A DNA stretch of 64,000 nt from Myxococcota bacterium (GTDB lineage: Bacteria; Myxococcota_C; UBA6777): contig JAKLKB010000012.1 of the NCBI GenBank assembly GCA_023150835.1, positions 1-64,000 on the forward strand. Reading direction: 5' to 3'. Positions within the stretch are counted from its first letter, which is position 1, and each line of letters opens with the position of its first letter. The position numbers and the translations under genes are program-made. Below the pieces are notes generated by a model. It was not told where the DNA came from. It ran no database searches and saw nothing but the letters and a program-made list of their open reading frames with translations. This document shows, one piece after another, positions 1-64,000 of the stretch.

Positions 1-220
1 TAATCCGCCTGTTGTGTGATCGTGTAGGGGCAGCCCCCTGTGGCTGCCCGATAATCCGCCTGTTGTGTGATCGTGTAGGGGCAGCCCCCTGTGGCTGCCT
101 GATAATCCGCCTGTTGTGTGATCGTGTAGGGGCAGCCCCCTGTGGCTGCCCGATAATCCGCCTGTTGTGTGATCGTGTAGGGGCAGCCCCCTGTGGCTGC
201 CCGATAATAGGGCGTCTACG
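1..220. repeat. 51-bp tandem repeat x4 (may continue left of the window); each unit holds a GTAG-type REP hairpin
   Basis: TAATCCGCCTGTTGTGTGATCGTGTAGGGGCAGCCCCCTGTGGCTGCCCGA at 1, 52, 103, 154 with no spacers; GGGCAGCC/GGCTGCCC stem after GTAG. Confidence 0.95.
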
Positions 221-328
221 TACTGTTCTTTTTGTACACATCACCCTGTTCTCGTATCAATCTTCGGCGTCCTACAAAACCAAAACGCGGGAGATGTCGT
301 TTTTTGCGGCCCTTCCAAATCATCCATC

Positions 329-1417
329 GTGTCGGTTCTCTATATCCTCAACCACACAAACTGCTCCACAAGGAGGCGTATCTTGCGGCGATATGGGCGC
401 TGTTTCTTCTTTCTCTTCTGCGCTCTTTTTCTCCTCCCCTCCCCCCAAGGGATCGCAGAAGAGAGACGCGCCAAGATCCAAATCTTCCCGCAGCGCGTCC
501 TGCTTGGACAACCCTTTGTGTACCGCCTCACGCTGCATCTTCCGCGTGGTGCGACACCCCAAATCCCCCAAGCCTCGGTCTTTTTCCCCGCCACCCTACT
601 CAAACCTCCACGCGTCAGCCAACTGTCTGCTCGCGATATCCAATGGCGGATCTCTCTTGCGCTCTTTGACATCCGTCAGTTCGGCGATATCACACTCCCT
701 GCATGGAAGCTCTCTCTCCAACAAGCCGATGGTTCCGTCTCTTTTTTGCCCATCCCCGCTGCAACGCTACACGTCGCCCCCCAATTCAAAGAAGGCCAAC
801 GCTTCCAAGACGCGGAAGATCCTTCGTGGGCTTTTCTCCCCCAACCCACCCCCACCCTACCCTCCACCGAATGGCGCTTTGCAGGACTCGTTCTGCCCCG
901 AGAACCCACAGACAAGCGCCTCTATCTCGCGATCTTTGTTGTTCTTGCCGTCGTCTTGGCTTCGCTTTTGTTTGCGTGGCTACGTCGCCGCCCCCCTGCC
1001 CTCCCACCGCCTCCTCCATCTCCACTTGACATCGCCCTTGCCGCCTTGCGCAAACTTCCGCTGCCACCCTCCGATCAAGCCGAACCGATCGGCAGATTTT
1101 ATCAGTCCATCGCCAAACTCTTTCGCGCTTACCTCCACGAACGCACCCGCACACCCGCTCCAACTCTCACGACGCAAGAGCTTCGCGACGCCCTCGCCGA
1201 TACGTCGCCGACGTGGGCTGAACCGCTCACCACGTGGCTTTTTCACCTCGATGCGGTGCGTTTCTCTGGAGCGCTCCCCCCCACCGAAGAGATCTCACAC
1301 GCCAAAGAATACGCTCAACGCCTTTTCCTTGACATCGATCGCTGGCAACACACGCAAGAACAAGCCGCCTCCCTCCGTATGGCCCCCTCATCGGCCTCCT
1401 CCGCGCTCGCAGGATAA
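329..1417 (+). CDS. BatD-like / DUF4381-type membrane protein of a Bat (MoxR-vWA) cluster
   Basis: Signal peptide, beta-rich region, one TM helix (LYLAIFVVLAVVLASLLFAWL), LTTQEL motif; directly upstream of vWA genes; start uncertain. Confidence 0.65.
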   Translation: MSVLYILNHTNCSTRRRILRRYGRCFFFLFCALFLLPSPQGIAEERRAKIQIFPQRVLLGQPFVYRLTLHLPRGATPQIPQASVFFPATLLKPPRVSQLSARDIQWRISLALFDIRQFGDITLPAWKLSLQQADGSVSFLPIPAATLHVAPQFKEGQRFQDAEDPSWAFLPQPTPTLPSTEWRFAGLVLPREPTDKRLYLAIFVVLAVVLASLLFAWLRRRPPALPPPPPSPLDIALAALRKLPLPPSDQAEPIGRFYQSIAKLFRAYLHERTRTPAPTLTTQELRDALADTSPTWAEPLTTWLFHLDAVRFSGALPPTEEISHAKEYAQRLFLDIDRWQHTQEQAASLRMAPSSASSALAG

Positions 1418-1422
1418 ACACC

Positions 1423-2391
1423 ATGCGTTGGCTCTATCTCCCCGTTCTGTTCGCCACTTTGCCCCTTATCGCTGCTTGGCTTTGGGCGCGCCGACGTTTT
1501 CAAAAACAACGTCCTGCTCTGGCTTATTCATCCCTCCAACTCTTTCAAGACGCCCCGATCGGGTGGCGTGCAACACTCCTCCCCTTCAAAGAGCTTTTGC
1601 CTGCCATCGCCTTGCTTTTGCTCTTGATCGCTTTGGCGCGCCCCCAACACATCCTCGCTCACTATCCGCGTTGGGACAAAGGGATCGATGTCGTCCTTGC
1701 TCTCGATGTTTCGAGCTCCATGTTGCAACGCGATCTGCTGCCCAACCGACTCGAAGTGACGCGCTCCGCCCTCTTGCGTTGGAGCAAAGAAAAACGTCAA
1801 CGCGAAGATCGCCTTGGAATGGTGCTTTTCGCTCGAAAAGCCTTTACCCTCTGCCCCTTGACTTCCGATCACAAGATGCTGCGCGAGATGATCGCCCACA
1901 TCCAGATCGGCGTCCTCGAAGACGACACCGCCATCGGCGATGCCATCGCCACTTCGCTTGCTCGCCTTCGCCACAGCCCTCTCAAACAACGCGCCATCGT
2001 CCTCCTCACCGACGGCGAAAACAACAGCGGCCAAGTTCACCCCATGGTCGCCGCCGGGGTCGCCAAACAAATGGCGATCCCCGTGTACGCTTTGTTGATC
2101 GGCAAACAGATCGGCCCGATCACTTCGGCACAACAGCAGCATACGCCATGGAGCGTCCTCCAAGAAGTCGCCCAACGCAGCGGCGGAAAAGCATGGTGGA
2201 CTCGCGACGAAAAAGCCATCCACACCGCTCTTTCCGAGATCCTCGGACGCATCGCTCCACAACGACGGCAAACTCCGACGCGCCAAACCCTCACCCAAGA
2301 ACGCTTCCATTGGCTCGCTTGGCCTGCCCTTGCGCTTTTGTTGCTCTTTGTCTTCCTTGATCTCGGCCCCCTGCGTGAACCCCTCTCCTAA
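1423..2391 (+). CDS. batA: BatA-like vWA domain membrane protein
   Basis: N-terminal TM, LIALARPQ, MIDAS DVSSS, CPLTSD, TAIGDAI, LLTDGENN, C-terminal TM. Confidence 0.88.
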   Translation: MRWLYLPVLFATLPLIAAWLWARRRFQKQRPALAYSSLQLFQDAPIGWRATLLPFKELLPAIALLLLLIALARPQHILAHYPRWDKGIDVVLALDVSSSMLQRDLLPNRLEVTRSALLRWSKEKRQREDRLGMVLFARKAFTLCPLTSDHKMLREMIAHIQIGVLEDDTAIGDAIATSLARLRHSPLKQRAIVLLTDGENNSGQVHPMVAAGVAKQMAIPVYALLIGKQIGPITSAQQQHTPWSVLQEVAQRSGGKAWWTRDEKAIHTALSEILGRIAPQRRQTPTRQTLTQERFHWLAWPALALLLLFVFLDLGPLREPLS

Positions 2392-2436
2392 CACGATCTC
2401 TGTGAGATGCGTACACGATGGGTCGATACGATCCGT

Positions 2437-2492
2437 TGTAAACGCCCTGTACTCGGGCAGCCGCAGGGGACTGCCCCTACCTTTTTTGATCA
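2437..2492 (-). repeat. REP-family copy, reverse orientation
   Basis: GGGCAGCCGCAGGGGACTGCCCCTAC is a reverse-complement variant of the hairpin at 1-204. Confidence 0.75.
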
Positions 2493-2566
2493 CGCGATGG
2501 CCGGATTTCGTAGAACACGCCGTTCGCGCCTCCTCACCCACCCGCCTTGCGCTGTAGGTCGACGCC

Positions 2567-3523
2567 ATGCCTCCATTTGCCGATGCTTCTCTTCTTCCTT
2601 GGACTCTACTGCTGCTCTCTCTTGCTTGGCTCTATTGGCGCAAGGTCCGATGGCAAGAGGCTGTCCTTCGCCTCTGGTACAAAAGCCCCGCACGACAACC
2701 CAAACAATACCGATTCCGCCGATGGTTTCGGCTTCTTCGTAGCTTCTTTTTGATCGCCTCTGTCGCGGGGCTGTGGCTTGCTCTTGCGCGCCCTCTCCAA
2801 CCCCACGCTTCTTCGGCCTCGCCACAAGAGGCTCTCGATCTGATCGTCCTCCTCGACACTTCGGCCAGTATGCAGCGCAAAGATCTTCTCCCTTCTCGCT
2901 GGCAACAAGCCATCCTTGCTGTCGAAACCCTCCGCCAAACCCCAACCCAAGATCGTATCGCTCTCATCGGCTTTTCGGGCGAAGCAGGCATACAATGCCC
3001 TTGGACCCATGACCGCGTCGCTCTCCAAGAACTTGCTTGGCAAACCAAACCCGGCGTATTTTCCGAACAGGGCGATGGCTTCGCCGAAGCGCTGCTCTTG
3101 GCCCACCAACTGTTCTCCCGCCCACAACCTCAACTCGCCCCGCGTGTACTTTTGCTGATCAGCGATGGTTTCACACAAAGCAACTACACCTCACACCTCG
3201 CATCTCTCCAAAAGCTCGGTGTACAGGTCATTATGGTTGAAACACTTCCCGCCAACCCTTCGCAAGAAGCCGACGGATGGACGCCCTCACAACAACAACA
3301 CCTCAAGCGGCTTGCTTCTTCGCTTTCTGCCCCTGTCCTCTCGCTTTCCTCTCACAACCTCGACGAACTTGTCCCGCTTCTTCAACGCATACCGCGCACC
3401 CCCAGCCTTGCCGCTCAACCCCACCAAGCACACGAGCTTTTCATCTATCCCTTGACCGCTTCTTTCTTCTTCCTTCTCGCTTTCCTCGCCCTTTTTCTTC
3501 TCCCCGCCCGCCAGATCGCCTGA
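2567..3523 (+). CDS. batB: BatB-like vWA domain protein
   Basis: LALARP, MIDAS DTSAS, DLLPSR, RIALIGF, LLISDG, terminal TM helices. Confidence 0.82.
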   Translation: MPPFADASLLPWTLLLLSLAWLYWRKVRWQEAVLRLWYKSPARQPKQYRFRRWFRLLRSFFLIASVAGLWLALARPLQPHASSASPQEALDLIVLLDTSASMQRKDLLPSRWQQAILAVETLRQTPTQDRIALIGFSGEAGIQCPWTHDRVALQELAWQTKPGVFSEQGDGFAEALLLAHQLFSRPQPQLAPRVLLLISDGFTQSNYTSHLASLQKLGVQVIMVETLPANPSQEADGWTPSQQQHLKRLASSLSAPVLSLSSHNLDELVPLLQRIPRTPSLAAQPHQAHELFIYPLTASFFFLLAFLALFLLPARQIA

Positions 3524-3549
3524 AAACAAAAACGACGCTCCCGCCGCCC

Positions 3550-4527
3550 TTATTTTTCTCGCGTCAAGAAAAACACTTGGATCCGTTTTTTCTCGTCTTG
3601 CCCGCCCACATCCCGCATCTCTGCAACCACGCGCATCGCGTTTCCAGCCCGCACCTCCAAATGAATCGTGCTTTCCGCGTGATAACGAAAGTCCTTCCGA
3701 TACGCAAACACCCCCAAGCCATGACCTCGCGCCGTCACCTTCAACTTAAACTTGTAACTCCCGGGAAGCAGCGTGCTTTGCAACACTTCGACTTCCCTTC
3801 GCAATGCTGGCATCCGATCCACCGTACTTTTCAACAACGACTTGCCATCCAAAAAGCACTCGACTTCCAACAACCGAAAGATCTGCGTGCGTTCGATCTG
3901 ATTCCGAAAAAACAGCGTAAAAGCCACAGGCTTTACAGGCGCAGCCGCCACCAACTTCACCTTCGCACGTTGCAAAGCGTCGCCGTTGGCCCCCGCTTGG
4001 GTGGCTTTGCTCAACTCCGCAGGCTTCGTTGCCTTGCCTGCTGTCTCACCAAGACCCGCCTCTTTTCCTCTCATCGGATCGCTGGCAACGGCGGCTCGCG
4101 GCTCGACACGACCATCGCTGCGCAACACCCCCATCTCTTCTTCTTTTCCATCGGCTCGCTTGATTGGTCTTTTTCTGCGCTTCTTCGAGGCCACACGACG
4201 GCGAAGGCGTTTGCGCGCCTTTTTCTTCGGACGCTCCTTGACTTCTTCGCGCTTTGCCGCTGGCGTCTGCGGGATCACCACCGCAGGCATCGCCCGCTGT
4301 GTTGTCGGTGCAACCGCAACCACAGCAGGGATCGAAACGGGCTGGCTTGTCGGCGCGGGTGCATCCGCCACTCCTGCATCCGTCGTCGACGGCGTCGGCA
4401 TCATGAGTCCGAAAAAGGTCACGATCACCAACAAGATCACCACCCCAACACCCAACCACAGCACGATCGCACTCTTTTGCTGTTGGTTCTCCTCTTGGTG
4501 CTTCTGGTATTTACTCATCTTCAACAA
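3550..4527 (-). CDS. Hypothetical single-pass membrane protein with low-complexity linker and C-terminal beta domain
   Basis: TM IVLWLGVGVVILLVIVTFFGLM, Pro/Ala/Lys-rich linker, beta-rich end (RGHGLGVFAY). Confidence 0.7.
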   Translation of the reverse strand: MLKMSKYQKHQEENQQQKSAIVLWLGVGVVILLVIVTFFGLMMPTPSTTDAGVADAPAPTSQPVSIPAVVAVAPTTQRAMPAVVIPQTPAAKREEVKERPKKKARKRLRRRVASKKRRKRPIKRADGKEEEMGVLRSDGRVEPRAAVASDPMRGKEAGLGETAGKATKPAELSKATQAGANGDALQRAKVKLVAAAPVKPVAFTLFFRNQIERTQIFRLLEVECFLDGKSLLKSTVDRMPALRREVEVLQSTLLPGSYKFKLKVTARGHGLGVFAYRKDFRYHAESTIHLEVRAGNAMRVVAEMRDVGGQDEKKRIQVFFLTREK

Positions 4528-4792
4528 CCTTTCTTTCAGCTTTCTCTATCCGTTCTCGCACACAAAACTGTGTGGTCCTTCATCTACAAACGATCCAACC
4601 CAAGAATCTTTCTATTGTTGGGCGTCGCTTATTGAAAACCCCCGTGTTCGCGCCCTTCCAAGCGAGACAGCCGTTGAATTGAAAAACGATGATCTCTTCG
4701 CCAATACGGGGTCAAGGGGGCGGCGACCCCTTGCGGGGCGTGGTACCTCGCCCCACAAAAGCATCCAACAGCGTAATACGAAATCCGCAGGG

Positions 4793-4995
4793 TGTGTGAT
4801 CGTAAAACGTAGGGGCAGCCATGTGTGGCTGCCCAAGAACAGGGCGGTTCGCGAACCGCCCCTACATCATGCGATCATACATTACGCGGAGATCGTATAA
4901 TACGAGAGCCGCCCATTGTGTGATCGCAAAACGTAGGGGCAGCCATGTGTGGCTGCCCAAGAATCGGGCGTCTACGCACTATCGTACGATCACAG
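4793..4995. repeat. Two REP doublet (REPIN/BIME-like) units
   Basis: GTAGGGGCAGCCATGTGTGGCTGCCC at about 4809 and 4933; the first is followed by an inverted GGGCGGTTCGCGAACCGCCCCTAC; TGTGATCG...CGATCA flanks. Confidence 0.85.
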
Positions 4996-5198
4996 ATCGC
5001 TCGGAGATCGTATAAGTCCTGTCCTAAAACAAATCCGCTCTTGTTTTGTTTTTTGGAGCCACACTTTACGCTTGCCGCTTAAAAACAGCACGATCACCAC
5101 CAAACCTAGGTACACTTCGTCGCGCTGTGTTATATTCCTATCGCTTGGTCGAAACCAAGAGGCGTCCCCCATACTCCAAACACAAGGTCGGACACAAG

Positions 5199-5951
5199 AT
5201 GCGAACCCCTCGGCGCTTTTTCTCTTCCTCGACTCCTTCCCTTCCTCCGACGTCTCCTTCGCCTCATCCCCTCTCCTTGTTTCTTCGGTGCTTCTTTGTA
5301 CTGGCTGTGCTGCTTTTGTTCTTTCCCTCTCCCTCTTCTCACTCACAAGATCACCAAGGCTGGCTTGCCCGCACCTACCGCCTTTTTCAACAAGGCAAAC
5401 TCCCTGAAGCCCTTCAACTTCTTCAACAGGCCGAACAAGCCGTCGGTCCTCATCCCGCGTTCTTTTACTACAAGGGCCTGATCTTCCAAGCTCTCCGCCA
5501 GCCCGACCAAGCCCTTGATGCCTATCGACAAGCTGAACCCGCCATCGATCCCAAGTTTCAGCCTTGGCTGCTCAATAACCTCGGAAACCTTTTCTTTCAA
5601 AAAGGCCGCTACCGCACCGCCGCACGCTATTACGCCCGCGCACTTCAAAAAGATCCCAACTATCCCCGCGCACGCTTCAATCTCGAACTCGCCCTCCGTG
5701 CCATCCAACAACCCCCTCCCCCTCCTCCGCCCCCCAACTCCCGACAACAACCCCCTCCCCCTCAACGCCGCGATAGCAAACGCCCTCCGCCACCCCGACC
5801 TCGCAAAAAAGATCAAGTCATCGCTCCTCCCAAACAGCGCAAATGGGCCCTCCCACCCGCAAACGCCTTCCAACTCAAAGCCTTTGACCGATTCCTCCCC
5901 TACAGTCGTGTCCTCAAACATCACAAACTTCGCACACAACAAAACCCATGA
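5199..5951 (+). CDS. BatC-like TPR protein
   Basis: Signal/TM, TPRs (YYKGLIF, NNLGNLFFQKGRY, ARFNLELAL), Pro/Gln-rich tail; Bat context. Confidence 0.8.
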   Translation: MRTPRRFFSSSTPSLPPTSPSPHPLSLFLRCFFVLAVLLLFFPSPSSHSQDHQGWLARTYRLFQQGKLPEALQLLQQAEQAVGPHPAFFYYKGLIFQALRQPDQALDAYRQAEPAIDPKFQPWLLNNLGNLFFQKGRYRTAARYYARALQKDPNYPRARFNLELALRAIQQPPPPPPPPNSRQQPPPPQRRDSKRPPPPRPRKKDQVIAPPKQRKWALPPANAFQLKAFDRFLPYSRVLKHHKLRTQQNP

Positions 5952-6026
5952 TGCCACCCCGCGCCCCTTACCCCGTATCGGCGAAACATACAGACGTTTT
6001 TCAAACCAACCACTGCATCGCTTGAA

Positions 6027-8177
6027 ATGGCGCGAACACGGCTTTTTTCTGCGCTGCACTATACCTGTCTGCATCTGTCCGTGTTTGTCGCCTTCCTCTT
6101 CTGTTTTCAACCCCTCGGATGGACTTATCCTGAAACAAATACAAACGCAAACGCCCAACCATCCGCCTCTTCTAAGCCTACTTCTTCAAACGCCCAACCA
6201 TCCGCCTCTTCTAAGCCTACTTCTTCAAACGCCCAACCATCCGCCTCTTCTAAGCCTACTTCTTCAAACGCCCAACCATCTGCCTCTTCTAAGCCCACAA
6301 CGTCCCCCACAACCCAATCCGCGAGCAAATGGAAACTGCAAGTCCGTCAAAGATACGAAGGGGCTTTGTTGGCGTGGGCTTTACAAAAAACAGGACTTGC
6401 GCTTGAGGCCGATCCCAAGGGCAAGATCATCGACAAAGTGGTGATCGCCCGAGAAGAGATCATCGCTCGCACCGATCCTTGGCCTTACTTCCTCAACATC
6501 TTCCATTACAAAACACGCGAGTCCGTTGTGCGGCAAGAACTCTTAATCCAAGAAGGCGCGGTCTGGAATCCCGCACTGATCGAAGAAACTGCACGCAATC
6601 TGCGCGGGATGTCGATACTGGCCGCTGCGATGATCGTGGCTTGTCGTAGTCCCAAAACCAACCGTGTGATCATGCTCGTGATCACAAAAGACATCTGGAG
6701 CATCCGCTTTAATTCCAGCTACAGCCTCGTCGGCAGCGCCATCCAACTTGGCGAACTCTTCCCCGCCGATATCAATCTGCTCGGCCTCAACAAGCAACTC
6801 GCCTTGCATCTGCGCATCTCTCAACTCGACCTCAGCAACTTCCGCCTCTACGACCACTTTGGCATCGGACAGCTCTTCTACGATCAACGCTTCTTTGGCT
6901 CTCGCTTTCAAGTCTACGAACGCCTCAGCTTCTACATCAACGGCGATGTTCCTTGCGCTGGCGCACAAGGCACACAGACCAACGTCTGGTGTCCCACCCA
7001 AAAATTCGGCTCTCTTCAAGGTGTCTATGGGCAATTTGCTGTGCTCTATCCGTTGTTTTCGCTTGCGAGCCAATGGGGTTTCCGATTTGAAACCACCGTC
7101 GATAGCCGACAACGCCGACTTTATCGCCAAAACCCCGACACCCAAGCCCCTCCCCTCGGCGAACAACAGGGCGTCTCGATCCGCGCTGCAACCTTCGACC
7201 AACACCCCGACGGCATCCTCCGCGCAGTCCCCCGTGTCTACGATGCTTTGCGCGTCACAGGCATCCTCAGCGTCACCCGATCTTTTGGAACTACGCTCAA
7301 ACACGACCTATCTTGGGGGCTTTCAGGATACTACGATCGCAACACACCCCCCGAGCCTTTCCCCTTCGACGATATCACCCGCACGTGGATGCGCAAAACG
7401 ATCCTCCCTCGCAACGAATCCGCGATCTACGCCTTTGTCGGATACAACACCCGAAACACCCAATTCATCCGCCTTCGCAACATCCGCGCTTTTGCACTCA
7501 GCGAAGACTACGCCCTCGGCCCCTCCCTCTGGACCGAGCTTCGCGTCGCCAAGGATCTCGATTACCTCAACCAATACTTTTTTGAAGCCTTTGCCAGCGC
7601 CTCCTATCGCTGGCATCTCCATGGTGATCTCTTGCAGATCGGAGTGTACGCCTTCACACGCTTCCAACCGCTGATCCAAGAACGCACGGATCTCGGATTT
7701 TCCGACCCTTGGATCGATCAATTCTTCCAAGCCTACCTCTACAACATCAGTCCATTGTGGGGTATCGGGCGTTTGCACTTCAAAGCTTTCGTCCAACTCC
7801 GGCGCAACGATATCGACCGCAGCGTCTCGACCCTCGGTGCAGACAACGGCTTGCGCGGTTATCTCAGCAGCGTCTTTGAAGGCCAACATCTCTTTCGCAT
7901 CAATCTCGAATACCGCAGCCTTCCACTCAATCTCTGGACTGTCCACGTCGGATTTGTCGCCTTTTACGATGCAGGAGCCGTCTTCGGTGGCGATGACCCC
8001 GCAAGACCCGGCCAATCCCTCCCCTTCTTCTACAAACAAAGCGTCGGCGTCGGCTTGCGCTTCCAATTCCCCCAATTTGACCGCGAAGCCATCCGCATCG
8101 ATATGGGCATCCCTCTTTCTGACGGCGGCGGTAGCCTCGGTTCTTGGTTCTCTCTCTCCTTTGGCCAAGCCTTCTAA
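6027..8177 (+). CDS. Omp85/BamA-TamA family outer membrane protein
   Basis: Signal peptide, POTRA-like TRESVVRQELL...EETARNLR, LRGY motif, C-terminal FSLSFGQAF. Confidence 0.85.
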   Translation: MARTRLFSALHYTCLHLSVFVAFLFCFQPLGWTYPETNTNANAQPSASSKPTSSNAQPSASSKPTSSNAQPSASSKPTSSNAQPSASSKPTTSPTTQSASKWKLQVRQRYEGALLAWALQKTGLALEADPKGKIIDKVVIAREEIIARTDPWPYFLNIFHYKTRESVVRQELLIQEGAVWNPALIEETARNLRGMSILAAAMIVACRSPKTNRVIMLVITKDIWSIRFNSSYSLVGSAIQLGELFPADINLLGLNKQLALHLRISQLDLSNFRLYDHFGIGQLFYDQRFFGSRFQVYERLSFYINGDVPCAGAQGTQTNVWCPTQKFGSLQGVYGQFAVLYPLFSLASQWGFRFETTVDSRQRRLYRQNPDTQAPPLGEQQGVSIRAATFDQHPDGILRAVPRVYDALRVTGILSVTRSFGTTLKHDLSWGLSGYYDRNTPPEPFPFDDITRTWMRKTILPRNESAIYAFVGYNTRNTQFIRLRNIRAFALSEDYALGPSLWTELRVAKDLDYLNQYFFEAFASASYRWHLHGDLLQIGVYAFTRFQPLIQERTDLGFSDPWIDQFFQAYLYNISPLWGIGRLHFKAFVQLRRNDIDRSVSTLGADNGLRGYLSSVFEGQHLFRINLEYRSLPLNLWTVHVGFVAFYDAGAVFGGDDPARPGQSLPFFYKQSVGVGLRFQFPQFDREAIRIDMGIPLSDGGGSLGSWFSLSFGQAF
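6149..6298 (+). repeat. In-frame 39-bp tandem repeat x4 (NAQPSASSKPTSS)
   Basis: AACGCCCAACCATCCGCCTCTTCTAAGCCTACTTCTTCA repeated just after the signal peptide. Confidence 0.95.
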
Positions 8178-8313
8178 CCCAACGCCCCCAACGCCCTCCA
8201 ACGCCTCTTTCCTCCGATTGCATCGTGTGTCGCAATTGTGCTAGGTTGTCGTGTACTCTACCGCGCCGTAGATCGGCGATCTTTGCGCCACTCTTTCGCC
8301 ACACAGCCAACCC

Positions 8314-11300
8314 ATGAGACCACGAGAGGCGATCTTGACATCTCCCCGCTCCACCACCCCCGAACGATGCCCGCGCTGTAGTCACACCCTGACCCGCAGC
8401 CCCAACGCAGAATTGGCCTTTTGCCTCAATTGCCGCTTTCCGCTCAAACCCATCGCTGGAAAGTACCGATTGATGCGCCAACTCGGCAAAGGCGGCACGG
8501 GCACCGTTTATCTCGCCAAACACATCCACCTCCGACGACAGGCCGAGCGCGTCGTCAAGGTCGTCCCTCTCGAACCCACCCAAACCCACCAGATCGATCG
8601 CTTTGAACAAGAGATCCAAGTCACCGCCCTGCTTTCCCAACAAAATGAACATATCGTCCGCATCTACGACGACTTTGGACACGAGCCTGAACTCGGCTAC
8701 TACTACGTTATGGAATTCCTTGAGGGCCGCAGCCTCCGCGAGATCCTGATCCAACGCGAGCGACTTTCCCCCAAAGAAGCCATCCATATCACTCACCAAC
8801 TCTGTCTCGCCCTTCAACTCGCCCACTCCGAAGATATCATCCACCGCGATATCAAACCCGAAAATATCCTTGTCATCGAACGCAACGACGATCCTTTCTT
8901 CGTCAAACTGATCGACTTCGGCATCGCCCACCTTCTCGAAAATCAAAGCAACGACGGCCCCGCACAAGTCATCGTCGGAACCCCCCTCTACATGGCCCCC
9001 GAACAATGCCTCAACCGCACCATCGACGCTCGCACCGACCTTTACGCCGTTGGTATCGTGCTTTACGAGATGCTTACCGGACAACATCCCTTCGTCGATA
9101 TGCACAACCTCGACCAAAGCAACAGCCTTTCCATCATGTTCGCCCAAGTCTGGAACGCCCCTCCCAGCCCACACGAACGCTTCCCCTCCCTCCAAGCCCC
9201 CAAAAAACTCGACGACGTCCTCTCCAAGATCCTCGCCAAAGACCCCAACGAACGCTTCCAACACGCCCAAGATATGGACACCGCCCTCCAACGTGCCGCC
9301 CAAGATGCCGATTGGTCCGCCTCTTCCACTTCAACCGCTACTTCGACCTCCCACGCACGGCCTCCCCAGATCCACCACACCGTCAGCGAACAAGACCGAT
9401 CCAGCGCTCCCACCGACCCTTACCCCGGCACACAAACGCGCATCCAACACGACACTTCTGAACAACCCAACGAAGCCCCCATCCAGCTTGAAAGCGACCT
9501 CCTCCCTTCCGCCTCTGACTTCGATGAAAAAGAAAAAGCTCCCATCGTCTACCGTACCCTCCTTAGTGCGCAACTTGCGAGCTTACCGCGACCCAAGCTC
9601 CAAAAGACCAACATCCGCCCTCTCCACAAAAGCTTTGTCGGACGACACCAAGAACTCCAAGATCTCCAAGACGCCTACGCACGCGGCGAACGGCTTGTCT
9701 CCCTTCTCGGCCCGGGTGGTACAGGGAAAACCAGCCTCGCACAACACTTTGGCCTCCAACAAGTCGACCAATTCGACGGAGGGGTCTGGTTTTGCGATCT
9801 CAGCGAATGTTATTCCCTCCCCGAGATGCTCCAATCCATCGCCCAAGCCCTCCGCATCACCCTTCACCCGGGTGAAGCCGAACAACACATCCATCAGATC
9901 GGCTACGCGCTTCATTGTCGCGGCCAAGCCCTGATCATCCTCGACAACTTCGAGCAGATCACCCCCCACGCACTCCCCACCGTCGGACGCTGGTCTCAAG
10001 AAGAAACCCTCGTCCGCTTTCTTGTCACCTCTCGCGAAAAGCTCCAAATCATCGGCGAATGCGCTATCCCTCTCCCACCTCTCCCCGCAGATCAAGCCGT
10101 TCAACTCTTCCTCGATCGCGCACGCACTCTCCGCCCGCGTTGGCAACCCAACCACCAAGAACTCCGAACCATCGAACAGATCGTCAAACACCTTGATCGC
10201 CTTCCCCTTGCCATCGAACTTGCCGCCGCACGCATCGACATCCTCTCTCCACAAGCCCTGTTCGAACGCCTCCAACAACGCTTCAACCTCCTCTCTCATC
10301 CAAGCCAAGGTGTCCCCGCCCGACAAGCCACTCTGCGCGGAGCCATCGACTGGTCGTGGGATCTCCTCAGCGACGCCGAGCGCGACGCCTTCACCCAATG
10401 CGCCATCTTTCGCGGCGGCTTTACCCTCGAAGCTGCCGAGCGCATCCTTCAACTCGACCCCAACGCAATCTCCACCATCGACTTGATCCAAGCCCTCCGC
10501 AACAAGTCCCTTCTCTACATCCTCCCCAACGAACACCCCCAACAAAACCAACGCCTCGGTATGTACGAAAGCATCCGCGAATACGCCAAAGAGCACTTCC
10601 ATCAATCCCCCAAACGCGGCGATGTCGCCGCCATGCACGCCGCGTATTATCTCGAACTCGCCGAGTCTCTTCTTCACGATCTCCACACAAACAACGGACT
10701 CTCCAACCTTCGACAGCTTCTTGCCGAAACCGAAAACCTCCAAGCCATCTTCGATCGCTACGTCCCCCACGATCCCAACGTCGCTCTGCGCGCTCTTCTT
10801 GTCCTACAGCCCGCCCTCGAACGCAAACAAACCCAAGACACCATGCTCCAAATGGTCCAACTCGTCCTCAACCAACAAAACAAAGTCCAGCCCGCTCTCT
10901 ACCCCCGCGCATTCCGCCTCTATGCCCATCTCTGCCGACGCCTCGGCTTTCTCGACCAAGCCAACAAAAGCCTACACACCGCCATCACACAAGCCATCCA
11001 ACACTTCGACCCCCTCGAAGAAGCCCAAGCCCGACTCGCCCAAGGCCATCTCTTCACACAACGCCGTCTGCGCGAAGAAGCCCAAGCCGCCTTCCGTTCG
11101 GCTCTCCTGTTCTTCGAACAAAACAAACAACATCCCCATCTGCTCGCCGACACCTACAACGCTCTCGGCTCCCTATCCCGACAACATGGCTCCCTCGAAG
11201 AAGCCGAACCCTATCACCTCAAAGCCCTTTCCCTTCAACGCCAATACGCCGACAGCAACGGTGAAGCCATCACACTCGGACAACTCGGACACCTCTATCG

Positions 11301-12351
11301 CCTCCAAGGCCGATACCACGAAGCCATCCACGTCTACGATCTCGCCCTCTCTCTCCACCGCGCTTGGGAAGATCGCATCGGCGAAGGCATCACCCTCAAC
11401 AACCTCGCCAACATCCACGCCCGACAAGGCCGACTCACCGAAGCCGAAGCCAACTACCGCACTTCTCTCTCCCTTCATCGTGCAGGGGGCGACCGACGCG
11501 GCGAAGCCATCGCCCTCGGACAACTCGGTAATCTCCTCCTTCTGCTCGGAAAAACCGATGATGCCGAGCGGATGCAGATGCAGGCCCGCACTCTCCACGA
11601 AGCTCTCCACGATACCAAGGGCCTCTCCATCTCCCTCAACAACCTCGCCAACCTCTACCGCGCACAACACCGCCTCCCCGATGCCAAGGCACTTTACCAA
11701 CAAGCCCACGAACTCCAATCCCAACAACAAGACCCCCTTGGCCTCGCCTTTACCAACCTTTACACCGCCTTGCTTCTACTCGAAGAAGATCACCTACACC
11801 CCCAACTTCCACAACACCTCCAAGATGCCCTCGACTTCTTCTCCAAACGACAACAACAACAAGAGTTTCACGGCCTTGCTCTCTCCGCATGGGGCTCTTT
11901 CCATCGCGCCATGGCTCGCCCACAACAAGCCCTCTCTTTCTACCAAAAAGCCCTCCCTTGCTTCCGAAACACCGATGCCCGCCTTGATGCTTGGACTCGC
12001 GCCACCATCGGCGCTTTGCGCGCTGACCTCGGCGAGATCGTCCCCGCCGAACAAGTCCTCCTCCACGCCTCCGAAACCATCCAACGACTCGAAGATCCCC
12101 TCGGACGCAGCTTTGCCCTCCTCTGCCGCGCACACCTCGACCTCGCCTTCCAACGCGAAGCACTCCAACACAACGACCCCACCGCCGCACAACACCACCT
12201 CTCCACCGCAAAACACCGCCTCCACCAAGCCCAACAACCTCTCCCCCAACAAAACAACCCTCCCTCCGCCTTCTCCCCCGAGATCCGTCTCGCCATCCGC
12301 GCCTTCCAATCCCTCCTCCCCGCCGCTCCCCCTCCACCCAAAACCCTCTAA
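8314..12351 (+). CDS. Hanks-type Ser/Thr kinase fused to STAND/NB-ARC-type ATPase and TPR repeats
   Basis: CPRC/CLNC zinc ribbon; GKGGTG, HRDIKPEN, DFG, APE; GPGGTGKT, LIILDNFE, LPLAIELAAAR; many TPRs (NNLANIH). Confidence 0.92.
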   Translation: MRPREAILTSPRSTTPERCPRCSHTLTRSPNAELAFCLNCRFPLKPIAGKYRLMRQLGKGGTGTVYLAKHIHLRRQAERVVKVVPLEPTQTHQIDRFEQEIQVTALLSQQNEHIVRIYDDFGHEPELGYYYVMEFLEGRSLREILIQRERLSPKEAIHITHQLCLALQLAHSEDIIHRDIKPENILVIERNDDPFFVKLIDFGIAHLLENQSNDGPAQVIVGTPLYMAPEQCLNRTIDARTDLYAVGIVLYEMLTGQHPFVDMHNLDQSNSLSIMFAQVWNAPPSPHERFPSLQAPKKLDDVLSKILAKDPNERFQHAQDMDTALQRAAQDADWSASSTSTATSTSHARPPQIHHTVSEQDRSSAPTDPYPGTQTRIQHDTSEQPNEAPIQLESDLLPSASDFDEKEKAPIVYRTLLSAQLASLPRPKLQKTNIRPLHKSFVGRHQELQDLQDAYARGERLVSLLGPGGTGKTSLAQHFGLQQVDQFDGGVWFCDLSECYSLPEMLQSIAQALRITLHPGEAEQHIHQIGYALHCRGQALIILDNFEQITPHALPTVGRWSQEETLVRFLVTSREKLQIIGECAIPLPPLPADQAVQLFLDRARTLRPRWQPNHQELRTIEQIVKHLDRLPLAIELAAARIDILSPQALFERLQQRFNLLSHPSQGVPARQATLRGAIDWSWDLLSDAERDAFTQCAIFRGGFTLEAAERILQLDPNAISTIDLIQALRNKSLLYILPNEHPQQNQRLGMYESIREYAKEHFHQSPKRGDVAAMHAAYYLELAESLLHDLHTNNGLSNLRQLLAETENLQAIFDRYVPHDPNVALRALLVLQPALERKQTQDTMLQMVQLVLNQQNKVQPALYPRAFRLYAHLCRRLGFLDQANKSLHTAITQAIQHFDPLEEAQARLAQGHLFTQRRLREEAQAAFRSALLFFEQNKQHPHLLADTYNALGSLSRQHGSLEEAEPYHLKALSLQRQYADSNGEAITLGQLGHLYRLQGRYHEAIHVYDLALSLHRAWEDRIGEGITLNNLANIHARQGRLTEAEANYRTSLSLHRAGGDRRGEAIALGQLGNLLLLLGKTDDAERMQMQARTLHEALHDTKGLSISLNNLANLYRAQHRLPDAKALYQQAHELQSQQQDPLGLAFTNLYTALLLLEEDHLHPQLPQHLQDALDFFSKRQQQQEFHGLALSAWGSFHRAMARPQQALSFYQKALPCFRNTDARLDAWTRATIGALRADLGEIVPAEQVLLHASETIQRLEDPLGRSFALLCRAHLDLAFQREALQHNDPTAAQHHLSTAKHRLHQAQQPLPQQNNPPSAFSPEIRLAIRAFQSLLPAAPPPPKTL

Positions 12352-12396
12352 TTCCCTTGGGTCGTATTTCGAAGCGTGCAACTCCCTCTGGTCGTT

Positions 12397-12428
12397 GTCC
12401 GTGCCTTCCGTGCCTTACGTGGACTCTT
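12397..12428. repeat. Short TTCCGTG-type repeat element, related to one at about 18608
   Basis: GTCCGTGCCTTCCGTGCCTTACGTGGAC versus TTCCGTGCCTTCCGTGTATTCCGTGGAC. Confidence 0.55.
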
Positions 12429-12443
12429 TACCCTTCCCGTGCC

Positions 12444-14732
12444 TTACTTTGCCAGTACTTTGGCGCGGGACTCCGCCCTCTCCCACATCCGAATATAGGC
12501 TTCCGCAGACCGAAAGAGCGGCTCCAAGGCTTTGTCCGTCACACCATCGCGACGGACATCTTCGATCAGTTCCGGCAACAATCCGATATGGATCATACCT
12601 TCCTGATTGAAGTCGACTTTTCGCTCGCCAAGCTCGGGCTGAGTAAAAGTCACTTCACCATCATACGACTTGAACGGATATGTGACGGGGTTTACTTGCA
12701 CAGTGCCGCATCGGGCGTTCGCTCCAAAACGTGGGCGTGGACCACCAGCAAACCCGTTCAAGTCAAAACTCAGCGCCTCGGCTGGGTAAGCCCCCTTGCT
12801 CTTCGCCAGCGCGACATCATCCGCCAGACGCTTGCCCATGACGCCCGATTTGCTTGCATCACCACAACGGCCCAAGCTCGTACCAATCAGACCACCGAGG
12901 GCATAAATACGACCATCGTTGCTGTTGCCGTGGGTCTTCGTGGCGGGGTAATTGTTTTTTTCGAGGATCGCATAAGCCTCACTCAAAGCCCGCTGAGGCA
13001 GATGAGCGATATCAATGATCATCCCTCGTTTCATAAGCTGCTCCATCAGGGTGTTGCCCAACGGCGTCAGACCGGTCTTCTGGCAGTATTTACCTTTCGC
13101 TGGCGGCGCTTGGATCTTGGACAGATGTGGCAGCAGGGTTGCGAGAGGATCCGCCACAAAGCCGGACATATCGATCGGTGCTTTGGAGTCGTAGGTATCA
13201 CGCGGCTGGTTCAGTCCCCCAAAGAAGACATCCCCTTCATCAAAGGACGTCGAGATGCCGTTACAATCTTTGACGAAGTTGGAGTAGTGTCCGCTGTTAA
13301 TGAAGTTGCCCAGCTCGATAATCCCTCGGCTGCCATCTCCAGCCGAAAAGCCGTTGTCAAACTTATGGACGGGGAAGATCACGCGCACGCCTCGCTTGTG
13401 GTACTGATCGACTTTGGCGTTGACCGCATCCTCTGTGCAAGCTGTAAAGCCCTTGGGTGGCGTCAAAAAGCAATCGAAGAGATTGGATATCTCGATGCCC
13501 AAGACAACCGCCAATTTCCCCTCGTTGATCACGTCACGTGCGGCCTTGGGACTGGTGACCACACGCAACCAACCTTTTCCCGGCCCGCCAGATTGGGCGT
13601 CGATGTATCGTTCCAAGGCATAGACCGAATCGATAGCTCGATCGACACTCACCATGTCGTTGCAAGAATACAAGGTCTTCTGGGCTTTGACGGCCAATGT
13701 GAGTTCGCACATCATCGAGTTCCCTGTGGCGTGCTGCACCAAAAGACGCAACCCTCCGAGGTAGGCACGCTCAAGCCAGCGGTAATACATAGTCTGGTGG
13801 GTCGAACGACGCCATGAGCTCGGCCACTCGGTGAACTTGGGGTATCCCGCCGTATGATGGTTGAACTCTGCGACTTGGCCCTTGGTAAAGATCGGAAGGA
13901 TCGAATCCAAATCAAATTTTAACTTATCGTTGTCGTAGAAATATCCCATGATGTCATTGCGACCCTCCTGACCGTGCGAACGCGAGCAGTCAGACAAGGC
14001 ATGTTCCACACCCAGCCGATGAAACGGCGCACCATGAAAGACGCCGCCACCACCAAAACCGACGTTGCTCAGCATGTGAGAGTGGATCTCGGCGATGCCG
14101 TAAACATCGCCATCATCCCACTTCCGAGGTTTGGCTGCGCCTGTTGCGTCGATGCTGAGTTCGGGAAAGCTGGCACAGCCCTCTGTTGGGTGCAATCGGA
14201 TCATCGCCGCCTTAGCGGTATCATCGGTGAGACCCGACATGCTCAAAAAACGGCCCGTTGCGTAGTGTTGAAGTTGATACCGCTTGGGGTCACGCGCCGA
14301 GATCTGTAAGATCCACTCCGCCGGCGACTTCTCGTTTTCATCGAGCTTATCGAGAACGGATGTCAGCTTGGACAACCGAGTGAAGCTCCACTGATCACCG
14401 CTAGAACTCGCTGCAAAGTAGCGGCGCTCCGTGTCAAAAAGCAGATAGACTCCAAGGTCTGACGGACGCAGGGAAAAGCGCGCCGCAGTCTTGGAAGAGT
14501 CCGCCGAAAAGCTAAACTGCTCTGGGGTTTGTCCCGCTCCGATGTAGCGCGCAGCGTTCGCACCATCGAAGCCCTCGATGGTATAACAGCCGTTGGCCAC
14601 AGAGTACACGCTGTCTTGCGCGAGCGGAGGCTCCGTCTTTTCACACCCCATCAACAGCGCACACAAAACGAGACCCAAAAGCCTATCACACACGAAGGAC
14701 CGGAAAAAACGCAACGAAGAAAACGTAGACAT
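12444..14732 (-). CDS. Lipoprotein, membrane dipeptidase (M19)/amidohydrolase family with N-terminal beta domain
   Basis: Lipobox LLMGC; EIHSH, LAVVLGIE, PVHKFDN, GLTPLG, MIIDIAH, HIGLLPEL. Confidence 0.8.
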   Translation of the reverse strand: MSTFSSLRFFRSFVCDRLLGLVLCALLMGCEKTEPPLAQDSVYSVANGCYTIEGFDGANAARYIGAGQTPEQFSFSADSSKTAARFSLRPSDLGVYLLFDTERRYFAASSSGDQWSFTRLSKLTSVLDKLDENEKSPAEWILQISARDPKRYQLQHYATGRFLSMSGLTDDTAKAAMIRLHPTEGCASFPELSIDATGAAKPRKWDDGDVYGIAEIHSHMLSNVGFGGGGVFHGAPFHRLGVEHALSDCSRSHGQEGRNDIMGYFYDNDKLKFDLDSILPIFTKGQVAEFNHHTAGYPKFTEWPSSWRRSTHQTMYYRWLERAYLGGLRLLVQHATGNSMMCELTLAVKAQKTLYSCNDMVSVDRAIDSVYALERYIDAQSGGPGKGWLRVVTSPKAARDVINEGKLAVVLGIEISNLFDCFLTPPKGFTACTEDAVNAKVDQYHKRGVRVIFPVHKFDNGFSAGDGSRGIIELGNFINSGHYSNFVKDCNGISTSFDEGDVFFGGLNQPRDTYDSKAPIDMSGFVADPLATLLPHLSKIQAPPAKGKYCQKTGLTPLGNTLMEQLMKRGMIIDIAHLPQRALSEAYAILEKNNYPATKTHGNSNDGRIYALGGLIGTSLGRCGDASKSGVMGKRLADDVALAKSKGAYPAEALSFDLNGFAGGPRPRFGANARCGTVQVNPVTYPFKSYDGEVTFTQPELGERKVDFNQEGMIHIGLLPELIEDVRRDGVTDKALEPLFRSAEAYIRMWERAESRAKVLAK

Positions 14733-14752
14733 GATTTCTGTCCACCACCTTT

Positions 14753-14808
14753 CGCCAAACCGCCAAACCGCCAAACCACCAAACCACCAAACCACCAAAC
14801 CACCAAAC
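14753..14808. repeat. 8-bp tandem repeat (CCAAACCR) about x7
   Basis: Directly visible upstream of the dipeptidase start. Confidence 0.9.
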
Positions 14809-14816
14809 GACGCACC

Positions 14817-15050
14817 TTAAAGCCTCACAAGCCGAAAACCAATGGTGTTGTTGCGTGTCCCCGGCGTGGCGCTCTCACGAAATCCTGCACGCATTTCCCG
14901 TACGTTGTGGCTCCAACTACCGCCTCGCATCACGCGATTCGATATGCCTGCAACGTACACAGGATCCGTATCACCCAGACTCTTGTACGCATCAGCATCC
15001 CATTCTTCGGGATCCCATCCCTCGGCATCCCACGCCCCACAACGTAGCAT
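14817..15050 (-). pseudogene. Orphan C-terminal fragment of an FGE-sulfatase (C-lectin fold) gene
   Basis: DPVY...NRVMRGGSW...MRAGFR...NNTIGFRLVRL-stop with no upstream FGE body. Confidence 0.8.
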
Positions 15051-15093
15051 GGATGGGTGTCCGTGAGCTACGGGATCGGGGGTGGGGTACGCA

Positions 15094-16137
15094 TCACAAA
15101 CCCGACCTCACCAAACGAAAGCCGAGGTCACTACCGTTATTCGTTGGCGCATAACCACAACGGCGTGCCGCACGCAGAGACGATACATCATCGAACCATC
15201 CCCCTCCGCGAGCCACGCGCTCGGTGCCTTTTGCCGCACCAAAAGGATTTGTCGTCGTTTGCGACGGGTATGTCGCGTACAGATCATAGCACCACTCCCA
15301 CACGTTGCCCAGCGTATCGTATAACCCCCAATCATTCGCTTGTTTCTGTTTCACCGCCTTCGTAGCATATCGACTGCCCCCATCGTCATACCATGCGATC
15401 TCATCTACTTCCCCATAACGCGGCGTCGTGCTGCCTGCCCGACAAGCGTATTCCCATTCCGCCTCTGCCGGCAATCGCCAGCCCTTGCTCCCCACGTAGT
15501 CGCTTTGTTTGTTCCCCACGCCGTCTATCTCTTCGCCACTTCCCACAAAACTCTCGGAAACTCCCTCTAACACCGAGAGTTTGTTCGCAAAGATCGCTGC
15601 TTCGTGCCAACTCACGCACTCCACAGGTGCATCCAACCCCACTCTTTTGCAATGGGCTGGGTTGTCGCCGATCACAGCCATGTATTGGCCTTGTGTCACA
15701 GGCGTTTCCATCATCCAAAATCCCCGTGTCAACGTGACATCGCGCCTCGGCTTTTCATCGGCCTCGGCCTCCTCGTCATCCTCACCCGACCCCATCCAAA
15801 AAGTTCCCGCAGGAATCCAGCACATCTGCATCCCCGCCACCGACGCCACTTCTCGCACCTCCCCTGCCACACGGCCTTCTTCCCACGCATATCTCGTCCA
15901 GTCTCCCACCAGACCCTCAAACCCCGTCTTCTCGCCTCTTCGATGCTTCTCCCACCATCCATACAACGGCCTACGTATCGACTCTCCCCATCCCTTCGTA
16001 TGTTGCGCTACATACAACAAACACATCTCTCGCTCCGATGCTTCCAAACCCTCCAAGATCCGACATATCCCCAACCATCCCGCAGAGCTCTCTCCCTTCA
16101 CCAACCATCCTCGGATCTCTGACAATCCTCCGCTCAT
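15094..16137 (-). CDS. FGE-sulfatase (SUMF1/C-lectin fold) domain protein, paralog 1
   Basis: GGAGG RBS; FWMGS, ETPVTQ, PVECVSW, RLPAEAEWEYACR, NDWGLYD, GNVWEWC, RGGGW, GFRLVR. Confidence 0.92.
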   Translation of the reverse strand: MSGGLSEIRGWLVKGESSAGWLGICRILEGLEASEREMCLLYVAQHTKGWGESIRRPLYGWWEKHRRGEKTGFEGLVGDWTRYAWEEGRVAGEVREVASVAGMQMCWIPAGTFWMGSGEDDEEAEADEKPRRDVTLTRGFWMMETPVTQGQYMAVIGDNPAHCKRVGLDAPVECVSWHEAAIFANKLSVLEGVSESFVGSGEEIDGVGNKQSDYVGSKGWRLPAEAEWEYACRAGSTTPRYGEVDEIAWYDDGGSRYATKAVKQKQANDWGLYDTLGNVWEWCYDLYATYPSQTTTNPFGAAKGTERVARGGGWFDDVSSLRAARRCGYAPTNNGSDLGFRLVRSGL

Positions 16138-16317
16138 CCACACCTCCTCGTTGGATTTTGCTCCTTTTCTTTTGCCATGGTATCGGTTAGACTCTGTGTT
16201 TGAAGACAACAACACCAGCCCCGAACAACCTGTGAATCCGTCAGATCGACATCCCTACCGCTATAACCATCCGAGATGGCTTGCTTTTCGGATCAACACA
16301 AATAGGAGCGAAACCCG

Positions 16318-16941
16318 ATGCGAATGCTTGGAACCCAAACCCCCTTGAGCCAACACCGACTACAGATGCTTTACACCGCAGCACGCTTGAAAGCACACAA
16401 GGATCCGCAGATTCAAGCCCTTGGAGAACGACTCTTTCAAAAGATTGAAGAACTCCGAAACCTTGAGGCGATCTCCCAACGGCTAGAAGAGGAGCAAACC
16501 CTCGCGCAAGCTTTGTTGGATGCACGCGACCAAGATCGCGATACCACCATCCTCCGCCTTGGGCCTTTCCTCAAAGCCGTGGCTCCCCACCTCTACGAGC
16601 AGATCTTGCCCAAACGTCCCTCCGATATCGCCCGCGCTGCCTATGCCCAAGAAACCAAAGACTTGGAAGCCGTCACCACCCGACTCCAATCTCTTCCTCC
16701 TGATCATCTTGTTCGCCAAACCTACCTCCAAGCCTTGAAAGACGACAACGCCGCTTTTCAACAAGCCTCCGACGCCAAAGATACCATCGGGCAAGCACTT
16801 GTGGCCTTCCGTCTCCAAGCCCTCCAAGCCAAACTCGCTGCCGACGAATACCGTTTCCACACCCAAGCCGAAGCCTCCAAACTCCTCCCCAAAGCCGACA
16901 TCGACGATCTGTTTTCGACCTTCAAACGCCCCGCGCATTGA
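16318..16941 (+). CDS. Hypothetical all-helical protein (207 aa)
   Basis: AGGAG RBS; A/L/Q/E-rich amphipathic helices, no Cys or Trp, no recognisable motif. Confidence 0.8.
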   Translation: MRMLGTQTPLSQHRLQMLYTAARLKAHKDPQIQALGERLFQKIEELRNLEAISQRLEEEQTLAQALLDARDQDRDTTILRLGPFLKAVAPHLYEQILPKRPSDIARAAYAQETKDLEAVTTRLQSLPPDHLVRQTYLQALKDDNAAFQQASDAKDTIGQALVAFRLQALQAKLAADEYRFHTQAEASKLLPKADIDDLFSTFKRPAH

Positions 16942-16967
16942 AAACCCAAAACCCTCTGCGTAAAACA

Positions 16968-17200
16968 TGACCGCAACCGTTGCAAAGCCCCCCACAACTT
17001 TTCACAAGCGCTTGTTTTCCGTTGCGCAAGCCTCCCCCAACACTTCAACTCTGCTTTGCAACGATTGCATACGTTCAACAACCTTTTAGAAAGGCTTTGT
17101 TTTCGGTTGCAACCACGTTTTCGTCCTTGCGCACGGCTTTGTTTTGCATCGCAACCGACTTTTTCTTTGTGAGAAAGCACTTTGCAACGACTGCATTCGC
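16968..17200. repeat. Degenerate 21-bp-periodic array, about 11 units
   Basis: Units at 17053 and 17179 match 18/21; units at 17095 and 17137 match 16/21; TTGC cores at 16980, 17022, 17065, 17107. Confidence 0.7.
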
Positions 17201-17214
17201 AGTTTTACGATTTC

Positions 17215-18264
17215 TCACGAACATCTCACAAGCCGGAAACCGATGTTTTTGTATGCGGCAATTGGCAGGTACCAGTCACGGTTTGCTACACGCAAGTCCA
17301 TCGAGAGATCGTCCAAACAGCCGCCTCGTCTCACGCGGTCCGATGTCTTTACGGCATACACAGGATCAACGGTTTGTTCAAGCGTGTACGCGTTGTACTC
17401 ATACCAGTCATAGCACCACTCCCAGACATTGCCTAACGTATCACGTAGCCCCCAAGCATTGGCTTGCTTCTGTCCCACCGAATGCGTCTTTCCGTTGCTA
17501 TTCTCGCTATACCACGCGATCTTGGTCAAGTTCTCATAGCGCTGCGTTGTTGTTCCTGCCCGCGCTGCGTATTCCCACTCTGCTTCCGTCGGTAGCCGCC
17601 AGCCCTTGCCTCCCACATAATCGCTTGCTTTGTTCCCCACCCCATCCATGTTGTCCTCACTTCTCACGAAACAAGGCGACAATTCCTCCAAGAGAGACAG
17701 CTTGTTCGCAAAGGCCGCTGCGTCATGCCAACTCACTCGTTCCACAGGCGCATCCAATCCTGCCTCTTTATAATGCGATGGATTTTCGCCGATCACAGCC
17801 GTGTATTGGCCTTGCGTGACGGGCGTTTCCATCATCCAAAATCCCCGCGTCAACGTGACCTCGCGCCTCGGCTTTTCATCGCGATCATGATAACGAGTCT
17901 TTTCGTCCTCCCCTGCTCCCATCCAAAAAGTTCCCGCAGGAATCCAACGCACCCGCATCCCTGCCACAGAAGCCACTTCTCGCGCTTCTCCCGCCACACG
18001 GCCTTCTTCCCACACGCACTTCGACCAATCTCCCACCAGCCCCTCAAATCCCGTGCTCTCGCCGCTTCGATGCTTCTCCCACCATCCATACAACGGCCTA
18101 CGTATCGAATTTCGCTATCCCTTCGTATGTTGTGCCACATACAACACACACATCTCCCGCTCTGATGCCTCCAGTTCCCCCAAGATCTGACACATCCCTA
18201 ACCATCCATCGGGGCTCTCTCCCTTCACCAACCATCCTCGGATCTCTGCCAATCCTCCGCTCAT
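17215..18264 (-). pseudogene. FGE-sulfatase paralog 2 with in-frame nonsense codon
   Basis: 5' half colinear with paralog 1; its TGG (Trp, TKGW) is TAG at 18117-18115; remainder intact to GFRLVRCS. Confidence 0.85.
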
Positions 18265-18393
18265 CCATACCTCCTTCTCTTCGTGTTTCCACTCCCCCGC
18301 GCTTTCTGCTCCGTCTCAGCTTCCCGTGCGCTTTTTCTGCGAGGCTTCAATATGCCTCAAAAAAAACAACGCATCAACCGCAGGAGTCCTCCA

Positions 18394-18640
18394 CCCATCC
18401 CCATCCACATTTCCATCCACATCCACATTTCCATCCCCATCCACATTTCCATCCCCATCCACATTTCCATCCCCATCCACATTTCCATCCACATCCCCAT
18501 CCCCATCCCCATCCACATTTCCATCCCCATCCCCATCCCCATCCACATTTCCATCCACATCCACATTTCCTTTCCCTTTCCCTTTCCCTTTCCCTTTTCC
18601 TTTCCCTTTCCGTGCCTTCCGTGTATTCCGTGGACTGTTT
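18394..18640. repeat. Compound hexamer simple-sequence repeat (CCATCC/CCACAT/TTCCAT, then TTTCCC)
   Basis: Directly visible; no G on the + strand for about 215 bp. Confidence 0.95.
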
Positions 18641-18662
18641 TTTCCTCCAAGTCCCTGCAAAT

Positions 18663-19775
18663 CTAGCTCGACGCCTCGACAAACACCTCGAAAAATCGGC
18701 GCGGATCGTAGTCCAAGATGATCCATGTATTGGACTGGGGAGCCAGAACAGACCCCCAACCGCCGCGTTCTCGGAACAAGGAAACTTCGGCCCATGTAGC
18801 GATCGAAGGATCGATGGCGCAACAAGCAGCGAGTGGATCGTGAAACTTTTTGCCGATGGGTTCGGCATCTTCGGAGACGGACGGCGGTTTCAGCGTTGTG
18901 CGTGCAACAGGCGGAGAGGTCTCGGGTGAGACTTCGATCAGATACCCCCCACGTTGGCGACTTTGTGCGAGAGCATACGCAGTTGGGCAGATCCCTTGTG
19001 AAGCGCCCGCCTCATCGATCCAAAGGACTTCTGAAGCATCGATCTGCTCGTCGTATCGGAGGGGATGGGGTGCGCGATCGATCTTCTTTTGCAGATACAC
19101 GTCCATGCCGTCCCAGATCCAAGCGAGGCTTTTGCAGTGGGAGCGGTATGGGGCGAGGGCTGCGTGGAAGTCTACATCATAAAAGACGCGATGGCAGACG
19201 TTTTTGGACACCAAACGCCGCAAGCCGATCCCCGAATGTTCGAGGGCTGCAAGCGCGGTCTTGGGATCGCCGTTGAAATTGAATGTCGGGACGCTTCGTC
19301 GTCCTCGAAACTGCGGAAGCTGTAGGTGTTCAGGGACCACGCCTTCTCCTGCAAATCCGCCCTGCGCGACCCATCGGCCCAATCGAAATCGCGGATCGCG
19401 TACAGCTTCCCGAAGATTTTTGAGCGGTGCGCCCGTGATCAGGGTGGTCTCTTGATCGCAGATCTCGCGCAACAAGGATTGCGCAGGAACGGCATCATGC
19501 GAAGGCTCGATCATCCCGTAGGCTTTTTCGTGCCAAGAAGACACACACGACTTGGGGTGTTCAAGATCTCCCGCTCCTACGGGGATATCGACACCAAAGG
19601 CCGCGAGCGTACGCCGCACAAGACCGACTTGATAGACCGACCCGGGCGTGATCGTGACGGCTTTCAAACGCACCTTGGGATGTCCAAGCAACAGCAGCAG
19701 CGTGATGTAATCGTCGGGATCATGGGTTTCCATATCGAACACAACAGGCAGGGGATACGACAAGACTTCTTGCAT
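18663..19775 (-). CDS. Nucleoside hydrolase family protein with inserted IF3-N-like domain
   Basis: N-terminal DMETHDPDD, GAPLKNL, FNFNGDP, HDPLA; insert at about 18895-19062. Confidence 0.82.
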   Translation of the reverse strand: MQEVLSYPLPVVFDMETHDPDDYITLLLLLGHPKVRLKAVTITPGSVYQVGLVRRTLAAFGVDIPVGAGDLEHPKSCVSSWHEKAYGMIEPSHDAVPAQSLLREICDQETTLITGAPLKNLREAVRDPRFRLGRWVAQGGFAGEGVVPEHLQLPQFRGRRSVPTFNFNGDPKTALAALEHSGIGLRRLVSKNVCHRVFYDVDFHAALAPYRSHCKSLAWIWDGMDVYLQKKIDRAPHPLRYDEQIDASEVLWIDEAGASQGICPTAYALAQSRQRGGYLIEVSPETSPPVARTTLKPPSVSEDAEPIGKKFHDPLAACCAIDPSIATWAEVSLFRERGGWGSVLAPQSNTWIILDYDPRRFFEVFVEASS

Positions 19776-19812
19776 CAAGCCTCCAATTCAAGCCCCCAAA
19801 AAGAACACCGCG

Positions 19813-20946
19813 CTAATACAATTTGACACGGAAGTTGAGGATGCGTCCGCCCCGATCGATGCGTAAGGTGACGATTTGACCGATCTTAAAGTTTTCGAGG
19901 GTGGTCATGAGAGATTCGACGTTGGTGATACGGATCTGATTGATGGCAAGGATGATATCGCCGAGGATGATATCGCCGTCTTGGGTGGTACGCATACCTT
20001 GGATGCCGACACGACCGGCGGGGCCGTCGGCTTTGACTTGGCCGATCATGACGCCGATCTTGCCGAGGCTGCGCATCATCTCGGTATCTTGGTAAGGAAC
20101 GACGCCAAGGCGCGGATGGCGGAGCCGACCATAGCGGATGAGTTGAGGGACGATCTTGTTGACGGTATCGACGGGGACGGCAAAGCCGATACCTGCGCTT
20201 GCGCGAGAAGGGCTTTTGATAGCGGTGTTGATACCGATCAAGCGGCCTGCGCTATCGAGCAATGGGCCGCCTGAGTTGCCGGGGTTGATCGCCGCATCGG
20301 TCTGGATCACACCGAGGATGGGGCGCCCGCTCAATGAGCGGATCTGCCGATTGAGTGCGCTGACGACGCCCGTGGTAAGGGTGCGATCCAAGCCGAAGGG
20401 ATTGCCGATGGCAAGGACATTTTGGCCGACTTGGAGGTGATCGGAGCGTCCAACGGAGATCGGGAAGAGCTTGCTTGCGGGGGCATTGATGCGAAGCACA
20501 GCGATATCGCTGTTGGGAGCGCGCCCGACGACTCTTGCGATCCATGTGCTGCGATCGGGAAGACGGATGCGTACGGTGGTTGCATCGCGGATGACGTGAA
20601 AGTTGGTGATGATGTGGCCACGTCGATCCCAGACAAACCCCGAGCCTGTGCCTTGGCGGGGAGGTCCATCGCCAAAGATATCGAACGGATCGCGTTGGCT
20701 TTGGAGGGTGGTGATAAACACGACGGAGCGCGAAGCGGCCTTGAAGATGCGGATCACATTGCGCTCTCCGGGTTCAAGTTGAGAAGTCGCCTCTTTGGGG
20801 CGTTTGGCGCTTGCGGTGAAGTATTCGAGCGCAAACCAACACAACGTCGATGCGACGGCTGCGCTCACAAACATGCCGAGCCAATTTTTGATAGGGTGAT
20901 AGGTGGGTGGATTCCACAATCCATCGGAAGATTCTTGTTTTCGCAT
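19813..20946 (-). CDS. HtrA/DegP-family serine protease with one PDZ domain
   Basis: TM anchor; GSGFVW, TNFHVI, DIAVL, GNPFGL, TDAAINPGNSGGPL; start MRKQE inferred. Confidence 0.93.
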   Translation of the reverse strand: MRKQESSDGLWNPPTYHPIKNWLGMFVSAAVASTLCWFALEYFTASAKRPKEATSQLEPGERNVIRIFKAASRSVVFITTLQSQRDPFDIFGDGPPRQGTGSGFVWDRRGHIITNFHVIRDATTVRIRLPDRSTWIARVVGRAPNSDIAVLRINAPASKLFPISVGRSDHLQVGQNVLAIGNPFGLDRTLTTGVVSALNRQIRSLSGRPILGVIQTDAAINPGNSGGPLLDSAGRLIGINTAIKSPSRASAGIGFAVPVDTVNKIVPQLIRYGRLRHPRLGVVPYQDTEMMRSLGKIGVMIGQVKADGPAGRVGIQGMRTTQDGDIILGDIILAINQIRITNVESLMTTLENFKIGQIVTLRIDRGGRILNFRVKLY

Positions 20947-21085
20947 GGACGGCTCTCCGTGTTGGGAGAAAGCAAAAAAAACGGGCCACACAAAGAAGAT
21001 GTGAAGCCCGCGCAAAAGAATAAGCCGACTATGTGCGAAGATCAAGCGAAGCCCGTTGGTTGGGTCGCGCTTGATTTGGGGATCG

Positions 21086-21454
21086 TTAGGCTGGTTTGAT
21101 CTGGATGGTGCGGGCCTTGGTTTCGGGTGCTTTGGGGAGATGGATGGTCGCGACACCCTGTTCAAGTTTTGCAGCGATCTTGTCGACATCGACGCGTTGT
21201 TGGACTTGGAAAACGCGGCGATAATGTGTGGGCAAAAACTCCAAACCAAGGGCTTTTTCGCGATCAAACGGTGATTGTTCACCTTCGATGGTGAGTTGCT
21301 GATCGTGAAATTCGATGCGCAGCTTGTTGGCGGATACGCCCGGCAATTCAGCGACGACAAGGATCTCGTCGTTGTTCTCGAAGATATCGACCGAAGGTGT
21401 TGCGTAGAATCGTTCATCCGTAGCTTCTTGTGCAGTTTTGGTGGTCTGGGACAT
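21086..21454 (-). CDS. Hsp20/alpha-crystallin small heat-shock protein
   Basis: GGAGG RBS; PSVDIFE, AELPGV, AKLEQGVATIHLPK. Confidence 0.92.
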   Translation of the reverse strand: MSQTTKTAQEATDERFYATPSVDIFENNDEILVVAELPGVSANKLRIEFHDQQLTIEGEQSPFDREKALGLEFLPTHYRRVFQVQQRVDVDKIAAKLEQGVATIHLPKAPETKARTIQIKPA

Positions 21455-21518
21455 CGCGGCCTCCTTTAGAGATATTTTTGTATTTTTGTGTTTTTTATTT
21501 TGTAAAAATCTTTTTTTC

Positions 21519-21995
21519 TTATTTGGCAGAAGTATGGATCTCGATCTTGCGGGGCAAGACTTCTTGGGCTTTGGCCATCTCGATGGACAAGATGCCGTCT
21601 TGAAGGGTTGCTGTGACGCGCTCGACATCAATACGAACGGGCAAAGCGATGCTACGAGAAAACTGGAGGCTGGCGCGTTCTTGACGATGGGCGCGATAGC
21701 CTTCGGGGGCTTGGACTTTGCGTTCGCCGCGAACGGTGAGGTTTTCGGCATTCGCTTCGATGGTCAAGTTTTCTTCTTTGAGGCCGGGGACTTGCAGCGT
21801 CAACAGCAAACGCTCGCCTTGATCGAACAAGTTGGCTTTGGGCCATGTACGGGCTTGCAAGCCTTCGCGGCGTAGCGGAGCGGGTACCCATCCACGTTCC
21901 AAGTCTTTGAAAAGATGATCCATTTGTTGACGAAGCTCATCAAATACAGGAAGAGTATGGTTCAAGCCGTAAAGATTTCCCCAACGTGTAAGCAT
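21519..21995 (-). CDS. Hsp20/alpha-crystallin small heat-shock protein
   Basis: GGAGG RBS; VPGL, FSRSIALP, ATLQDGILSIEMAK. Confidence 0.92.
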   Translation of the reverse strand: MLTRWGNLYGLNHTLPVFDELRQQMDHLFKDLERGWVPAPLRREGLQARTWPKANLFDQGERLLLTLQVPGLKEENLTIEANAENLTVRGERKVQAPEGYRAHRQERASLQFSRSIALPVRIDVERVTATLQDGILSIEMAKAQEVLPRKIEIHTSAK

Positions 21996-22095
21996 GGTGT
22001 CCTCCATTTTTTGGATCGGCGCGAGAGAATCGATAGAATCAACGCGATCCAGATAATACGTTGTAATGATGATTGTTTTTTGCTTTTGGCGAGGG

Positions 22096-22123
22096 AAAGT
22101 TAATTCTTGCAAGGATCTTGTCA
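22096..22123 (-). promoter_or_regulatory. Putative sigma70 promoter of the hsp20-hsp20-htrA unit
   Basis: Minus strand TTGACA-16 nt-TAACTT, overlapped by a CTTG...CAAG dyad. Confidence 0.45.
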
Positions 22124-22357
22124 AGAAGATTTTTTCGCCTTTGTTTTCCCCAAGATCCATTGTTTCTCGCCGTTGCAAGAGAGATGTAATCACAGGGCGA
22201 TCGGTGTCAAGAAAAAAGAATGAGAGGAAAAGAGAGGCGTGAAGCAGTTGGCCCTAAAAAGCCGTGTTCGCGCTGTTTCAAGCGACAGAGTTGTCCGTGT
22301 GGAAAACAATTGATCTGTTCGCCCCTCTCGGGGTCAAGGGGCGACAGTCTATGGTGG

Positions 22358-22632
22358 GGTGTGGGGCGTTGCCCCATACGCGCCTTGTTAAGGTGGAAAC
22401 ACCGGAGGGTCGAGGATGATCGCCGTTTTGGGTGTCGGCCCCCCCTCATTCCCCCCGTGAACGGGGGGAAGTTGGAGCAGGCAAAGACGATCTCTCGTGC
22501 AAACAGCGTGCGGCATGGAAACCCAAAACCTCGCTGACTCCGACGTTCACTCCCTCCCCTGTTCACGGGGGAGGGCTGGGGTGGGGGGCCGACAAGCGCT
22601 TAACCTAACGCGTATGGGGCGTCGCCCCACAA
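22358..22632. repeat. Nested inverted-repeat element built from two palindrome families
   Basis: Outer pair GTGGGGCGTTGCCCCATACGCG / CGCGTATGGGGCGTCGCCCCAC; inner pair TGTCGGCCCCCC..CCCCCGTGAACGGGGG / CCCCTGTTCACGGGGG..GGGGGGCCGACA. Confidence 0.8.
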
Positions 22633-22842
22633 AAACAAACCCACCGGGTAAGTCCTAAAAAGATCAGCGTGGTGGGGAAGGAGGAACGGGTAGAGGACGC
22701 GCTTGACAGGGTGGGGGTGCTATGATACGACCTTGCGACGCCAAAACAGGGGGATCTGCGAAAGATGCGGATACTCCGAGAAGCCCGCGAGAAACAAACG
22801 GCGAGAAAGCATTGTGGATGCTGTTTTTTGGAGCAGAGAGGA

Positions 22843-24645
22843 ATGGAAGACGTGGTGGTGGAAAAACACAGAGGGCGCAAAAACGGACGGGCCGAAGCAA
22901 GCGGCAAGAGAGAGCGTTTTGGTCGGCTTGGTGTGTGGTTTGTGCTGTGGGTAGCGGGCGCATGGTTGGCGGGTGGTGGGGAAGCTTGGTCAGCGGATGA
23001 AGACGGAGTGCCGAAGACAACGAGCTTTTCGTTGAGCGGTTATTTTCGTTTCAGGGGCGATGTGCTTCATAACCCGGGGATGGGGGTTGCGCCGCGCACA
23101 GACGCCGAGATCGATCCAACAACGAACCCCCGTCGCTCACGTTTTGGACGGTTCCCGTTTTACCATCCAGCCGCAGCGTATCCGTTGTCTGAGGCGAGCC
23201 TTGGGCAGTCTTACAACAACGACAACCTGCCGCGTTGGTTGTCTTATGGGAATATGCGTTTGCGGGTGTTGGGGACGTTAAATGTTTCCGAGTACGTGCA
23301 GATCCATTCGACGTTGGACTTTTTGGACAACGTGGTCTTGGGTTCGACGCCACGAGGAAATGCGGGGTTGCTGACAGATCCGCTGATGCCGCTCCAAGGG
23401 CTAAGCGACACGCAAGTACCCCCAACCTACGGAGCCAACGGATTTACCGATGCGATCCGTGTTCGGCATATCTTTGCCTCGATCCAGTTGCCTTTTGGGA
23501 CGTTGGTGGCGGGTCGGATGCCGAACGAATGGGGATTGGGGATCATGGCCAACAGCGGGATGAAGCTCAACTCCGAGTGGGGCGATACGGTGGATCGTGT
23601 GGCCTATATACTGCCGTTGTTTGGGCATTTGATCATCCCTTCGTACGAATTCATGTCCTCAGGTCCGACGAGTGCTGCACCCAATCAATGGTGGGGACAG
23701 CCGTTTGATCTGGAGCAGGGCGATACAGTACACCAAGTGACCCTACGTGCGGGCAAGATCGATCGCGGTCAAGAGCTGCGAAAGAAGCTCGACAATGGGG
23801 ATCTGGTGGTGAATTATGGGATATATTTTTCGTATCGATGGCAGCAGTTGAGTTCGGAGTGTAGGCCGGGATCGACGTGTACAGGTGGTGCGCTGAATGG
23901 GGTGGGCCTTGCGCCGAACCAGATCGAACTTCGCACGCGGGGATTGTCGTTGTTTATCCCCGATGCTTGGTTTCGGTTGCAGCTTGGAAACCAGATGCGG
24001 ATCGAGTTTGAATGGAGCATGATGATCGGCACGATCGAACGGGGCCCCGATGGCAATCCCATCGATATCCTGCAATGGGGTGGGGCCTTTGAGTTCGAAT
24101 ACACACTGCTCAACGGCCAACTCAAGATCGGATTTGATGCGGGCATTGCTTCGGGAGATCGGGACTTTACATCGAGATGGGGCCGAGCCGCGCTAGACAC
24201 GGACGCTTCGATTAGCGCCGACAAACGCGGAAAGATCAACAACTTCCTGTTTGACCCTGACTATCAAATCGACATGATCCTTTGGCGCGAACTGTTTGGG
24301 ACGTTTACGAACGGCTTTTATCTTCGCCCTCACATTACGTACAACGTGTATGGAGATGCTTGGAAAGACGATGGCTTTGGGCTGCGCCTTGCGGGCATCT
24401 TCTCGGGTGCGTTGGTTCCCGAAGCGACGTTGGGAGCGGATCCGCTGCTTGGGGTCGAACTCAATGCGATGGCGCGTTACGCTTCAAGCGATGGCTACTC
24501 GATCGTCCTTGCGTATGGTGTGCTTTTCCCGCTCGCAGGGATGTCCTTTGCAGAAGTCGACAGCACAGGCCGCCGTCTCGAAGACAAAGTCATCGGCGCA
24601 GGGATCGCACAACGCATCCAAGTCCGCGTGAACGTGCGTTTCTAA
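22843..24645 (+). CDS. Outer-membrane beta-barrel protein, TIGR04551-like
   Basis: Signal peptide, SGYFRFRGD, GRMPNEWGLG, DTVDRV, FDPDYQID, C-terminal VNVRF; family name from recall. Confidence 0.75.
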   Translation: MEDVVVEKHRGRKNGRAEASGKRERFGRLGVWFVLWVAGAWLAGGGEAWSADEDGVPKTTSFSLSGYFRFRGDVLHNPGMGVAPRTDAEIDPTTNPRRSRFGRFPFYHPAAAYPLSEASLGQSYNNDNLPRWLSYGNMRLRVLGTLNVSEYVQIHSTLDFLDNVVLGSTPRGNAGLLTDPLMPLQGLSDTQVPPTYGANGFTDAIRVRHIFASIQLPFGTLVAGRMPNEWGLGIMANSGMKLNSEWGDTVDRVAYILPLFGHLIIPSYEFMSSGPTSAAPNQWWGQPFDLEQGDTVHQVTLRAGKIDRGQELRKKLDNGDLVVNYGIYFSYRWQQLSSECRPGSTCTGGALNGVGLAPNQIELRTRGLSLFIPDAWFRLQLGNQMRIEFEWSMMIGTIERGPDGNPIDILQWGGAFEFEYTLLNGQLKIGFDAGIASGDRDFTSRWGRAALDTDASISADKRGKINNFLFDPDYQIDMILWRELFGTFTNGFYLRPHITYNVYGDAWKDDGFGLRLAGIFSGALVPEATLGADPLLGVELNAMARYASSDGYSIVLAYGVLFPLAGMSFAEVDSTGRRLEDKVIGAGIAQRIQVRVNVRF

Positions 24646-24751
24646 AGCAAGACCTTTGGATCTTTAGAACAATCCTTTTTGGAAAAAGTAGAATCACCGA
24701 CGTAAAACACCGAAGGCATCGGTAGTTCGGACGATCTTGGAGAAAAGAACG

Positions 24752-25642
24752 ATGGAGAAGAAAAGATTTCGGGGTTCGATGGTTGCGATCGTGACACCTT
24801 TTCAAGCGGACGGCAGCCTTGATTGGGACGCGATGGCGCGTTTGATCGCCTTGCACATCCAAGAGGGAACGCATGCGTTGATCGTTTGCGGAACGACGGG
24901 CGAAACCCCAACGCTGACCGCCGAAGAACGCCACGCTCTGCTGACCTTTTCCATCAAGGAAGCCGCAGGACGCATCCCTGTGATCGCAGGGACAGGAACC
25001 AACAACACCGTCGAAGCTGTGGCGATGAGCCGAGAAGCGGAAGACCTCGGAGCAGATGGGCTTTTGGTCGTCACTCCCGCTTACAACAAACCCACCCAAG
25101 AAGGGATGTTGCATTACTACAACGCGATCATGTCGGCGACTTCGCTGCCTGTGGTCCTGTACAATGTCCCGGGACGCACCGCCTCGAACCTTTTGCCTGA
25201 GACCGTCGCCAAACTCGCCGAACACCCGCACGTTGTGGGCATCAAAGACGCGACTGGAAATATGATGGTCGCCAGCGATATCGTCGAGCAATGCGGCGAT
25301 CGGTTGGATCTGTTGTCAGGAGATGACTTTACCGCGCTTGCGTTGATGGCGCTCGGTGGCAAGGGCTGGATCTCTGTGACAGCCAATATCGTCCCTGCCC
25401 AGATGGTCGAGATGTACAACGCCTTTGTCGCGGGTGATATCGCCAAAGCCCGCCGCCTGCATTACACGCTCCAACCCCTCAACCGTGCGATGTTCTTGCA
25501 AAGCAACCCCATCCCCGTCAAAGCGGCACTTTCGCTGATGGGATATTGCAAAAACACGCTGCGCTCGCCGCTCTTGCCGATGCAAGGGGCTTCTTTGGAA
25601 GGCTTGCGCACGATCCTTCGCAACCAAGGGCTTGTGGACTAA
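24752..25642 (+). CDS. dapA: 4-hydroxy-tetrahydrodipicolinate synthase
   Basis: AIVTPF, GTTGE, PAYNKP, LYNVPGRT, GIKDATG, SGDD, SNPIPVK. Confidence 0.97.
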   Translation: MEKKRFRGSMVAIVTPFQADGSLDWDAMARLIALHIQEGTHALIVCGTTGETPTLTAEERHALLTFSIKEAAGRIPVIAGTGTNNTVEAVAMSREAEDLGADGLLVVTPAYNKPTQEGMLHYYNAIMSATSLPVVLYNVPGRTASNLLPETVAKLAEHPHVVGIKDATGNMMVASDIVEQCGDRLDLLSGDDFTALALMALGGKGWISVTANIVPAQMVEMYNAFVAGDIAKARRLHYTLQPLNRAMFLQSNPIPVKAALSLMGYCKNTLRSPLLPMQGASLEGLRTILRNQGLVD

Positions 25643-25789
25643 GACGAACTCCGCCTAGTGTGATCGACATGGGCAAGGGCCCCCCCGTGTTTGCCTAAGA
25701 ACAGGGCGATTGCAACGACTCGCACCGACAAGCAGAGCACACTTCCCTCGGATATCGCGTTATCCCAAACACAACACCACCATACGCCG

Positions 25790-25884
25790 ATGCATCAGAG
25801 AAAAGAATGCCGTTCACAAACAACGGTGCATCGGAGAAAAGAATGCCGTTCACAAACAACGGTGCATTGGAGAAAAGAATGCCG
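25790..25884 (+). repeat. 36-bp tandem repeat (about 2.5 copies) duplicating the dapB start region
   Basis: GAGAAAAGAATGCCG at 25798, 25834, 25870; three in-frame ATGs. Confidence 0.9.
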
Positions 25885-26685
25885 ACAGAAGTGATCATGT
25901 GTGGTGCAGGCGGAAGAATGGGCCGTCGGATCATGGCCCTTGCGATCGAACAGAACGCCTTTTCTTTGGTGGGAGCGATCGAGCGTGCAGAAAGCCCGTT
26001 GATCGGGGAAGATGCGGGGGTGGTCGCTGGTCTCGATCCGATCGGCGTATCCATCCAGTCGGCGCATTCTGCCCAAGCGGGCCAAGTCGTGATCGACTTT
26101 TCCAGCCTCGAAGCCTTGCCGAGCGTCGTGCGCAGCGTGCGCAGCCAAGGGGCGGCGTTGGTCTGCGGAACCACCGGCCTCAAAGAAGAACAGCAACAGC
26201 ACTTGCAAGAAGCATCCAAAGAGATCCCTGTGCTGTACAGCCCGAATATGAGCGTGGGTGTAAACCTGATGTTCTTGCTTGCGCGGCAAGTGGCGGCTTG
26301 GACAGGCGAAGAATTTGATATCGAGATCGTCGAAGCCCACCACCGTTTCAAACGAGACGCACCCTCGGGAACGGCGATGCGTTTGGCAGAGATGGTCGCA
26401 GAGGGACGCGGCGTAAAGCTCGAAGAGACGGCGCGTTATGCACGAGAAGGCATCATGCCCGAGCGCACCCGCCAAGAGATCGGCATCCAAACGCTGCGGG
26501 GGGGTGATATCGTAGGCGAGCATACGGTGTTTTTTTGCGGGATGGGCGAGCGTTTGGAACTGACGCACCGCGCCACCTCTCGCGATATCTTTGCGCGAGG
26601 CGCTTTGCGGGCCGCTGCGTGGCTGCAACACCAACCTGCTGGCCTGTATTCGATGTTTGACCTTTTGTCCTTCTCAAATCCCTGA
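25879..26685 (+). CDS. dapB: 4-hydroxy-tetrahydrodipicolinate reductase
   Basis: GAGGRMG, GTTG, NMSVGVN, EAHHRFKRDAPSGTA, RGGDIVGEH; alternative starts 25807 and 25843. Confidence 0.97.
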   Translation: MPTEVIMCGAGGRMGRRIMALAIEQNAFSLVGAIERAESPLIGEDAGVVAGLDPIGVSIQSAHSAQAGQVVIDFSSLEALPSVVRSVRSQGAALVCGTTGLKEEQQQHLQEASKEIPVLYSPNMSVGVNLMFLLARQVAAWTGEEFDIEIVEAHHRFKRDAPSGTAMRLAEMVAEGRGVKLEETARYAREGIMPERTRQEIGIQTLRGGDIVGEHTVFFCGMGERLELTHRATSRDIFARGALRAAAWLQHQPAGLYSMFDLLSFSNP

Positions 26686-27206
26686 TGGAACGGGCCTTTG
26701 TCGGGATCGGAACCAACCTTGGCCATCGGGAAACCTTTCTCACCTTTGCGCTCCAACATCTCGGACGCCTCGCATCGACGGGCGTATTGCGATGCTCGCC
26801 TTGGTATGAAACCGCTGCGGTGGGTGGGCCTGCTCAACCCGATTATCTCAACGCGGTGGCCTGCTTTGAGACGACGCTGTCTCCCCCTGCCCTACTTCTC
26901 CAACTTCAACGCATCGAAACGCTGGCTGGGCGCGAACGTTCGGTCTGGTGGGGGCCGCGCACTCTGGATCTGGATCTGCTTTGTCTTGGTACAGCGGTTG
27001 GGATATGGGAAGATCCGCCGTTGATCTTGCCGCATCCGCGCCTCCATCTGCGGCGCTTTGTGTTGCAACCGATGGCGGATGTCGCTCCGCACGCACAACA
27101 CCCGACACTTCATCGAGAGATACAGGAACTTTTGCGAGAGTGCGTGGACCCTTCTGCTGTGCGTCCCTACATACCGCAAGAACAGCCCAACAAGGAGGCT
27201 TTCTGA
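26685..27206 (+). CDS. folK: 2-amino-4-hydroxy-6-hydroxymethyldihydropteridine diphosphokinase
   Basis: GIGTNLG, YLNAV, WGPRTLDLDLL, LPHPRLHLRRFVL; TGATG overlap with dapB. Confidence 0.96.
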   Translation: MERAFVGIGTNLGHRETFLTFALQHLGRLASTGVLRCSPWYETAAVGGPAQPDYLNAVACFETTLSPPALLLQLQRIETLAGRERSVWWGPRTLDLDLLCLGTAVGIWEDPPLILPHPRLHLRRFVLQPMADVAPHAQHPTLHREIQELLRECVDPSAVRPYIPQEQPNKEAF

Positions 27207-27847
27207 TGAAACCGATCTCTTTTCGTCTGCCCTTCCACCAGATCGCCCTGCACTGGGGCGTCGTCACGGTTTTTCTCGCCACCGCCATCACGGTCTATCT
27301 TCTGGTCTTTGTTCTTCCCTACCAAGGACTTTCGTTGGAGCGTTGCCCCAGCACCTGCCACTACGATACAGACTGCTGGGTGCCAAACTGCACGCGAAAA
27401 GCCCGTTGCATCCGCGCTCAATGCAAACTTGCAGGTGGACACAAGCATTTTTTTAGTGCGATGTTGATCGGGCTTTTTGGCATCCTTGGCCTACTGTGGA
27501 CTGGCGTTGCGCTGTTCAAATCGCGTGCGCGTTTGACGATCGACGACCAAGGCCTGCGTCTGATCCGCCTTCACCGCGAGGTCTTCCTCGCATGGGAAGA
27601 CTTTTTGGGCATCACCTACCATGGCGTCAACACGCGCTTCGGCCACGAAGCCACCGTCTACTCTGTGACGGGCGATACGGGGATCTTCTCCTTCTTGACT
27701 TCGGGACTTCCCAAAGGCACCAGTACCCGCGATCTTGAACTCGGTGCCCTGTTCTTCTTTTCTCTCTCTCCTGACGATACCCAACAACTCCTCCAGATCA
27801 TCCAAGAAAAAACGGGGGCCACCCCTGAAACCGAACACGAGTGGTAA
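27206..27847 (+). CDS. Two-TM membrane protein with a six-Cys loop and possible PH-like C-terminal domain
   Basis: TGATG overlap with folK; TM-CPSTCHYDTDCWVPNCTRKARCIRAQC-TM; LTIDDQGL...LAWEDF. Confidence 0.75.
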   Translation: MKPISFRLPFHQIALHWGVVTVFLATAITVYLLVFVLPYQGLSLERCPSTCHYDTDCWVPNCTRKARCIRAQCKLAGGHKHFFSAMLIGLFGILGLLWTGVALFKSRARLTIDDQGLRLIRLHREVFLAWEDFLGITYHGVNTRFGHEATVYSVTGDTGIFSFLTSGLPKGTSTRDLELGALFFFSLSPDDTQQLLQIIQEKTGATPETEHEW

Positions 27848-27975
27848 CACGAAATCCGCCTATCGTGTGCTCGCAACATATCGGGCCTCGGCTCGCCCTC
27901 GTGACAAGATGTCATCCCGCCTCTTCTCTCCGCCCTTTTCGGGTAGCATCACAAAGCCCCGATGCTGTAAGATAT

Positions 27976-28001
27976 TTGACAAGAAAATCGTTTCTTGCCA
28001 A
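27976..28001. promoter_or_regulatory. Imperfect palindrome upstream of gspD, possible operator over a TTGACA
   Basis: TTGACAAGAAA-ATCG-TTTCTTGCCAA, arms 10/11 complementary. Confidence 0.4.
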
Positions 28002-28233
28002 AGGTATGCTTTTTGCTCGCAAGGCTTTTTGTACCGCATTCCCCACCAAGACGGGGGTTTGGGACTCCAAGGAAAAGAAGCCTCGACGGATACAAAGATG
28101 AGGACGCACGCGCCCGAAGAGACGAGAATTGCGAAGTAGTGTAGTGTCACTTGCGCCGAACCAGCGTTGGATGGACACTGCGCACTCTCAAAGAGACGAG
28201 CCTCACGAAGCGATGGCACAAGGAGAAAAAAAC

Positions 28234-30402
28234 GTGACGTGCTGGAGAAACAGAAGATGGACTTGGGTGCTGCTTTGCGCCTTGTGGGTCGGTGGCATGA
28301 CCGCTTGGGATGCCCGCGCCGCTCCGCCTTGTCTCCCCCAATGGCGAAAGCTAATCCGCCTCGAACTTCGCGATCAACCGATCCTCGAAGTGGTGAAAAA
28401 GATCTCGGACTTAACGTGCTACCATTTCATTGTTGCGGATCAGGTGCGCGGTAGAAAGATAACGCTGATCGCCGAAAAAGCCGTCTCTGTTCGTGACGTA
28501 TACAGCGCCTTTTTGTCGATGTTGGAGGTCAACGAACTCACGCTCGTCAAAGAGGGCGCATATCGCCGCATCGTGTTTTCCCGCCAAGCCCTCCAGCAAC
28601 CGATCCCCTACAGCCAAGGGAAGTTTCGAGAAGCCGCCCAAGACCAACTGGTGATGTATATGCTGACCGTCAAGCACATCGACGTGTTTCAGCTCAACAA
28701 CGTCTTGCGCCAACTGGCCAGTCCTGCGGGCCGTACCATCGTCTTTCAACCCTCTTCGATCATCCTGTTGGTGGACTACGCCAACAACATCCAGCGCTTG
28801 CTCAAGATCGTCAACGAGCTTGATGTCGCCGAAGCCAACGTCCGCGAGCGCATGTATATCGTGCAGATCCTCAATGGCCAAGCCCAAGAGATCGTGCAGC
28901 GCGTCCAAGCCATCTTCCAAGTCCAACAGATCCAGCCCAACCAACGCAGATTCGGCTCCAACCAGATCGACGAAAACTACCGCCTCTCGAAGATCATCGC
29001 CGACGAGCGCACCAACCGCGTGATCATCGTCTCAGGCCCGATGGCGTTTGCGAATGTGCGGGGACTGCTCGACAAACTGGATATCTCGCTACCTGACGGA
29101 GGCCAAGTTCGCCTGACACGCCTGCGCTTTGCAAAGGCCGATGAGATCGCCCAAACCCTCTCACAACTGGCCCAAGGCCGTTCGCCCATGCGAGGGCGTG
29201 CGCCGATCCGAGCTTCTTCCACCGATCTATTCCAAGGCGAGATCCGCATCACTCCTGACAAAGCCACAAACTCCCTTGTGATCGTCGCCAACCAGCGCGA
29301 TTACGAAAGCCTGATGCGCGTAATCAAACAGCTTGATGTCCGCCGCAAGCAGATCTTCATCGAAGCCGTGATCATGGAAGTCAGCCTCGAAAAGACGCGA
29401 GAGCTTGGGGCCGCCTTTCACGGTGGTTTACCGCTTTCCACCGACACCACCAATCCCTCCTTTGCGCTCCTAGGGACCCGACTTTCGGGGCTGACCAGCC
29501 TTGTACTCGATCCCGCTTCGCTGATGGGCCTTGCGCTTGGTTTGCGCGGGCCACCCCTTGCCGGAACATCGGGCCTTTTGGGGACAGGAACCTCCATCCC
29601 TTCTTTTGGCGTTGTCTTGCGCGCTATGCAGACCAACTCCGATGTCGACTTGATCTCAACGCCCCATGTCCTCGCCACAACCAACGAAGAAGCCACGCTC
29701 CAAGTCGGCCAAAACGTCCCATTCATCGCAGGAACCAACTTTTCTTCGATCGGGATGGGCGTCGGCTTTCCCGTACAAAATATCCAACGCCAAGACGTCG
29801 CCCTCACCCTCAAACTCAAACCCCAAGTCAACGCAGGCGACCGCGTCAAGATCGAGATCGATCTCGAATTAACCGAGATCGCGTCCCAAAACCGCGAACT
29901 CGGCCCCACCACCACCAAGCGAAAGATCAAAACCACCGTCCGCGTCCGTGACAACCAAACCATCGTGATCGGTGGATTGATCCGCGATCGTCAGGCCAAG
30001 GGCGTCTCGAAAGTCCCTGTACTCGGCGATATCCCTCTTCTTGGGGCGCTGTTTCGGGTCGAACAAAACTCCACCGAAAAACGCAATCTGTTGATCTTTA
30101 TGACCCCTCACATCGTCCTGACCGCCTCGGACTTCCGCAAGATCTTTCAACAAAAGATGCGCGAGCGCCAAGAGTTCCTCGATGCCTACTACACCGAAAA
30201 ATACAAAGAGCTTCGTGATAGCGCAAAGCTCCGATCAACGGGCGTATTGGATCATGTGTTTCGAGATCATGAGTACGTCGAGTCTCGCGCAGCACGCGAG
30301 CAACAGAAAAAACGCGAAGCTCAAAAACAAAAGGAAAGCCAAAAAGAGCTCCCTCGCGCCCAACAAGTCTCCCCCTCCAAAGCCCCGTCCCCCCGCGATT
30401 AG
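28234..30402 (+). CDS. gspD: Type II secretion system secretin
   Basis: AGGAG+GTG start and signal peptide; N domains (IIADERTNRVII, ITPDKATNSLVI), QIFIEAVIMEV, KVPVLGDIPLLGALF, NLLIFMTPHIV. Confidence 0.93.
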   Translation: MTCWRNRRWTWVLLCALWVGGMTAWDARAAPPCLPQWRKLIRLELRDQPILEVVKKISDLTCYHFIVADQVRGRKITLIAEKAVSVRDVYSAFLSMLEVNELTLVKEGAYRRIVFSRQALQQPIPYSQGKFREAAQDQLVMYMLTVKHIDVFQLNNVLRQLASPAGRTIVFQPSSIILLVDYANNIQRLLKIVNELDVAEANVRERMYIVQILNGQAQEIVQRVQAIFQVQQIQPNQRRFGSNQIDENYRLSKIIADERTNRVIIVSGPMAFANVRGLLDKLDISLPDGGQVRLTRLRFAKADEIAQTLSQLAQGRSPMRGRAPIRASSTDLFQGEIRITPDKATNSLVIVANQRDYESLMRVIKQLDVRRKQIFIEAVIMEVSLEKTRELGAAFHGGLPLSTDTTNPSFALLGTRLSGLTSLVLDPASLMGLALGLRGPPLAGTSGLLGTGTSIPSFGVVLRAMQTNSDVDLISTPHVLATTNEEATLQVGQNVPFIAGTNFSSIGMGVGFPVQNIQRQDVALTLKLKPQVNAGDRVKIEIDLELTEIASQNRELGPTTTKRKIKTTVRVRDNQTIVIGGLIRDRQAKGVSKVPVLGDIPLLGALFRVEQNSTEKRNLLIFMTPHIVLTASDFRKIFQQKMRERQEFLDAYYTEKYKELRDSAKLRSTGVLDHVFRDHEYVESRAAREQQKKREAQKQKESQKELPRAQQVSPSKAPSPRD

Positions 30403-30496
30403 CGCTGTCTGTTCTCTCTATCCAAAAGCAAATCCCCCTCCCGCTCCCCCTGCCTGATACAAACGATGCCCCTGCCCCAACAGCGGAGGCCCGCTC

Positions 30497-33400
30497 TCAG
30501 TTATCGAGCACAAGCACCCAGTCTGTCGCCATGATCGTCTTGTTGGAGGGTGGGGTGTTCATCATCACGGGTGCGTTTCCGCTGCCTGTGTTGTTGGTGG
30601 CGTTTTTCACCACGGAGTTGGGCGGTTGCAAGAACTGGTTGGCACCGCTCAAACGGGACAACGACACTTGGACGGCCAGCTTACCGCTCTTTTTGACTTC
30701 GACGTTCGAGCCTTTCTTGGGATCGGTCGGATCACGCGGGACGTTTTGCAGATCACCCGGCGTATAAGAAACCGTCGGTCCCATGCTCAGCGTATTTTTC
30801 CCGAACGCGTGGTAACGGTAAAATTGGTAATCATTGGGTTGAGTCACAGGTGGCTCGGTAATCAACATCGGCTGCGTGTAGTTGATATCGTTGCAACGCG
30901 CATCCGCCACAGGAGAACTCGCTTTCGGACCATCGACGTACTGCGTGCGCATCCCTTCGTTTTGGCATTCTGGAGGGTTTGAATGGGTGTTGCAGGAAGT
31001 CAAGGCATTGCACTGCTCGACGGGTGTACGGTCGTTGTTGTAACGGCTTGCATTTTTCAATGCGAGGCAAGTCGCATCGGTGCAAGGTTCCTCGTAGCGG
31101 ATGCCGTAAAGCCGCGCCTCACCGGGGAGACCACACACGGGCAGCGTATCGCTCGCCACGTCGAAGGTTGTAAAATAGGTAATACCGTTCGCTATCACGG
31201 GATCTCCCGTAAATTTCTCTCCTGTGTAGCCGCCTGCGGTGTACTGTTTCAACAGAGTTTGGCTGTTATCCCGATCGTTATACTTGTTGAGATCGCCCAT
31301 CCACGCATGAACGAGATAACGAAACTCACCGAGCGAACCGAGGATCTCGCGCAACGAGAAGGTCTTGTTGGTGGCGTCATAAGATTCCACGTTCGTCAAA
31401 TCGCCCGTTCCACCCGAAAGAACAAGCTCACCGCGTGGGTTCAAAGCAAGCGCCATCGAACTCATCACAGGTTGAGGAGAAGTGTTGTACTTGAACGGAT
31501 CATGGACAAAGTGTGTGTTTTGTACGTCCACACCGTTGCACTTGGGCATCTGGGGTTGGCCGGTCGTCGGATTGACGTTGCCCCACGCCGCAACATCTGG
31601 ACATCCAAGATCGACTCGGAAGATACGGCCATGTGCATCACCAAAGAAGAAACGTGTCATGGGTGCCGGCTCGATGGGGTATCCCACAGGCGTACCCGTC
31701 ACGCCACGCGCATCGTAAAACTCCAAAGGACGGTACGATCCCGTACACCCTGTCGCCGTTTTGCACGTGTTGTTCGCCATCAGATCGTAAGGAACGATCT
31801 CCGACAAGAACATACCTGTCTCCAAATCCACGATGTAGACGACCGCGCCGATGTGATTGTTGTTTTTGTCCATCGTGTAGGTGGGCGGGCTATTGTTGAT
31901 GTTGATATTGACCCCACCGGGCAGGATCGCAACGGCGCGCTCCATCGCGTTGGCGTTCGCACTTGGGCGGTTGGTGCTGATATCCCACCGCACAAGGACG
32001 TTGGCGATGAGCGGGCGTCCAACAGTATAACCAAGGCGATCAAACCGCGTATTGTCAGGCGACGGTGTGGTGACGATAGCCTTTGGATCTTTGTAGCTGT
32101 GGTGATTGATCTCCCACATCAAGCGGGGACGGAACGGATCCGTCACGTCGATCGCCACATAGCCGCGCCCTCCCATTCCCATACCAAACAGCAGGACCGA
32201 GCGAAACTTGGCATAGACTTCACCCGAGTTGCCGTCATAGAAACGGAACATTTGATAGTTCCCGACAACTGGACTTCCATCTGTGGTGTAGACGCGCCCG
32301 CCACCTTCGCGCATCCCACGAACGGCGTACTTCAGATTCGGCAAGACTGTTTTGGGGATAAAGCCCCACAACTCCATCCCGCTATCCGCGTGGAAGGCAT
32401 GCATGATCCCGTCGTTCGACCCCACAAACAGGACCGTTGGACGGCTCGCTCCGATGGTCGCTCCACCAATCCCCCCTGCCATCTGCGTTTTCAACCAATC
32501 GTTGTAGCGAGGATCTTCGCGATTGGACAGCGGGCGCGTCAACAACGCCGGTGTCGAATGATAGATCGCTCCCAACTTAAAGGAGCGCAGCTTGGGGCTT
32601 GTCGTATCGTATCCACGAATGAAGTTGACGAGAAACTCGAATTCTTCTTTGCACTCGTTTCCGCTTTGATCACAACCACCATAACATTCTTCTTGAGTGC
32701 AGCAATACGCCCCACGACAACCAAGCGCGCATTGATCTGTTGCTCCACCCGAATTGCAGCGCAAACGCAGATTGCGGCGAAAAGTGACGTTGATCGGATC
32801 CAATCGGTGTTCTGCTGCGGGAGCGAGCGTATTCGAAGACACCGTTCCGGGTTGAGCGTTGGCGATATCGCTGATCCCGCCGGGCTGAAGGATCGCGATC
32901 GGCGGGTTGGCGTCATCATCGTAGATATCAAATCGTTTCGTGGTGGGGTTATAGCCCGTCATGGTGGTGCTTGGGGTATGGTTGCGGGTCTCTGTTTGCA
33001 CACGATTGACCGAAAGATCCACAGAATTCGGCACGGTAAAACCGTTCGTTGTCAAATCAAGACCATCCAACCTTTCGACGTTGACAAAGATCGTGCGCGG
33101 GCTACTGAGGTTTCGCGTATCATCCAGTTGTTTGCCGAATTCCAAATAAGCCTGCGGCTCGGGTACCAACCGACCGTCATTGGGATCTTCGCAAAGCCCA
33201 GAACGCTCCAGTTTCCCTTGTGGCATCATACAGTTGAGCGCTTTGATATAATTGTTCTTACACCAATTCTTGCATCCATCCCATGCCGTTTGCGAACCGT
33301 CCGCGCCTGCGAAAAAATTCACGCGGTTGGTACCGTTGCAAGCGTGGTAGAGCGGCCACAAACAACCATTCCCTCCGAAATTGGTGCAGCGCTGGCAATA

Positions 33401-35122
33401 AATCCCCCATGCCGTCCCGGGCGGGCTGTTTGTGGTGCCTGTTCCTCCGCACTGTGCGGCTTGTTTGGCATCGTTGCGACAGATCGCGTTGTAGATCTGA
33501 TCGATGCGCTGCGAATTGGGATCGTTTGGATTGGCGAGGCAGTACGTGTTGCCGGAAGCGCTGTTGTCGTTGGTTTCGCTAAACGTACTCAAGAAGGTGT
33601 ATTGCTTGACTTTCTGGCTTCCCGAAACAGTGGTGCATTGGTTTTGCGTTAAGTTACGGTTGATATAAGACGTTGAGACGTTCTTTGTATAAGATTTAAG
33701 ACAGGTACAACCCGGGACGTTTTCGTCTGTTCGACCGTCGCAGTTGTTGTCCAAACCGTCGCAGACTTCGGCTGTTGCGTTGTCGATGATCTCTTGGAAA
33801 GCAGAGGCCAGCGAGGCCGCGTTGTTGGCAGCATAATAAAGGCAGCTTCCGCCCGTACAATTGGCGGGCTTCGTACGACCAAAATGCGCGATATCGTTTA
33901 AGCAATTTTTCCCAGCCGTTCCAAGACCATTGCCGAAGCCAACAACGTACGTTTTGTTTTGGTTACCAAAGTCGTTGAAGACTTGGTTGACCTTCCATTC
34001 GGCGCAGTTGCACTGCCCCCCGTGGGTTGTCCCTTTCACTGCGTACGTAAAAGGACTCAGGCTCGCCATCTGCGGTGTGCAAGTGCTGTTTGTGTTGCTT
34101 CCAGAGGGATCGCCGTCGGTCACAAAGAGGATCGCTGTTTTTCGGTTGGGGATGGTGTCCAGATTGCGCGCTCGTATCATCATATTTCGCGCCAAGTCCA
34201 GCCCCGCCCAATAATTCGTCCCTCCCTCAGCGGTTGCGTCGATCAAGGCTTGTTTCACGATGGTCGGTGGATCCACCGTGCCATCGTCTTGGACGATACG
34301 GTGGTAGACGCTGTTGGTTTTGTCCCAAGCGCTCCCGTACACGCTCGTGTGATAAGACCCGTTTGAGAAGAAAACAAGACCAAACCGAACTTTGCGGTCG
34401 TTGTAGGAGTTCGCAAGGGTTCCCCCATAGCTATCGACGGACTTGACAAGGGCGTTGATAGCGGTGTCCCAACGCGTATAGCGGCAAGTTTTCGCACCCG
34501 TCGGGCCTTCACAGGTCGAAGAACCCATGAAATCGAAATACTTCATGTCAGGGTTGTGCGTCGTGGTTCGGCACTGTGTGGTGGAGGAACAAGCGAATCC
34601 ACTGTCCACCAGCGAACCTCCCGTAAAATACATACTACAAGAGCGGTCGAGGACGATGATCAAGTTGGGCGGTTCGCAGTTTGAAGCGGTGGGGGGGGTG
34701 TTGCATTTTCCAGAGAGGCATTTGACTTTGTTTCCGCATCGGGCATTTTGGCAGTCTTTGTCGGTGGTGCAACTGTTTGGGCAACCCGCTGTGCTGGAAG
34801 CACAAGAGTTCGTCACGGCTCCAGAAGAATCCGTCTGTCGACAAACTTGTAGAGAGGGACAATGATGGTCTTCGATGCAGACGTCACAACGGTTGCTTTT
34901 GGGATTGCAATAGGGATAATTACTGACGCCTGAAGTACAACTTCCTCCATTGGAGCAGTACGCCGCAGAACGACAATAAGCGTCCGAGGTGCAGCTTTGG
35001 CGGAAACCTGGGTGAGTGACGGCAGTTTGGGGTGGTGCTGCGTGGGTTTGCGGCGCATCGGAAACCAGCCAGAGCAGGACGCCAAAGAGTCCAGCCCGAA
35101 GGATGATGGGGACACGTTGCAT
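30497..35122 (-). CDS. pilY1: PilY1-like pilus adhesin with Cys-rich N-terminus and vWA domain
   Basis: Signal peptide; MIDAS DRSCS and FVTDG; CDGLDNNCDG; LGAIYHSTP, FVGSNDGIMHAF, ELWGFIP, TDGSP. Confidence 0.88.
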   Translation of the reverse strand: MQRVPIILRAGLFGVLLWLVSDAPQTHAAPPQTAVTHPGFRQSCTSDAYCRSAAYCSNGGSCTSGVSNYPYCNPKSNRCDVCIEDHHCPSLQVCRQTDSSGAVTNSCASSTAGCPNSCTTDKDCQNARCGNKVKCLSGKCNTPPTASNCEPPNLIIVLDRSCSMYFTGGSLVDSGFACSSTTQCRTTTHNPDMKYFDFMGSSTCEGPTGAKTCRYTRWDTAINALVKSVDSYGGTLANSYNDRKVRFGLVFFSNGSYHTSVYGSAWDKTNSVYHRIVQDDGTVDPPTIVKQALIDATAEGGTNYWAGLDLARNMMIRARNLDTIPNRKTAILFVTDGDPSGSNTNSTCTPQMASLSPFTYAVKGTTHGGQCNCAEWKVNQVFNDFGNQNKTYVVGFGNGLGTAGKNCLNDIAHFGRTKPANCTGGSCLYYAANNAASLASAFQEIIDNATAEVCDGLDNNCDGRTDENVPGCTCLKSYTKNVSTSYINRNLTQNQCTTVSGSQKVKQYTFLSTFSETNDNSASGNTYCLANPNDPNSQRIDQIYNAICRNDAKQAAQCGGTGTTNSPPGTAWGIYCQRCTNFGGNGCLWPLYHACNGTNRVNFFAGADGSQTAWDGCKNWCKNNYIKALNCMMPQGKLERSGLCEDPNDGRLVPEPQAYLEFGKQLDDTRNLSSPRTIFVNVERLDGLDLTTNGFTVPNSVDLSVNRVQTETRNHTPSTTMTGYNPTTKRFDIYDDDANPPIAILQPGGISDIANAQPGTVSSNTLAPAAEHRLDPINVTFRRNLRLRCNSGGATDQCALGCRGAYCCTQEECYGGCDQSGNECKEEFEFLVNFIRGYDTTSPKLRSFKLGAIYHSTPALLTRPLSNREDPRYNDWLKTQMAGGIGGATIGASRPTVLFVGSNDGIMHAFHADSGMELWGFIPKTVLPNLKYAVRGMREGGGRVYTTDGSPVVGNYQMFRFYDGNSGEVYAKFRSVLLFGMGMGGRGYVAIDVTDPFRPRLMWEINHHSYKDPKAIVTTPSPDNTRFDRLGYTVGRPLIANVLVRWDISTNRPSANANAMERAVAILPGGVNININNSPPTYTMDKNNNHIGAVVYIVDLETGMFLSEIVPYDLMANNTCKTATGCTGSYRPLEFYDARGVTGTPVGYPIEPAPMTRFFFGDAHGRIFRVDLGCPDVAAWGNVNPTTGQPQMPKCNGVDVQNTHFVHDPFKYNTSPQPVMSSMALALNPRGELVLSGGTGDLTNVESYDATNKTFSLREILGSLGEFRYLVHAWMGDLNKYNDRDNSQTLLKQYTAGGYTGEKFTGDPVIANGITYFTTFDVASDTLPVCGLPGEARLYGIRYEEPCTDATCLALKNASRYNNDRTPVEQCNALTSCNTHSNPPECQNEGMRTQYVDGPKASSPVADARCNDINYTQPMLITEPPVTQPNDYQFYRYHAFGKNTLSMGPTVSYTPGDLQNVPRDPTDPKKGSNVEVKKSGKLAVQVSLSRLSGANQFLQPPNSVVKNATNNTGSGNAPVMMNTPPSNKTIMATDWVLVLDN

Positions 35123-35188
35123 GGGGCCTCCTTGATGGAAAGGTCAGGGGATTCGGAGAAACAAGGTATGAGCAAGAAAACACAGAGA

Positions 35189-36025
35189 TCATTTACAGAA
35201 TTCGTCTCCTGTGGCGCTAAGATGGAGATAAGCGCGATAGGTGCGTTCTGCGAGAGACATCGGCTTCCACTCCTGCGTGCCGCTTAATTGGCCGTTGGCG
35301 AGGAGATCTTGTCGAAATTCCCAAGAAACCAGCCTGCCCGTAGCAACCGCTGTGACGGTGTAAGTGCAGATGTTATGTTGTTCAAGAGAATTTCCAGCAA
35401 CAGGAGCGATAAACTGGGATTTTACAGGGTTGAAGACACGTACTTCAAAGTCAGGACGAACATTTGGCAGCGCATCGCCTCCGGTGGAGGTAAAGTCGTA
35501 CAATTTATCAAACTCACGAAAAGAATCCAAAGCGAATGCCCCGGTCAGTCGCTTTTCTGTGGGATGGCTTGCACGGGGCATCAAGGTTTGTGCGTTCAAG
35601 CAAAGCGTACGAGGTTGTGTACAAGCGTCGAGTGAAGTTCCAGAAGTAAGGATACACGTTTTTGTACCCGTCGTATCGCACTTTGTAAAATCGCCACAAC
35701 GATCGGCTGGACAATCGGCATCCGAAGAACAAGACGCTGGACACGCAAGCATCCGGTTGAGTAGATCGTTTCCGTGGATTGAAAAGTGGTTAGCGGTCGC
35801 ATGGATGGCACTTTTGGCGATCTGAGAGGCTTGTTGGATGCGCATCTGCGACATGGTGACTTGGTAGTTGAAGGACGAAGTTTGGAGCATATTGGTGCCG
35901 ATCAAGGTCAACACCAAAAGCAGAGAGATCACGATGATGATGGCCGCCCCTCGTTGTGCGCGCAGGCGCTTTTTTGGAGGCTTTGGCCTCGGCATCGTGG
36001 GCAAAAGCGAAGAAGTGGTAAACAT
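35189..36025 (-). CDS. pilX: PilX-like minor pilin
   Basis: QRG|AAIIIVISLLLVLTLIG leader lacking Glu5, directly before pilY1. Confidence 0.75.
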   Translation of the reverse strand: MFTTSSLLPTMPRPKPPKKRLRAQRGAAIIIVISLLLVLTLIGTNMLQTSSFNYQVTMSQMRIQQASQIAKSAIHATANHFSIHGNDLLNRMLACPASCSSDADCPADRCGDFTKCDTTGTKTCILTSGTSLDACTQPRTLCLNAQTLMPRASHPTEKRLTGAFALDSFREFDKLYDFTSTGGDALPNVRPDFEVRVFNPVKSQFIAPVAGNSLEQHNICTYTVTAVATGRLVSWEFRQDLLANGQLSGTQEWKPMSLAERTYRAYLHLSATGDEFCK

Positions 36026-36041
36026 CAAACCTCCAGAGGGT

Positions 36042-37502
36042 TTATCGGGTTTGCATAAAGCTGTACAGCATGATCCCGCCTGTCACCGTGCGCACACGAG
36101 CGGCGCTTTCGGCGCTCCCCGCTCCGCCTGTGGATGAACGCAGATTGAAAGTCAAAAGCGGAGCGTACGCATTGTTGCGTACGCGATGCGTCAGACCGCG
36201 TTCCTCCACATCACCACGAACGGACAGGCGATAAAACAGCATACGGATCGACTGGGTTTGGTTGTTTTGGGTAGGCCATCCCGTGGTCAAAGGGTTCACA
36301 ACAAGAGCCGATTGCGTTCCTGTGGTTGTTCCATCATACAGCGGCACAAAATTGGTTCCGCTAAAGTTGCTTGGGCCTGAAGGAAGAACGGAGACTGGCG
36401 ACCATTGGCTGAGTTGGTTGTTGTTTTGTACGGCAAATCCGAATTGAAGGTCGACGATGTTCTCGATCAAATCAATGGGCGGAAATACCCGTGTATAGGC
36501 AGTGTTTGCGCTGGTCAGATCAGGGATCGCCGTTGCTGCCCACTGGCAGCTTCCCCCCCCCGAGCAATTCGGAAAAAGAGGCGTGCGGCGCAGGTACCAA
36601 CGACCGATATCCACTTGGTTACTGGGCGCTGGCGCGTTGTTGCCTAGGCGGATACACGCAGGAGCAAGAGACACAGGGTGCGCGCAGATCTCGTAGCGCA
36701 TCCGCATAATCGGCGCGATACGCACAAGCGTTCCCCGTGCGATGCCGCATTTGATCGCGCTTGGATTGGTCTGATCTTCGTCGTAACGCAAAAACAGATC
36801 CGACGGATCGTTCGTGGGCTTGATCGGCAAACGTCGGCTAATAAAGATATTGGAGGCAGCGGTATTATCAGAAAAAGTCGAATCATTATTGACTTGAACC
36901 AATTGGAAGCGACCCGTTGAGGAACGGACGCTGATCAGTTGCCCTCGGTTAAAAAAAGCCCGACGAAAACCATCAAAGCCTCCTTCAGGCATATCGATCA
37001 GTTCGATCTCGTTGCCTCGGAGTTCTGCACGATAGTCTTGGTTTGTCGCAAAGTTTCCCATGATCTCCAGCGCGTCTGCGCGGATATGTTGATTTTGTGT
37101 ATCGCCTTCGAACGTGGGGGTGGGGATGGTGGAGCCGTTTTCAAAATAGATCGGATACGGTCCACGAGGTGCGGTGCGACTGGGGTTGTTGTTTCCCCAA
37201 AAAGTGCTGGTGCGATGGCAGAAACGGGTATCGTTCGGGCCGAGAGGAGTCATCAGACCCGCTCGTCGGAACTCTGCTTCCAAGATCAGGGAGGCGTAGC
37301 GGGTGGCGTTGTGGATGGCGTAATAAGAATCTTGGCTCGAATAGATGCGGCTGCTTTGGATGAGGATAAAAAAGATAAATCCCAAAGAAAAAGCAGAAAG
37401 AGAGATCACCGCCATCAACTCGGCCAGAGTAAAACCACGTTGCGCACGATACCTGTGTTTTGTGGTGCGGGAAGGAAAAGAAGGGCGCGCAAAAAGACTC
37501 AT
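36042..37502 (-). CDS. pilW: PilW-like minor pilin (large)
   Basis: GGAGG RBS; QRG|FTLAELMAV; EFRRAG; IENIVDLQF. Confidence 0.78.
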   Translation of the reverse strand: MSLFARPSFPSRTTKHRYRAQRGFTLAELMAVISLSAFSLGFIFFILIQSSRIYSSQDSYYAIHNATRYASLILEAEFRRAGLMTPLGPNDTRFCHRTSTFWGNNNPSRTAPRGPYPIYFENGSTIPTPTFEGDTQNQHIRADALEIMGNFATNQDYRAELRGNEIELIDMPEGGFDGFRRAFFNRGQLISVRSSTGRFQLVQVNNDSTFSDNTAASNIFISRRLPIKPTNDPSDLFLRYDEDQTNPSAIKCGIARGTLVRIAPIMRMRYEICAHPVSLAPACIRLGNNAPAPSNQVDIGRWYLRRTPLFPNCSGGGSCQWAATAIPDLTSANTAYTRVFPPIDLIENIVDLQFGFAVQNNNQLSQWSPVSVLPSGPSNFSGTNFVPLYDGTTTGTQSALVVNPLTTGWPTQNNQTQSIRMLFYRLSVRGDVEERGLTHRVRNNAYAPLLTFNLRSSTGGAGSAESAARVRTVTGGIMLYSFMQTR

Positions 37503-37515
37503 CAAAAACCTCCAA

Positions 37516-38292
37516 TCAGATCCCACCGGCAAGATCGCGGCGAACGAAAAAAGAGTGACGGACTTGTCGAAGATACGTTGACGCTCCTGATGTCGCCAAC
37601 GAGGGACCTGACGCGATGGTGTTTTCGATGGTTTGGCTGTTGAAGGCTCCACCTGTCGAGCCGCAACCATCGTGAAAAGTGCGGAGAGTCGGCGACAAAC
37701 CAAGCGGCGAATAAGGCCATGTGACGACGACCGTCACTTCTAACAATTCGCCGTCACCGAAGGCTTGTGGGGCAACAACTCCTTGACGAACCACTCCCGG
37801 GCTATCCGCACCGACCCAACGATAAGTGTAGAACACACAAAATTGAGCACGAGTGTACGTGCGCTCGGCTTCGGGAGCGGTGTTGTTCCAAGCGACAGAG
37901 GCGGGTCCGATAGCAAAATCCTCTTTGGTTGAGAATTGGAAATTCACAGGAGAAAAGGTCAAGGCCCGCCAGTTCGGGTTACCCACCGTTGCAGGAGGAT
38001 TCGCAAAGTACAACGTTTCGGTCAGATTTTGTCGCCATCGCAGCGCATCGGCTTGGAGAACTTCGCTGCTTTGGAGCGCAAGATTGTTTGCGACGATCAC
38101 ATCATCCGAAACTTTGTGGGCTTGCATACTGGTGGATTGCATACCGATAATCGCGGTGGTTGCGATCAAAAGGATACTCATCGCGGTCAGCCATTCGAGG
38201 ATGGTCACCCCTTGCTGACGTTGATCTCGTACCCGTTTGGAGTGGAAAGATGCAGGAGGCATTTTCGGTAGGAACGGATTCTGTATGAACAT
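37516..38292 (-). CDS. pilV: PilV-like minor pilin
   Basis: QQG|VTILEWLTAMSIL; EVTVVVTW; cluster order. Confidence 0.72.
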   Translation of the reverse strand: MFIQNPFLPKMPPASFHSKRVRDQRQQGVTILEWLTAMSILLIATTAIIGMQSTSMQAHKVSDDVIVANNLALQSSEVLQADALRWRQNLTETLYFANPPATVGNPNWRALTFSPVNFQFSTKEDFAIGPASVAWNNTAPEAERTYTRAQFCVFYTYRWVGADSPGVVRQGVVAPQAFGDGELLEVTVVVTWPYSPLGLSPTLRTFHDGCGSTGGAFNSQTIENTIASGPSLATSGASTYLRQVRHSFFVRRDLAGGI

Positions 38293-38321
38293 ATTAACCT
38301 CTCCGAGAAAACAAACGAAGA

Positions 38322-39077
38322 TTACGGATCCACCCCACAGCAGGGATTGTTGTTAGGGGATGCTGTGCAAGCATCTAGATCAGCGCGGCTGACGCGGCTT
38401 TGTCCGCTGCCAAGCAAGCGAATATACGTGGAATCGTGAGGCCGAACGCCCGCCGTTTGGAGGTTGTGGCGCATACAAGCTAAGTGTTCTGCAGGGTAGC
38501 AATTGACGTGTGTGATGTAGTTGGATGAGCTACTGATATCGCAGGTCGGCGGAGCGGGTGTAGGTTCACAAACACTCCCAGAAGGAGAGAAATAGATCCA
38601 AAGGCAATTGACAGACTGCGACGCAGCCACAAGGCCGTTGCGATGCAGTCGGGTAATCGCCACATCACCATAACGCCGCAAGGCAACGTCTCCAACGATC
38701 CAAAGAGGTTGGTTGTTGGGTTTGGTGGAATCAAACTGTCCGGCGATGTTGTTGGTCACGCCGAACGCATCGGCCACGCTCGCAGAGTCGCCTTCTTGGA
38801 TCACCAGCCGCCCACGTTGATCATCAAAAGGGTTGCCTGCCCATGTTTGGAGCATGACGCGATGATAGCGGCGGGTGCGGATCGCCCGAGCTCGCGCAAA
38901 ATCCAACATTCCCGCGATCTCACGCACCGCTTGTCGCCCCCGATAAGTCCGAACCAACGAAGTGCTGTTCCATGCTAAAACGCTCGCGATAATCGCGATG
39001 ATCACCAAGCCGATCATCAGCTCGCCAAGCGTAAAACCGGCTTCCAAACGAGAGGACACTTTACGTACTTTTTTCAT
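38322..39077 (-). CDS. fimU: FimU/FimT-like minor pilin
   Basis: EAG|FTLGELMIGLVII; ARARAI; IYFSPSG. Confidence 0.75.
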   Translation of the reverse strand: MKKVRKVSSRLEAGFTLGELMIGLVIIAIIASVLAWNSTSLVRTYRGRQAVREIAGMLDFARARAIRTRRYHRVMLQTWAGNPFDDQRGRLVIQEGDSASVADAFGVTNNIAGQFDSTKPNNQPLWIVGDVALRRYGDVAITRLHRNGLVAASQSVNCLWIYFSPSGSVCEPTPAPPTCDISSSSNYITHVNCYPAEHLACMRHNLQTAGVRPHDSTYIRLLGSGQSRVSRADLDACTASPNNNPCCGVDP

Positions 39078-39139
39078 CGACCACCTGCGATATCTGGAGG
39101 AAAACGGCTCAAGGCGCTTTTTGTCTCTTTTCTAAAGGC

Positions 39140-39197
39140 CGCAAAAATCAGGCCGCGCACAGATCATATTCCAATCTTTTGTTTTTCAAGTAATTTT
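39140..39197 (-). promoter_or_regulatory. Possible sigma54 -24/-12 box with an upstream AT-rich IHF-like tract
   Basis: Minus strand CGG-CCTGATTTTT-GC (GG-N10-GC) about 65 nt above the fimU ATG; TTTCAAGTAATTT near 39185. Confidence 0.35.
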
Positions 39198-39310
39198 TAT
39201 TTTCGGATGCCTTAAAAAATCCCACACCAGCCCGACCATCACGCAAAGATTGCATACCCTCGACTCTTTCTTGCGTGGCCAAAGAAAAGGCTGTTTGACG
39301 GAGAATCCAG

Positions 39311-40438
39311 ATGCCCGAGAAGCTCCAGCCGCCGAGCGCAGAGAAGACAAACCGCAAAAGCTCCAAAACAAGGGGCGAAGGCTCTCAGACAACAGGCGAA
39401 GGCTCTCAGACAACAGGCGAAGGCTCTCAGGCAACAGACCCAAAGATCCAGCCGTGGGTGTGGGGGGCTGTGACGTTGGCGGAAAGCTTTGGGAAGCTGT
39501 TGTCTCCCGCGCTGTTGTCTTTGCCTCTTCCGCCTGTGCCGAGAGTGGACTGCGGAGATTGTCGGCGTGTCCGAGAAGGCAACGCCAAGGAGACGATACG
39601 CTGTTGTGATATCGTGCCGAGGCTACCGAACTTTTTGGTGGGCGAGATCCTGCATCAGGGTGATCACCCTGTAATACTCGAATGGATCGAACAGAGACGT
39701 TGTGATCCGTATTATTTTTTGCCGCCCCCTGCGATGGAACAGCGCTATCTGTCCGCTCGATCGGACGGCCATTTTGGCCTTCCCTGCCCGTTGTTATTGC
39801 CCAACCAAGGCCGATGTTCGATTTATGCGCAGCGTCCGGCACTTTGCATCGGCTATCACTGTTATATGCCCGATTTGTTGTGGAGAGAAGCGTGGATGTG
39901 CTTGTTGAGCTTGCTGAACTTGTTGCAACACGCGGTGGCACGGGTGTTGGTGCAACGTGCAGGTTTTTCGATGAAGGCGATGGCGGAAGTTTGGGGGGAT
40001 GGAGAAGCGGAGATCGCGTTGTGGGACGGGGACAGTCAAAAAGGCTGGGTGTATCGAGCTTTTTGGCAGGAAAACGAAGGAAAAGAGGCTGATTTTTTCC
40101 GAACGTGTTTTGCGCAAGTCCGCAGCGACGGGAGGCGCGTGCGCGAGCAGGCCAGTGAGCTACAAAAAAGGCTGCTGTGGTCGCGCCTTACGACAACGAG
40201 AGCCTTGACAACCGAACGAGAAGAGCGTTGGTTGCGGCCTTTTGAGATACAAGAGATCCACCCCGAAGCACCGCCCGAGATGTTGCGAAAAGCGTTGCAA
40301 AAGGGCGCACAAGAGGCGGATACACTGGCTTTTAGCATCGAAGAGATGGAAGGTTTTATGGCTTGGTATCTGGGGGAGCTACAGTCGCCTTCTTGGTGGC
40401 GGTGGTGGAGCAAACGCGCCGAACAGCGGCTATTTTAA
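39311..40438 (+). CDS. YkgJ-family (CxxCxxCC-type) cysteine-cluster protein
   Basis: CGDC...RCC...CPLL...RCSIYAQRPALCIGYHC; 21-bp repeat x3 near the N-terminus (39374-39437). Confidence 0.75.
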   Translation: MPEKLQPPSAEKTNRKSSKTRGEGSQTTGEGSQTTGEGSQATDPKIQPWVWGAVTLAESFGKLLSPALLSLPLPPVPRVDCGDCRRVREGNAKETIRCCDIVPRLPNFLVGEILHQGDHPVILEWIEQRRCDPYYFLPPPAMEQRYLSARSDGHFGLPCPLLLPNQGRCSIYAQRPALCIGYHCYMPDLLWREAWMCLLSLLNLLQHAVARVLVQRAGFSMKAMAEVWGDGEAEIALWDGDSQKGWVYRAFWQENEGKEADFFRTCFAQVRSDGRRVREQASELQKRLLWSRLTTTRALTTEREERWLRPFEIQEIHPEAPPEMLRKALQKGAQEADTLAFSIEEMEGFMAWYLGELQSPSWWRWWSKRAEQRLF

Positions 40439-40551
40439 GCGTCGAGCCAAAGCGCCGAACAGCGGCTATTTTAAGCGTCGAGCAAAAGCCTCCGAACAGC
40501 GGCTATTTTAAGCGTCGAGCAAAAGCCTCCGAACAGCGGCTATTTTAAGCG
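40408..40551. repeat. 36/37-bp tandem repeat x4 duplicating the 3' end and stop of the YkgJ gene
   Basis: CCGAACAGCGGCTATTTTAAGCG at 40419, 40455, 40492, 40529. Confidence 0.95.
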
Positions 40552-40556
40552 GGGCT

Positions 40557-42011
40557 CTATCGACGTTGCAAGATCGAGCTAAGGGCGACATAAAGGTAGC
40601 CGGCTTGAAACATCACAAGGAACGGGAGTGCGGAAAAGATCTGGTTGTAAAAGGTCAGCACAACGGCCACCGTAAAGTACAAGCCAAAGAGCAGTTCGAC
40701 GTAAGGCAGCCATGTTTTATGGCCACGATAGAGCTTGGCTTTCCAGTTGTCTTTTTTCGAGGTGACGTTGTACTTGGGCGTGCGGGTGAATTCGCTTTTG
40801 TGCCCAAAAAGGGCTTCAAGAACAGCTTTGCAGTTGTTGAGGCTGATGCCGATGCCGACAGCAAGGGCAAAAGGAACCAGCGCACCTCGCCGAATCCACG
40901 GGCCACCGATCTCTTTTTGAGAGCATACGTAAAAGAGCATCAAAGAGAGCGTCCCTCCGACAAGAAACGGGACATCGGCGATCAACGTATAGTGCCAGTT
41001 GTGTTGGACGCGGATCCAGATCGAAACGGGCAACAACAGCGCAAGGATCACGATCAACAGATACGAAAGGTTGCCCGTCAAGTGGTAGATCGCTTCGGAC
41101 TTGATCGAAAAAGGCAGGTCACTTTTCAAGACACGGCCAAGGAGCTTGCGTGCGGTTTCGATGGAGCCTTTGGCCCAACGATGTTGTTGGGTGCGAAAAG
41201 CGTTCATCTCGACGGGAAGTTCGGCAGGAGCAACGACGTCGGGAAGATACACGAAGCGCCATCCCGCAAGCTGCGCTCGGTAGGAGAGATCGAGATCTTC
41301 GGTGATGGTGTCATGTTGCCATCCACCGGCTTCTTGGATGCACTCACGTCTCCAGATGCCGGCAGTTCCATTGAAATTAAAGAAGCGTCCACTCAAAAAA
41401 CGCGCAGCGTGTTCGAGGACAAAATGCCCATCAAGGAACAAAGCTTGGGAGCGCGTCAAGAAAGAGTAGTCGCGGTTGATGTGTTCCCATCGGACTTGGG
41501 CCATACCGATCTTGGGATCGGTGAAGGCGTGGACGGTCTTGCGCAAGAAATCCTTGGGGGGGAGGAAGTCTGCGTCAAAGACGGCGACCAGTTGGCCTTT
41601 GGCGACATGAAGCCCTGCTTCGAGTGCTCCGGCCTTGTAGCCGGTGCGATCGACGCGGTGGATGTGAGCGATATCGAATCCTTTGGCTTGGTAGTTTTGG
41701 GCGAGTTGTCGACCGAGTTCTTGGGTGTCGTCGGTTGAATCATCAAGGATCTGGATCTCAAGGCGATCGCGGGGGTAATCGATCTCAGAGACCGCCTTGA
41801 CAAGTCGTTCAAGGACGTATTTTTCGTTGAAGACGGGGAGTTGGACAGTCACACGGGGGAGTTCGTCCTCTGAATAGAACCGCAGGGGTTCAAAGGGCTT
41901 GCGCAAGCGGTAGTACTGCATCGTAATGACGTAGCGGTGGGCACCGTAGAGCGTAAGCAAGAAAAGGACGAGAAAGTAGGTGCTCAGCAAGAGCGCTTCT
42001 GGCGTCGACAT
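40557..42011 (-). CDS. Processive GT2 glycosyltransferase (CESA/CslA-like)
   Basis: QLPVFNE, DDSTD, YKAGAL, FDADF, TEDLDLSYRAQL, QQHRW (QxxRW), multiple TM helices. Confidence 0.92.
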   Translation of the reverse strand: MSTPEALLLSTYFLVLFLLTLYGAHRYVITMQYYRLRKPFEPLRFYSEDELPRVTVQLPVFNEKYVLERLVKAVSEIDYPRDRLEIQILDDSTDDTQELGRQLAQNYQAKGFDIAHIHRVDRTGYKAGALEAGLHVAKGQLVAVFDADFLPPKDFLRKTVHAFTDPKIGMAQVRWEHINRDYSFLTRSQALFLDGHFVLEHAARFLSGRFFNFNGTAGIWRRECIQEAGGWQHDTITEDLDLSYRAQLAGWRFVYLPDVVAPAELPVEMNAFRTQQHRWAKGSIETARKLLGRVLKSDLPFSIKSEAIYHLTGNLSYLLIVILALLLPVSIWIRVQHNWHYTLIADVPFLVGGTLSLMLFYVCSQKEIGGPWIRRGALVPFALAVGIGISLNNCKAVLEALFGHKSEFTRTPKYNVTSKKDNWKAKLYRGHKTWLPYVELLFGLYFTVAVVLTFYNQIFSALPFLVMFQAGYLYVALSSILQRR

Positions 42012-42147
42012 CGTTCCTCTAATCCATTGAAAAAAATGATCATTCGTGTGTAACAGCACGTCGAGGTGAGGTTCCGAGAGCTTTTGGGTGGCAGAGTCTA
42101 GCGAGTTCTTGTAGAGAAGACAAGGCCACGAAACAAAAGGAGCGGCG

Positions 42148-43137
42148 ATGATCCACACAAACGATGACGAAACGCCTGTACGCCTTGGGATCTTGCTCAA
42201 CCCCAAGGCACGTAACACAGAGAACCTACAAAAACAAGTGCGCAAGATGCCGTCAGATATCGCGTTTTATGCGTCCTCGCATCTGCTCGAAGTTCCGCAT
42301 TTGTTGGAAAAGTTGTTTTGGGAGCAAGGCGTGACGGTGCTTGGGATCTGTGGGGGGGACGGGACCATCCATCACACACTACACGCGCTGCTTGATATCT
42401 GGCGGAAAAAAAATCTTCCGAACGAGCGTTTGCCGCCGATCTTGCTGTTGGGGGGCGGCACGATGAACATCTTTTCCCAAGCGATCGGCTGGAAAGGAAC
42501 GCCTTTTGCGCGGGCGATCCGATTTTGGGAGCGGTATGGCTTCGCAAAACACAAGGATCTACCGCTGCTTTCACAACCGTTGTTGTGTGTAGAAAGTACG
42601 CATTACGGCGCACGTATGGGGACGGTGTTTGGTAGTGCGCTGACAGCCCGCGCTTTACAAGTGTACGAACAACACGAGGGTGGCGGTTACAAGGGGCTTG
42701 CTCTGTTCTTGAAGGAGGCGATCTGGGGGGCGTTGTGGAAAACGCCGCTTTGGCAAGAGAATGCCGATCTGTTGGAAGGCCCCGCTGCATGGGTGCAATG
42801 GGGAGAAGAATATTATCCATATCGCGCAGTCGTCGCCTCCACCGTTGAGATCGCGATCCTCGGTGGCCTGATCAAGGGGATGTCGATGGAATCGGCCTCA
42901 GCGGGAATGATGCAAGTACGGATGCTCGGAGATGTCGATGCAATGGGACTTATACGCCGTTTACCGCACCTGATCTTTGGTTGGTCCGATCCTGCGATCT
43001 TGGATCAAACAAGTGCGCTTTGCTTGCGCTTGTACGGCGATTTTAGTTTGGATGGAGAAGTGTTTCGCCAAGATCCCGCTGCTTCGGTGATTGTGCATGG
43101 AACAACGTGGACCTTACCGATGGTCCGAGCGTTTTGA
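42148..43137 (+). CDS. Diacylglycerol kinase catalytic-domain family protein
   Basis: NPKA, GGDGT, GGGTMN, FSLDGE. Confidence 0.85.
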   Translation: MIHTNDDETPVRLGILLNPKARNTENLQKQVRKMPSDIAFYASSHLLEVPHLLEKLFWEQGVTVLGICGGDGTIHHTLHALLDIWRKKNLPNERLPPILLLGGGTMNIFSQAIGWKGTPFARAIRFWERYGFAKHKDLPLLSQPLLCVESTHYGARMGTVFGSALTARALQVYEQHEGGGYKGLALFLKEAIWGALWKTPLWQENADLLEGPAAWVQWGEEYYPYRAVVASTVEIAILGGLIKGMSMESASAGMMQVRMLGDVDAMGLIRRLPHLIFGWSDPAILDQTSALCLRLYGDFSLDGEVFRQDPAASVIVHGTTWTLPMVRAF

Positions 43138-43216
43138 GCGGATCAAAGAACGGCGTAAAACGACCGAAGAGAGTTTCACGCTTCGTAAGGCGACCAAACG
43201 GAGTCTCACAGAGCGT

Positions 43217-43696
43217 TTAGCGGCGCGTCCAGAGGCGAGGGATCGGCGCAAGATAAACGCGGCTGACGATGCGCTTGGGTTTGGTGCGGCTCAGCTCGAT
43301 CTTTTGGGGGTGCTGTTCGCCCACCAGTTCGCCTTTTTCGGGACGATACACAAAAAAGAACCGCGTCATCTCCGAGCCATCGAGTTCTCCAAGGACATCT
43401 TCGGAAAACCCCAAAGATGCTAGATAACCGCGTCCAAGATCACGACGGCGCAAGCGTAGGCGCGTCCCATCAAACCAGCCGCTGTAGCGTAGTTCACCGC
43501 CTGCAACTTCTGCAACTCCCCAAACGTACGGCCCCAACTGCGAGAGATGGATCTCCTGACGTGGCGCATTCGGATCTTTTTGCTCGAACCATCGGCCACT
43601 CACGCGCACAAAAAAAGTTTTGATCCGCCACAGCAAAAACAACACAGGCAGACCAAGCAGCGCCCCCCACAAAATCAGCGTTGCATTGACGGGCAT
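43217..43696 (-). CDS. Hypothetical membrane-anchored beta protein
   Basis: N-terminal TM; clean 159-aa ORF between neighbours. Confidence 0.65.
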   Translation of the reverse strand: MPVNATLILWGALLGLPVLFLLWRIKTFFVRVSGRWFEQKDPNAPRQEIHLSQLGPYVWGVAEVAGGELRYSGWFDGTRLRLRRRDLGRGYLASLGFSEDVLGELDGSEMTRFFFVYRPEKGELVGEQHPQKIELSRTKPKRIVSRVYLAPIPRLWTRR

Positions 43697-43713
43697 GATC
43701 TAGCCTCACATAC

Positions 43714-43740
43714 AAAAAAACCCCGACGATGCGGGGTTTT
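43714..43740 (-). terminator. Rho-independent terminator, possibly bidirectional
   Basis: AAAAAAACCCCG-ACGATG-CGGGGTTTT downstream of the lipoprotein gene. Confidence 0.8.
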
Positions 43741-43797
43741 CATTGTTTCAAAAGATTTCTCTACTCAAGGGCAGAAGCGATCATCTCAACATCTCGA

Positions 43798-45033
43798 TTA
43801 TTGGGCGGTATAGCACAAACGGTTGCTCGGATCACCATTGGTATCGCTGGTGTAGAAACCATGCGATTTGTCACGGTTATCGAGGCAGATGGTGAACTTG
43901 ATCTTGCCGTCCACTTTGTTCGACGGATCGGTCGTGATGCTTGGGTTGCCAGCGATCGCTCCTTCACCTTTGTGGGTGGTGATGCTTGCGCGTTTGGTGT
44001 CGATCGATCCGGATTTGTTGTAGTAGCTAAAGCTAACTTCGACGGTGCCGTTGGCGTTATCTTTTCCACAAAGGCTTTTGTTTGCGTCAAAGGGACGACA
44101 ATCGTAGCCGTTGGGACAATCGCTCGTGGTCGTACATTCGGTGCGGCTGCTGTCAGCGCTCCAACAAGAGTTCGAGGTGATGCGGTTGATCTTCACGTCG
44201 TGGATGATGCTGCCTTTGCTGGTTTCGATGCCTGTAGCCCAACCTTCGTTGCCTGTAGCGTTTTCGTCGCAGGCTTCGTTGGGGACGGCTTGGCAACCAG
44301 CTGTTTTGTTGTCGTCGGGGCAGTAGGTTTTCTTGGCGGCTTCGTGACAGACAGCGGTGGTGGTACAAGCAGCGGGGCCTTCGCAGACGTTGGTGGTGGT
44401 GTTGCACTTTTTGCCGCTACAGTTTTGATCCGACACGCATTCCACACATTTTCCAGCGGTGCTGCAAACTTTGCCGGGCTTGCTTGCGCACTGTGGGTCT
44501 GCTGTACACTCACGAGGCGGAGGGACGCACTTTTTGGGACTTGCAGCGGTGTCGCAAGTCGTGTTGGGGGCCTTGCCTGCGCAATCTGTATCGCCCTTGC
44601 ACTCGTCGAGTTGTTGTCCGGGCTTCAAACAGAAGCTATCACGGCACTCTTCGCCACCCGTACACTGCGTATTATCCGCGCATTTGATCACACAGGTTTT
44701 TTTGAAGGGATGACAAGCGTAGGTCGCGCCTTCTTTTGCACAAGCGGTCGCATCGCAGACGCAGCGGCTCAGGGTGTCATCGCATTTGTTTCCGGGATCG
44801 CAGTCTTTGAAGCTTGCGTCTTTGCAGTTTTTGAAGCACATACCTGCCGTTGTATCGCAGACTTCATCTGTTTTGCACTGCGTGTTGGAAGTGCATCCGC
44901 TTGTCCCACCGTCGCCACCGTCGGCGTTGGTGTTTTCGGTGTTGGTTCCGCCCGGACATCCGGCCAAAGTCGTTGCAAGCATCACCGCAAAAGCAGTTCC
45001 ACACAAAAGGCTTATCCATCTTTGAATCATCAC
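43798..45033 (-). CDS. Cys-rich lipoprotein with repeated CxxxxxC disulfide modules
   Basis: GGAGG RBS; lipobox LAGC; CTSNTQC, CADNTQC, CKGDTDC, CTADPQC, CVSDQNC, CTTTSDC. Confidence 0.85.
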   Translation of the reverse strand: MMIQRWISLLCGTAFAVMLATTLAGCPGGTNTENTNADGGDGGTSGCTSNTQCKTDEVCDTTAGMCFKNCKDASFKDCDPGNKCDDTLSRCVCDATACAKEGATYACHPFKKTCVIKCADNTQCTGGEECRDSFCLKPGQQLDECKGDTDCAGKAPNTTCDTAASPKKCVPPPRECTADPQCASKPGKVCSTAGKCVECVSDQNCSGKKCNTTTNVCEGPAACTTTAVCHEAAKKTYCPDDNKTAGCQAVPNEACDENATGNEGWATGIETSKGSIIHDVKINRITSNSCWSADSSRTECTTTSDCPNGYDCRPFDANKSLCGKDNANGTVEVSFSYYNKSGSIDTKRASITTHKGEGAIAGNPSITTDPSNKVDGKIKFTICLDNRDKSHGFYTSDTNGDPSNRLCYTAQ

Positions 45034-45496
45034 GTTCCTCCATGAGGGGTTGAGGTGGTCAAAGCCACCTTTGGGAAAGCGTTGTCGCTTTGCTTGTTTC
45101 TTTATGTCCTCGCTTGCGCGTTTTGTCAAAGTTTCGCAAGGCCCATTCCATCTTTTTTCTGCGCCCCCTTACAACACCAGAATCGCAAAACTTTTTTTCA
45201 AACCAGTGCGATCTTGCGCGCACACTCGCCCGTTCAAAACAACGCGACCTAGACATCTGTGTCATACTTTCGGTTCACGGCAGCGACGCTCTTCTTTCAA
45301 CAAATCTCCGTGAATCGCCAGCGAGCGAAAGATCGGCTCGCCCAAACATAGAAAAAATAAGCACGTTCTCTAAATAAGACGAGATAAAACGAGGCATCTC
45401 AAAAAGAGATCACCCTCCACCCTGTTTGTCCCCGTTTGCGCACGCTAGGTTCCATCAAAACAGGCGGAAGATGCTCACACAACAACAGAAGTTTAC

Positions 45497-45522
45497 GTAG
45501 GGGCGGTTCGCGAACCGCCCGT
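45497..45522 (+). repeat. REP-family hairpin
   Basis: GTAGGGGCGGTTCGCGAACCGCCC, the reverse complement of the copy at about 4842-4865. Confidence 0.8.
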
Positions 45523-45699
45523 GTATCGGGACATCGAGCAGCGAACGGACATACTCACACAACAACACAAGTTTGTATGAGCAGCGGTTCGAGCAAGCAA
45601 CATCCGCTTGTTTGCCTTTTGACGTACAAACGTGTTGTCTTTCCGACAACACAGACGAAGTGTCCGAGTGTTCGGGGTGGGGGGCCAACCATAGCTTAA

Positions 45700-47037
45700 T
45701 CAGCTCAGGGCTGCTTTGCGCTGCTCTTTGGCTTGAGTGATCCGCTCGACTAGCTCTTTTGGAAACTGATCGCTGATGGCGCGAAACTGGTTCCATTGTT
45801 GGCGCAAGGCATCTAGGCTGCTGGTGCGAAGGATACCATGAAGGATCTTTTTTGCGGCCTCTTCGGGGTTTGCGATTGCAACACTCTGCTCTGTCTCGAT
45901 CGGTTCGGGTGTTGTAGGGTGACCGACTTTTCTTCCGTGCGGCTCGCGTTCCGTTTCGCGTTGCGGTTTGGCTTTTTGGATCTTGGGTTCTTTTTGGTCT
46001 GAGGCATCCGAAGCAACTCGTGCGGCGTTTGTTTCAGGTTTCAAAGAAGCGGCTGCATCAGCTTGTTCAGGCTTCAAAGAAGCGGCTACATCGACTTGTT
46101 CAGGTTGTGTTTGAAGGACAGGCGCTTCTTTCGGGGATTTTTCTTCAGGGCGCGTAGATTTTTCTTCGGAGATCGTGTGATGATCTGTGCGGCTATCCGA
46201 TAATTTTCCGCTCTCGTTGCTGTGTTGAGGTTCGTGATCGGTTTGTGCAACGTCGCTGGCGATCTGGCGAGAGGCGGATACTTCGGTCGAGTCGTGCGGA
46301 GCAACGTCAGCCGTCTCTTGAGAAACGACCGAAACAGTCGAAGCATGGGGTTCTTTGGCGCGTTCACCGAGTTCTTGGATCATCTGGCTGGCTTGGCTGC
46401 GCGTCAGATCGTCGAGATGTGAAGTACCGAAACGACGGTCTAATTCTGCACCCAAGGCCACCCGCGTCCAACCGATTTGCTTGCTCAGGCCGATCACAGC
46501 GTTGCGTTGTTTTTCCGTGGCGTGCAGAGGTTCTTGATCGTTGGTGTGGCTGCGTTGCTGCACGAGCCATTGGATGCGTTGCTCGTCGTCCAGTTCTTCC
46601 ACCGCGCAAAACGGAACCGCAAAGGCCGAGCGCATCGCTCGTGCGCGAGCGCGGGTGACAGCATGGCGAAACAAGGCGTGTCCTTTGAGTTTTGACGTGG
46701 TGGGATCGGCGTCTCCGTAGTCTTCAAAGGGATGCGAGCAAGCTTTTTTCCACACACGGGCTTTGACCAGAAAAAAATCCTTGTCCCATCGGGCTTCGAT
46801 GATATCGACCTCGCAACCGTCGTATTCGGGATCGCGGAGCGCCAGTTTTTGCAAACCAGCAGCCGTCACATACACTTGCCCGTTGAGGATCATCACTTCG
46901 CGAGTCAGAGGATCGAGGCCGTATTGGATGGCAACCAATTTAAGGGTCTCTCGCTCTTTTTCGTTGCGAACATCCCAGAGATGGGCGTATTGGTCGAGTT
47001 GTTCTTGGGAGGATGTGGAGGTTTTGGTGTCTTGCAT
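45700..47037 (-). CDS. RecT/Red-beta-like single-strand annealing protein (putative)
   Basis: YGLDPLTREV..VYVTAAGL..KARVWKK..TRARARAMRSAF core; ATEKQ..LTRSQASQMI module; C-terminal AKEQRKAAL helix. Confidence 0.6.
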   Translation of the reverse strand: MQDTKTSTSSQEQLDQYAHLWDVRNEKERETLKLVAIQYGLDPLTREVMILNGQVYVTAAGLQKLALRDPEYDGCEVDIIEARWDKDFFLVKARVWKKACSHPFEDYGDADPTTSKLKGHALFRHAVTRARARAMRSAFAVPFCAVEELDDEQRIQWLVQQRSHTNDQEPLHATEKQRNAVIGLSKQIGWTRVALGAELDRRFGTSHLDDLTRSQASQMIQELGERAKEPHASTVSVVSQETADVAPHDSTEVSASRQIASDVAQTDHEPQHSNESGKLSDSRTDHHTISEEKSTRPEEKSPKEAPVLQTQPEQVDVAASLKPEQADAAASLKPETNAARVASDASDQKEPKIQKAKPQRETEREPHGRKVGHPTTPEPIETEQSVAIANPEEAAKKILHGILRTSSLDALRQQWNQFRAISDQFPKELVERITQAKEQRKAALS

Positions 47038-47256
47038 GGTCTGCTCCTTTGTGCGCGGTGTGCCGCGTGCATGACGTTTGATTTGCATTGCCCAGCCTAC
47101 GCCATACTTTCGTCATAGCGCGTCATGCAGCCTCTTGGCAAAGAAAACTTTTATGGACCAAGGGGGGGGGCAAGGGGTACAAAAAGACAGCGGGGAAACG
47201 GGCTGAAAAAGAGCGATACAAAGAGACAGCGGATCTTCTCGATAAGGCGGGCATCT

Positions 47257-47793
47257 TCACAGACCGCGAACGATCATCCACCGCCCACGGTAGCGTTCGA
47301 GTCGCATGATATGGCGGTTGACATCGCGGTCCCATCCTGCGTTGTACTGGCCGCGAGGGTATTGGTACACAGCGCGTGTCAACAAGACGACTTGCGCTTC
47401 GTTGGGGGTGGGGTAAGTGATCTTTTCGACGCGGATATAGAACGCATAGACCTTGAGCGCTTGAAATGACGGAGACAACAGCTTTTTTTTGACGTAATCA
47501 TACCCGTAATCGTCATCTGGATCAGAGGTTCCTTTGGTTTCGTGGTAGCGCGGAGAGATCAAACGCAAAAGGCTGCTCCACTTCTTTTTTTGGAATGCCT
47601 CTTGGTAGTCCATCAAGACGCTATGAACGTCTTGATTGTCTTGGGTGGCGGGGATCTCCGTACCTTTGATCATCGCGGGAGTGCAGCCCGTCAGAAACCA
47701 CAGCGTCCCCGCCGCGAAACACATCACCCAACGCCAAACAAGCACAGGAGAAAAAGCACGGTAGGGCAAAGGAGAGGAGGGAGTTCTACGCAT
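47257..47793 (-). CDS. Lipoprotein, possible NTF2-like fold
   Basis: Lipobox FLTGC; GRWMIVRGL terminus; start uncertain. Confidence 0.65.
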   Translation of the reverse strand: MRRTPSSPLPYRAFSPVLVWRWVMCFAAGTLWFLTGCTPAMIKGTEIPATQDNQDVHSVLMDYQEAFQKKKWSSLLRLISPRYHETKGTSDPDDDYGYDYVKKKLLSPSFQALKVYAFYIRVEKITYPTPNEAQVVLLTRAVYQYPRGQYNAGWDRDVNRHIMRLERYRGRWMIVRGL

Positions 47794-48007
47794 GTTGTCA
47801 AAATGTCCCTGTTGTTGGGGCGAGTCTGCCAAGTGTGGCACGAGATCCTGAGCGGTATCGTAAGCGCTGTACATGACCAAAAGCCTTTGTTCTTTGCCGT
47901 GTGAGTCAAGATGCCCGAAGCAAAAAGCGAGACATCTCTACGCGAGATCACGGAGCATGGCAAAAAGTAGGCCAGTACAGAACCTACAAACAACGGTTTG
48001 TTTTCGC

Positions 48008-48838
48008 TCAAAGATTCGGCAACATCGGCCAGTTCTGCGGGGTGAGATGATGCGCCATCTCTTCGCGGGTTGCAAGCGAAAGATGTCGCAGGGGTTTTAC
48101 ATAAGCAGGCGCAGGCGTCAAGCCCAAAAGCATCCGAGGCTGCAACACACGGCCTTGCGCAGCAAATACCGCAGAAAGCGCCGCAAGTACGGCGTCGAGC
48201 GCGTCTTGGCGCTCGATCATCAAAGCGCCCAACGCAGGGGGGACGTGAAGCGGCAAGACGGAGACGCAACACGACACATAGCGAGCGCGTAGAGCCGCAG
48301 AAGTCCGATACGTCGGTCGGGTGGGTGAAGAGAACGCAAACTTTTTTGCGAGTAGATGGGCTGTTCCGCTTGCATAGACCTCGATCACACGCGCCATCGG
48401 TCGACAAGGATGGGTTGCCAGTACACGAGAAAGGCGAAGCCATCGCAAGGACAGAGGCGTGATATCGATAGGCCCACCGTTGCTTAAAGCGGGCTTGGGA
48501 GACAACGGTGGCACCGTTCGACGCAACAAGATATCGCAAAGACGATAGTGATAGAAGACCTCCCAAGGCTCGCCCAACTCCGTTGCCCACGAAGGAAAAG
48601 AACAACCACATCCGAGATCGCAACAGGACGCGCATGGAGGCAAAGACAACGGTGCATCGATCCCGCAAAGAGCGTACGTCCCCTCACACAAAAAGCCCAT
48701 CAGTTCGGCATCATCGCGCAATGGAAACAGCGCAAAAAGCTCCATCTTCTTTCTGTCCTGTGCGATACATGCCGCAAACGTCCGCTCGCTCAAAGCCTGC
48801 CGCGTTGTACTCATGTCGATGCCCGCAAAATACACCAT
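48008..48838 (-). CDS. DUF429-family predicted RNase H-fold nuclease
   Basis: FAGIDM, GIDAPLSLP, RLCD, IEVY, DALDAVLAA. Confidence 0.75.
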   Translation of the reverse strand: MVYFAGIDMSTTRQALSERTFAACIAQDRKKMELFALFPLRDDAELMGFLCEGTYALCGIDAPLSLPPCASCCDLGCGCSFPSWATELGEPWEVFYHYRLCDILLRRTVPPLSPKPALSNGGPIDITPLSLRWLRLSRVLATHPCRPMARVIEVYASGTAHLLAKKFAFSSPTRPTYRTSAALRARYVSCCVSVLPLHVPPALGALMIERQDALDAVLAALSAVFAAQGRVLQPRMLLGLTPAPAYVKPLRHLSLATREEMAHHLTPQNWPMLPNL

Positions 48839-48945
48839 CCATCCGACTCCTTGCGTTTATTTTCTTCGCCGCCAATAAGATCGAGCGTGCGAGAACAACA
48901 CCGTCCTGCCGCTCCTTTTGCGGGTTCATACGATACCCGAGCGAT

Positions 48946-49008
48946 GTGTGATCGTAAGATATTGCGTAGACGACCGATTCTTGGGCAGCACACCTGTCTG
49001 CCCCTACA
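48946..49008 (-). repeat. REP-family composite copy, reverse complement of the unit at about 4933-4993
   Basis: TGTGATCGTA..TGCGTAGACG.CCGATTCTTGGGCAG..CTGCCCCTAC. Confidence 0.8.
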
Positions 49009-49211
49009 CCGTTAGGGTAACACTATGGGCGGATTTCGTATCACTCTCCACCGCAAAACACGGATCTAAGGATCGCAGCGCAAAAAGGAAGTCCTGTTGC
49101 GAAATTGAAAAGGCCGAAGATACGAGCGATCAGACAGGGGATATCAAAAGGAGGGTAGAGAAGGAAGAGGAAAGGATGGGGTTGGTGGAAGCGAAAGAGG
49201 CGGATGTCCGG

Positions 49212-52200
49212 TCACTTGGGGATACGGAGACCTTTGAGAACACGCGGATCGATGCGGAGGAGACGCGGGGCGGGTTTGGCGTTTCCTGCTTTGGCGAGTT
49301 CTTCGTCGATGACGGACTTGAACTGTTCAAAGGGTTGAGCGCCGACAACAGAACGACCGTTGATAAAGAAGGTGGGCGTTCCGTTGGCTCCGGCTTCGCG
49401 AGCTTGTGTAAGATCAGCCTCGACGTAGGCTTTGTATTTGCCGCTATCAAGAGCTTGTTGGAAGCGCGCCGTGTCAAGACCTAGCTCTTGGGCCCATTTA
49501 ACAAAGTTTTCTTTGTTGAGGTTGCGGAAGTTGGCAAACAGCTTGTCATGGAATTCCCAGAACTTGCCTTGTTCATGCGCAGCCATCGAGGCTTGAGCGG
49601 CGAGGTGGGCATTTTGATGGAAGGGCAACGGAAGGTGCTTGAATACCACGCGCACTTTGCCACCGTAGGCTTTTTTGATCTGTTCGATGGTTGCAGCCCC
49701 ACGAGAACAGAAGGGACACTCAAAGTCCGAAAACTCCACGATGGTCACTGGAGCGTTGACAGGTCCGAAGGACGGGGCCTTTCCAGCATCGACCTTCACA
49801 ACGGGCGGAGCTTGGGGGCGTTCAGGTTGAGGTGCAGCGGGACGGCCAAGTTGCTTGCCAGCAAGCACATCGTCGATCACTTGCTTGAAGCGGGAGTACG
49901 GCTGTGCGCCGACAACGCGAAGGCCGTTAACAAAGAAGGTAGGCGTTCCGTTGGCCCCGACAGAGCTTGCATAAGAGGCGTCGGCATCGACGTACTTGGC
50001 AAGAGCGGGATCATCAAGATCTTTTTTGAAGCGCGCCGTATCAAGGCCGACTTCTTGGGCCCACTTGAGGTAGTTGTCGCGGTTCAAGTTGCGGAAGTTG
50101 GCGAACAGTTTGTCATGGAATTGCCAGAACTTGCCTTGGCGATGTGCAGCCATCGAGGCGATAGCAGCGGGCTTGGCGTTGCGATGGAAGGGCAACGGAA
50201 GGTGCTTGAACACCACGCGCACTTTGTCGCCATAATTTTTCTTGATCTCGTCCATCGTTTTTGCGCCACGAGAACAGAAAGGACATTCAAAGTCCGAAAA
50301 CTCGACGATCGTCACCTTGGCATCGGCAGGACCGAGAGTTGGTGCATCGCCAAGATTGATCTTCACGATGGGTTCGGGTTCGGGTTGACTCGGGCGTTGG
50401 GGAGCAGCAGCACCCGGTATCGGCTTTCCAGACAGTGCAGCGTCGATCATCTGCTTGAAGCGGAAGATCGGTTGCGCGCCCACAAGGACGTGGCCGTTGA
50501 TGAAGAAAGTGGGTGTTCCGTTGGCCCCGACAGAGCTTGCATAAGAAGCGTCGGCATCAACGTATCGGGCAAGAGCGGGATCATCGAGATCTTTTTTGAA
50601 GCGTTCGACATCAAGGCCAACTTCTTGGGCCCACTTGAGGTAGTTGTCACGGTTCAAGTTGCGGAAGTTGGCGAACAGTTTGTCGTGAAATTGCCAGAAC
50701 TTGCCTTGGCGATGTGCAGCCATCGAGGCCACAGCAGCGGGCTTGGCGTTGCGATGGAAAGACAACGGCAAGTGCTTGAACACCACGCGGATCTTTCCAG
50801 CATAATCCTTCTTCAGTTGCTCGACCGTGGCGGCACCACGAGAGCAGAAAGGACACTCAAAGTCCGAAAATTCGACGAGCGTCACTTTGGCGTCGGCAGG
50901 TCCCCACGCTGGGGCATCACCGATCTTGATATCGACTTTGCTCGGAGGAGCCGAGGGCGTCGGGCGTTGGGGAGCATCGCCCGGGATAGGTTTTCCGGCC
51001 AGTTCGGCGTCGATGATCTGCTTAAAGCGGAAGAAAGGCTGCGCACCACCGAGTTCAAAACCGTTGATAAAGAAGGTGGGTGTTCCGTTGGCTCCGACAG
51101 AGCTTGCATAAGAAGCGTCGGCATCGACGTGCTTGGCAAGAGAGGGATCATCGAGATCTTTTTTGAAGCGCTCGACATCAAGGCCGACTTCTTGAGCCCA
51201 CTTGAGGTAGTTGTCACGATTCAAGTTGCGGAAGTTGGCAAACAGTTTGTCATGGAATTCCCAGAACTTGCCTTGGCGATGCGCAGCCATCGAAGCCACC
51301 GCAGCAGGCTTGGCGTTGCGATGAAAAGACAACGGCAAGTGCTTGAACACCACGCGCACTTGATCGCCGTAGGCTTTTTTCACTTCGCGGATCGTCGCGG
51401 CCCCACGAGTACAGAAAGGACACTCAAAGTCCGAAAACTCCACGATCGTGATCTTGGCGTTGGCGGAACCCCATGTCGGGGCGTTTCCGATCACCATCTT
51501 CTTGCGCGCCCCTGCCGCTGCGGGAGAGGGCTGCGGAGCAGGTGTGGGGGCCGAAGGAGCGGCTTTTCCAGAAAGGATATCGTTGATCACTTGTTGGAAG
51601 CGATCGAACGGTTGGGCTCCCACCACACTTTGGCCGTTGATAAAGAAGGTGGGTGTTCCGTTGGCTCCGTATTGACGGGCAAGAGCGAGGTCTGCATCAA
51701 CAACGGCTTTGTATGTACCGCCGTCTAGCTCGCGTTGGAAGCGTTCGACGTTTAGGCCGAGTTCTTGGGCCCATTTGACAAAGTTTTCTTTGTTGAGATT
51801 GCGGAAGTTGGCGAAGAGTTTGTCGTGATAAGGCCAGAACTTGCCTTGTGCGTGGGCAGCCATCGAGGCTTGGGCAGCGAGGTGAGCGTTGCGATGGAAA
51901 GGCAACGGAAGATGCTTGAACACCACGCGCACTTGGTTGCCGTAGGCTTTTTTGATCTGCTCGATGGTTGCAGCCCCACGAGAACAGAAGGGACACTCAA
52001 AGTCCGAAAACTCCACGATCACGATCGGGGCATTGTTGGGTCCGAAGGAGGGGGAATTTCCTAGTGGGATCGTGTTCTTCGCAGCGAGGCGGTTCAAGCT
52101 CGGGATCACAACAGAGGGTTGTGAAGGTCGTACAGTACGGCCTTTTCCGCTCAGTTCTTGATCGATAATGGTTTTGAATTGATCGAAGGGTTGAGCGCCG

Positions 52201-53483
52201 ACGACGGACCGACCGTTGACAAAGAAAGTGGGCGTTCCATTGGCTCCTTCACGTCGAGCTTGTGCAAGATCGGCATCGACATAAGCTTTGTATTTGCCGC
52301 TATCAAGGGCTTGTTGGAAGCGAGCGACATCAAGGCCGAGTTCTTTGGCCCATCGGATGTAGTTGTCGCGGTTCAAGTTGCGGAAGTTGGCAAAGAGTTT
52401 GTCGTGATAAGGCCAGAACTTGCCTTGTTCGTGTGCAGCCATCGAAGCTTGCGCTGCGGAGTGTGCGTTGCGATGAAAAGGCAACGGAAGATGCTTGAAC
52501 ACCACGCGCACTTGGTTGCCGTAGGCTTTTTTCACTTCGCGGATGGTGCTTGCGCCACGAGTGCAGAAGGGACATTCAAAGTCCGAAAACTCCACAATCG
52601 TCACTTTGGCGCTGGCTGGTCCCCATGTCGGGGCATTGCCGAGGGCGATCTGTTTGCGAGGGCCGGTAGGAGCGGCTTCTGGGCGCGGTTGAGGTTTTTG
52701 AGCGAGGCCTTTGCCAACCACTGCTTGATAAACACGGCTTTTAGGCGTCCCAGACGCGATCATCTTTTGCGCGGTGCTGACTTCTTGGTCGATGATCTGC
52801 TTGAAACGTGCGAAGGGTTGGGCTCCTACAAGAATGCGACCATTGATGAAGAAGGTAGGCGTCCCGCCTGCCCCCATCTGTTGGGCATAACGATCATCGG
52901 CATCGACGTAGGCTTTGTATTTGCCGCTATCAAGGGCTTTTTGGAAGCGAGCGACATCAAGGCCGAGTTCTTGGGCCCATTTGAGGTAGTTGTCGCGGTT
53001 CAAGTTGCGAAAATTGGCGAAGAGTTTGTCGTGATAAGGCCAGAACTTACCTTGTTCGTGGGCAGCCATCGAGGCTTGTGCAGCGGAGTGAGCGTTGCGA
53101 TGAAAGCTGAGCGGGCGATGGCGAAAAGCCACACGTACTTTGTCGCCGTACACCTTTTTCACCATATCGATGGTGTTTGCGCCACGGTTGCAAAAAGGAC
53201 ATTCAAAGTCCGAAAACTCAACGATCGTCACTAACGCATCTTTGGGTCCGAAGGATGGGGCGTTTCCAACCTTCACGTTGTAGCGCTGCACATCCCGTGC
53301 AACAGCGCCTTCTTGGCCGCCACCGCGACCTGTCTTGTCAGCTTGTCCTCTGGTTGCTTTGCGCTCTTTCGTCGGCATCAAGCCCGTGAGTTTGGCGTCT
53401 TCAACACCAAACCGGCCCAGCATGAATCCGAAGAAGAGGCCAGCCACCACACCGATGATGAGACCTTGCTTCATACCGTTCAT
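49212..53483 (-). CDS. Membrane-anchored protein with seven tandem DsbA-like thioredoxin domains
   Basis: N-terminal TM; EFSDFECPFC x7 and GTPTFF x7 with Pro-rich linkers, period about 190 aa. Confidence 0.95.
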   Translation of the reverse strand: MNGMKQGLIIGVVAGLFFGFMLGRFGVEDAKLTGLMPTKERKATRGQADKTGRGGGQEGAVARDVQRYNVKVGNAPSFGPKDALVTIVEFSDFECPFCNRGANTIDMVKKVYGDKVRVAFRHRPLSFHRNAHSAAQASMAAHEQGKFWPYHDKLFANFRNLNRDNYLKWAQELGLDVARFQKALDSGKYKAYVDADDRYAQQMGAGGTPTFFINGRILVGAQPFARFKQIIDQEVSTAQKMIASGTPKSRVYQAVVGKGLAQKPQPRPEAAPTGPRKQIALGNAPTWGPASAKVTIVEFSDFECPFCTRGASTIREVKKAYGNQVRVVFKHLPLPFHRNAHSAAQASMAAHEQGKFWPYHDKLFANFRNLNRDNYIRWAKELGLDVARFQQALDSGKYKAYVDADLAQARREGANGTPTFFVNGRSVVGAQPFDQFKTIIDQELSGKGRTVRPSQPSVVIPSLNRLAAKNTIPLGNSPSFGPNNAPIVIVEFSDFECPFCSRGAATIEQIKKAYGNQVRVVFKHLPLPFHRNAHLAAQASMAAHAQGKFWPYHDKLFANFRNLNKENFVKWAQELGLNVERFQRELDGGTYKAVVDADLALARQYGANGTPTFFINGQSVVGAQPFDRFQQVINDILSGKAAPSAPTPAPQPSPAAAGARKKMVIGNAPTWGSANAKITIVEFSDFECPFCTRGAATIREVKKAYGDQVRVVFKHLPLSFHRNAKPAAVASMAAHRQGKFWEFHDKLFANFRNLNRDNYLKWAQEVGLDVERFKKDLDDPSLAKHVDADASYASSVGANGTPTFFINGFELGGAQPFFRFKQIIDAELAGKPIPGDAPQRPTPSAPPSKVDIKIGDAPAWGPADAKVTLVEFSDFECPFCSRGAATVEQLKKDYAGKIRVVFKHLPLSFHRNAKPAAVASMAAHRQGKFWQFHDKLFANFRNLNRDNYLKWAQEVGLDVERFKKDLDDPALARYVDADASYASSVGANGTPTFFINGHVLVGAQPIFRFKQMIDAALSGKPIPGAAAPQRPSQPEPEPIVKINLGDAPTLGPADAKVTIVEFSDFECPFCSRGAKTMDEIKKNYGDKVRVVFKHLPLPFHRNAKPAAIASMAAHRQGKFWQFHDKLFANFRNLNRDNYLKWAQEVGLDTARFKKDLDDPALAKYVDADASYASSVGANGTPTFFVNGLRVVGAQPYSRFKQVIDDVLAGKQLGRPAAPQPERPQAPPVVKVDAGKAPSFGPVNAPVTIVEFSDFECPFCSRGAATIEQIKKAYGGKVRVVFKHLPLPFHQNAHLAAQASMAAHEQGKFWEFHDKLFANFRNLNKENFVKWAQELGLDTARFQQALDSGKYKAYVEADLTQAREAGANGTPTFFINGRSVVGAQPFEQFKSVIDEELAKAGNAKPAPRLLRIDPRVLKGLRIPK

Positions 53484-53537
53484 CGTGGTTTTTTACCTTC
53501 TGTATAGGGGTGGGAGCAAAAAACAAAGAGAAATCGA

Positions 53538-54662
53538 TTATTTCCCTTGTTTGATCAGTTCGCTGTATACGTTTTCGGGTTTGATACCGCGCTGGAGCGC
53601 TGCGTCCGCGTCTTTGAGGGCGCGATTCGCCACGTCCAACGGGCTATCTTGCTCGCCCACAGGGTATCCGTTGATGTAAAAAGACGGAGTACCCGGGACG
53701 TTGATTTTTGTAGAAAGCTTGAGATCCTCTTGAACAGCGGTTGCGATGGCGGGATCTTTCAGGTCTTTTTGAAACTTCTCGACGTCCAGTTTGAGTTCTT
53801 TTGCGTAACGAACAAAGTCCTCCGCCTTGAGCTTTTCTTGATTTGCAAAGAGTTTGTCGTGGTACTCCCAAAACTTGCCTTGACGATGTGCAGCCATGGA
53901 GGCGATGGCAGCGGGCATTGCGTTTGGATGGAAGGACAGCGGAAGGTGGCGGTACGCCACACGGATGTTTTGCGCTCCGAACTGTTTTTGCAGCGCTTCC
54001 ACTTGTTGATGGGCTTGTGCGCAATAAGGACATTCAAAGTCCGAAAAGATGACGATCGTGATCTTGGCGTTGGCGGGGCCTTTGATCGGTGCGCCATCGA
54101 CGGGGATGGGGAGGGGCTTGTTGGCAGCGGCCTGTTTGGGAGCTTCTTGACCGACGCTGTCCAAGACTTTTTTGATCTCGTCTGCCGATTTGTTTTGTTT
54201 CACGGCATCCGCCACAAACTCCGCAACGCGCTGGATGCTTGGGCAAGTCTTGGAATCCGTTTGATAACAGCGCGCAAGGGTCTGGCCGCAACTGCAAGGA
54301 TGCTTGAGCGTGTTTAGGATCTTCAATGCGAATTCTTGCTTTTCTTTGGAAAGCTCGGCCAAAGAAACACCTTGTAGATCAGAAGCCTTGAGCGCAGGTT
54401 GAGAGGCCGGAGCAGAAAGAACAGGCGCGCATCGCGCAGGGCTGGGTTCTTTCTGTGCTTTGGCCACCACTTCTCGACGGCGTGCTGGAGGACTTGCCGT
54501 AGGAACCGCATTGACCTGATGTGTGGGGTACAAAACGGGATACGCAGGGGGAGGAATTAAGCCACCAAACCGACCGAACCACGCCCCAAACAGGAATGCC
54601 GCAAAGACCCAACCACTATAAAGAAACATTCGCTTTGAGCTCGAAAGAGCTTGCTCACTCAT
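53538..54662 (-). CDS. DsbA-like protein with an extra four-Cys helical N-domain
   Basis: TM; PCSCGQTLARCYQTDSKTC; FSDFECPYC; GTPSFY. Confidence 0.9.
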   Translation of the reverse strand: MSEQALSSSKRMFLYSGWVFAAFLFGAWFGRFGGLIPPPAYPVLYPTHQVNAVPTASPPARRREVVAKAQKEPSPARCAPVLSAPASQPALKASDLQGVSLAELSKEKQEFALKILNTLKHPCSCGQTLARCYQTDSKTCPSIQRVAEFVADAVKQNKSADEIKKVLDSVGQEAPKQAAANKPLPIPVDGAPIKGPANAKITIVIFSDFECPYCAQAHQQVEALQKQFGAQNIRVAYRHLPLSFHPNAMPAAIASMAAHRQGKFWEYHDKLFANQEKLKAEDFVRYAKELKLDVEKFQKDLKDPAIATAVQEDLKLSTKINVPGTPSFYINGYPVGEQDSPLDVANRALKDADAALQRGIKPENVYSELIKQGK

Positions 54663-54950
54663 CCAACGCCTCCGTAAACAACGATATCCCCAACGATAAA
54701 GGGATGTTGCAATGAATCGTGCGCCTACACCACCACGGGTTCCACCCGCACAAAAATGAAGAGCCTGTTTGCATAACTGAATTAAAGCCCATCGTCAACC
54801 CCAAACCGCAAGCCCTCACACTCTATTCCGTTAGGTCGGTGGATTCTCGAACAGACGAAAGAAACGTTTGGCGCACCAAGCCTCACGACACCGCCGCTTG
54901 AAGTGGGGGCAAACGCGGCTTTTTTTGTCCACTACACGACCCCTATCCTA

Positions 54951-54978
54951 TTGACATCGTGATGCGGCCCCCTATGAT
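54951..54978 (+). promoter_or_regulatory. Putative sigma70 promoter of the OB-fold lipoprotein operon
   Basis: TTGACA-16 nt-TATGAT. Confidence 0.6.
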
Positions 54979-55183
54979 GCGGCACAAGAACAGAAAAACA
55001 TCTGCAAGTGTCTTTGATTTTCTTTTTCGATCAAGCAGATAGGATTCTATTGCGTTCCTTTCCTGCGTTGATGAGCCTTGCGTGTTTTGCTTGGATCTTT
55101 GATAACGTGCCAAGAGGAAAGGGTGCGTATTCTTTTTTTGTGGAACTGCGCACGAGCGCATGGTGTTTGGTGCAGGAGAAGAC

Positions 55184-56506
55184 ATGGACTTCCGAAAGAT
55201 TGGGTTCGCTCTAGGAACTGCGGCGTTTGTCGTATTTGTCGCACTTGCAGGCGCTTGTGGCCCCGGCAAAGAAGGCGCACGCTGCCAAGCCACAAAAGAG
55301 TGCGACACGGGCCTTCGCTGTGTCGACTTTGTGTGTAAGGCCTCTCTTCCTCAGCCTGAAAAAACGCTCGAAGAAGCCAGCGCAGACGCCGAACCCATCG
55401 GCGAGATCGCAACAGACGCCTCTCCCGAAGAAGCTATCTCCAACCCCGAAGAAGCTATCTCCAACCCCGAAGAAGCTGTCTCCAACCCCGAAGAAGCTAT
55501 CTCCAACCCCGAAGAAGCTGTCTCCAACCCCGAAGAATCCGTCTCCAATCCTGAACCCCAACCCGAATCAAACCCCGAATCTTCGACGGGTCCGACCCTT
55601 TATGATCTCCTTGATCCGACATCTTCACAAATCGGTCAAGAAGGCGCGACGGTCGAGATCAGCCAAGTCGTGATGATGTCGCCTGCCTCCCGACTGGCCG
55701 CCACATTGGATCTGTTCTTTGTTCAAGAACCCCAAGCACGCCAAGGAAGCTACCGTTATGGCGGGATCGCAGTCGTTTTTGAACGCGACAAGATCCAGAT
55801 CGGCACCCTCTCTGTGGGTTCGCGGATCGCGATCAAAGGCCGTTTTACGCGGTACCGAACGGTAGATTGGGCGGCCAACTGTACAACGGACGCCGATTGT
55901 ACAAACGCCCAGAAGAACCGATGTTCCGATGTTTACGACAAAAAAACATCCAGCGTCGTCAAGCGATGCGCAACGGCCCAGTCCGTTCCACAGATCGAAC
56001 TGAGCCAAACCCCAAGTGTTGTCGGCGCAGGCCCCGTCCCTGCTCCCGAAGAAGTCAAAACTTCTGACATCAACAAAGATGGCACAACCGCCCAAGCCTA
56101 CCTTGGCGTTTACCTCGAAGTCAAACAAGTCCAAGTGACGAACAAAAACCCCGATGATCCCAGTGATTTCGGCGAATTTCTGGTCGCCCCCACCAACAAC
56201 CTCAACGAAACCCTTCGTATCGACGATCAGATCAACACCATCGCCTACACAGGAGCCAAGTTCTGCGGATGCGGCACAGGCAACCAACCTGACAACACCT
56301 ACTGCTTGCCGGGCGACACCTGCCAGTGCGTGGGAGCGCAAGTCTGCGGTGGAACCAAGCGCGGCTGTTGTTTTGCGCAAGGAACACAACCCTCCCAAGA
56401 CACCCGCTCACAAGGCGATACCTTTGCGTCGATCCGTGGAGTTCTTTATTTCAGTTTCAACAACTACAAGTTGCTTCCGCGCATTCCCACCGATATGCAA
56501 AAGTGA
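55184..56506 (+). CDS. Lipoprotein with OB-fold-like domains and Cys-rich inserts
   Basis: AGGAG RBS; lipobox AGAC; FFVQE..YGGIAV..VGSRIAIKG; GDTFASIRGVLYFSFNNYKLLPR. Confidence 0.75.
   Translation: MDFRKIGFALGTAAFVVFVALAGACGPGKEGARCQATKECDTGLRCVDFVCKASLPQPEKTLEEASADAEPIGEIATDASPEEAISNPEEAISNPEEAVSNPEEAISNPEEAVSNPEESVSNPEPQPESNPESSTGPTLYDLLDPTSSQIGQEGATVEISQVVMMSPASRLAATLDLFFVQEPQARQGSYRYGGIAVVFERDKIQIGTLSVGSRIAIKGRFTRYRTVDWAANCTTDADCTNAQKNRCSDVYDKKTSSVVKRCATAQSVPQIELSQTPSVVGAGPVPAPEEVKTSDINKDGTTAQAYLGVYLEVKQVQVTNKNPDDPSDFGEFLVAPTNNLNETLRIDDQINTIAYTGAKFCGCGTGNQPDNTYCLPGDTCQCVGAQVCGGTKRGCCFAQGTQPSQDTRSQGDTFASIRGVLYFSFNNYKLLPRIPTDMQK
55424..55555 (+). repeat. In-frame 21-bp tandem repeat about x6 (PEEA[IV]SN)
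   Basis: CCCGAAGAAGCTRTCTCCAAC repeated. Confidence 0.95.
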
Positions 56507-56557
56507 CCAACCTTCGGCTCCAAACAGCTCACAAAAAAATGGACTAGGATCGTAACG

Positions 56558-58213
56558 ATGCGAAGATTGTTTTGTTTTTGGATGGGGGTGATGGCGATCG
56601 CGAGCGCGGCATGCTACTCACCCGTCGAACCGCCCACCATCTCGGGGGATTTTGTCATAAGCCTGTCTTTCCAACAAAATCCCGATCTTGGAAAAAGCGC
56701 CGATAAACCCCGACCTGTAGCGCGCTTGGGCGAGATCGCTCAAATCGACATCCAAGCCCGCAAGCTCGCCCCCGACGGAACCGCCTCCAACAACGACGCC
56801 TATGATGGCTATATCTGCCTGTATTCTTCGCGTGGTTTGCTCGAAGGTACGGGAAAAGCCGTCAAGTTGTCAAATGGCCGCGCCCAAGTCCCCCTGCGCA
56901 TCCGTCTGGCTTTTGGAAAGGTCACGCTGTGGGTGGGCGAAGTCAAAGATGATCCCACCAACCCCGGCCCAAACGGCGTACCGATCTGCCCTGACAATGC
57001 CAACCCACAAGACAAAACTCGCCCATCTGTCGGACAATCGGGATCTTCTGCCCCGATCTTTTACCAGCTCCTCAGCGTCGCCGATCTCCAAGAAACAGAC
57101 GCCAGTTCGGGCGATTCCCCGCTCTACAAACGCCAAGCCGTGTTGGGGAGTGGAAAGATGGTTGTCACAGCCGTCACCAACAACGGCTTTTATATCAGCG
57201 ACATGAACGCCGTCGCCACGGGCTTAAAGTATGCCTCCGCCTTTATCTTCACATTCTCCGCCCCCAACCTCGCCTTTGAAGATGGCGAAGCTCCCCGCCT
57301 GCTCGAAGTCGGCGAACTGATCCATTGCATACAAGGCGGTGTTGACGAGTTCAGCGGTCATACCCAACTCACCTTTCCCAGCTTTACACCCATCTGGAAA
57401 ACCTCCACCCCCGAATGCGGAAAACCCCCACCCCAAGGCAAAAATGAGATCCAACGTATCCCCGTCGATCAACTTCCGCCACCGATCGAGATCGCTTCGG
57501 ATATCTTGTGGACGCGATCCAAAATGGAACCCTACGAATCCGCGATCGTCGAAGTCAAAAACACCGTCGCGATCCCCTTTTCTCAAAGCCAAGACGGATG
57601 GCAAGAATTCCGCCAGTGGCCTGTCTTGATGGTCGAAGCGGATCGTCCCGAAGATCGCGCAGCATGTGAGAACTACATCCGCACCGAATTGATGCTCCAC
57701 AACGATCCAGCCAAAAACGATCTCGCCAAAAGCACCTACCGTACGGGCCTCAAAGCTTGCTTCGACGCACGAAAACCCGCCGAAGATGCTTGCACCAAAA
57801 CCCGCAGCACCTGCACCAAAGAGGCAACCGCTTGTGAAGCCGATCTCACCGCCTGTAAACAAAAAGTGGTCGACACTTGGTACACTTGCTTTTTTGATGA
57901 ACGCTTCCGAACCACCGAACCCAAGGGACTTTTCCCTCGCCTCGAAGCCTTTACCCCCCAAGGCGCTCAGGCTCCTGCCGTCTGTCGTTATGGGATCATG
58001 CTTGTGATCTCGAACGCCACCGTCCCCGAGTTGGATGTCACCACCCAAGAACACCTCACCCGTCGTTTTACACGGATTCGCGGTGTCCTCCAGCAAACCA
58101 AAGCCAGTTCCTACTACGGACTCGTCAACGATCAATATCCCGATGAACTCTCAAACAACGGCTATGTGATCTTGGTCCGAAACAGCGACGATATCGTCGT
58201 TGAGAAAAAATAG
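56558..58213 (+). CDS. Lipoprotein with OB-fold-like domains and a Cys-rich helical insert
   Basis: Lipobox SAAC; VVTAVTNNGFYISD, GGVDEFSGHTQL, EPYESAIVEV, RIRGVL. Confidence 0.72.
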   Translation: MRRLFCFWMGVMAIASAACYSPVEPPTISGDFVISLSFQQNPDLGKSADKPRPVARLGEIAQIDIQARKLAPDGTASNNDAYDGYICLYSSRGLLEGTGKAVKLSNGRAQVPLRIRLAFGKVTLWVGEVKDDPTNPGPNGVPICPDNANPQDKTRPSVGQSGSSAPIFYQLLSVADLQETDASSGDSPLYKRQAVLGSGKMVVTAVTNNGFYISDMNAVATGLKYASAFIFTFSAPNLAFEDGEAPRLLEVGELIHCIQGGVDEFSGHTQLTFPSFTPIWKTSTPECGKPPPQGKNEIQRIPVDQLPPPIEIASDILWTRSKMEPYESAIVEVKNTVAIPFSQSQDGWQEFRQWPVLMVEADRPEDRAACENYIRTELMLHNDPAKNDLAKSTYRTGLKACFDARKPAEDACTKTRSTCTKEATACEADLTACKQKVVDTWYTCFFDERFRTTEPKGLFPRLEAFTPQGAQAPAVCRYGIMLVISNATVPELDVTTQEHLTRRFTRIRGVLQQTKASSYYGLVNDQYPDELSNNGYVILVRNSDDIVVEKK

Positions 58214-58354
58214 AACCGTCAACGCGATCGGGCCGACCAGCGGCCTTTTTCGATGCTGTCGTTGCTCCGCAAGCCTCCCCGTGTGCAGCGTTGGTCATGC
58301 GCGCACAACACATCACTTTACAGATCAACTGAACCCCTCAAAGGACCGTAGAAG

Positions 58355-59980
58355 ATGGACCGTCGGATGCAAAAAAACTGTTGGATACTCTCGTGCCTTT
58401 TCTTGTGCTTGATCAGCTCGCTCTCTCCGATGCACGCCCAAGCTGGCGACTTTATGGATACACGTATCACCTTTGCGCTTTCGGACGACAACCTGTTGCT
58501 CGGCCCCGGCCTCAGCAACCCCTCAAGCCCCTCCACCAGCTTCGTCCCGGGCGCACGTAGCGTCCTCTTCTTCGACAACTACAACAAACGCGACTCGGGC
58601 TTTGAATCGCTCTCCCATGTCGCGTTGTACAAAGAGATGCCGTCCTTTTTCAAAGGGCTTACGACTGCGGCTGCGTTGGTTGTGCGGATGGATTATTTCC
58701 TCGAACGTCGCGAGTTTCGCTTGACTGACGCAGGAAGCTACATCCGCACCACCTACTTCTTCAACCCCGAAGACGCCACCGCCAAAGAAAAACCCAAACT
58801 GCGCCGAAACCTCGATATCGTCGCCTTCCCGCTCAGTTCGGATCGTTTTCGGATGGGTTATAGTTTTCGGATCTCTTGGGGAGGAGACTTCACCTTCCCT
58901 CGCCGCTCGATCAAAAGCCCCGTCCCGGGTGTGAAAGCTCAACTAAACTACGATTTCTCCGAATCTGCGGGACTTTCTATCTTTCTCGGCGGCAAAACTG
59001 TGTTGCTCCAACAGCTCATCACCCGCGAACAGATCGAAGAAGAAGTCGGCTACGGAATCTTGGGTGGTTTCGCCTTGCGTCTCGGCCAATTTTCATGGGA
59101 AGGCGGCGGCGCTTTTTTCAACAAAGGCACCTTCTTTAACCCCACCGTCAAAGCCGAACCCATCTACTTTTACGGCGGTTCGACACAGATATCCTACGCG
59201 ATGGGCATCCCAGTAGGCGTCTCGATGGACTTTGCGCTGTATCGAAACGATCCGCTCAAACCACAAAAATTCTTCAAACCCGAACAATACGTCCCCGGCA
59301 AGTTTAGTTTCATGGTCGCCGCCGAAGCCTCGGTGGTTGCGAACCTTTTGGAAAACCCCGACCCCGCCCAAGTCGGTGGGATCGTCCCCCAAGTCGGCAT
59401 CGCAGCCGACCTCAACTTTCGCATGAAATACGGCTATTGGCGGATGCACCTTGATGTGATGTACCGCGATCTTTCTTTCATCTTGCAAAACGTCCCCGGC
59501 TTTGTTCCCTTCCAAGCCTTCGCAAACGATCAAGTCCAAACACCCGAATTCTTCGCAGCCTTGGGTGTAGATTATCACATCGCCCCCGCTCACCTGACCT
59601 TGGGGCTGATCGTCGGTCTTCAAATCCCCTCGACCTTCCGAGGCGTCATCCCCAAAGAACTCACCGGACAAGTCCCCGTCGGCAGCACCACAGGCCAACA
59701 GATCGTCGTCGTGCGCGGTGAAGGCGACTTTGTCCTTCTCCCAACCGTCGATGCTGCCGGAAACAAAGTCGAGATCATCCCGATCGTCAGCGCAAAACTG
59801 ACCTTCAAATGGCAACTCAGCGAGTTTATGGCCATCATCGGCGACGTGTTGTTCAGCTTTGACAGCAACGAAACACGCCTCGAACGCGCCCAATACACGG
59901 GCGATGGAACGGTTGTCAGCCGCGTGTTTGTCGATCCGATCCGCCTCGGCTTCAATCTCATGGGACAAGCCCGCTTCTAA
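58355..59980 (+). CDS. Probable outer-membrane beta-barrel protein of unknown function
   Basis: Signal peptide ending AQA, amphipathic beta strands, C-terminal GFNLMGQARF. Confidence 0.7.
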   Translation: MDRRMQKNCWILSCLFLCLISSLSPMHAQAGDFMDTRITFALSDDNLLLGPGLSNPSSPSTSFVPGARSVLFFDNYNKRDSGFESLSHVALYKEMPSFFKGLTTAAALVVRMDYFLERREFRLTDAGSYIRTTYFFNPEDATAKEKPKLRRNLDIVAFPLSSDRFRMGYSFRISWGGDFTFPRRSIKSPVPGVKAQLNYDFSESAGLSIFLGGKTVLLQQLITREQIEEEVGYGILGGFALRLGQFSWEGGGAFFNKGTFFNPTVKAEPIYFYGGSTQISYAMGIPVGVSMDFALYRNDPLKPQKFFKPEQYVPGKFSFMVAAEASVVANLLENPDPAQVGGIVPQVGIAADLNFRMKYGYWRMHLDVMYRDLSFILQNVPGFVPFQAFANDQVQTPEFFAALGVDYHIAPAHLTLGLIVGLQIPSTFRGVIPKELTGQVPVGSTTGQQIVVVRGEGDFVLLPTVDAAGNKVEIIPIVSAKLTFKWQLSEFMAIIGDVLFSFDSNETRLERAQYTGDGTVVSRVFVDPIRLGFNLMGQARF

Positions 59981-59993
59981 TCTCCACAACAGC

Positions 59994-60104
59994 CGCAGGG
60001 GACGCGGCCTTGATGGTTAGAGTGCTTGGTCGCAGGGGACACGGCCTTGATGGTTAGAGTGCTTGGTCGCAGGGGACGCGGCCTTGACGGTTAGAGTGCT
60101 TGGC
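59994..60104. repeat. 37-bp tandem repeat x3 duplicating the stop region of the gshB-like gene
   Basis: CGCAGGGGACRCGGCCTTGAYGGTTAGAGTGCTTGG at 59994, 60031, 60068. Confidence 0.95.
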
Positions 60105-61026
60105 CGAGCGTGTGAAAAATGGGGTCGGTGACGGATTGGGAGGAGACTTGTTGGAGCTCAGCAAGTCCGATGGGGCAGGAGAGATTCAACTCGATCAACA
60201 AGCCATCGCTGACATCGAGGCTCGCCAAGAAGATGCCTTCTTCGCGCAGCACAGGTCCAACGGTGCGGATGATGGCTTGATCTTTTTCGGAAAGCTGGAC
60301 GGATACGGGTTTTGCGCCTCGATTGAAAGAGCCGCGTAGCTCGCCCATGCCCGGGACTTGAAGCGCCACACCAAGAAAGTTCCCATTCAACAAAAAGAGG
60401 CGCTTGTCGCCGTCTAGCTCGGTATCATTGATCATCTTCTGCACAAGGACGTATTGTTGGCCTTGTTGCGTCAAAAGCTCCGAAAGCAGCTTGGTGTTGG
60501 GGTCACCCATCCGCAGGAAAAACATATTGTGTCCTTGGGACGCATGGAGAGGGCGGATCGTGGCCTTCCCACCGACTTCGGACAAAAAGGCGCGGATCGC
60601 ATCGGGATGCTTGGTCACCAAAGAAGGCGGGCAGAACGAAGGGAAGCGCAGCGCAAACAGATGTTCGTTGAGGTTGCGCAGCGTGCGCGGGGCATTCAAC
60701 ACAGCCGTCGAGGGCGGAAGCATCTGTAACGCATCCAGAGCAAACAGCGTATCCGGCGCAAAAGGCGGAGACTTCCGCCACCACAACAGGTTCAACTGAT
60801 CGAGCGGCGCGAGAAACGACTCGCCCAGTACGACCCGCCCTCCTTCCACCGAGATCGGAGCCATATAACCAACGGGACGGCTTTGTTGGATGTGAAGATC
60901 AGACACTTCCATCCAAAAAAGTTGGTAGCCGTAATTTTGAGCGGCTTGCATCAGCAAGAGAGTAGTAGTGTCGTTTTCTTCGAGGTGTTCGAGATGATCA
61001 GTCACGAAAGCGATACGTTTGGTCAT
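60091..61026 (-). CDS. gshB: Glutathione synthetase-like ATP-grasp protein (divergent)
   Basis: IAFVTD..DTT..LMQAAQ, RKSPPF, GDKRLF, LDV, ELN; several conserved residues changed. Confidence 0.7.
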   Translation of the reverse strand: MTKRIAFVTDHLEHLEENDTTTLLLMQAAQNYGYQLFWMEVSDLHIQQSRPVGYMAPISVEGGRVVLGESFLAPLDQLNLLWWRKSPPFAPDTLFALDALQMLPPSTAVLNAPRTLRNLNEHLFALRFPSFCPPSLVTKHPDAIRAFLSEVGGKATIRPLHASQGHNMFFLRMGDPNTKLLSELLTQQGQQYVLVQKMINDTELDGDKRLFLLNGNFLGVALQVPGMGELRGSFNRGAKPVSVQLSEKDQAIIRTVGPVLREEGIFLASLDVSDGLLIELNLSCPIGLAELQQVSSQSVTDPIFHTLGQAL

Positions 61027-61143
61027 TGCGGCAACTCCGTCGCGAGGGGAAGCGGGTACAAGGGCATCTCTGTGGAGGGGTATGATGCCGATTTTCAACC
61101 TCTTGTCGAGGGGGAAACAACGATCCGCCACAAAAAGACCACA

Positions 61144-63996
61144 CTATCGAGCGGGTGGCGGCCAAGGTAGCGGCCTTTGATGTGCAGGCAAGGGCGAACT
61201 TTCAGGCTTGGGGGCGTTGAGTTGTCGGCTCAACTCATCAGGTGTGTCTTTGGTGGAAAGTACGACAGACTCGGATTGTCCGCTTTGTAGGTTGGTGGCC
61301 CGAAGCGTCAAGAGGCACTCGTTGCTGAGTTTAAATTGAAGCTCGACTTTGTGGACACCTTTGGGAGCGGGCTGTATGCCTGCAAGATGCAAGGTTCCAA
61401 GGTATTCGTTTTCTAGGGCGTTTTGGCTTTCGCCTTGGAATATCGGCAAATCGAGTACGGTCTGGTTGTCGCGGGTGGTTGCGGTGACGAAGTTCTTTTC
61501 AAACGGCAGCGGTGTGTTGGCAGCGATCACAGGAACAAAGCGCCCTCCGGGAAGGCCGATGCCGATCGGCAACGCCAGAACATCGATCAAACGAACCGCG
61601 TTCTTTTTGCCGAAGGAGTGGGCCAACAGAGCCGTCCCGATCGCTACAGCCTCGTCAGGATGGACGTTTCGGTGAGGCGGCTTGCCGAAATAAGCCGTCA
61701 GGCGCTCGTGAATCAAGGGCATCCTTGTCATCCCACCCACAAGAAGAACTTCATCGATATCTTCTTTCTTTAATTCACGCGCTTTCATCACGGCTTCACA
61801 GACGCGCAGAGTCTCTTCGACAAGGCCCTTGACAAGGGAGTTTAGAGCATCGCGTGTGATCTCTTGCTCAAGATGGATGGGCTTTCCGCCCCGCTGCAAC
61901 AGGTACGGGATGTTGATCCGTGTGCGTTTCTCCATCGACAGATCACACTTGGCTTTTTCGCAAGCATCCCGAACCCGCTGCATCTGGATCGGATCATTGC
62001 GAAGATCGATCTGGGTCTCTCGATAGAAGTCGCGGATCACGTGATCGATCAAGATGTTGTCAAAGTCGACTCCGCCCAAAAAAGTATTTCCGCCCGTCGA
62101 GATCACTTCAAACACATCTTTATCGACTTCGAGCACAGAAGCATCGAAGGTTCCGCCGCCCAGATCGTACACCAACAGGCGCTGTTGGATCCCACGCCCG
62201 AAGCCGTACGCAAGCGCCGCTGCCGTCGGCTCGTTGACGATACGCTCGACTCGCAGACCTGCCAACAAGCCCGCATCTCGGACGGCTTGGCGTTGTTGAT
62301 CGTTGTAGTGTGCTGGGACACTAATCACCGCACGATGAACGGGCTGGTGCAGGTATTCTTGTGCGATATCCCGAATCTCCGCAAGAATCAGCGCAGATAT
62401 CTGTTCGAGCGTAAAGGTCTTTTGATCGATGTATACCGCCGACCCGCCTTCGGACGTTTCGACGATGCTGTAGAGAAAACGATCTTTGATCAACTGTACA
62501 ATCCGCGAGCGATACTTTCGCCCGATCAACCGCTTGGCTCCATAGACCGTGTTGCGCGGATTCAACATCATCTGATTTTTAGCGGGGTGGCCGATCAACA
62601 GCTCGTGTTCGTCACTAAAAGCCACGATCGATGGGATCGTATTGTATCCAAAGCGCGACGGGATGACCTTGGGTCGGCCCTCTTCGACGATCGCACAACA
62701 ACTGTTTGTAGTCCCTAGATCGATGCCGATAATCGGGCCTGTCAGGGGGATATCTTCGATCTTTCCTTGGAAAAACAGCAGTTCCTCGCGGTGCGAAGAC
62801 AGCGACGCAAACTGCATCATCGTGGGATTCACCGCCTGCCCTTGGAGTGTCGGCATCGGCATCGTGCCGCTTGGAGTGTTGGTAGGAGACACGCTTGGGT
62901 TAGCGATGCTGATCGGTGCGGATGCAGCGGGAAAACCACTTCCACCGGTGGGAGGGGTCACGTCTTGAGCAGGCGACACTTTTGGATTTGCAGCGCGGGC
63001 AGCGAGCGGCCCCCCCAAAAGCGGCGTCGCTTCGGTCGGGGCATGGGGCGAGAGCGGACTCCCAAAAAGCGGTGTTGTTTCGGTCGGTGCATGGGGCAAG
63101 AGCGCCCCCGAAAGCATCGGCGTCACTTCGGTCGGATGCGAAGAAACCGTGTGCCCCGTCAAAACAGGCGTGACCTGCGTTGGTGCATCCGAAGAAGGCA
63201 GACTCCCCGCCAACGCCCCCCCCAAGGGGGCCTGAAAGGACGGTGCCCCAAGTGTTGGCCGTTGCATCGCGCCTGTTCGCGAAAAGATGCTCGGTTGTGG
63301 AGGGCGTGGCGGCTGTGGCGAAGCTTGCGGCAGCGAAGACAACGGTTGCGAGGATTGCTGCGATTGCGGAGAGGACGACAGCAACGGCGATTGCGGCGAC
63401 TGTTGCAAGGATTGTTGCGGCTGTGGTGAGGGCGACAGCAACGGCGGCTGTGGTGGTTGTGCAGATTGTGGTGGGGACGTTCGAGAGAGAGCGGGTGGTA
63501 GATGCGATGGCTGCGGAGAGTACGATGGTTGCGGAGATTGTGGCGGTGGAGTTCCTTCGCGTCCAAACGGCGGAGGCGACGAAGGAACAGGGCGTCCGAG
63601 TACTGGAGCTGGTTCCGAGGGGGGGTAGGTAGAACGAGAGATGGTCTCCGGTGGAAAGAAACTGCCTTGGATCACGGGTGGAAGATTCGCTTGCAAAGAC
63701 ACAGGAGCAGGCGTTGGGGGCATCGGGGAGGCGCTTGGCGGTGGAGCTGTACGAGGGAGGCGATTTCCGAGATCGGGATCACCGCTACCACCGAGTATCG
63801 GGGAGGCACTTGGCGGTGGAGCTGTACGCGGGGGCTGCGACCGGTGGGGAGGCGTGAACGTAGGGATGATCGCAGAGGACTCCATCGGCAAAGGAAACTC
63901 ATCGCCGATAGGTTGTTCTTCTCCTGCTGAGCGAAAAAGCGACGGATTGTGCGGGTAGGTTGCAGGAGGATTGGGGGGAGGCGTTGCAGAAAACAC
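61144..63996 (-). CDS. Hsp70/DnaK-family protein with long Pro-rich N-terminal extension (5' end probably outside the window)
   Basis: [47 protein letters not shown]; ends shortly after the SBD-beta region. Confidence 0.9.
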
Positions 63997-64000
63997 AGGT

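Follow-up and report, generated by a model that had tools for sequence, protein, structure and literature searches.

An IF3 N-terminal domain nested in a nucleoside-hydrolase-fold protein of Myxococcota

What is a domain of translation initiation factor IF3 doing inside a protein with a nucleoside hydrolase (NH) fold? In the literature surveyed, the IF3 N-terminal domain (IF3-N) figures as a part of the bacterial initiation factor and of its relatives in organelles, and our literature search found no paper on IF3-N nested in an NH enzyme. The question is raised by one open reading frame (ORF) on the minus strand of the window, the whole stretch of 64,000 nucleotides from a Myxococcota bacterium that was analysed here. 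The original prediction for this locus proposed that an IF3-N domain had been captured between the hydrolase core and its HDPLA motif, next to the active site, and that it may direct an N-glycosidase to tRNA, RNA or ribosomes.

Domain organization of the gene product

The ORF is divided into the following parts (residue numbers are those of the ORF).

18663..19778, minus strand: whole ORF, 371 codons, with TTG at 19778 and the stop codon at 18663-18665; NH-fold protein with a nested IF3-N domain
19074..19778, minus strand: first part of the NH core, residues 1-235, closing in the long helix 216-235 (Pfam IU_nuc_hydro, AF2 model, Foldseek)
19710..19736, minus strand: N-terminal metal/catalytic fingerprint D15-M-E-T-H-D-P-D-D23 (30-sequence alignment; alignment to 6ba1_A)
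19062..19073, minus strand: short N-side linker, residues 236-239 (alignment, AF2 model)
18900..19061, minus strand: IF3-N-like beta-grasp domain, residues 240-293, LRYDEQ...PPVAR (Pfam IF3_N, profile against the PDB, Foldseek, VIA-align)
18855..18899, minus strand: C-side linker, residues 294-308, of variable sequence and lower model confidence (pLDDT 73 for block 301-310; alignment)
18666..18854, minus strand: second part of the NH core, residues 309-371, starting G309-K-K-F-H313-D314-P-L-A-A-C-C (Pfam, alignments)
18837..18842, minus strand: His313-Asp314 pair, which corresponds in group I NHs to the leaving-group His and the Asp that is the last Ca2+ ligand

Because an identical database protein (P0002) consists of 370 amino acids, the real start is likely the ATG at 19775, rather than the TTG at 19778. 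One other sample yielded contigs, from three RNA-library runs, that span the gene with 0 differences. The RNA-library contigs over the window all stop at 18621, which is the site of a tandem repeat. The peptide that the original prediction had singled out is exact, but the coordinates given for it (18895-19062) lie a few bases off frame, so that their direct translation runs into a stop, the correct interval being 18900-19061.

Identity of the insert

As judged by sequence, profile and predicted structure, residues 240-293 constitute a genuine IF3 N-terminal domain by homology. The Pfam IF3_N model (PF05198) matches the whole protein with 36.9 bits (E 4.3e-9; cut-off 26.9) and the excised insert alone with 41.9 bits (E 1.2e-10), and a genome scan with the IF3_N profile gives 39.9 bits for the insert. 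The alignment pairs residues 243-293 with profile positions 2-52 of 70 and is gapless, as had been foreseen from the sequence. The inserts from genome loci match IF3_N in 10/10 cases at E <= 0.01 (best E 2e-16); they score 24.9-42 bits in the genome scans, and all 10 tested pass or approach the Pfam model. A profile built from the 10 inserts retrieves PDB entry 1tif_A at E 2.6e-14, with other IF3 chains ranking next, and an HMM of 54 distinct inserts recovers 9/9 real infC products with 67.6-79.1 bits.

The AF2 model of the excised insert has a pLDDT of 94.6 and comprises strands 13-17, 23-28, 41-47 and 54-59 and helix 29-38 in the numbering of the excised piece; in ORF numbering, the strands are 250-254, 260-265, 279-284 and 291-295, and the helix is 266-275. 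This strand-strand-helix-strand-strand arrangement is the same beta-grasp as in IF3-N (PDB 1TIF), and it agrees with the four-stranded topology S1-S2-H-S3-S5 given in Table 1 of PMC1949818. In a Foldseek search with the insert model, ranks 1-10 were all IF3 or mitochondrial IF3, and the superposition on 1tif had a TM of 0.93 and an rmsd of 1.2 Å. An independent VIA-align search gave Z 11.4 to 1tif over 60/60 residues, with the next unrelated fold at Z 4.0. In the structural alignments, the insert is 35-36% identical to 1TIF over about 60 residues with no gaps, and it keeps the hydrophobic core, the glycines and the PPVCR motif. The central claim of the original prediction, an IF3-N inside a nucleoside hydrolase, is thus borne out by the Pfam score, the profile match to 1tif_A and the structural match.

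The insert differs from IF3 in that it is nested in another enzyme instead of heading IF3, and in that it has neither the linker helix nor the C-terminal domain; a Pfam search of the ORF protein gave no match to IF3_C. The IF-3 equivalog TIGR00168 has a cut-off of 60 bits but reaches only 23.6 here, and over residues 241-293 only, which indicates that the protein is not a full-length IF-3. The source genome has a normal infC elsewhere, on a separate contig, and this true infC scores 115 bits in the IF3_N genome scan.

The nucleoside hydrolase core and the insertion site

Pfam IU_nuc_hydro (PF01156) matches residues 13-363 with 52.1 bits (cut-off 34.2). With the HDPLA motif at residue 313, the insert lies between the hydrolase core and that motif, as proposed. 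Foldseek searches with the full-length AF2 model (pLDDT 94.1) returned NHs as all of the top matches, with a best E of 9.6e-13 and TM values of 0.57-0.68 (normalised to target length). The protein shares the NH fold with the group I Ca2+-dependent N-ribohydrolases, such as IU-NH of Crithidia fasciculata and RihA, RihB and RihC of E. coli, although it is only 13-17% identical to the solved NHs.

In group I NHs, a His with a leaving-group role directly precedes the last Ca2+-binding Asp (PMC8910321). The H313-D314 pair carries this group I signature: it aligns to HDPLA of 6ba1_A, is invariant in 30/30 aligned sequences and, in a larger set, is kept in 58/59 insert-bearing rows and 128/128 short-loop rows. 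An acidic N-terminal fingerprint lies at the end of strand 1, as in group I NHs, but here it takes the form DMETxDPDD in place of DxDxxxDD. This variant (D15-M-E17-T-H-D20-P-D22-D23) carries Glu instead of Asp as its second acidic residue and is longer by one residue, and it aligns to LDLDTG-VDD of 6ba1_A. M16, E17, T18, D20, P21, D22 and D23 are invariant in 30/30 aligned sequences, and metal binding by the variant fingerprint is plausible from these alignments. The clade is further set apart from the group I NHs by five invariant cysteines in the core (C78, C107, C195, C319 and C320) and by the nested IF3-N.

An NH fold with a non-canonical aspartate motif also occurs in the effectors XopQ and HopQ1. 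XopQ binds ADP-ribose and is reported not to hydrolyse common nucleosides (PMC3608555, PMC8910321), and its ADP-ribose binding provides a precedent for NH folds handling larger ribosyl ligands. The fingerprint of the present clade departs from DxDxxxDD, and inactivity on nucleosides is described for XopQ and other NH-like proteins whose motifs vary (PMC8910321), so that catalysis by the clade is not assured. XopQ is described as lacking the leaving-group residue (PMC8910321), whereas H313 is kept here, and the two effectors carry no IF3-N insert. Neither XopQ nor HopQ1 appears among the best 49 Foldseek matches of the full model. No NCBIfam model covers the core, the ESM Atlas returned generic NH clusters only (scores 0.89-0.90), and no assayed member of this NH clade was found in the literature.

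The insert, a complete globular domain in a surface loop of the core, takes the place of a 2-3-residue turn that is found in insert-less relatives just before His313-Asp314, and it joins helix 216-235 to the G-K-K-F-H-D segment carrying the predicted catalytic His-Asp pair. The insertion site is common to all distinct inserts. In the alignments, the captured domain is therefore positioned next to the putative active site, in agreement with the original prediction. From the chain topology, we infer that the insert is tethered within roughly 25 Å of the predicted catalytic His and lies over the pocket. In other homologues, the same loop also holds unrelated insertions of 10-31 residues.

Distribution, selection and loss of the insert

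The insert is no one-off, being present in 47/120 of the closest database homologues listed and in 10/80 species-genome loci; its carriers are Myxococcota and three Dactylosporangium. The same in-frame architecture occurs in 57 other sequences from many sources, and the insert is kept across cores that have diverged to about 50-60% identity and across two phyla. A PF05198 profile scan of the phylum of genome G041 found a match in 291/301 genomes, a count in which nested and ordinary copies are not separated.

The pairwise identities of inserts and cores have a Pearson correlation of 0.62, which was reached by 0/2000 permutations and indicates co-divergence. The mean identity is 33% among inserts versus 63% among cores, which amounts to a roughly twofold faster divergence of the inserts. 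In three Dactylosporangium pairs, dN/dS was 0.09-0.21 for the insert, with 3-5 amino-acid changes per pair, and 0.22-0.28 for the core. At the sequence level, these ratios demonstrate purifying selection on the insert, although the selection may be acting on little more than its foldedness. Among the core columns, only S81 stands out as coupled to the insert (0.76 vs 0.25), and this coupling may be phylogenetic.

A single clade of insert-bearing rows was rejected (delta lnL 549, p-AU 2e-49) in a test on 91 rows hand-picked from 210, for which the group was defined after the first tree and a quick search without a mixture model was used. In a FastTree of the 210 rows, the insert state changes 19 times, and the well-supported branches force at least seven changes. 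At locus L065, the domain is absent and the linker remnant HRESADP is retained. These sequence comparisons establish that the insert has been lost repeatedly, with linker remnants left in places. Because it has been deleted repeatedly, the insert would be dispensable for the core enzyme.

Loss of the IF3 signature

The core positions of IF3-N are kept in 83-96% of inserts; the conserved polar signature (the Arg of the I-R pair, the P-N-A loop and the I-M-D end) is not found in them. The signature Arg (column 12) is present in 8/9 IF3s of a nine-sequence reference set versus 0/54 distinct inserts, and the other polar positions are absent from nearly all inserts, with N51 kept in 4%, T31 in 11% and D61 in 2%. 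A basic residue occupies the Arg58 position of the PPVCR motif in 87% of inserts and column 17 in 52%. The inserts are also more acidic than IF3. Their globular part is net negative in 47/54 cases, with a mean of -3.5 and a lowest value of -11, and real IF3-N cores over the same columns are themselves neutral to mildly acidic (0 to -3). The N-side linker is net basic in 46/54 inserts. The loss of basic residues, which had given the domain a repurposed look in the first sequence, is accordingly seen throughout the set in the missing signature Arg and the acidic globular part.

Genomic context and fusions

No conserved neighbourhood was found when the flanking ORFs of the window were compared by BLAST with 80 loci and clustered all against all; the results were shadow ORFs and lineage-specific neighbours only, and no translation gene was among the conserved neighbours at the loci examined. 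Pfam searches with 10 ORFs that flank six insert-bearing loci turned up no related protein (a TPP enzyme, GNAT, beta-lactamase-like, or no match), and PADLOC gave no match. An ADP-ribosylglycohydrolase is a neighbour at four Nannocystis loci only, plus a weak fifth match in L080. An ABC-F type ATPase adjoins the Polyangium homologues, which are without the domain, and a giant eCIS_core protein adjoins cyanobacterial homologues. Among the distant relatives of the core, NUDIX fusions were detected in 3/10 long forms tested, one of them below the Pfam cut-off, and there is one further fusion with an ion-channel domain and one with a STAND-type ATPase. For the unexplained regions of P0154 and P0129, two of the long fused forms, sequence searches of the PDB brought up nothing meaningful.

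Discussion

The explanation that we consider probable is a single ancient capture of IF3-N, after which the domain took on a new role at the catalytic pocket, as a lid or recognition module that the enzyme can do without and not as an IF3-like ribosome binder. The domain would have been captured once from an infC gene, in the ancestor of a mainly myxobacterial clade of the enzyme family, and from then on transmitted as part of the gene, reaching Dactylosporangium as well. E17, D22, D23, H313 and D314 are invariant in insert-bearing and insert-less proteins alike, so that the core is probably still a metal-dependent N-ribosyl hydrolase. The tether to the catalytic His suggests that the insert would be a lid or docking module at the pocket mouth, dispensable and evolving fast, through which a bulky substrate or partner is selected or gated.

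The targeting role raised in the original prediction would require the IF3-N module to have kept its IF3 partners, the elbow of tRNA or the platform of the 30S subunit near uS11, so that the N-glycosidase is carried to tRNA, rRNA or ribosomes. The sequences somewhat disfavour such targeting, and we regard it as rather unlikely. The domain of IF3 itself binds the tRNA elbow or the platform (PMC5037330, PMC8266586), and basal beta-grasp domains are tied to RNA metabolism (PMC1949818). The inserts keep the fold and the PPVCR end with its mostly basic R58, but the most conserved polar positions of IF3, including the column-12 Arg, are gone in all or nearly all of them. With R58 and the N-side linker mostly basic, and with genuine IF3-N cores being neutral to mildly acidic over the same columns, RNA binding by the insert keeps some probability. 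Likewise, the basic N-side linker is set against an acidic globular part, and the Lys-rich linker helix is absent, as only profile positions 2-52 of 70 match. The 16S rRNA contacts in IF3 are given as residues 63-70, 86-97 and 101-105 (PMC5037330). The insert adjoins a pocket that in NHs grips ribose via its 2' and 3' hydroxyls (PMC8910321); nevertheless, no translation gene is a conserved neighbour, and the domain has been lost many times. A more specific proposal, that this is the first NH-fold N-glycosidase aimed at nucleic-acid-bound or ribosome-bound ribose, depurinating or de-ribosylating a translation component, is distinctly doubtful. Candidate targets include the nucleotide with a free 2',3'-diol at the tRNA 3' end and ADP-ribose attached to an RNA base. 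The NUDIX, ion-channel and STAND-type ATPase fusions, together with the ADP-ribosylglycohydrolase neighbours in Nannocystis, give weak hints of a target of this kind. If the domain does still recognise RNA, the protein would represent a new kind of RNA-directed N-glycosidase.

The insert might instead be a tolerated passenger in a loop that accepts insertions, where it need only fold harmlessly, contributes nothing and is slowly being lost. The repeated deletions, the unrelated insertions in the same loop, the twofold faster divergence of inserts than of cores and the lack of any core column tightly coupled to the insert are all consistent with this. Yet the dN/dS of the insert is as low as that of the core, albeit from few amino-acid changes per pair, and the insert has been retained over strongly diverged cores in two phyla. 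The tested inserts also pass or approach the Pfam model, and their fold is predicted with very high confidence. Taken together, we give the passenger explanation little credence. An artefact, whether by chance similarity, mis-assembly or a chimeric contig, is ruled out for practical purposes by E values of 1e-9 to 1e-14 and the structural Z of 11.4; the recurrence of the in-frame architecture and the identity of the RNA-library contigs from another sample also speak against it.

On the preferred reading of a repurposed lid or recognition module, IF3-N has been recruited into a metabolic-type enzyme, where it lies beside the predicted catalytic residues and has been kept for a long time. The host is a member of an unstudied NH-fold clade, and the insert offers a handle on the substrate of that clade. 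Because there are many natural matched pairs, some from a single genus, in which one protein has the domain and the other lacks it, the role of the domain is testable by simple comparison. The clade occurs mainly in large-genome bacteria, namely myxobacteria, filamentous cyanobacteria, Dactylosporangium, Cytophagales and Candidatus Uabimicrobium.

Gene structure and the nested domain

The window encodes a protein of nucleoside hydrolase (NH) fold, within which lies a domain related to the N-terminal domain of translation initiation factor IF3 (IF3-N).

18663-19778, minus strand: NH-fold ORF, 371 residues counted from a TTG start
18900-19061, minus strand: the insert, residues 240-293

An identical database protein (P0002; 370 aa) begins one codon later, at an ATG. 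The Pfam search of the protein detected two families, IU_nuc_hydro over residues 13-363 (52.1 bits; cut-off 34.2) and, inside it, IF3_N at residues 243-293 (36.9 bits; E 4.3e-9; cut-off 26.9), before the HDPLA motif that begins at residue 313. The nested arrangement is therefore as the original prediction described it. The IF3_N match occupies positions 2-52 of the 70-position profile; because 51 residues are paired with 51 positions, the alignment is without gaps, as had been claimed. The peptide originally assigned to the domain was exact, but its coordinates (18895-19062) were a few bases off frame. The protein belongs to IU_nuc_hydro, has a variant fingerprint, and encloses a member of IF3_N; it is not an IF3.

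Identity of the insert

Four lines of evidence identify the insert as a true IF3-N. Excised from the protein, it matches Pfam IF3_N at 41.9 bits, and equivalent inserts excised from genome loci match in 10 of 10 cases (best E 2e-16). When a 10-insert profile was compared with all PDB sequences, the top matches were IF3 chains (1tif_A, E 2.6e-14; 5me0_Y, 1.2e-13; 8jsg_A, 1.5e-12), whereas the window's sequence as a lone query reached just E 0.05. An HMM of 54 distinct inserts matches all nine genuine infC products drawn from unrelated genomes (67.6-79.1 bits), and a reverse search with the whole protein matched infC of 17 unrelated genomes via residues ~222-294 only. The AlphaFold2 model of the isolated insert (pLDDT 94.6) has the order strand-strand-helix-strand-strand, like IF3-N, whose topology is a basal four-stranded beta-grasp in the available part of the survey by Burroughs and co-authors (PMC1949818). 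The structure prediction bore out the proposed identity: ranks 1-10 in Foldseek were all IF3 or mitochondrial IF3 (top 1tif, TM 0.93, rmsd 1.2 Å, 36% identity), and an independent search of 48,161 chains gave 1tif at Z 11.4 over 60/60 residues and mitochondrial IF3 at Z 8.0, the first unrelated fold appearing at Z 4.0.

The window's genome has an ordinary infC on another contig (115 bits), so that the nested IF3-N is a second, partial copy; four further carrier genomes likewise have both. Each of two related genomes has a further full-length IF3_N match, in an open frame of infC size, at G004:C5:45948-46148 and G041:C1:5446259-5446465 (63.5 and 93.7 bits). These are possibly infC paralogues, distinct from the nested copy.

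Host enzyme and position of the insert

The full-length model (pLDDT 94.1, pTM 0.87) also contains the beta-grasp, at residues 250-295. Its top structural matches are nucleoside hydrolases (e.g. 6zk1_B, E 9.6e-13), with TM 0.57-0.68 normalised to target length and identities of just 13-17%. Across 30 aligned family members, the N-terminal M16-E17-T18-x-D20-P21-D22-D23 and H313-D314-P-L-A-A-C-C are invariant, and HMMER pairs them with DxDxxxDD and HDPLA of the solved NH 6ba1_A. In contrast to the NH fingerprint DxDxxxDD, that of the window's protein has Glu in place of the second Asp and is one residue longer. According to the available part of the Degano review (PMC8910321), the last Asp and two fingerprint Asp residues of NHs are Ca2+ ligands; group I enzymes use the His preceding the last Asp to protonate the leaving base, and in group II a flexible loop shortly before the equivalent residue becomes ordered when substrate binds. 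The invariant motifs, read with the residue roles given there, indicate that a group I-like catalytic pair is retained and that the fingerprint is variant. NH-type catalytic activity is plausible. No NCBIfam model covers the hydrolase. Five cysteines (residues 78, 107, 195, 319, and 320) are also invariant in the 30-sequence alignment, the last two forming a C-C pair directly after HDPLAA.

In relatives that lack the insert, the long helix (216-235 in the window's protein) leads to G309-K-K-F-H-D via just 2-3 residues, so that the insert is anchored at two points adjacent in space. They are four residues from the catalytic His, and a domain of 25-30 Å tethered there should thus sit at the rim of the pocket, a placement based on chain topology and not on model coordinates.

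Ten long forms of distant core relatives were also tested. Three have NUDIX fusions (one below the Pfam cut-off), one has an AAA_16 STAND-type ATPase (below cut-off), and one has an ion-transport domain (fused proteins P0125, P0137, P0164, P0172, and P0186); five of the ten have Pfam-blank stretches of 300-460 residues. These fusions hint that the ligand of the wider family may be related to nucleotides or ADP-ribose.

Distribution and inheritance

With an insert called at 45 or more residues, 47 of the best 120 homologues in a 5.8-billion-protein collection carry it (38 of the 47 with a precomputed PF05198 label in the homologue table), as do 3 of the best 150 representatives of a 50%-identity library. 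Species-representative genomes encode a relative at 139 loci, of which 80 were kept for analysis and 10 have the insert. Counted with and without it, the homologues show that the nested domain is no one-off. By the taxon names in the record titles, insert-bearing loci belong to Polyangiales, Haliangiales, Nannocystaceae, other Myxococcota or 'Deltaproteobacteria' MAGs, and three Dactylosporangium. Most remaining loci, including those of filamentous cyanobacteria, Cytophagales, Nannocystis, Candidatus Uabimicrobium, and Anaerolineae, have the 2-3-residue turn, and some have unrelated linkers of 5-31 residues in the same loop. The small GTDB phylum of the window's genome yielded only five genomes at least 80% complete (7-11 Mb each), and within it the nested copy is seen in this genome alone; homologues in G004 and G005 are insert-less, and that in G001 comprises the first 79 residues only, at a contig end.

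The insert site is identical in all carriers. The column-12 Arg of the IF3-N alignment, present in 8/9 IF3s, is absent from all 54 distinct inserts, and pairwise insert identity correlates with core identity (Pearson 0.62, reached by 0/2000 permutations). Together these observations fit a single capture of IF3-N, thereafter inherited with the gene.

All trees were made by fast methods. In a FastTree of 210 rows using core columns only (two partial rows dropped, none lost to the duplicate or 250-residue filters), the insert state requires 19 changes, at least seven of which are forced by well-supported branches. A tree uniting the insert-bearing rows was rejected (delta lnL 549, p-AU 2.2e-49) on 91 hand-picked rows, 36 with and 55 without the insert, in a quick search with no mixture model and with the group defined after the first tree had been seen. 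Several losses are directly visible. In Dactylosporangium sp. NBC_01737 (locus L065, 6001-6930), within the Dactylosporangium insert clade, the domain is cleanly deleted and the C-side linker HRESADP is left; P0005, sister to the window's own clade (support 100), has an 11-residue loop instead. L065 and the loci L022, L023, and L024 provide a natural comparison without and with the domain in one genus. Dactylosporangium also has additional insert-less paralogues, and its insert-bearing copy is nested among myxobacterial sequences in the FastTree, which suggests a transfer of the insert-bearing gene to this genus.

Selection and possible role

Purifying selection on the insert is seen in three Dactylosporangium pairs, with dN/dS of 0.09-0.21 against 0.22-0.28 for the core, on just 3-5 amino-acid changes per pair. 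Over longer times inserts diverge faster, with a mean identity of 33% compared with 63% for cores, and they are about equally distant from one another (33%) and from real IF3-N (36%). Structural positions are retained (V16 83%, G23 85%, A34 96%, A38 91%, L45 91%, P55 85%), and position R58 is basic in 87% of inserts. The conserved polar positions of IF3, judged from nine reference sequences, are rarely kept (R12 0%, N51 4%, T31 11%, D61 2%, P50 19%). A net negative charge is found on the globular part of 47/54 inserts (mean -3.5; -5 in the window's protein), compared with 0 to -3 in the nine references. These values agree with the loss of basic residues noted originally. On the N side, the short linker carries a net positive charge in 46/54.

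We consider it somewhat probable that the protein is a metal-dependent N-ribosyl hydrolase whose IF3-N, captured once, would serve at the mouth of the pocket as a lid or docking surface that is dispensable and evolves fast. Such a module may select or gate a bulky substrate or partner and would have ceased IF3-type ribosome binding. The main alternative, as suggested originally, is that it targets the enzyme to RNA, tRNA, or the ribosome. In the available text, the N domain of IF3 is bound first to the 30S platform, close to uS11, and later to the tRNA elbow (PMC8266586, PMC5037330), and IF3 residues 63-70, 86-97, and 101-105 contact 16S rRNA (PMC5037330). The insert, unlike IF3, is without the linker helix and the C-domain; the missing linker, the lost polar signature, and the acidic globular part argue against targeting, which appears unlikely. 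With the selection values above in view, we regard a tolerated passenger domain as still less probable, and an artefact as the source of the nested IF3-N is excluded with near certainty.

Full-text searches of freely accessible main texts found no literature on this hydrolase clade and no report of a nucleoside hydrolase with a nested IF3 domain, the matches being unrelated. Of the papers that mention IF3_N or PF05198, those listed bear titles unrelated to hydrolases, and IF3-N combined with beta-grasp and nucleoside hydrolase matched only the 2007 beta-grasp survey, silent on nucleoside hydrolases in its available part. Within that scope, the components (IU_nuc_hydro and IF3_N) are known and their nested combination is new.

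Genomic neighbourhood and expression

Other features of the window are as follows.

8314-12348, plus strand: STAND-type signalling protein, 1345 aa, with protein kinase domain, NB-ARC/AAA ATPase, and TPR repeats
18395-18611, just 3' of the hydrolase stop: tandem array of the 18-bp unit CCATCCCCATCCACATTT ~10x, then CCTTTC ~7x
19816-21417, minus strand: HtrA-type protease gene (Trypsin_2 and PDZ), on the same strand as the hydrolase gene and 35 bases upstream of it

About 250 N-terminal residues of the protease have no Pfam family. An Hsp20 gene lies further upstream of the hydrolase, and two FGE-sulfatase genes lie downstream, past the tandem array, which gives rise on either strand to long but spurious ORFs rich in His and Pro. 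A neighbour comparison across homologue loci found no conservation of this neighbourhood.

Contigs of three metatranscriptome-library runs from one activated-sludge sample cover the whole hydrolase gene with 0 differences, and one spans it into the protease gene; all stop at the edge of the array, and the repeat was skipped in matching. These contigs, which give neither strand nor level and may include DNA carry-over, are compatible with transcription of the gene and no more.

Insert-less homologues have recurrent neighbours of their own. At four Nannocystis loci (L051, 4490-5971; L053; L056; L060), an ADP-ribosylglycohydrolase gene lies divergently beside the homologue (Pfam 206.7 bits in L051); L080 has a weak match only. 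In filamentous cyanobacteria, the homologue is flanked by a conserved 104-115-aa ORF with no Pfam match and a giant eCIS_core protein (L038:5645-5977 and L038:6921-12575, the latter 1885 aa; also L037, L039, L041, and L063). An ABC-F type ATPase gene (ABC_tran, ABC_tran_Xtn, ABC_tran), which we take to belong to a ribosome-associated family, is present at L019:7082-8683 and at eight other loci (Polyangium spp., L032, and L040), and the adjoining homologues have a 21-23-residue linker in the loop and no domain.

Follow-up and report, generated by a model that had tools for sequence, protein, structure and literature searches.

PMC8900818 describes bacterial disulfide catalysts as monomers, dimers or trimers, and associates multimerisation of DsbA-like domains with isomerase activity. 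Tandem forms on record reach 'two or three DSBA domains' (PMC2757866), the furthest that our literature search found; the same search returned no paper on multi-domain DsbA chains, nor any experimental study of the three- and four-domain proteins of Myxococcota. Here we describe a locus in a window of 64,000 nucleotides (the whole stretch of Myxococcota DNA analysed) that encodes a chain of seven DsbA domains and a single-domain partner (Table 1). The architecture first read from these genes, that of one transmembrane (TM) anchor followed by seven complete domains all with CPFC and GTP, preceded by a gene for an eighth domain (CPYC) with a CSC..C..C motif, is borne out by the Pfam matches and motif positions given below.

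Table 1. Features of the partner and chain genes, in window coordinates
Feature	Position	Strand	Basis or remark
Partner gene, 374 aa: TM anchor + 4-Cys helical module + DsbA domain (CPYC) + C-terminal helical tail	53538..54662	(-)	
Partner TM anchor, ~aa 13-33, ending FGAWFGRFGG	54564..54626	(-)	sequence; predicted helix 9-32
4-Cys helical module, ~aa 96-171, C123/C125/C132/C140	54150..54377	(-)	
Partner DsbA domain, aa 186-336, CPYC 211-214, GTP loop 324	53655..54107	(-)	
Intergenic spacer, 54 nt	53484..53537	(-)	GAAGG ribosome-binding-like site 13 nt before ATG
Seven-domain DsbA chain gene	49212..53483	(-)	ORF, 1423 aa
Glycine-zipper TM anchor, aa 7-23, GLIIGVVAGLFFGFMLG then RFG	53415..53465	(-)	sequence
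DsbA domain 1, aa 64-234, CPFC 95	52782..53294	(-)	
DsbA domain 2, aa 274-443, CPFC 304	52155..52664	(-)	
DsbA domain 3, aa 467-635, CPFC 497	51579..52085	(-)	
DsbA domain 4, aa 658-826, CPFC 688	51006..51512	(-)	
DsbA domain 5, aa 847-1015, CPFC 877	50439..50945	(-)	
DsbA domain 6, aa 1037-1205, CPFC 1067	49869..50375	(-)	
DsbA domain 7, aa 1225-1395, CPFC 1256	49299..49811	(-)	
Basic C-terminal tail, LAKAGNAKPAPRLLRIDPRVLKGLRIPK	49215..49298	(-)	sequence

The seven-domain chain

Pfam places seven Thioredoxin_4 stretches (PF13462, E 3.8e-195, 642 bits; curated cut-off 23.2) and seven DSBA stretches (PF01323, E 2.6e-172, 569 bits; curated cut-off 25.6) on the chain. All 14 of its cysteines lie in the seven CPFC sites, with none in the first 90 residues, and a GTPTFF loop follows CPFC in 7/7 domains. 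Taking chain and partner together, every domain has a CxxC (CPFC seven times, CPYC once) and 8/8 have the G-T-P loop, whose cis conformation is predicted; since Thr-cisPro and CPxC also occur in monomeric oxidases, these motifs do not separate an oxidase from an isomerase. The region before domain 1 comprises a TM segment and a low-complexity linker, the N-terminus being a single hydrophobic segment patterned G7xxxG11xxxG15xxxG19xxxG23 (hydropathy maximum 2.29), and more basic residues follow this segment than precede it; from the sequence we infer that the domains face the periplasm. A near-identical anchor, MNGM[KR]QGLIIG, recurs in the relatives P0001, P0002, P0003, P0008, P0011 and L014. 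Linkers between domains are uniformly short (17-21 residues) and Pro/Ala-rich, and a helical extension (aa 235-270), absent from domains 2-7, comes after domain 1. The basic tail is near-identical in P0005 and has similar counterparts in P0004 and P0008; most family members are without it.

At the DNA level, seven copies recur at 567-627 nt spacing, with an eighth, partial-length match in the upstream gene, and a search of the six-frame translation of the window with a domain HMM found no further DsbA-like domain beyond these eight. The chain copies share 63-81% protein identity pairwise, with 86 of 158 aligned columns invariant across all seven. Because they are 67-82% identical in DNA and share no exact run longer than 59 nt, an assembler is unlikely to have collapsed or inflated them. 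Furthermore, pairwise dN/dS of 0.11-0.26 (median 0.19) at dS of 0.52-2.3 means that each copy is old and constrained. The chain domains are thus kept under purifying selection and, on these comparisons, the seven-repeat gene is real, being neither an assembly artefact nor a decaying repeat.

A family of tandem-DsbA chains in Myxococcota

Tandem-DsbA chains are widespread in Myxococcota, and the window chain is the extreme of that family rather than unique. Family members most often carry three domains, as do the ~650-aa 'DsbA family proteins' of cultured Myxococcaceae; four are common, and five to eight are rare. Among the best 120 relatives, 106 have four domains, 6 have five, 2 have six, 3 have seven and 3 have eight, and the 150 best cluster representatives and the 72 genome loci all have six or fewer. 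The original prediction had put the known bacterial proteins at two or three such domains, not seven: the four to eight domains of these relatives overturn that ceiling, while the rarity of seven stands (seven or eight in 6/120), and seven-domain forms are not already common among homologues.

Seven intact domains are also present in P0002, an independent homologue of 1415 aa at 67% identity. P0005, at 89% identity the nearest relative, carries only four in its annotation, yet it begins in the middle of the equivalent of window domain 3 and its four domains correspond one to one to window domains 4-7; the call appears to have cut short a longer gene. In a tree of individual domains, grouping is by protein and not by position, as seen for all six domains of P0008, domains 5-7 of P0003 and of P0004, domains 4-7 of P0001 and domains 4-6 of the window chain; the last of these share a starred clade with domains 1-3 of P0005, and window domain 3 pairs with domain 3 of P0002. 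Such clustering implies repeated independent expansion or concerted evolution, and the sequences indicate that the family grew by lineage-specific internal duplication. Repeat number could also drift by unequal recombination, without adaptive meaning.

N-termini point to export of the family: by a crude rule, the best 120 relatives divide into 78 with a hydrophobic N-terminus, 20 with a lipobox-like site, 5 with the same anchor as the chain and 17 unclassified, several of the last having signal peptides when judged by eye. CPFC is the dominant active site of the family (936 of the motifs counted). Among 1199 motif sites, Cxx[ST] occurs 29 times against 5 for [ST]xxC, and in P0003 three of eight domains carry CPFS. 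A Cxx[ST] domain cannot form an internal disulfide but retains the nucleophilic cysteine, which fits shuffling chemistry. A candidate selenocysteine variant, UPFC, also occurs among the relatives.

The partner and its four-cysteine module

No terminator-like site was found in the 54-nt spacer between partner and chain, and the two genes are probably co-transcribed. The partner matches Thioredoxin_4 (E 2.2e-23, 83.7 bits) and DSBA (E 1.7e-21, 77.3 bits) above the respective Pfam cut-offs of 23.2 and 25.6, and has orthologues at 95, 89, 81 and 54% identity. Its TM segment (hydropathy maximum 1.56) ends in GRFG and is an anchor of the chain's kind; the partner is a specialised paralogue of the chain with a fast-evolving DsbA domain. 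In its AF2 model (mean pLDDT 70.4) that domain is predicted at pLDDT 80-95, and Foldseek matches it to 3GYK, CcScsC, TsdA/DsbA of C. diphtheriae and BdbD, with DsbA/BdbD/ScsC structures at prob 1.00.

Five cysteines (78, 123, 125, 132 and 140) precede CPYC, and these hold the CSC..C..C motif; C123, C132 and C140 are invariant across nine aligned sequences. AF2 models the surrounding module, from six sequences, as a helical bundle with pLDDT 72. Its best Foldseek match is CcmH 2HL7 (TM 0.57/0.66, prob 0.94, E 0.71, rmsd 3.2 over 77 columns), with 2KW0, also CcmH, next, so that the modelled module weakly resembles the CcmH fold. With the six module sequences Pfam returned no family at E<=10 except noise, and no CcmH, and CcmH was likewise absent from a profile search of PDB sequences. 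Of 383 fetched proteins, 8 contain a match to a module HMM, as do 5 ORFs from 4 of the 72 loci, and in every case the module precedes the first DsbA domain on its N-terminal side. In P0001, P0004 and L014 the module is fused into the multi-domain chain itself, whereas the window chain has none; the two-gene arrangement of partner and chain recurs in L014.

Neighbouring genes and redox partners

Several neighbours are indeed rich in cysteine, as the original prediction had held, and are putatively exported, judged by eye from their N-termini: a PilY1-like protein (30497-35122) has 63 Cys (4.1%), the ORF at 43798-45129 has 42 (9.5%), and those at 55160-56506 and 56558-58213 have 17 and 14. The third of the supposed lipoproteins (58355-59980) falls outside this description with only 3 (0.6%). 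The window also holds type IV pilus and secretin genes. Proximity makes a link between the chain and a Cys-rich surface proteome plausible; since only 1 locus among 72 related ones shares synteny with the window, the local Cys-rich genes may lie there by coincidence.

A search for DsbB, VKOR, DsbD/ScsB and CcdA found none among the 46 window ORFs scanned, and none of these is conserved beside the relatives' loci. The suggestion that the partner relays electrons likewise found nothing in its support: the partner shares its kind of anchor with the chain, of which it is a paralogue, its module occurs inside relatives' own chains, and a single TM helix gives it no means of its own to pass electrons through the membrane or on to quinones.

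Discussion

The explanation we lean towards, though not strongly, is that chain and partner would form an operon for a tethered, multivalent envelope disulfide oxidase/isomerase at the long end of a Myxococcota-wide family. The products of the two co-oriented genes would both be inner-membrane-anchored, periplasm-facing thiol-disulfide oxidoreductases, the chain being a beads-on-a-string polymer of signal-anchor, seven catalytic DsbA domains and basic tail. Such a polymer could bring many CPFC sites together at the membrane, beside the points of emergence of Cys-rich envelope proteins; one substrate may be engaged by several of them simultaneously, and domains in different redox states may both introduce and reshuffle disulfides. 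The chain would then achieve by covalent linkage what ScsC, BcfH and alpha-DsbA2 achieve as non-covalent trimers. The partner's helical four-cysteine module may act as a thiol-relay or metal-binding accessory.

A bolder proposal, which we hold as a doubtful one, is that covalent DsbA polymerisation represents a distinct bacterial route to a high-valency tethered isomerase or 'processive foldase', expanded independently to seven or eight units in uncultured Myxococcota, with the CcmH-like module, hitherto undescribed, as an integral thiol relay or metal site that the partner would supply in trans to a chain that lost it.

An unlikely alternative is an ScsC-like response to copper or metal stress, in which Cu(I) would be sequestered, and/or non-native disulfides caused by copper repaired, by the CPFC sites and the module, with a DsbD/ScsB-type membrane reductase, encoded elsewhere, keeping them reduced. 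ScsC proteins of Salmonella, Proteus and Caulobacter are among the solved relatives (E ~1e-8), and CcScsC and StScsC, according to PMC8900818, have subpicomolar affinity for Cu(I) and contribute to copper tolerance. Moreover, the CxC...C...C cluster could plausibly be a soft-metal site, and in a BLAST cluster of four loci (L010, L029, L032 and L044) the four-domain genes are immediately followed by a Redoxin/TlpA-like gene, its identity confirmed by Pfam in L010 and L029. However, 3GYK, C. diphtheriae DsbA and BdbD outmatch ScsC, the chain has neither an N-terminal trimerisation helix nor the module, and the window ORFs scanned include no scsB, dsbD, cop or cus gene.

Less probable still is a reductive thiol relay as in cytochrome c maturation, in which the CcmH-like module, reduced by the thioredoxin-fold domains of partner or chain, would keep particular substrate cysteines reduced. 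In CcmH the redox motif, a CxxC, sits between helix 1 and helix 2; the module's cysteine cluster has the same position, no module occurs apart from a DsbA-type domain, and the CcmH periplasmic domains 2HL7 and 2KW0 are its only sensible Foldseek matches. Against this stand the Foldseek E of 0.71 on a pLDDT 72 model from six sequences, the lack of CcmH in both profile searches, a CxC in place of CxxC, and a window in which no ccm genes were seen.

It is very improbable that the chain is chiefly a structural tether or spacer whose basic tail binds peptidoglycan, the outer membrane or a secretion machine, the DsbA domains being mostly folded beads. The conserved tail after the last domain (window chain, P0005, P0004, P0008), Pro-rich linkers of uniform length, and the pilus and secretin genes would suit such a role, but a spacer has no need of seven strictly conserved active sites and cis-Pro loops at dN/dS ~0.19, and most of the family lacks the tail. 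Hardly credible at all is that the repeats arose in assembly, or form a neutral array of recent inflation whose function does not go beyond that of a single DsbA: tandem repeats of ~570 nt are a classic source of mis-assembly and the four-domain annotation of P0005 would fit, but the copies have diverged too far (67-82% DNA identity, longest exact run 59 nt, dS at least 0.52), P0002 independently has seven intact domains, and P0005 itself looks truncated.

Under the favoured reading of a tethered oxidase/isomerase, the wider value of the locus lies in its family, which strings three to eight catalytic domains per chain, the number having risen independently in several lineages. Counted from single domains upwards, it offers a natural 1-8 domain series for asking how an oxidase becomes an isomerase through valency and tethering, a question so far addressed mainly by engineering DsbC and ScsC. 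Such chains may also explain how very Cys-rich secreted proteomes are folded, and the four-cysteine module, the monothiol CPFS domains and the candidate UPFC variant provide additional handles.

Comparison with known systems

By sequence and fold, the chain and partner domains most resemble the BdbD / ScsC / actinobacterial DsbA branch, and their closest solved relatives are oxidases and isomerases. Chain domain 1 matches the PDB sequences 3GYK (7e-21), 4PWP, 7UNN, BdbD and ScsC, and sequence alignments of the chain domains to 3GYK and 4PWP run full length. The best single-domain matches (E 7e-21 to 7e-14) are BdbD of Bacillus subtilis, DsbA/MdbA/TsdA of Corynebacterium diphtheriae and 3GYK of Silicibacter pomeroyi, which differ from the chain in having one domain each; some BdbD- and actinobacterial DsbA-type proteins are membrane-anchored or lipoprotein oxidases. 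The (seleno)lipoprotein model NF041057 (Rcas_1661 thioredoxin-like) gives the chain 734.6 bits, a sum over seven stretches of ~105 each against a one-domain cut-off of 190, and the partner 79.8 bits, below that cut-off. Its lipobox Cys is found in neither protein: the chain has no Cys in its first 90 residues, and the partner's first, at 78, comes after the TM segment. Nor do the Pfam lists of chain and partner include the DsbC/DsbG N-terminal dimerisation domain, and the NCBIfam DsbG model has no passing stretch (71.7 bits against a cut-off of 124).

The periplasmic domain of CcmH, a small helical bundle with its cysteine cluster after helix 1, is like the module at the level of fold; the module has no sequence similarity to it, carries CxC plus two further cysteines, and is fused to a DsbA domain. 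The trimeric proteins ScsC (Proteus, Caulobacter), BcfH (Salmonella) and alpha-DsbA2 (Wolbachia) resemble the chain in holding several Thioredoxin_4-class, Thr-cisPro sites flexibly close together, and they turn up among its sequence and fold matches. They are, however, soluble and assemble three sites non-covalently through an N-terminal helical stalk, with ScsB/DsbD as partner, whereas the chain joins seven sites covalently behind a membrane anchor with no stalk, and no DsbD/ScsB family was found among the window ORFs scanned. The likeness to eukaryotic PDI in the original prediction holds for the layout, several thioredoxin-fold domains in one polypeptide (in PDI, for secretory substrates), and fails for the domains themselves: PDI mixes catalytic a with non-catalytic b domains of plain thioredoxin fold (PF00085), whereas the chain has no b-type domain, no passing PF00085 stretch, and seven catalytic DsbA-type units with a helical insert.

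True homologues of the chain, at 40-60% identity, include the three- and four-domain proteins known as database annotations from Corallococcus, Myxococcus, Cystobacter, Stigmatella, Archangium, and Polyangia and Bradymonadia MAGs. Unlike the window chain, they mostly have a signal peptide, a lipobox or another anchor; they share with it the domain family, the dominant CPFC, the tandem order with short linkers and exported N-termini.

Anatomy of the chain and its partner

The original prediction described a chain of seven DsbA domains and a partner with one, and this architecture holds in every domain: the chain has seven Pfam matches apiece to Thioredoxin_4 (E 3.8e-195) and DSBA (E 2.6e-172) and seven NCBIfam matches to NF041057 ('Rcas_1661 family thioredoxin-like (seleno)lipoprotein'), each chain domain has a CPFC site (residues 95, 304, 497, 688, 877, 1067 and 1256) and a GTPTFF loop, and the partner's DsbA domain has a CPYC site and a GTP loop. 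All 14 cysteines of the chain lie within CPFC sites, and Pro/Ala linkers of 17-21 residues separate its domains. Six-frame translation of the window revealed no further DsbA-like domain beyond these two proteins.

The chain begins with a single hydrophobic segment bearing a perfect glycine zipper (G7/G11/G15/G19/G23) and then RFG. Both anchors, chain and partner, terminate in GRFG, and the MNGM[KR]QGLIIG anchor is near-invariant across the relatives P0001, P0002, P0003, P0008 and P0011 and at L014, a locus from a Myxococcales MAG; this likeness hints at TM-TM association or a common membrane partner. A 54-nt spacer separates the partner gene, which lies upstream, from the chain gene, a GAAGG site stands ahead of the chain ATG, and a terminator-like site was sought in the spacer and not found; we infer that the genes are co-transcribed. 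We propose, at slightly better than even confidence, that the chain works on envelope proteins as a multivalent disulfide oxidase/isomerase tethered to the membrane.

Features of the window and of related loci
Feature	Position	Strand	Basis or remark
Seven-domain DsbA chain gene	49212-53483	-	ORF, 1423 residues
Basic C-terminal tail AKPAPRLLRIDPRVLKGLRIPK after last chain domain	49215-49298	-	sequence
Chain TM anchor, four-fold GxxxG glycine zipper	53415-53465	-	sequence
Partner gene: TM, 4-Cys module, one DsbA domain	53538-54662	-	ORF, 374 residues; Pfam
Partner TM anchor, ending GRFG	54564-54626	-	sequence
443-aa ORF, 42 Cys (9.5%)	43798-45129	-	no Pfam family; 4 kb from DsbA genes
21-nt repeat, 6.3 copies, encoding PEEAISN repeats	55424-55555	+	inside ORF 55160-56506
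Glutathione synthetase (GshB) gene	60091-61131	-	
Long Hsp70-family gene, 950 aa	61144-63996	-	N-terminal extension ~420 aa
Near-perfect tandem repeat, 51 nt x 4.1	1-208		
Near-perfect tandem repeat, 39 nt x 3.8	6148-6295		
Near-perfect tandem repeat, 37 nt x 3.9	40408-40551		
Near-perfect tandem repeat, 37 nt x 3.0	59994-60103		
BLAST-clustered gene family directly downstream of four-domain DsbA genes	L010:12767-13384, L029:12584-13225, L032:12681-13496, L044:2469-3248		
In-frame TGA at first active-site Cys, two consecutive DsbA domains	L023:10094, L023:10724		SHYY01000058.1, Baikal-deep Myxococcales MAG

Affinities and export of the domains

Against PDB sequences, domain 1 of the chain matched 3GYK (7e-21), Corynebacterium diphtheriae DsbA/TsdA (about 1e-19) and BdbD (7e-14), more weakly the ScsC of Caulobacter (1e-10) and of Salmonella and Proteus (about 1e-8), and classical DsbAs no better than ~1e-5. 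The partner sequence returned the same list of relatives, and its AF2 model (DsbA domain pLDDT 80-95) matched those DsbA/BdbD/ScsC-type structures at probability 1.00; these matches place the units in the BdbD/ScsC/Gram-positive-type DsbA branch. Beside the ScsC matches, weaker than those to 3GYK, TsdA and BdbD, stands the alternative of an ScsC-like copper defence, which we think unlikely. CPxC and Thr-Pro are found in oxidases and isomerases of this branch alike, so the sequence does not settle the redox direction. By a crude rule, the best 120 relatives include 78 with a hydrophobic N-terminus, 20 with a lipobox-like site and 5 with the MNGM[KR]QG anchor, and signal peptides can be seen in several of the other 17; judging from these N-termini, the relatives are exported.

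Seven domains on one chain are rare in a large family

A protein search with the chain, limited to lengths of 782-2491 aa and scoring the 7998 candidates that shared most words, found at least 882 proteins at E<=1e-3. Counted with an HMM made from the window's seven domains, the domain number among the best 120 of these 882 is four in 106 proteins, five in 6, six in 2, seven in 3 (P0002, P0004, P0006) and eight in 3 (P0001, P0003, P0007). When a single domain was searched against 1.84 billion cluster representatives, 50,570 matched at E<=1e-3; the best 150 of these have two (11), three (112), four (24), five (2) or six (1) domains. Three-domain proteins of ~650 aa account for 116/120 among the matches listed for the partner; cultured Corallococcus, Myxococcus, Cystobacter, Stigmatella and Archangium supply many of them, under the name 'DsbA family protein'. 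Searching species-representative genomes gave at least 608 stretches that code for relatives; at the 72 loci kept, stop-to-stop ORFs carry four (11), three (33), two (22) or one (23) domains, and no single ORF there carries more than four. Chains of three or more domains at these loci come from Myxococcota or MAGs labelled Deltaproteobacteria, save three four-domain loci (one labelled Pseudomonadota, one Candidatus Omnitrophota, one unplaced). A chain of seven domains is thus a rare, though not singular, member of a large family. Seven or eight domains occur in 6 of the best 120 of 882, so the original prediction is not refuted by seven-domain forms being common.

High domain dosage is reached via gene arrays as well as long chains, adjacent genes summing to 6-8 domains per locus (2+3+2 in Nannocystis, 3+3+2 in a Polyangiaceae MAG, 3+3 at six loci). 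Multi-gene arrays were seen at L035 (Nannocystis radixulma), L030, L016, L018, L020, L021, L038, L039 and L064. In Nannocystis, single in-frame TGA codons divide the ORFs of L035 and L030; the suspicion this raised, of seven-domain chains made by selenoprotein read-through, was rejected as the TGA stops lie at protein ends and not at active sites. Tandem forms described in PMC2757866 have 'two or three DSBA domains', and a full-text literature search returned nothing on longer tandem chains or myxobacterial DsbA proteins; the chain is a rare long variant within a large, experimentally unexplored Myxococcota tandem-DsbA family.

The partner and its 4-Cys module

Outside its active site the partner has cysteines at 78, 123, 125, 132 and 140, and its orthologues are 95, 89, 81 and 54% identical. 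Its DsbA domain is a long branch in the domain tree, with an active site that varies from CPYC in the window to CPHC at L014. There the partner and chain arrangement recurs (chain 59% identical) along with homologues of the window genes 56558-58213 and 58355-59980, making L014 the only one of 72 loci in synteny with the window.

The partner's 4-Cys module spans about aa 96-171. Six sequences of it gave only noise in Pfam at E<=10 (SapB_1 0.018, TAF6_C 0.07), and the best feature score in a protein atlas search, 0.77 for an unnamed Acidobacteriota cluster, was below the useful level. The AF2 model is a small bundle of helices (pLDDT 72) whose only sensible Foldseek matches were the CcmH periplasmic domains 2HL7 (TM 0.57/0.66, prob 0.94, E 0.71) and 2KW0; in a search of PDB sequences, a module profile picked up two chance matches and no CcmH. 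The likeness to CcmH is thus one of fold, from a pLDDT-72 model and without sequence support, and a reductive relay of CcmH type appears distinctly improbable.

A word-based search with the module only (aa 96-178) found 3 close orthologues and nothing else, so its wider distribution is drawn from an HMM over fetched sequences, which detected it in 8/383 proteins and in 5 ORFs at 4/72 loci. Its position is always after the anchor and before the first DsbA domain, and in eight-domain P0001, seven-domain P0004 and the L014 chain it is part of the chain itself. From these comparisons, the partner is best described as a paralogue with an accessory module that other lineages retain in-chain. By a fusion-type argument this would support a functional link between chain and partner, not a trans-membrane electron relay. 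A complex prediction of chain domain 1 (aa 60-270) with the soluble part of the partner (aa 95-374) scored 0.00 against a mark of 0.32, which gives no answer either way.

The repeats and their origin

The tail of the chain, AKPAPRLLRIDPRVLKGLRIPK, is near-identical in P0005, the closest relative, has similar counterparts in P0004 and P0008, and matches no nameable known motif. That the protein is a structural tether acting via this conserved basic tail strikes us as very unlikely.

A DNA-level repeat search found seven copies at 567-627 nt spacing, the partner gene adding an eighth match of shorter length. Tandem Repeats Finder returned nothing on 49000-55000 because its maximum period, 500 nt, is below this spacing. 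DNA identity between the copies is 67-82% and protein identity 63-81%; they share no exact run longer than 59 nt, differ pairwise by dS of 0.52-2.3 at dN/dS of 0.11-0.26 (median 0.19), and agree at 86/158 invariant columns over all seven, values which argue that they are old, individually constrained and too diverged for assembly inflation. With P0002, an independent homologue (67% identity, 1415 aa), also bearing seven intact CPFC domains, we regard artefact or neutral inflation of the repeats as highly improbable.

A quick maximum-likelihood tree covering 55 domains (11 proteins) places most internal domains with others of their own protein and not with those at the same position (P0008, all six; P0003 and P0004, d5-7; P0001 and P0002, d4-7; window chain, d4-6), while the first domains of several chains form a separate group; the clustering by protein points to probable duplication, repeated and lineage-specific, or to concerted evolution. 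P0005 (89% identity, 833 aa) starts midway through the counterpart of window domain 3, and each of its four domains pairs with one of window domains 4-7, so it probably represents a longer orthologue whose gene call was cut short. It is encoded, as is P0122, on a 499,702-nt contig outside the 72 loci.

Active-site variants in relatives

Among 1199 motif sites in 382 fetched proteins, monothiol Cxx[ST] sites exceed [ST]xxC sites by 29 to 5, which suggests that the domains of a single chain divide the labour among themselves. Natural CPFS/CPFT sites sit within otherwise CxxC chains; three of the eight P0003 domains (d5-7) have CPFS, and domain 4 of P0007 is also monothiol. As is familiar from the PDI and DsbC literature, Cxx[ST] domains keep the attacking cysteine and cannot function as oxidases. 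These monothiol sites may be additional hints for the oxidase/isomerase reading.

L023 encodes a tandem-DsbA protein, 4-Cys module included, that is a candidate for carrying selenocysteine (UPFC): both of its TGA codons stand in the context ..SDFQ*PFCSR.., each followed by an identical ~36-nt stretch whose 8-bp GC-rich hairpin begins 14 nt past the UGA. An Rfam scan of the locus found no family.

Genomic neighbours and possible substrates

The DsbB, VKOR or DsbD partners that had been envisaged did not turn up: no member of the DsbB, VKOR, DsbD/ScsB or CcdA families was found among the window ORFs scanned, and neighbour clustering over 72 loci found no redox partner conserved beside relatives. 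The largest neighbour cluster spans 14 loci and includes an ABC-transporter ATPase example. Of the family directly downstream of four-domain genes, the L010 and L029 members (2 of 4 loci) match AhpC-TSA/Redoxin (TlpA-like) in Pfam, a thioredoxin fold.

Cys-rich products are indeed encoded in the window, as the predicted tie to a Cys-rich surface proteome supposed (a PilY1-like protein with 63 Cys, the 443-aa protein with 42, two putative lipoproteins with 17 and 14); their proximity makes a link to the chain plausible. The 17-Cys putative lipoprotein (ORF 55160-56506) is divergent from the partner gene. The GshB and Hsp70-family genes lie 5-9 kb from the DsbA genes. At the window's start, the repeat at 1-208 yields a repeated peptide opening ORF 12-2360, so this start may not be real.

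A proposed covalent counterpart of oligomeric DsbA-like proteins

If the chain is a tethered oxidase/isomerase, its seven active sites on flexible Pro/Ala linkers would create a high local concentration, and one substrate could be engaged by several domains in differing redox states. Of the original prediction, the seven-domain chain and its partner are confirmed as observed, and the interpretation as a PDI-like folding system is supported in part. In PMC8900818, the isomerase activity of ScsC, BcfH and alpha-DsbA2 is tied to bringing DsbA-like domains together; the chain would be the covalent counterpart of these trimeric proteins.
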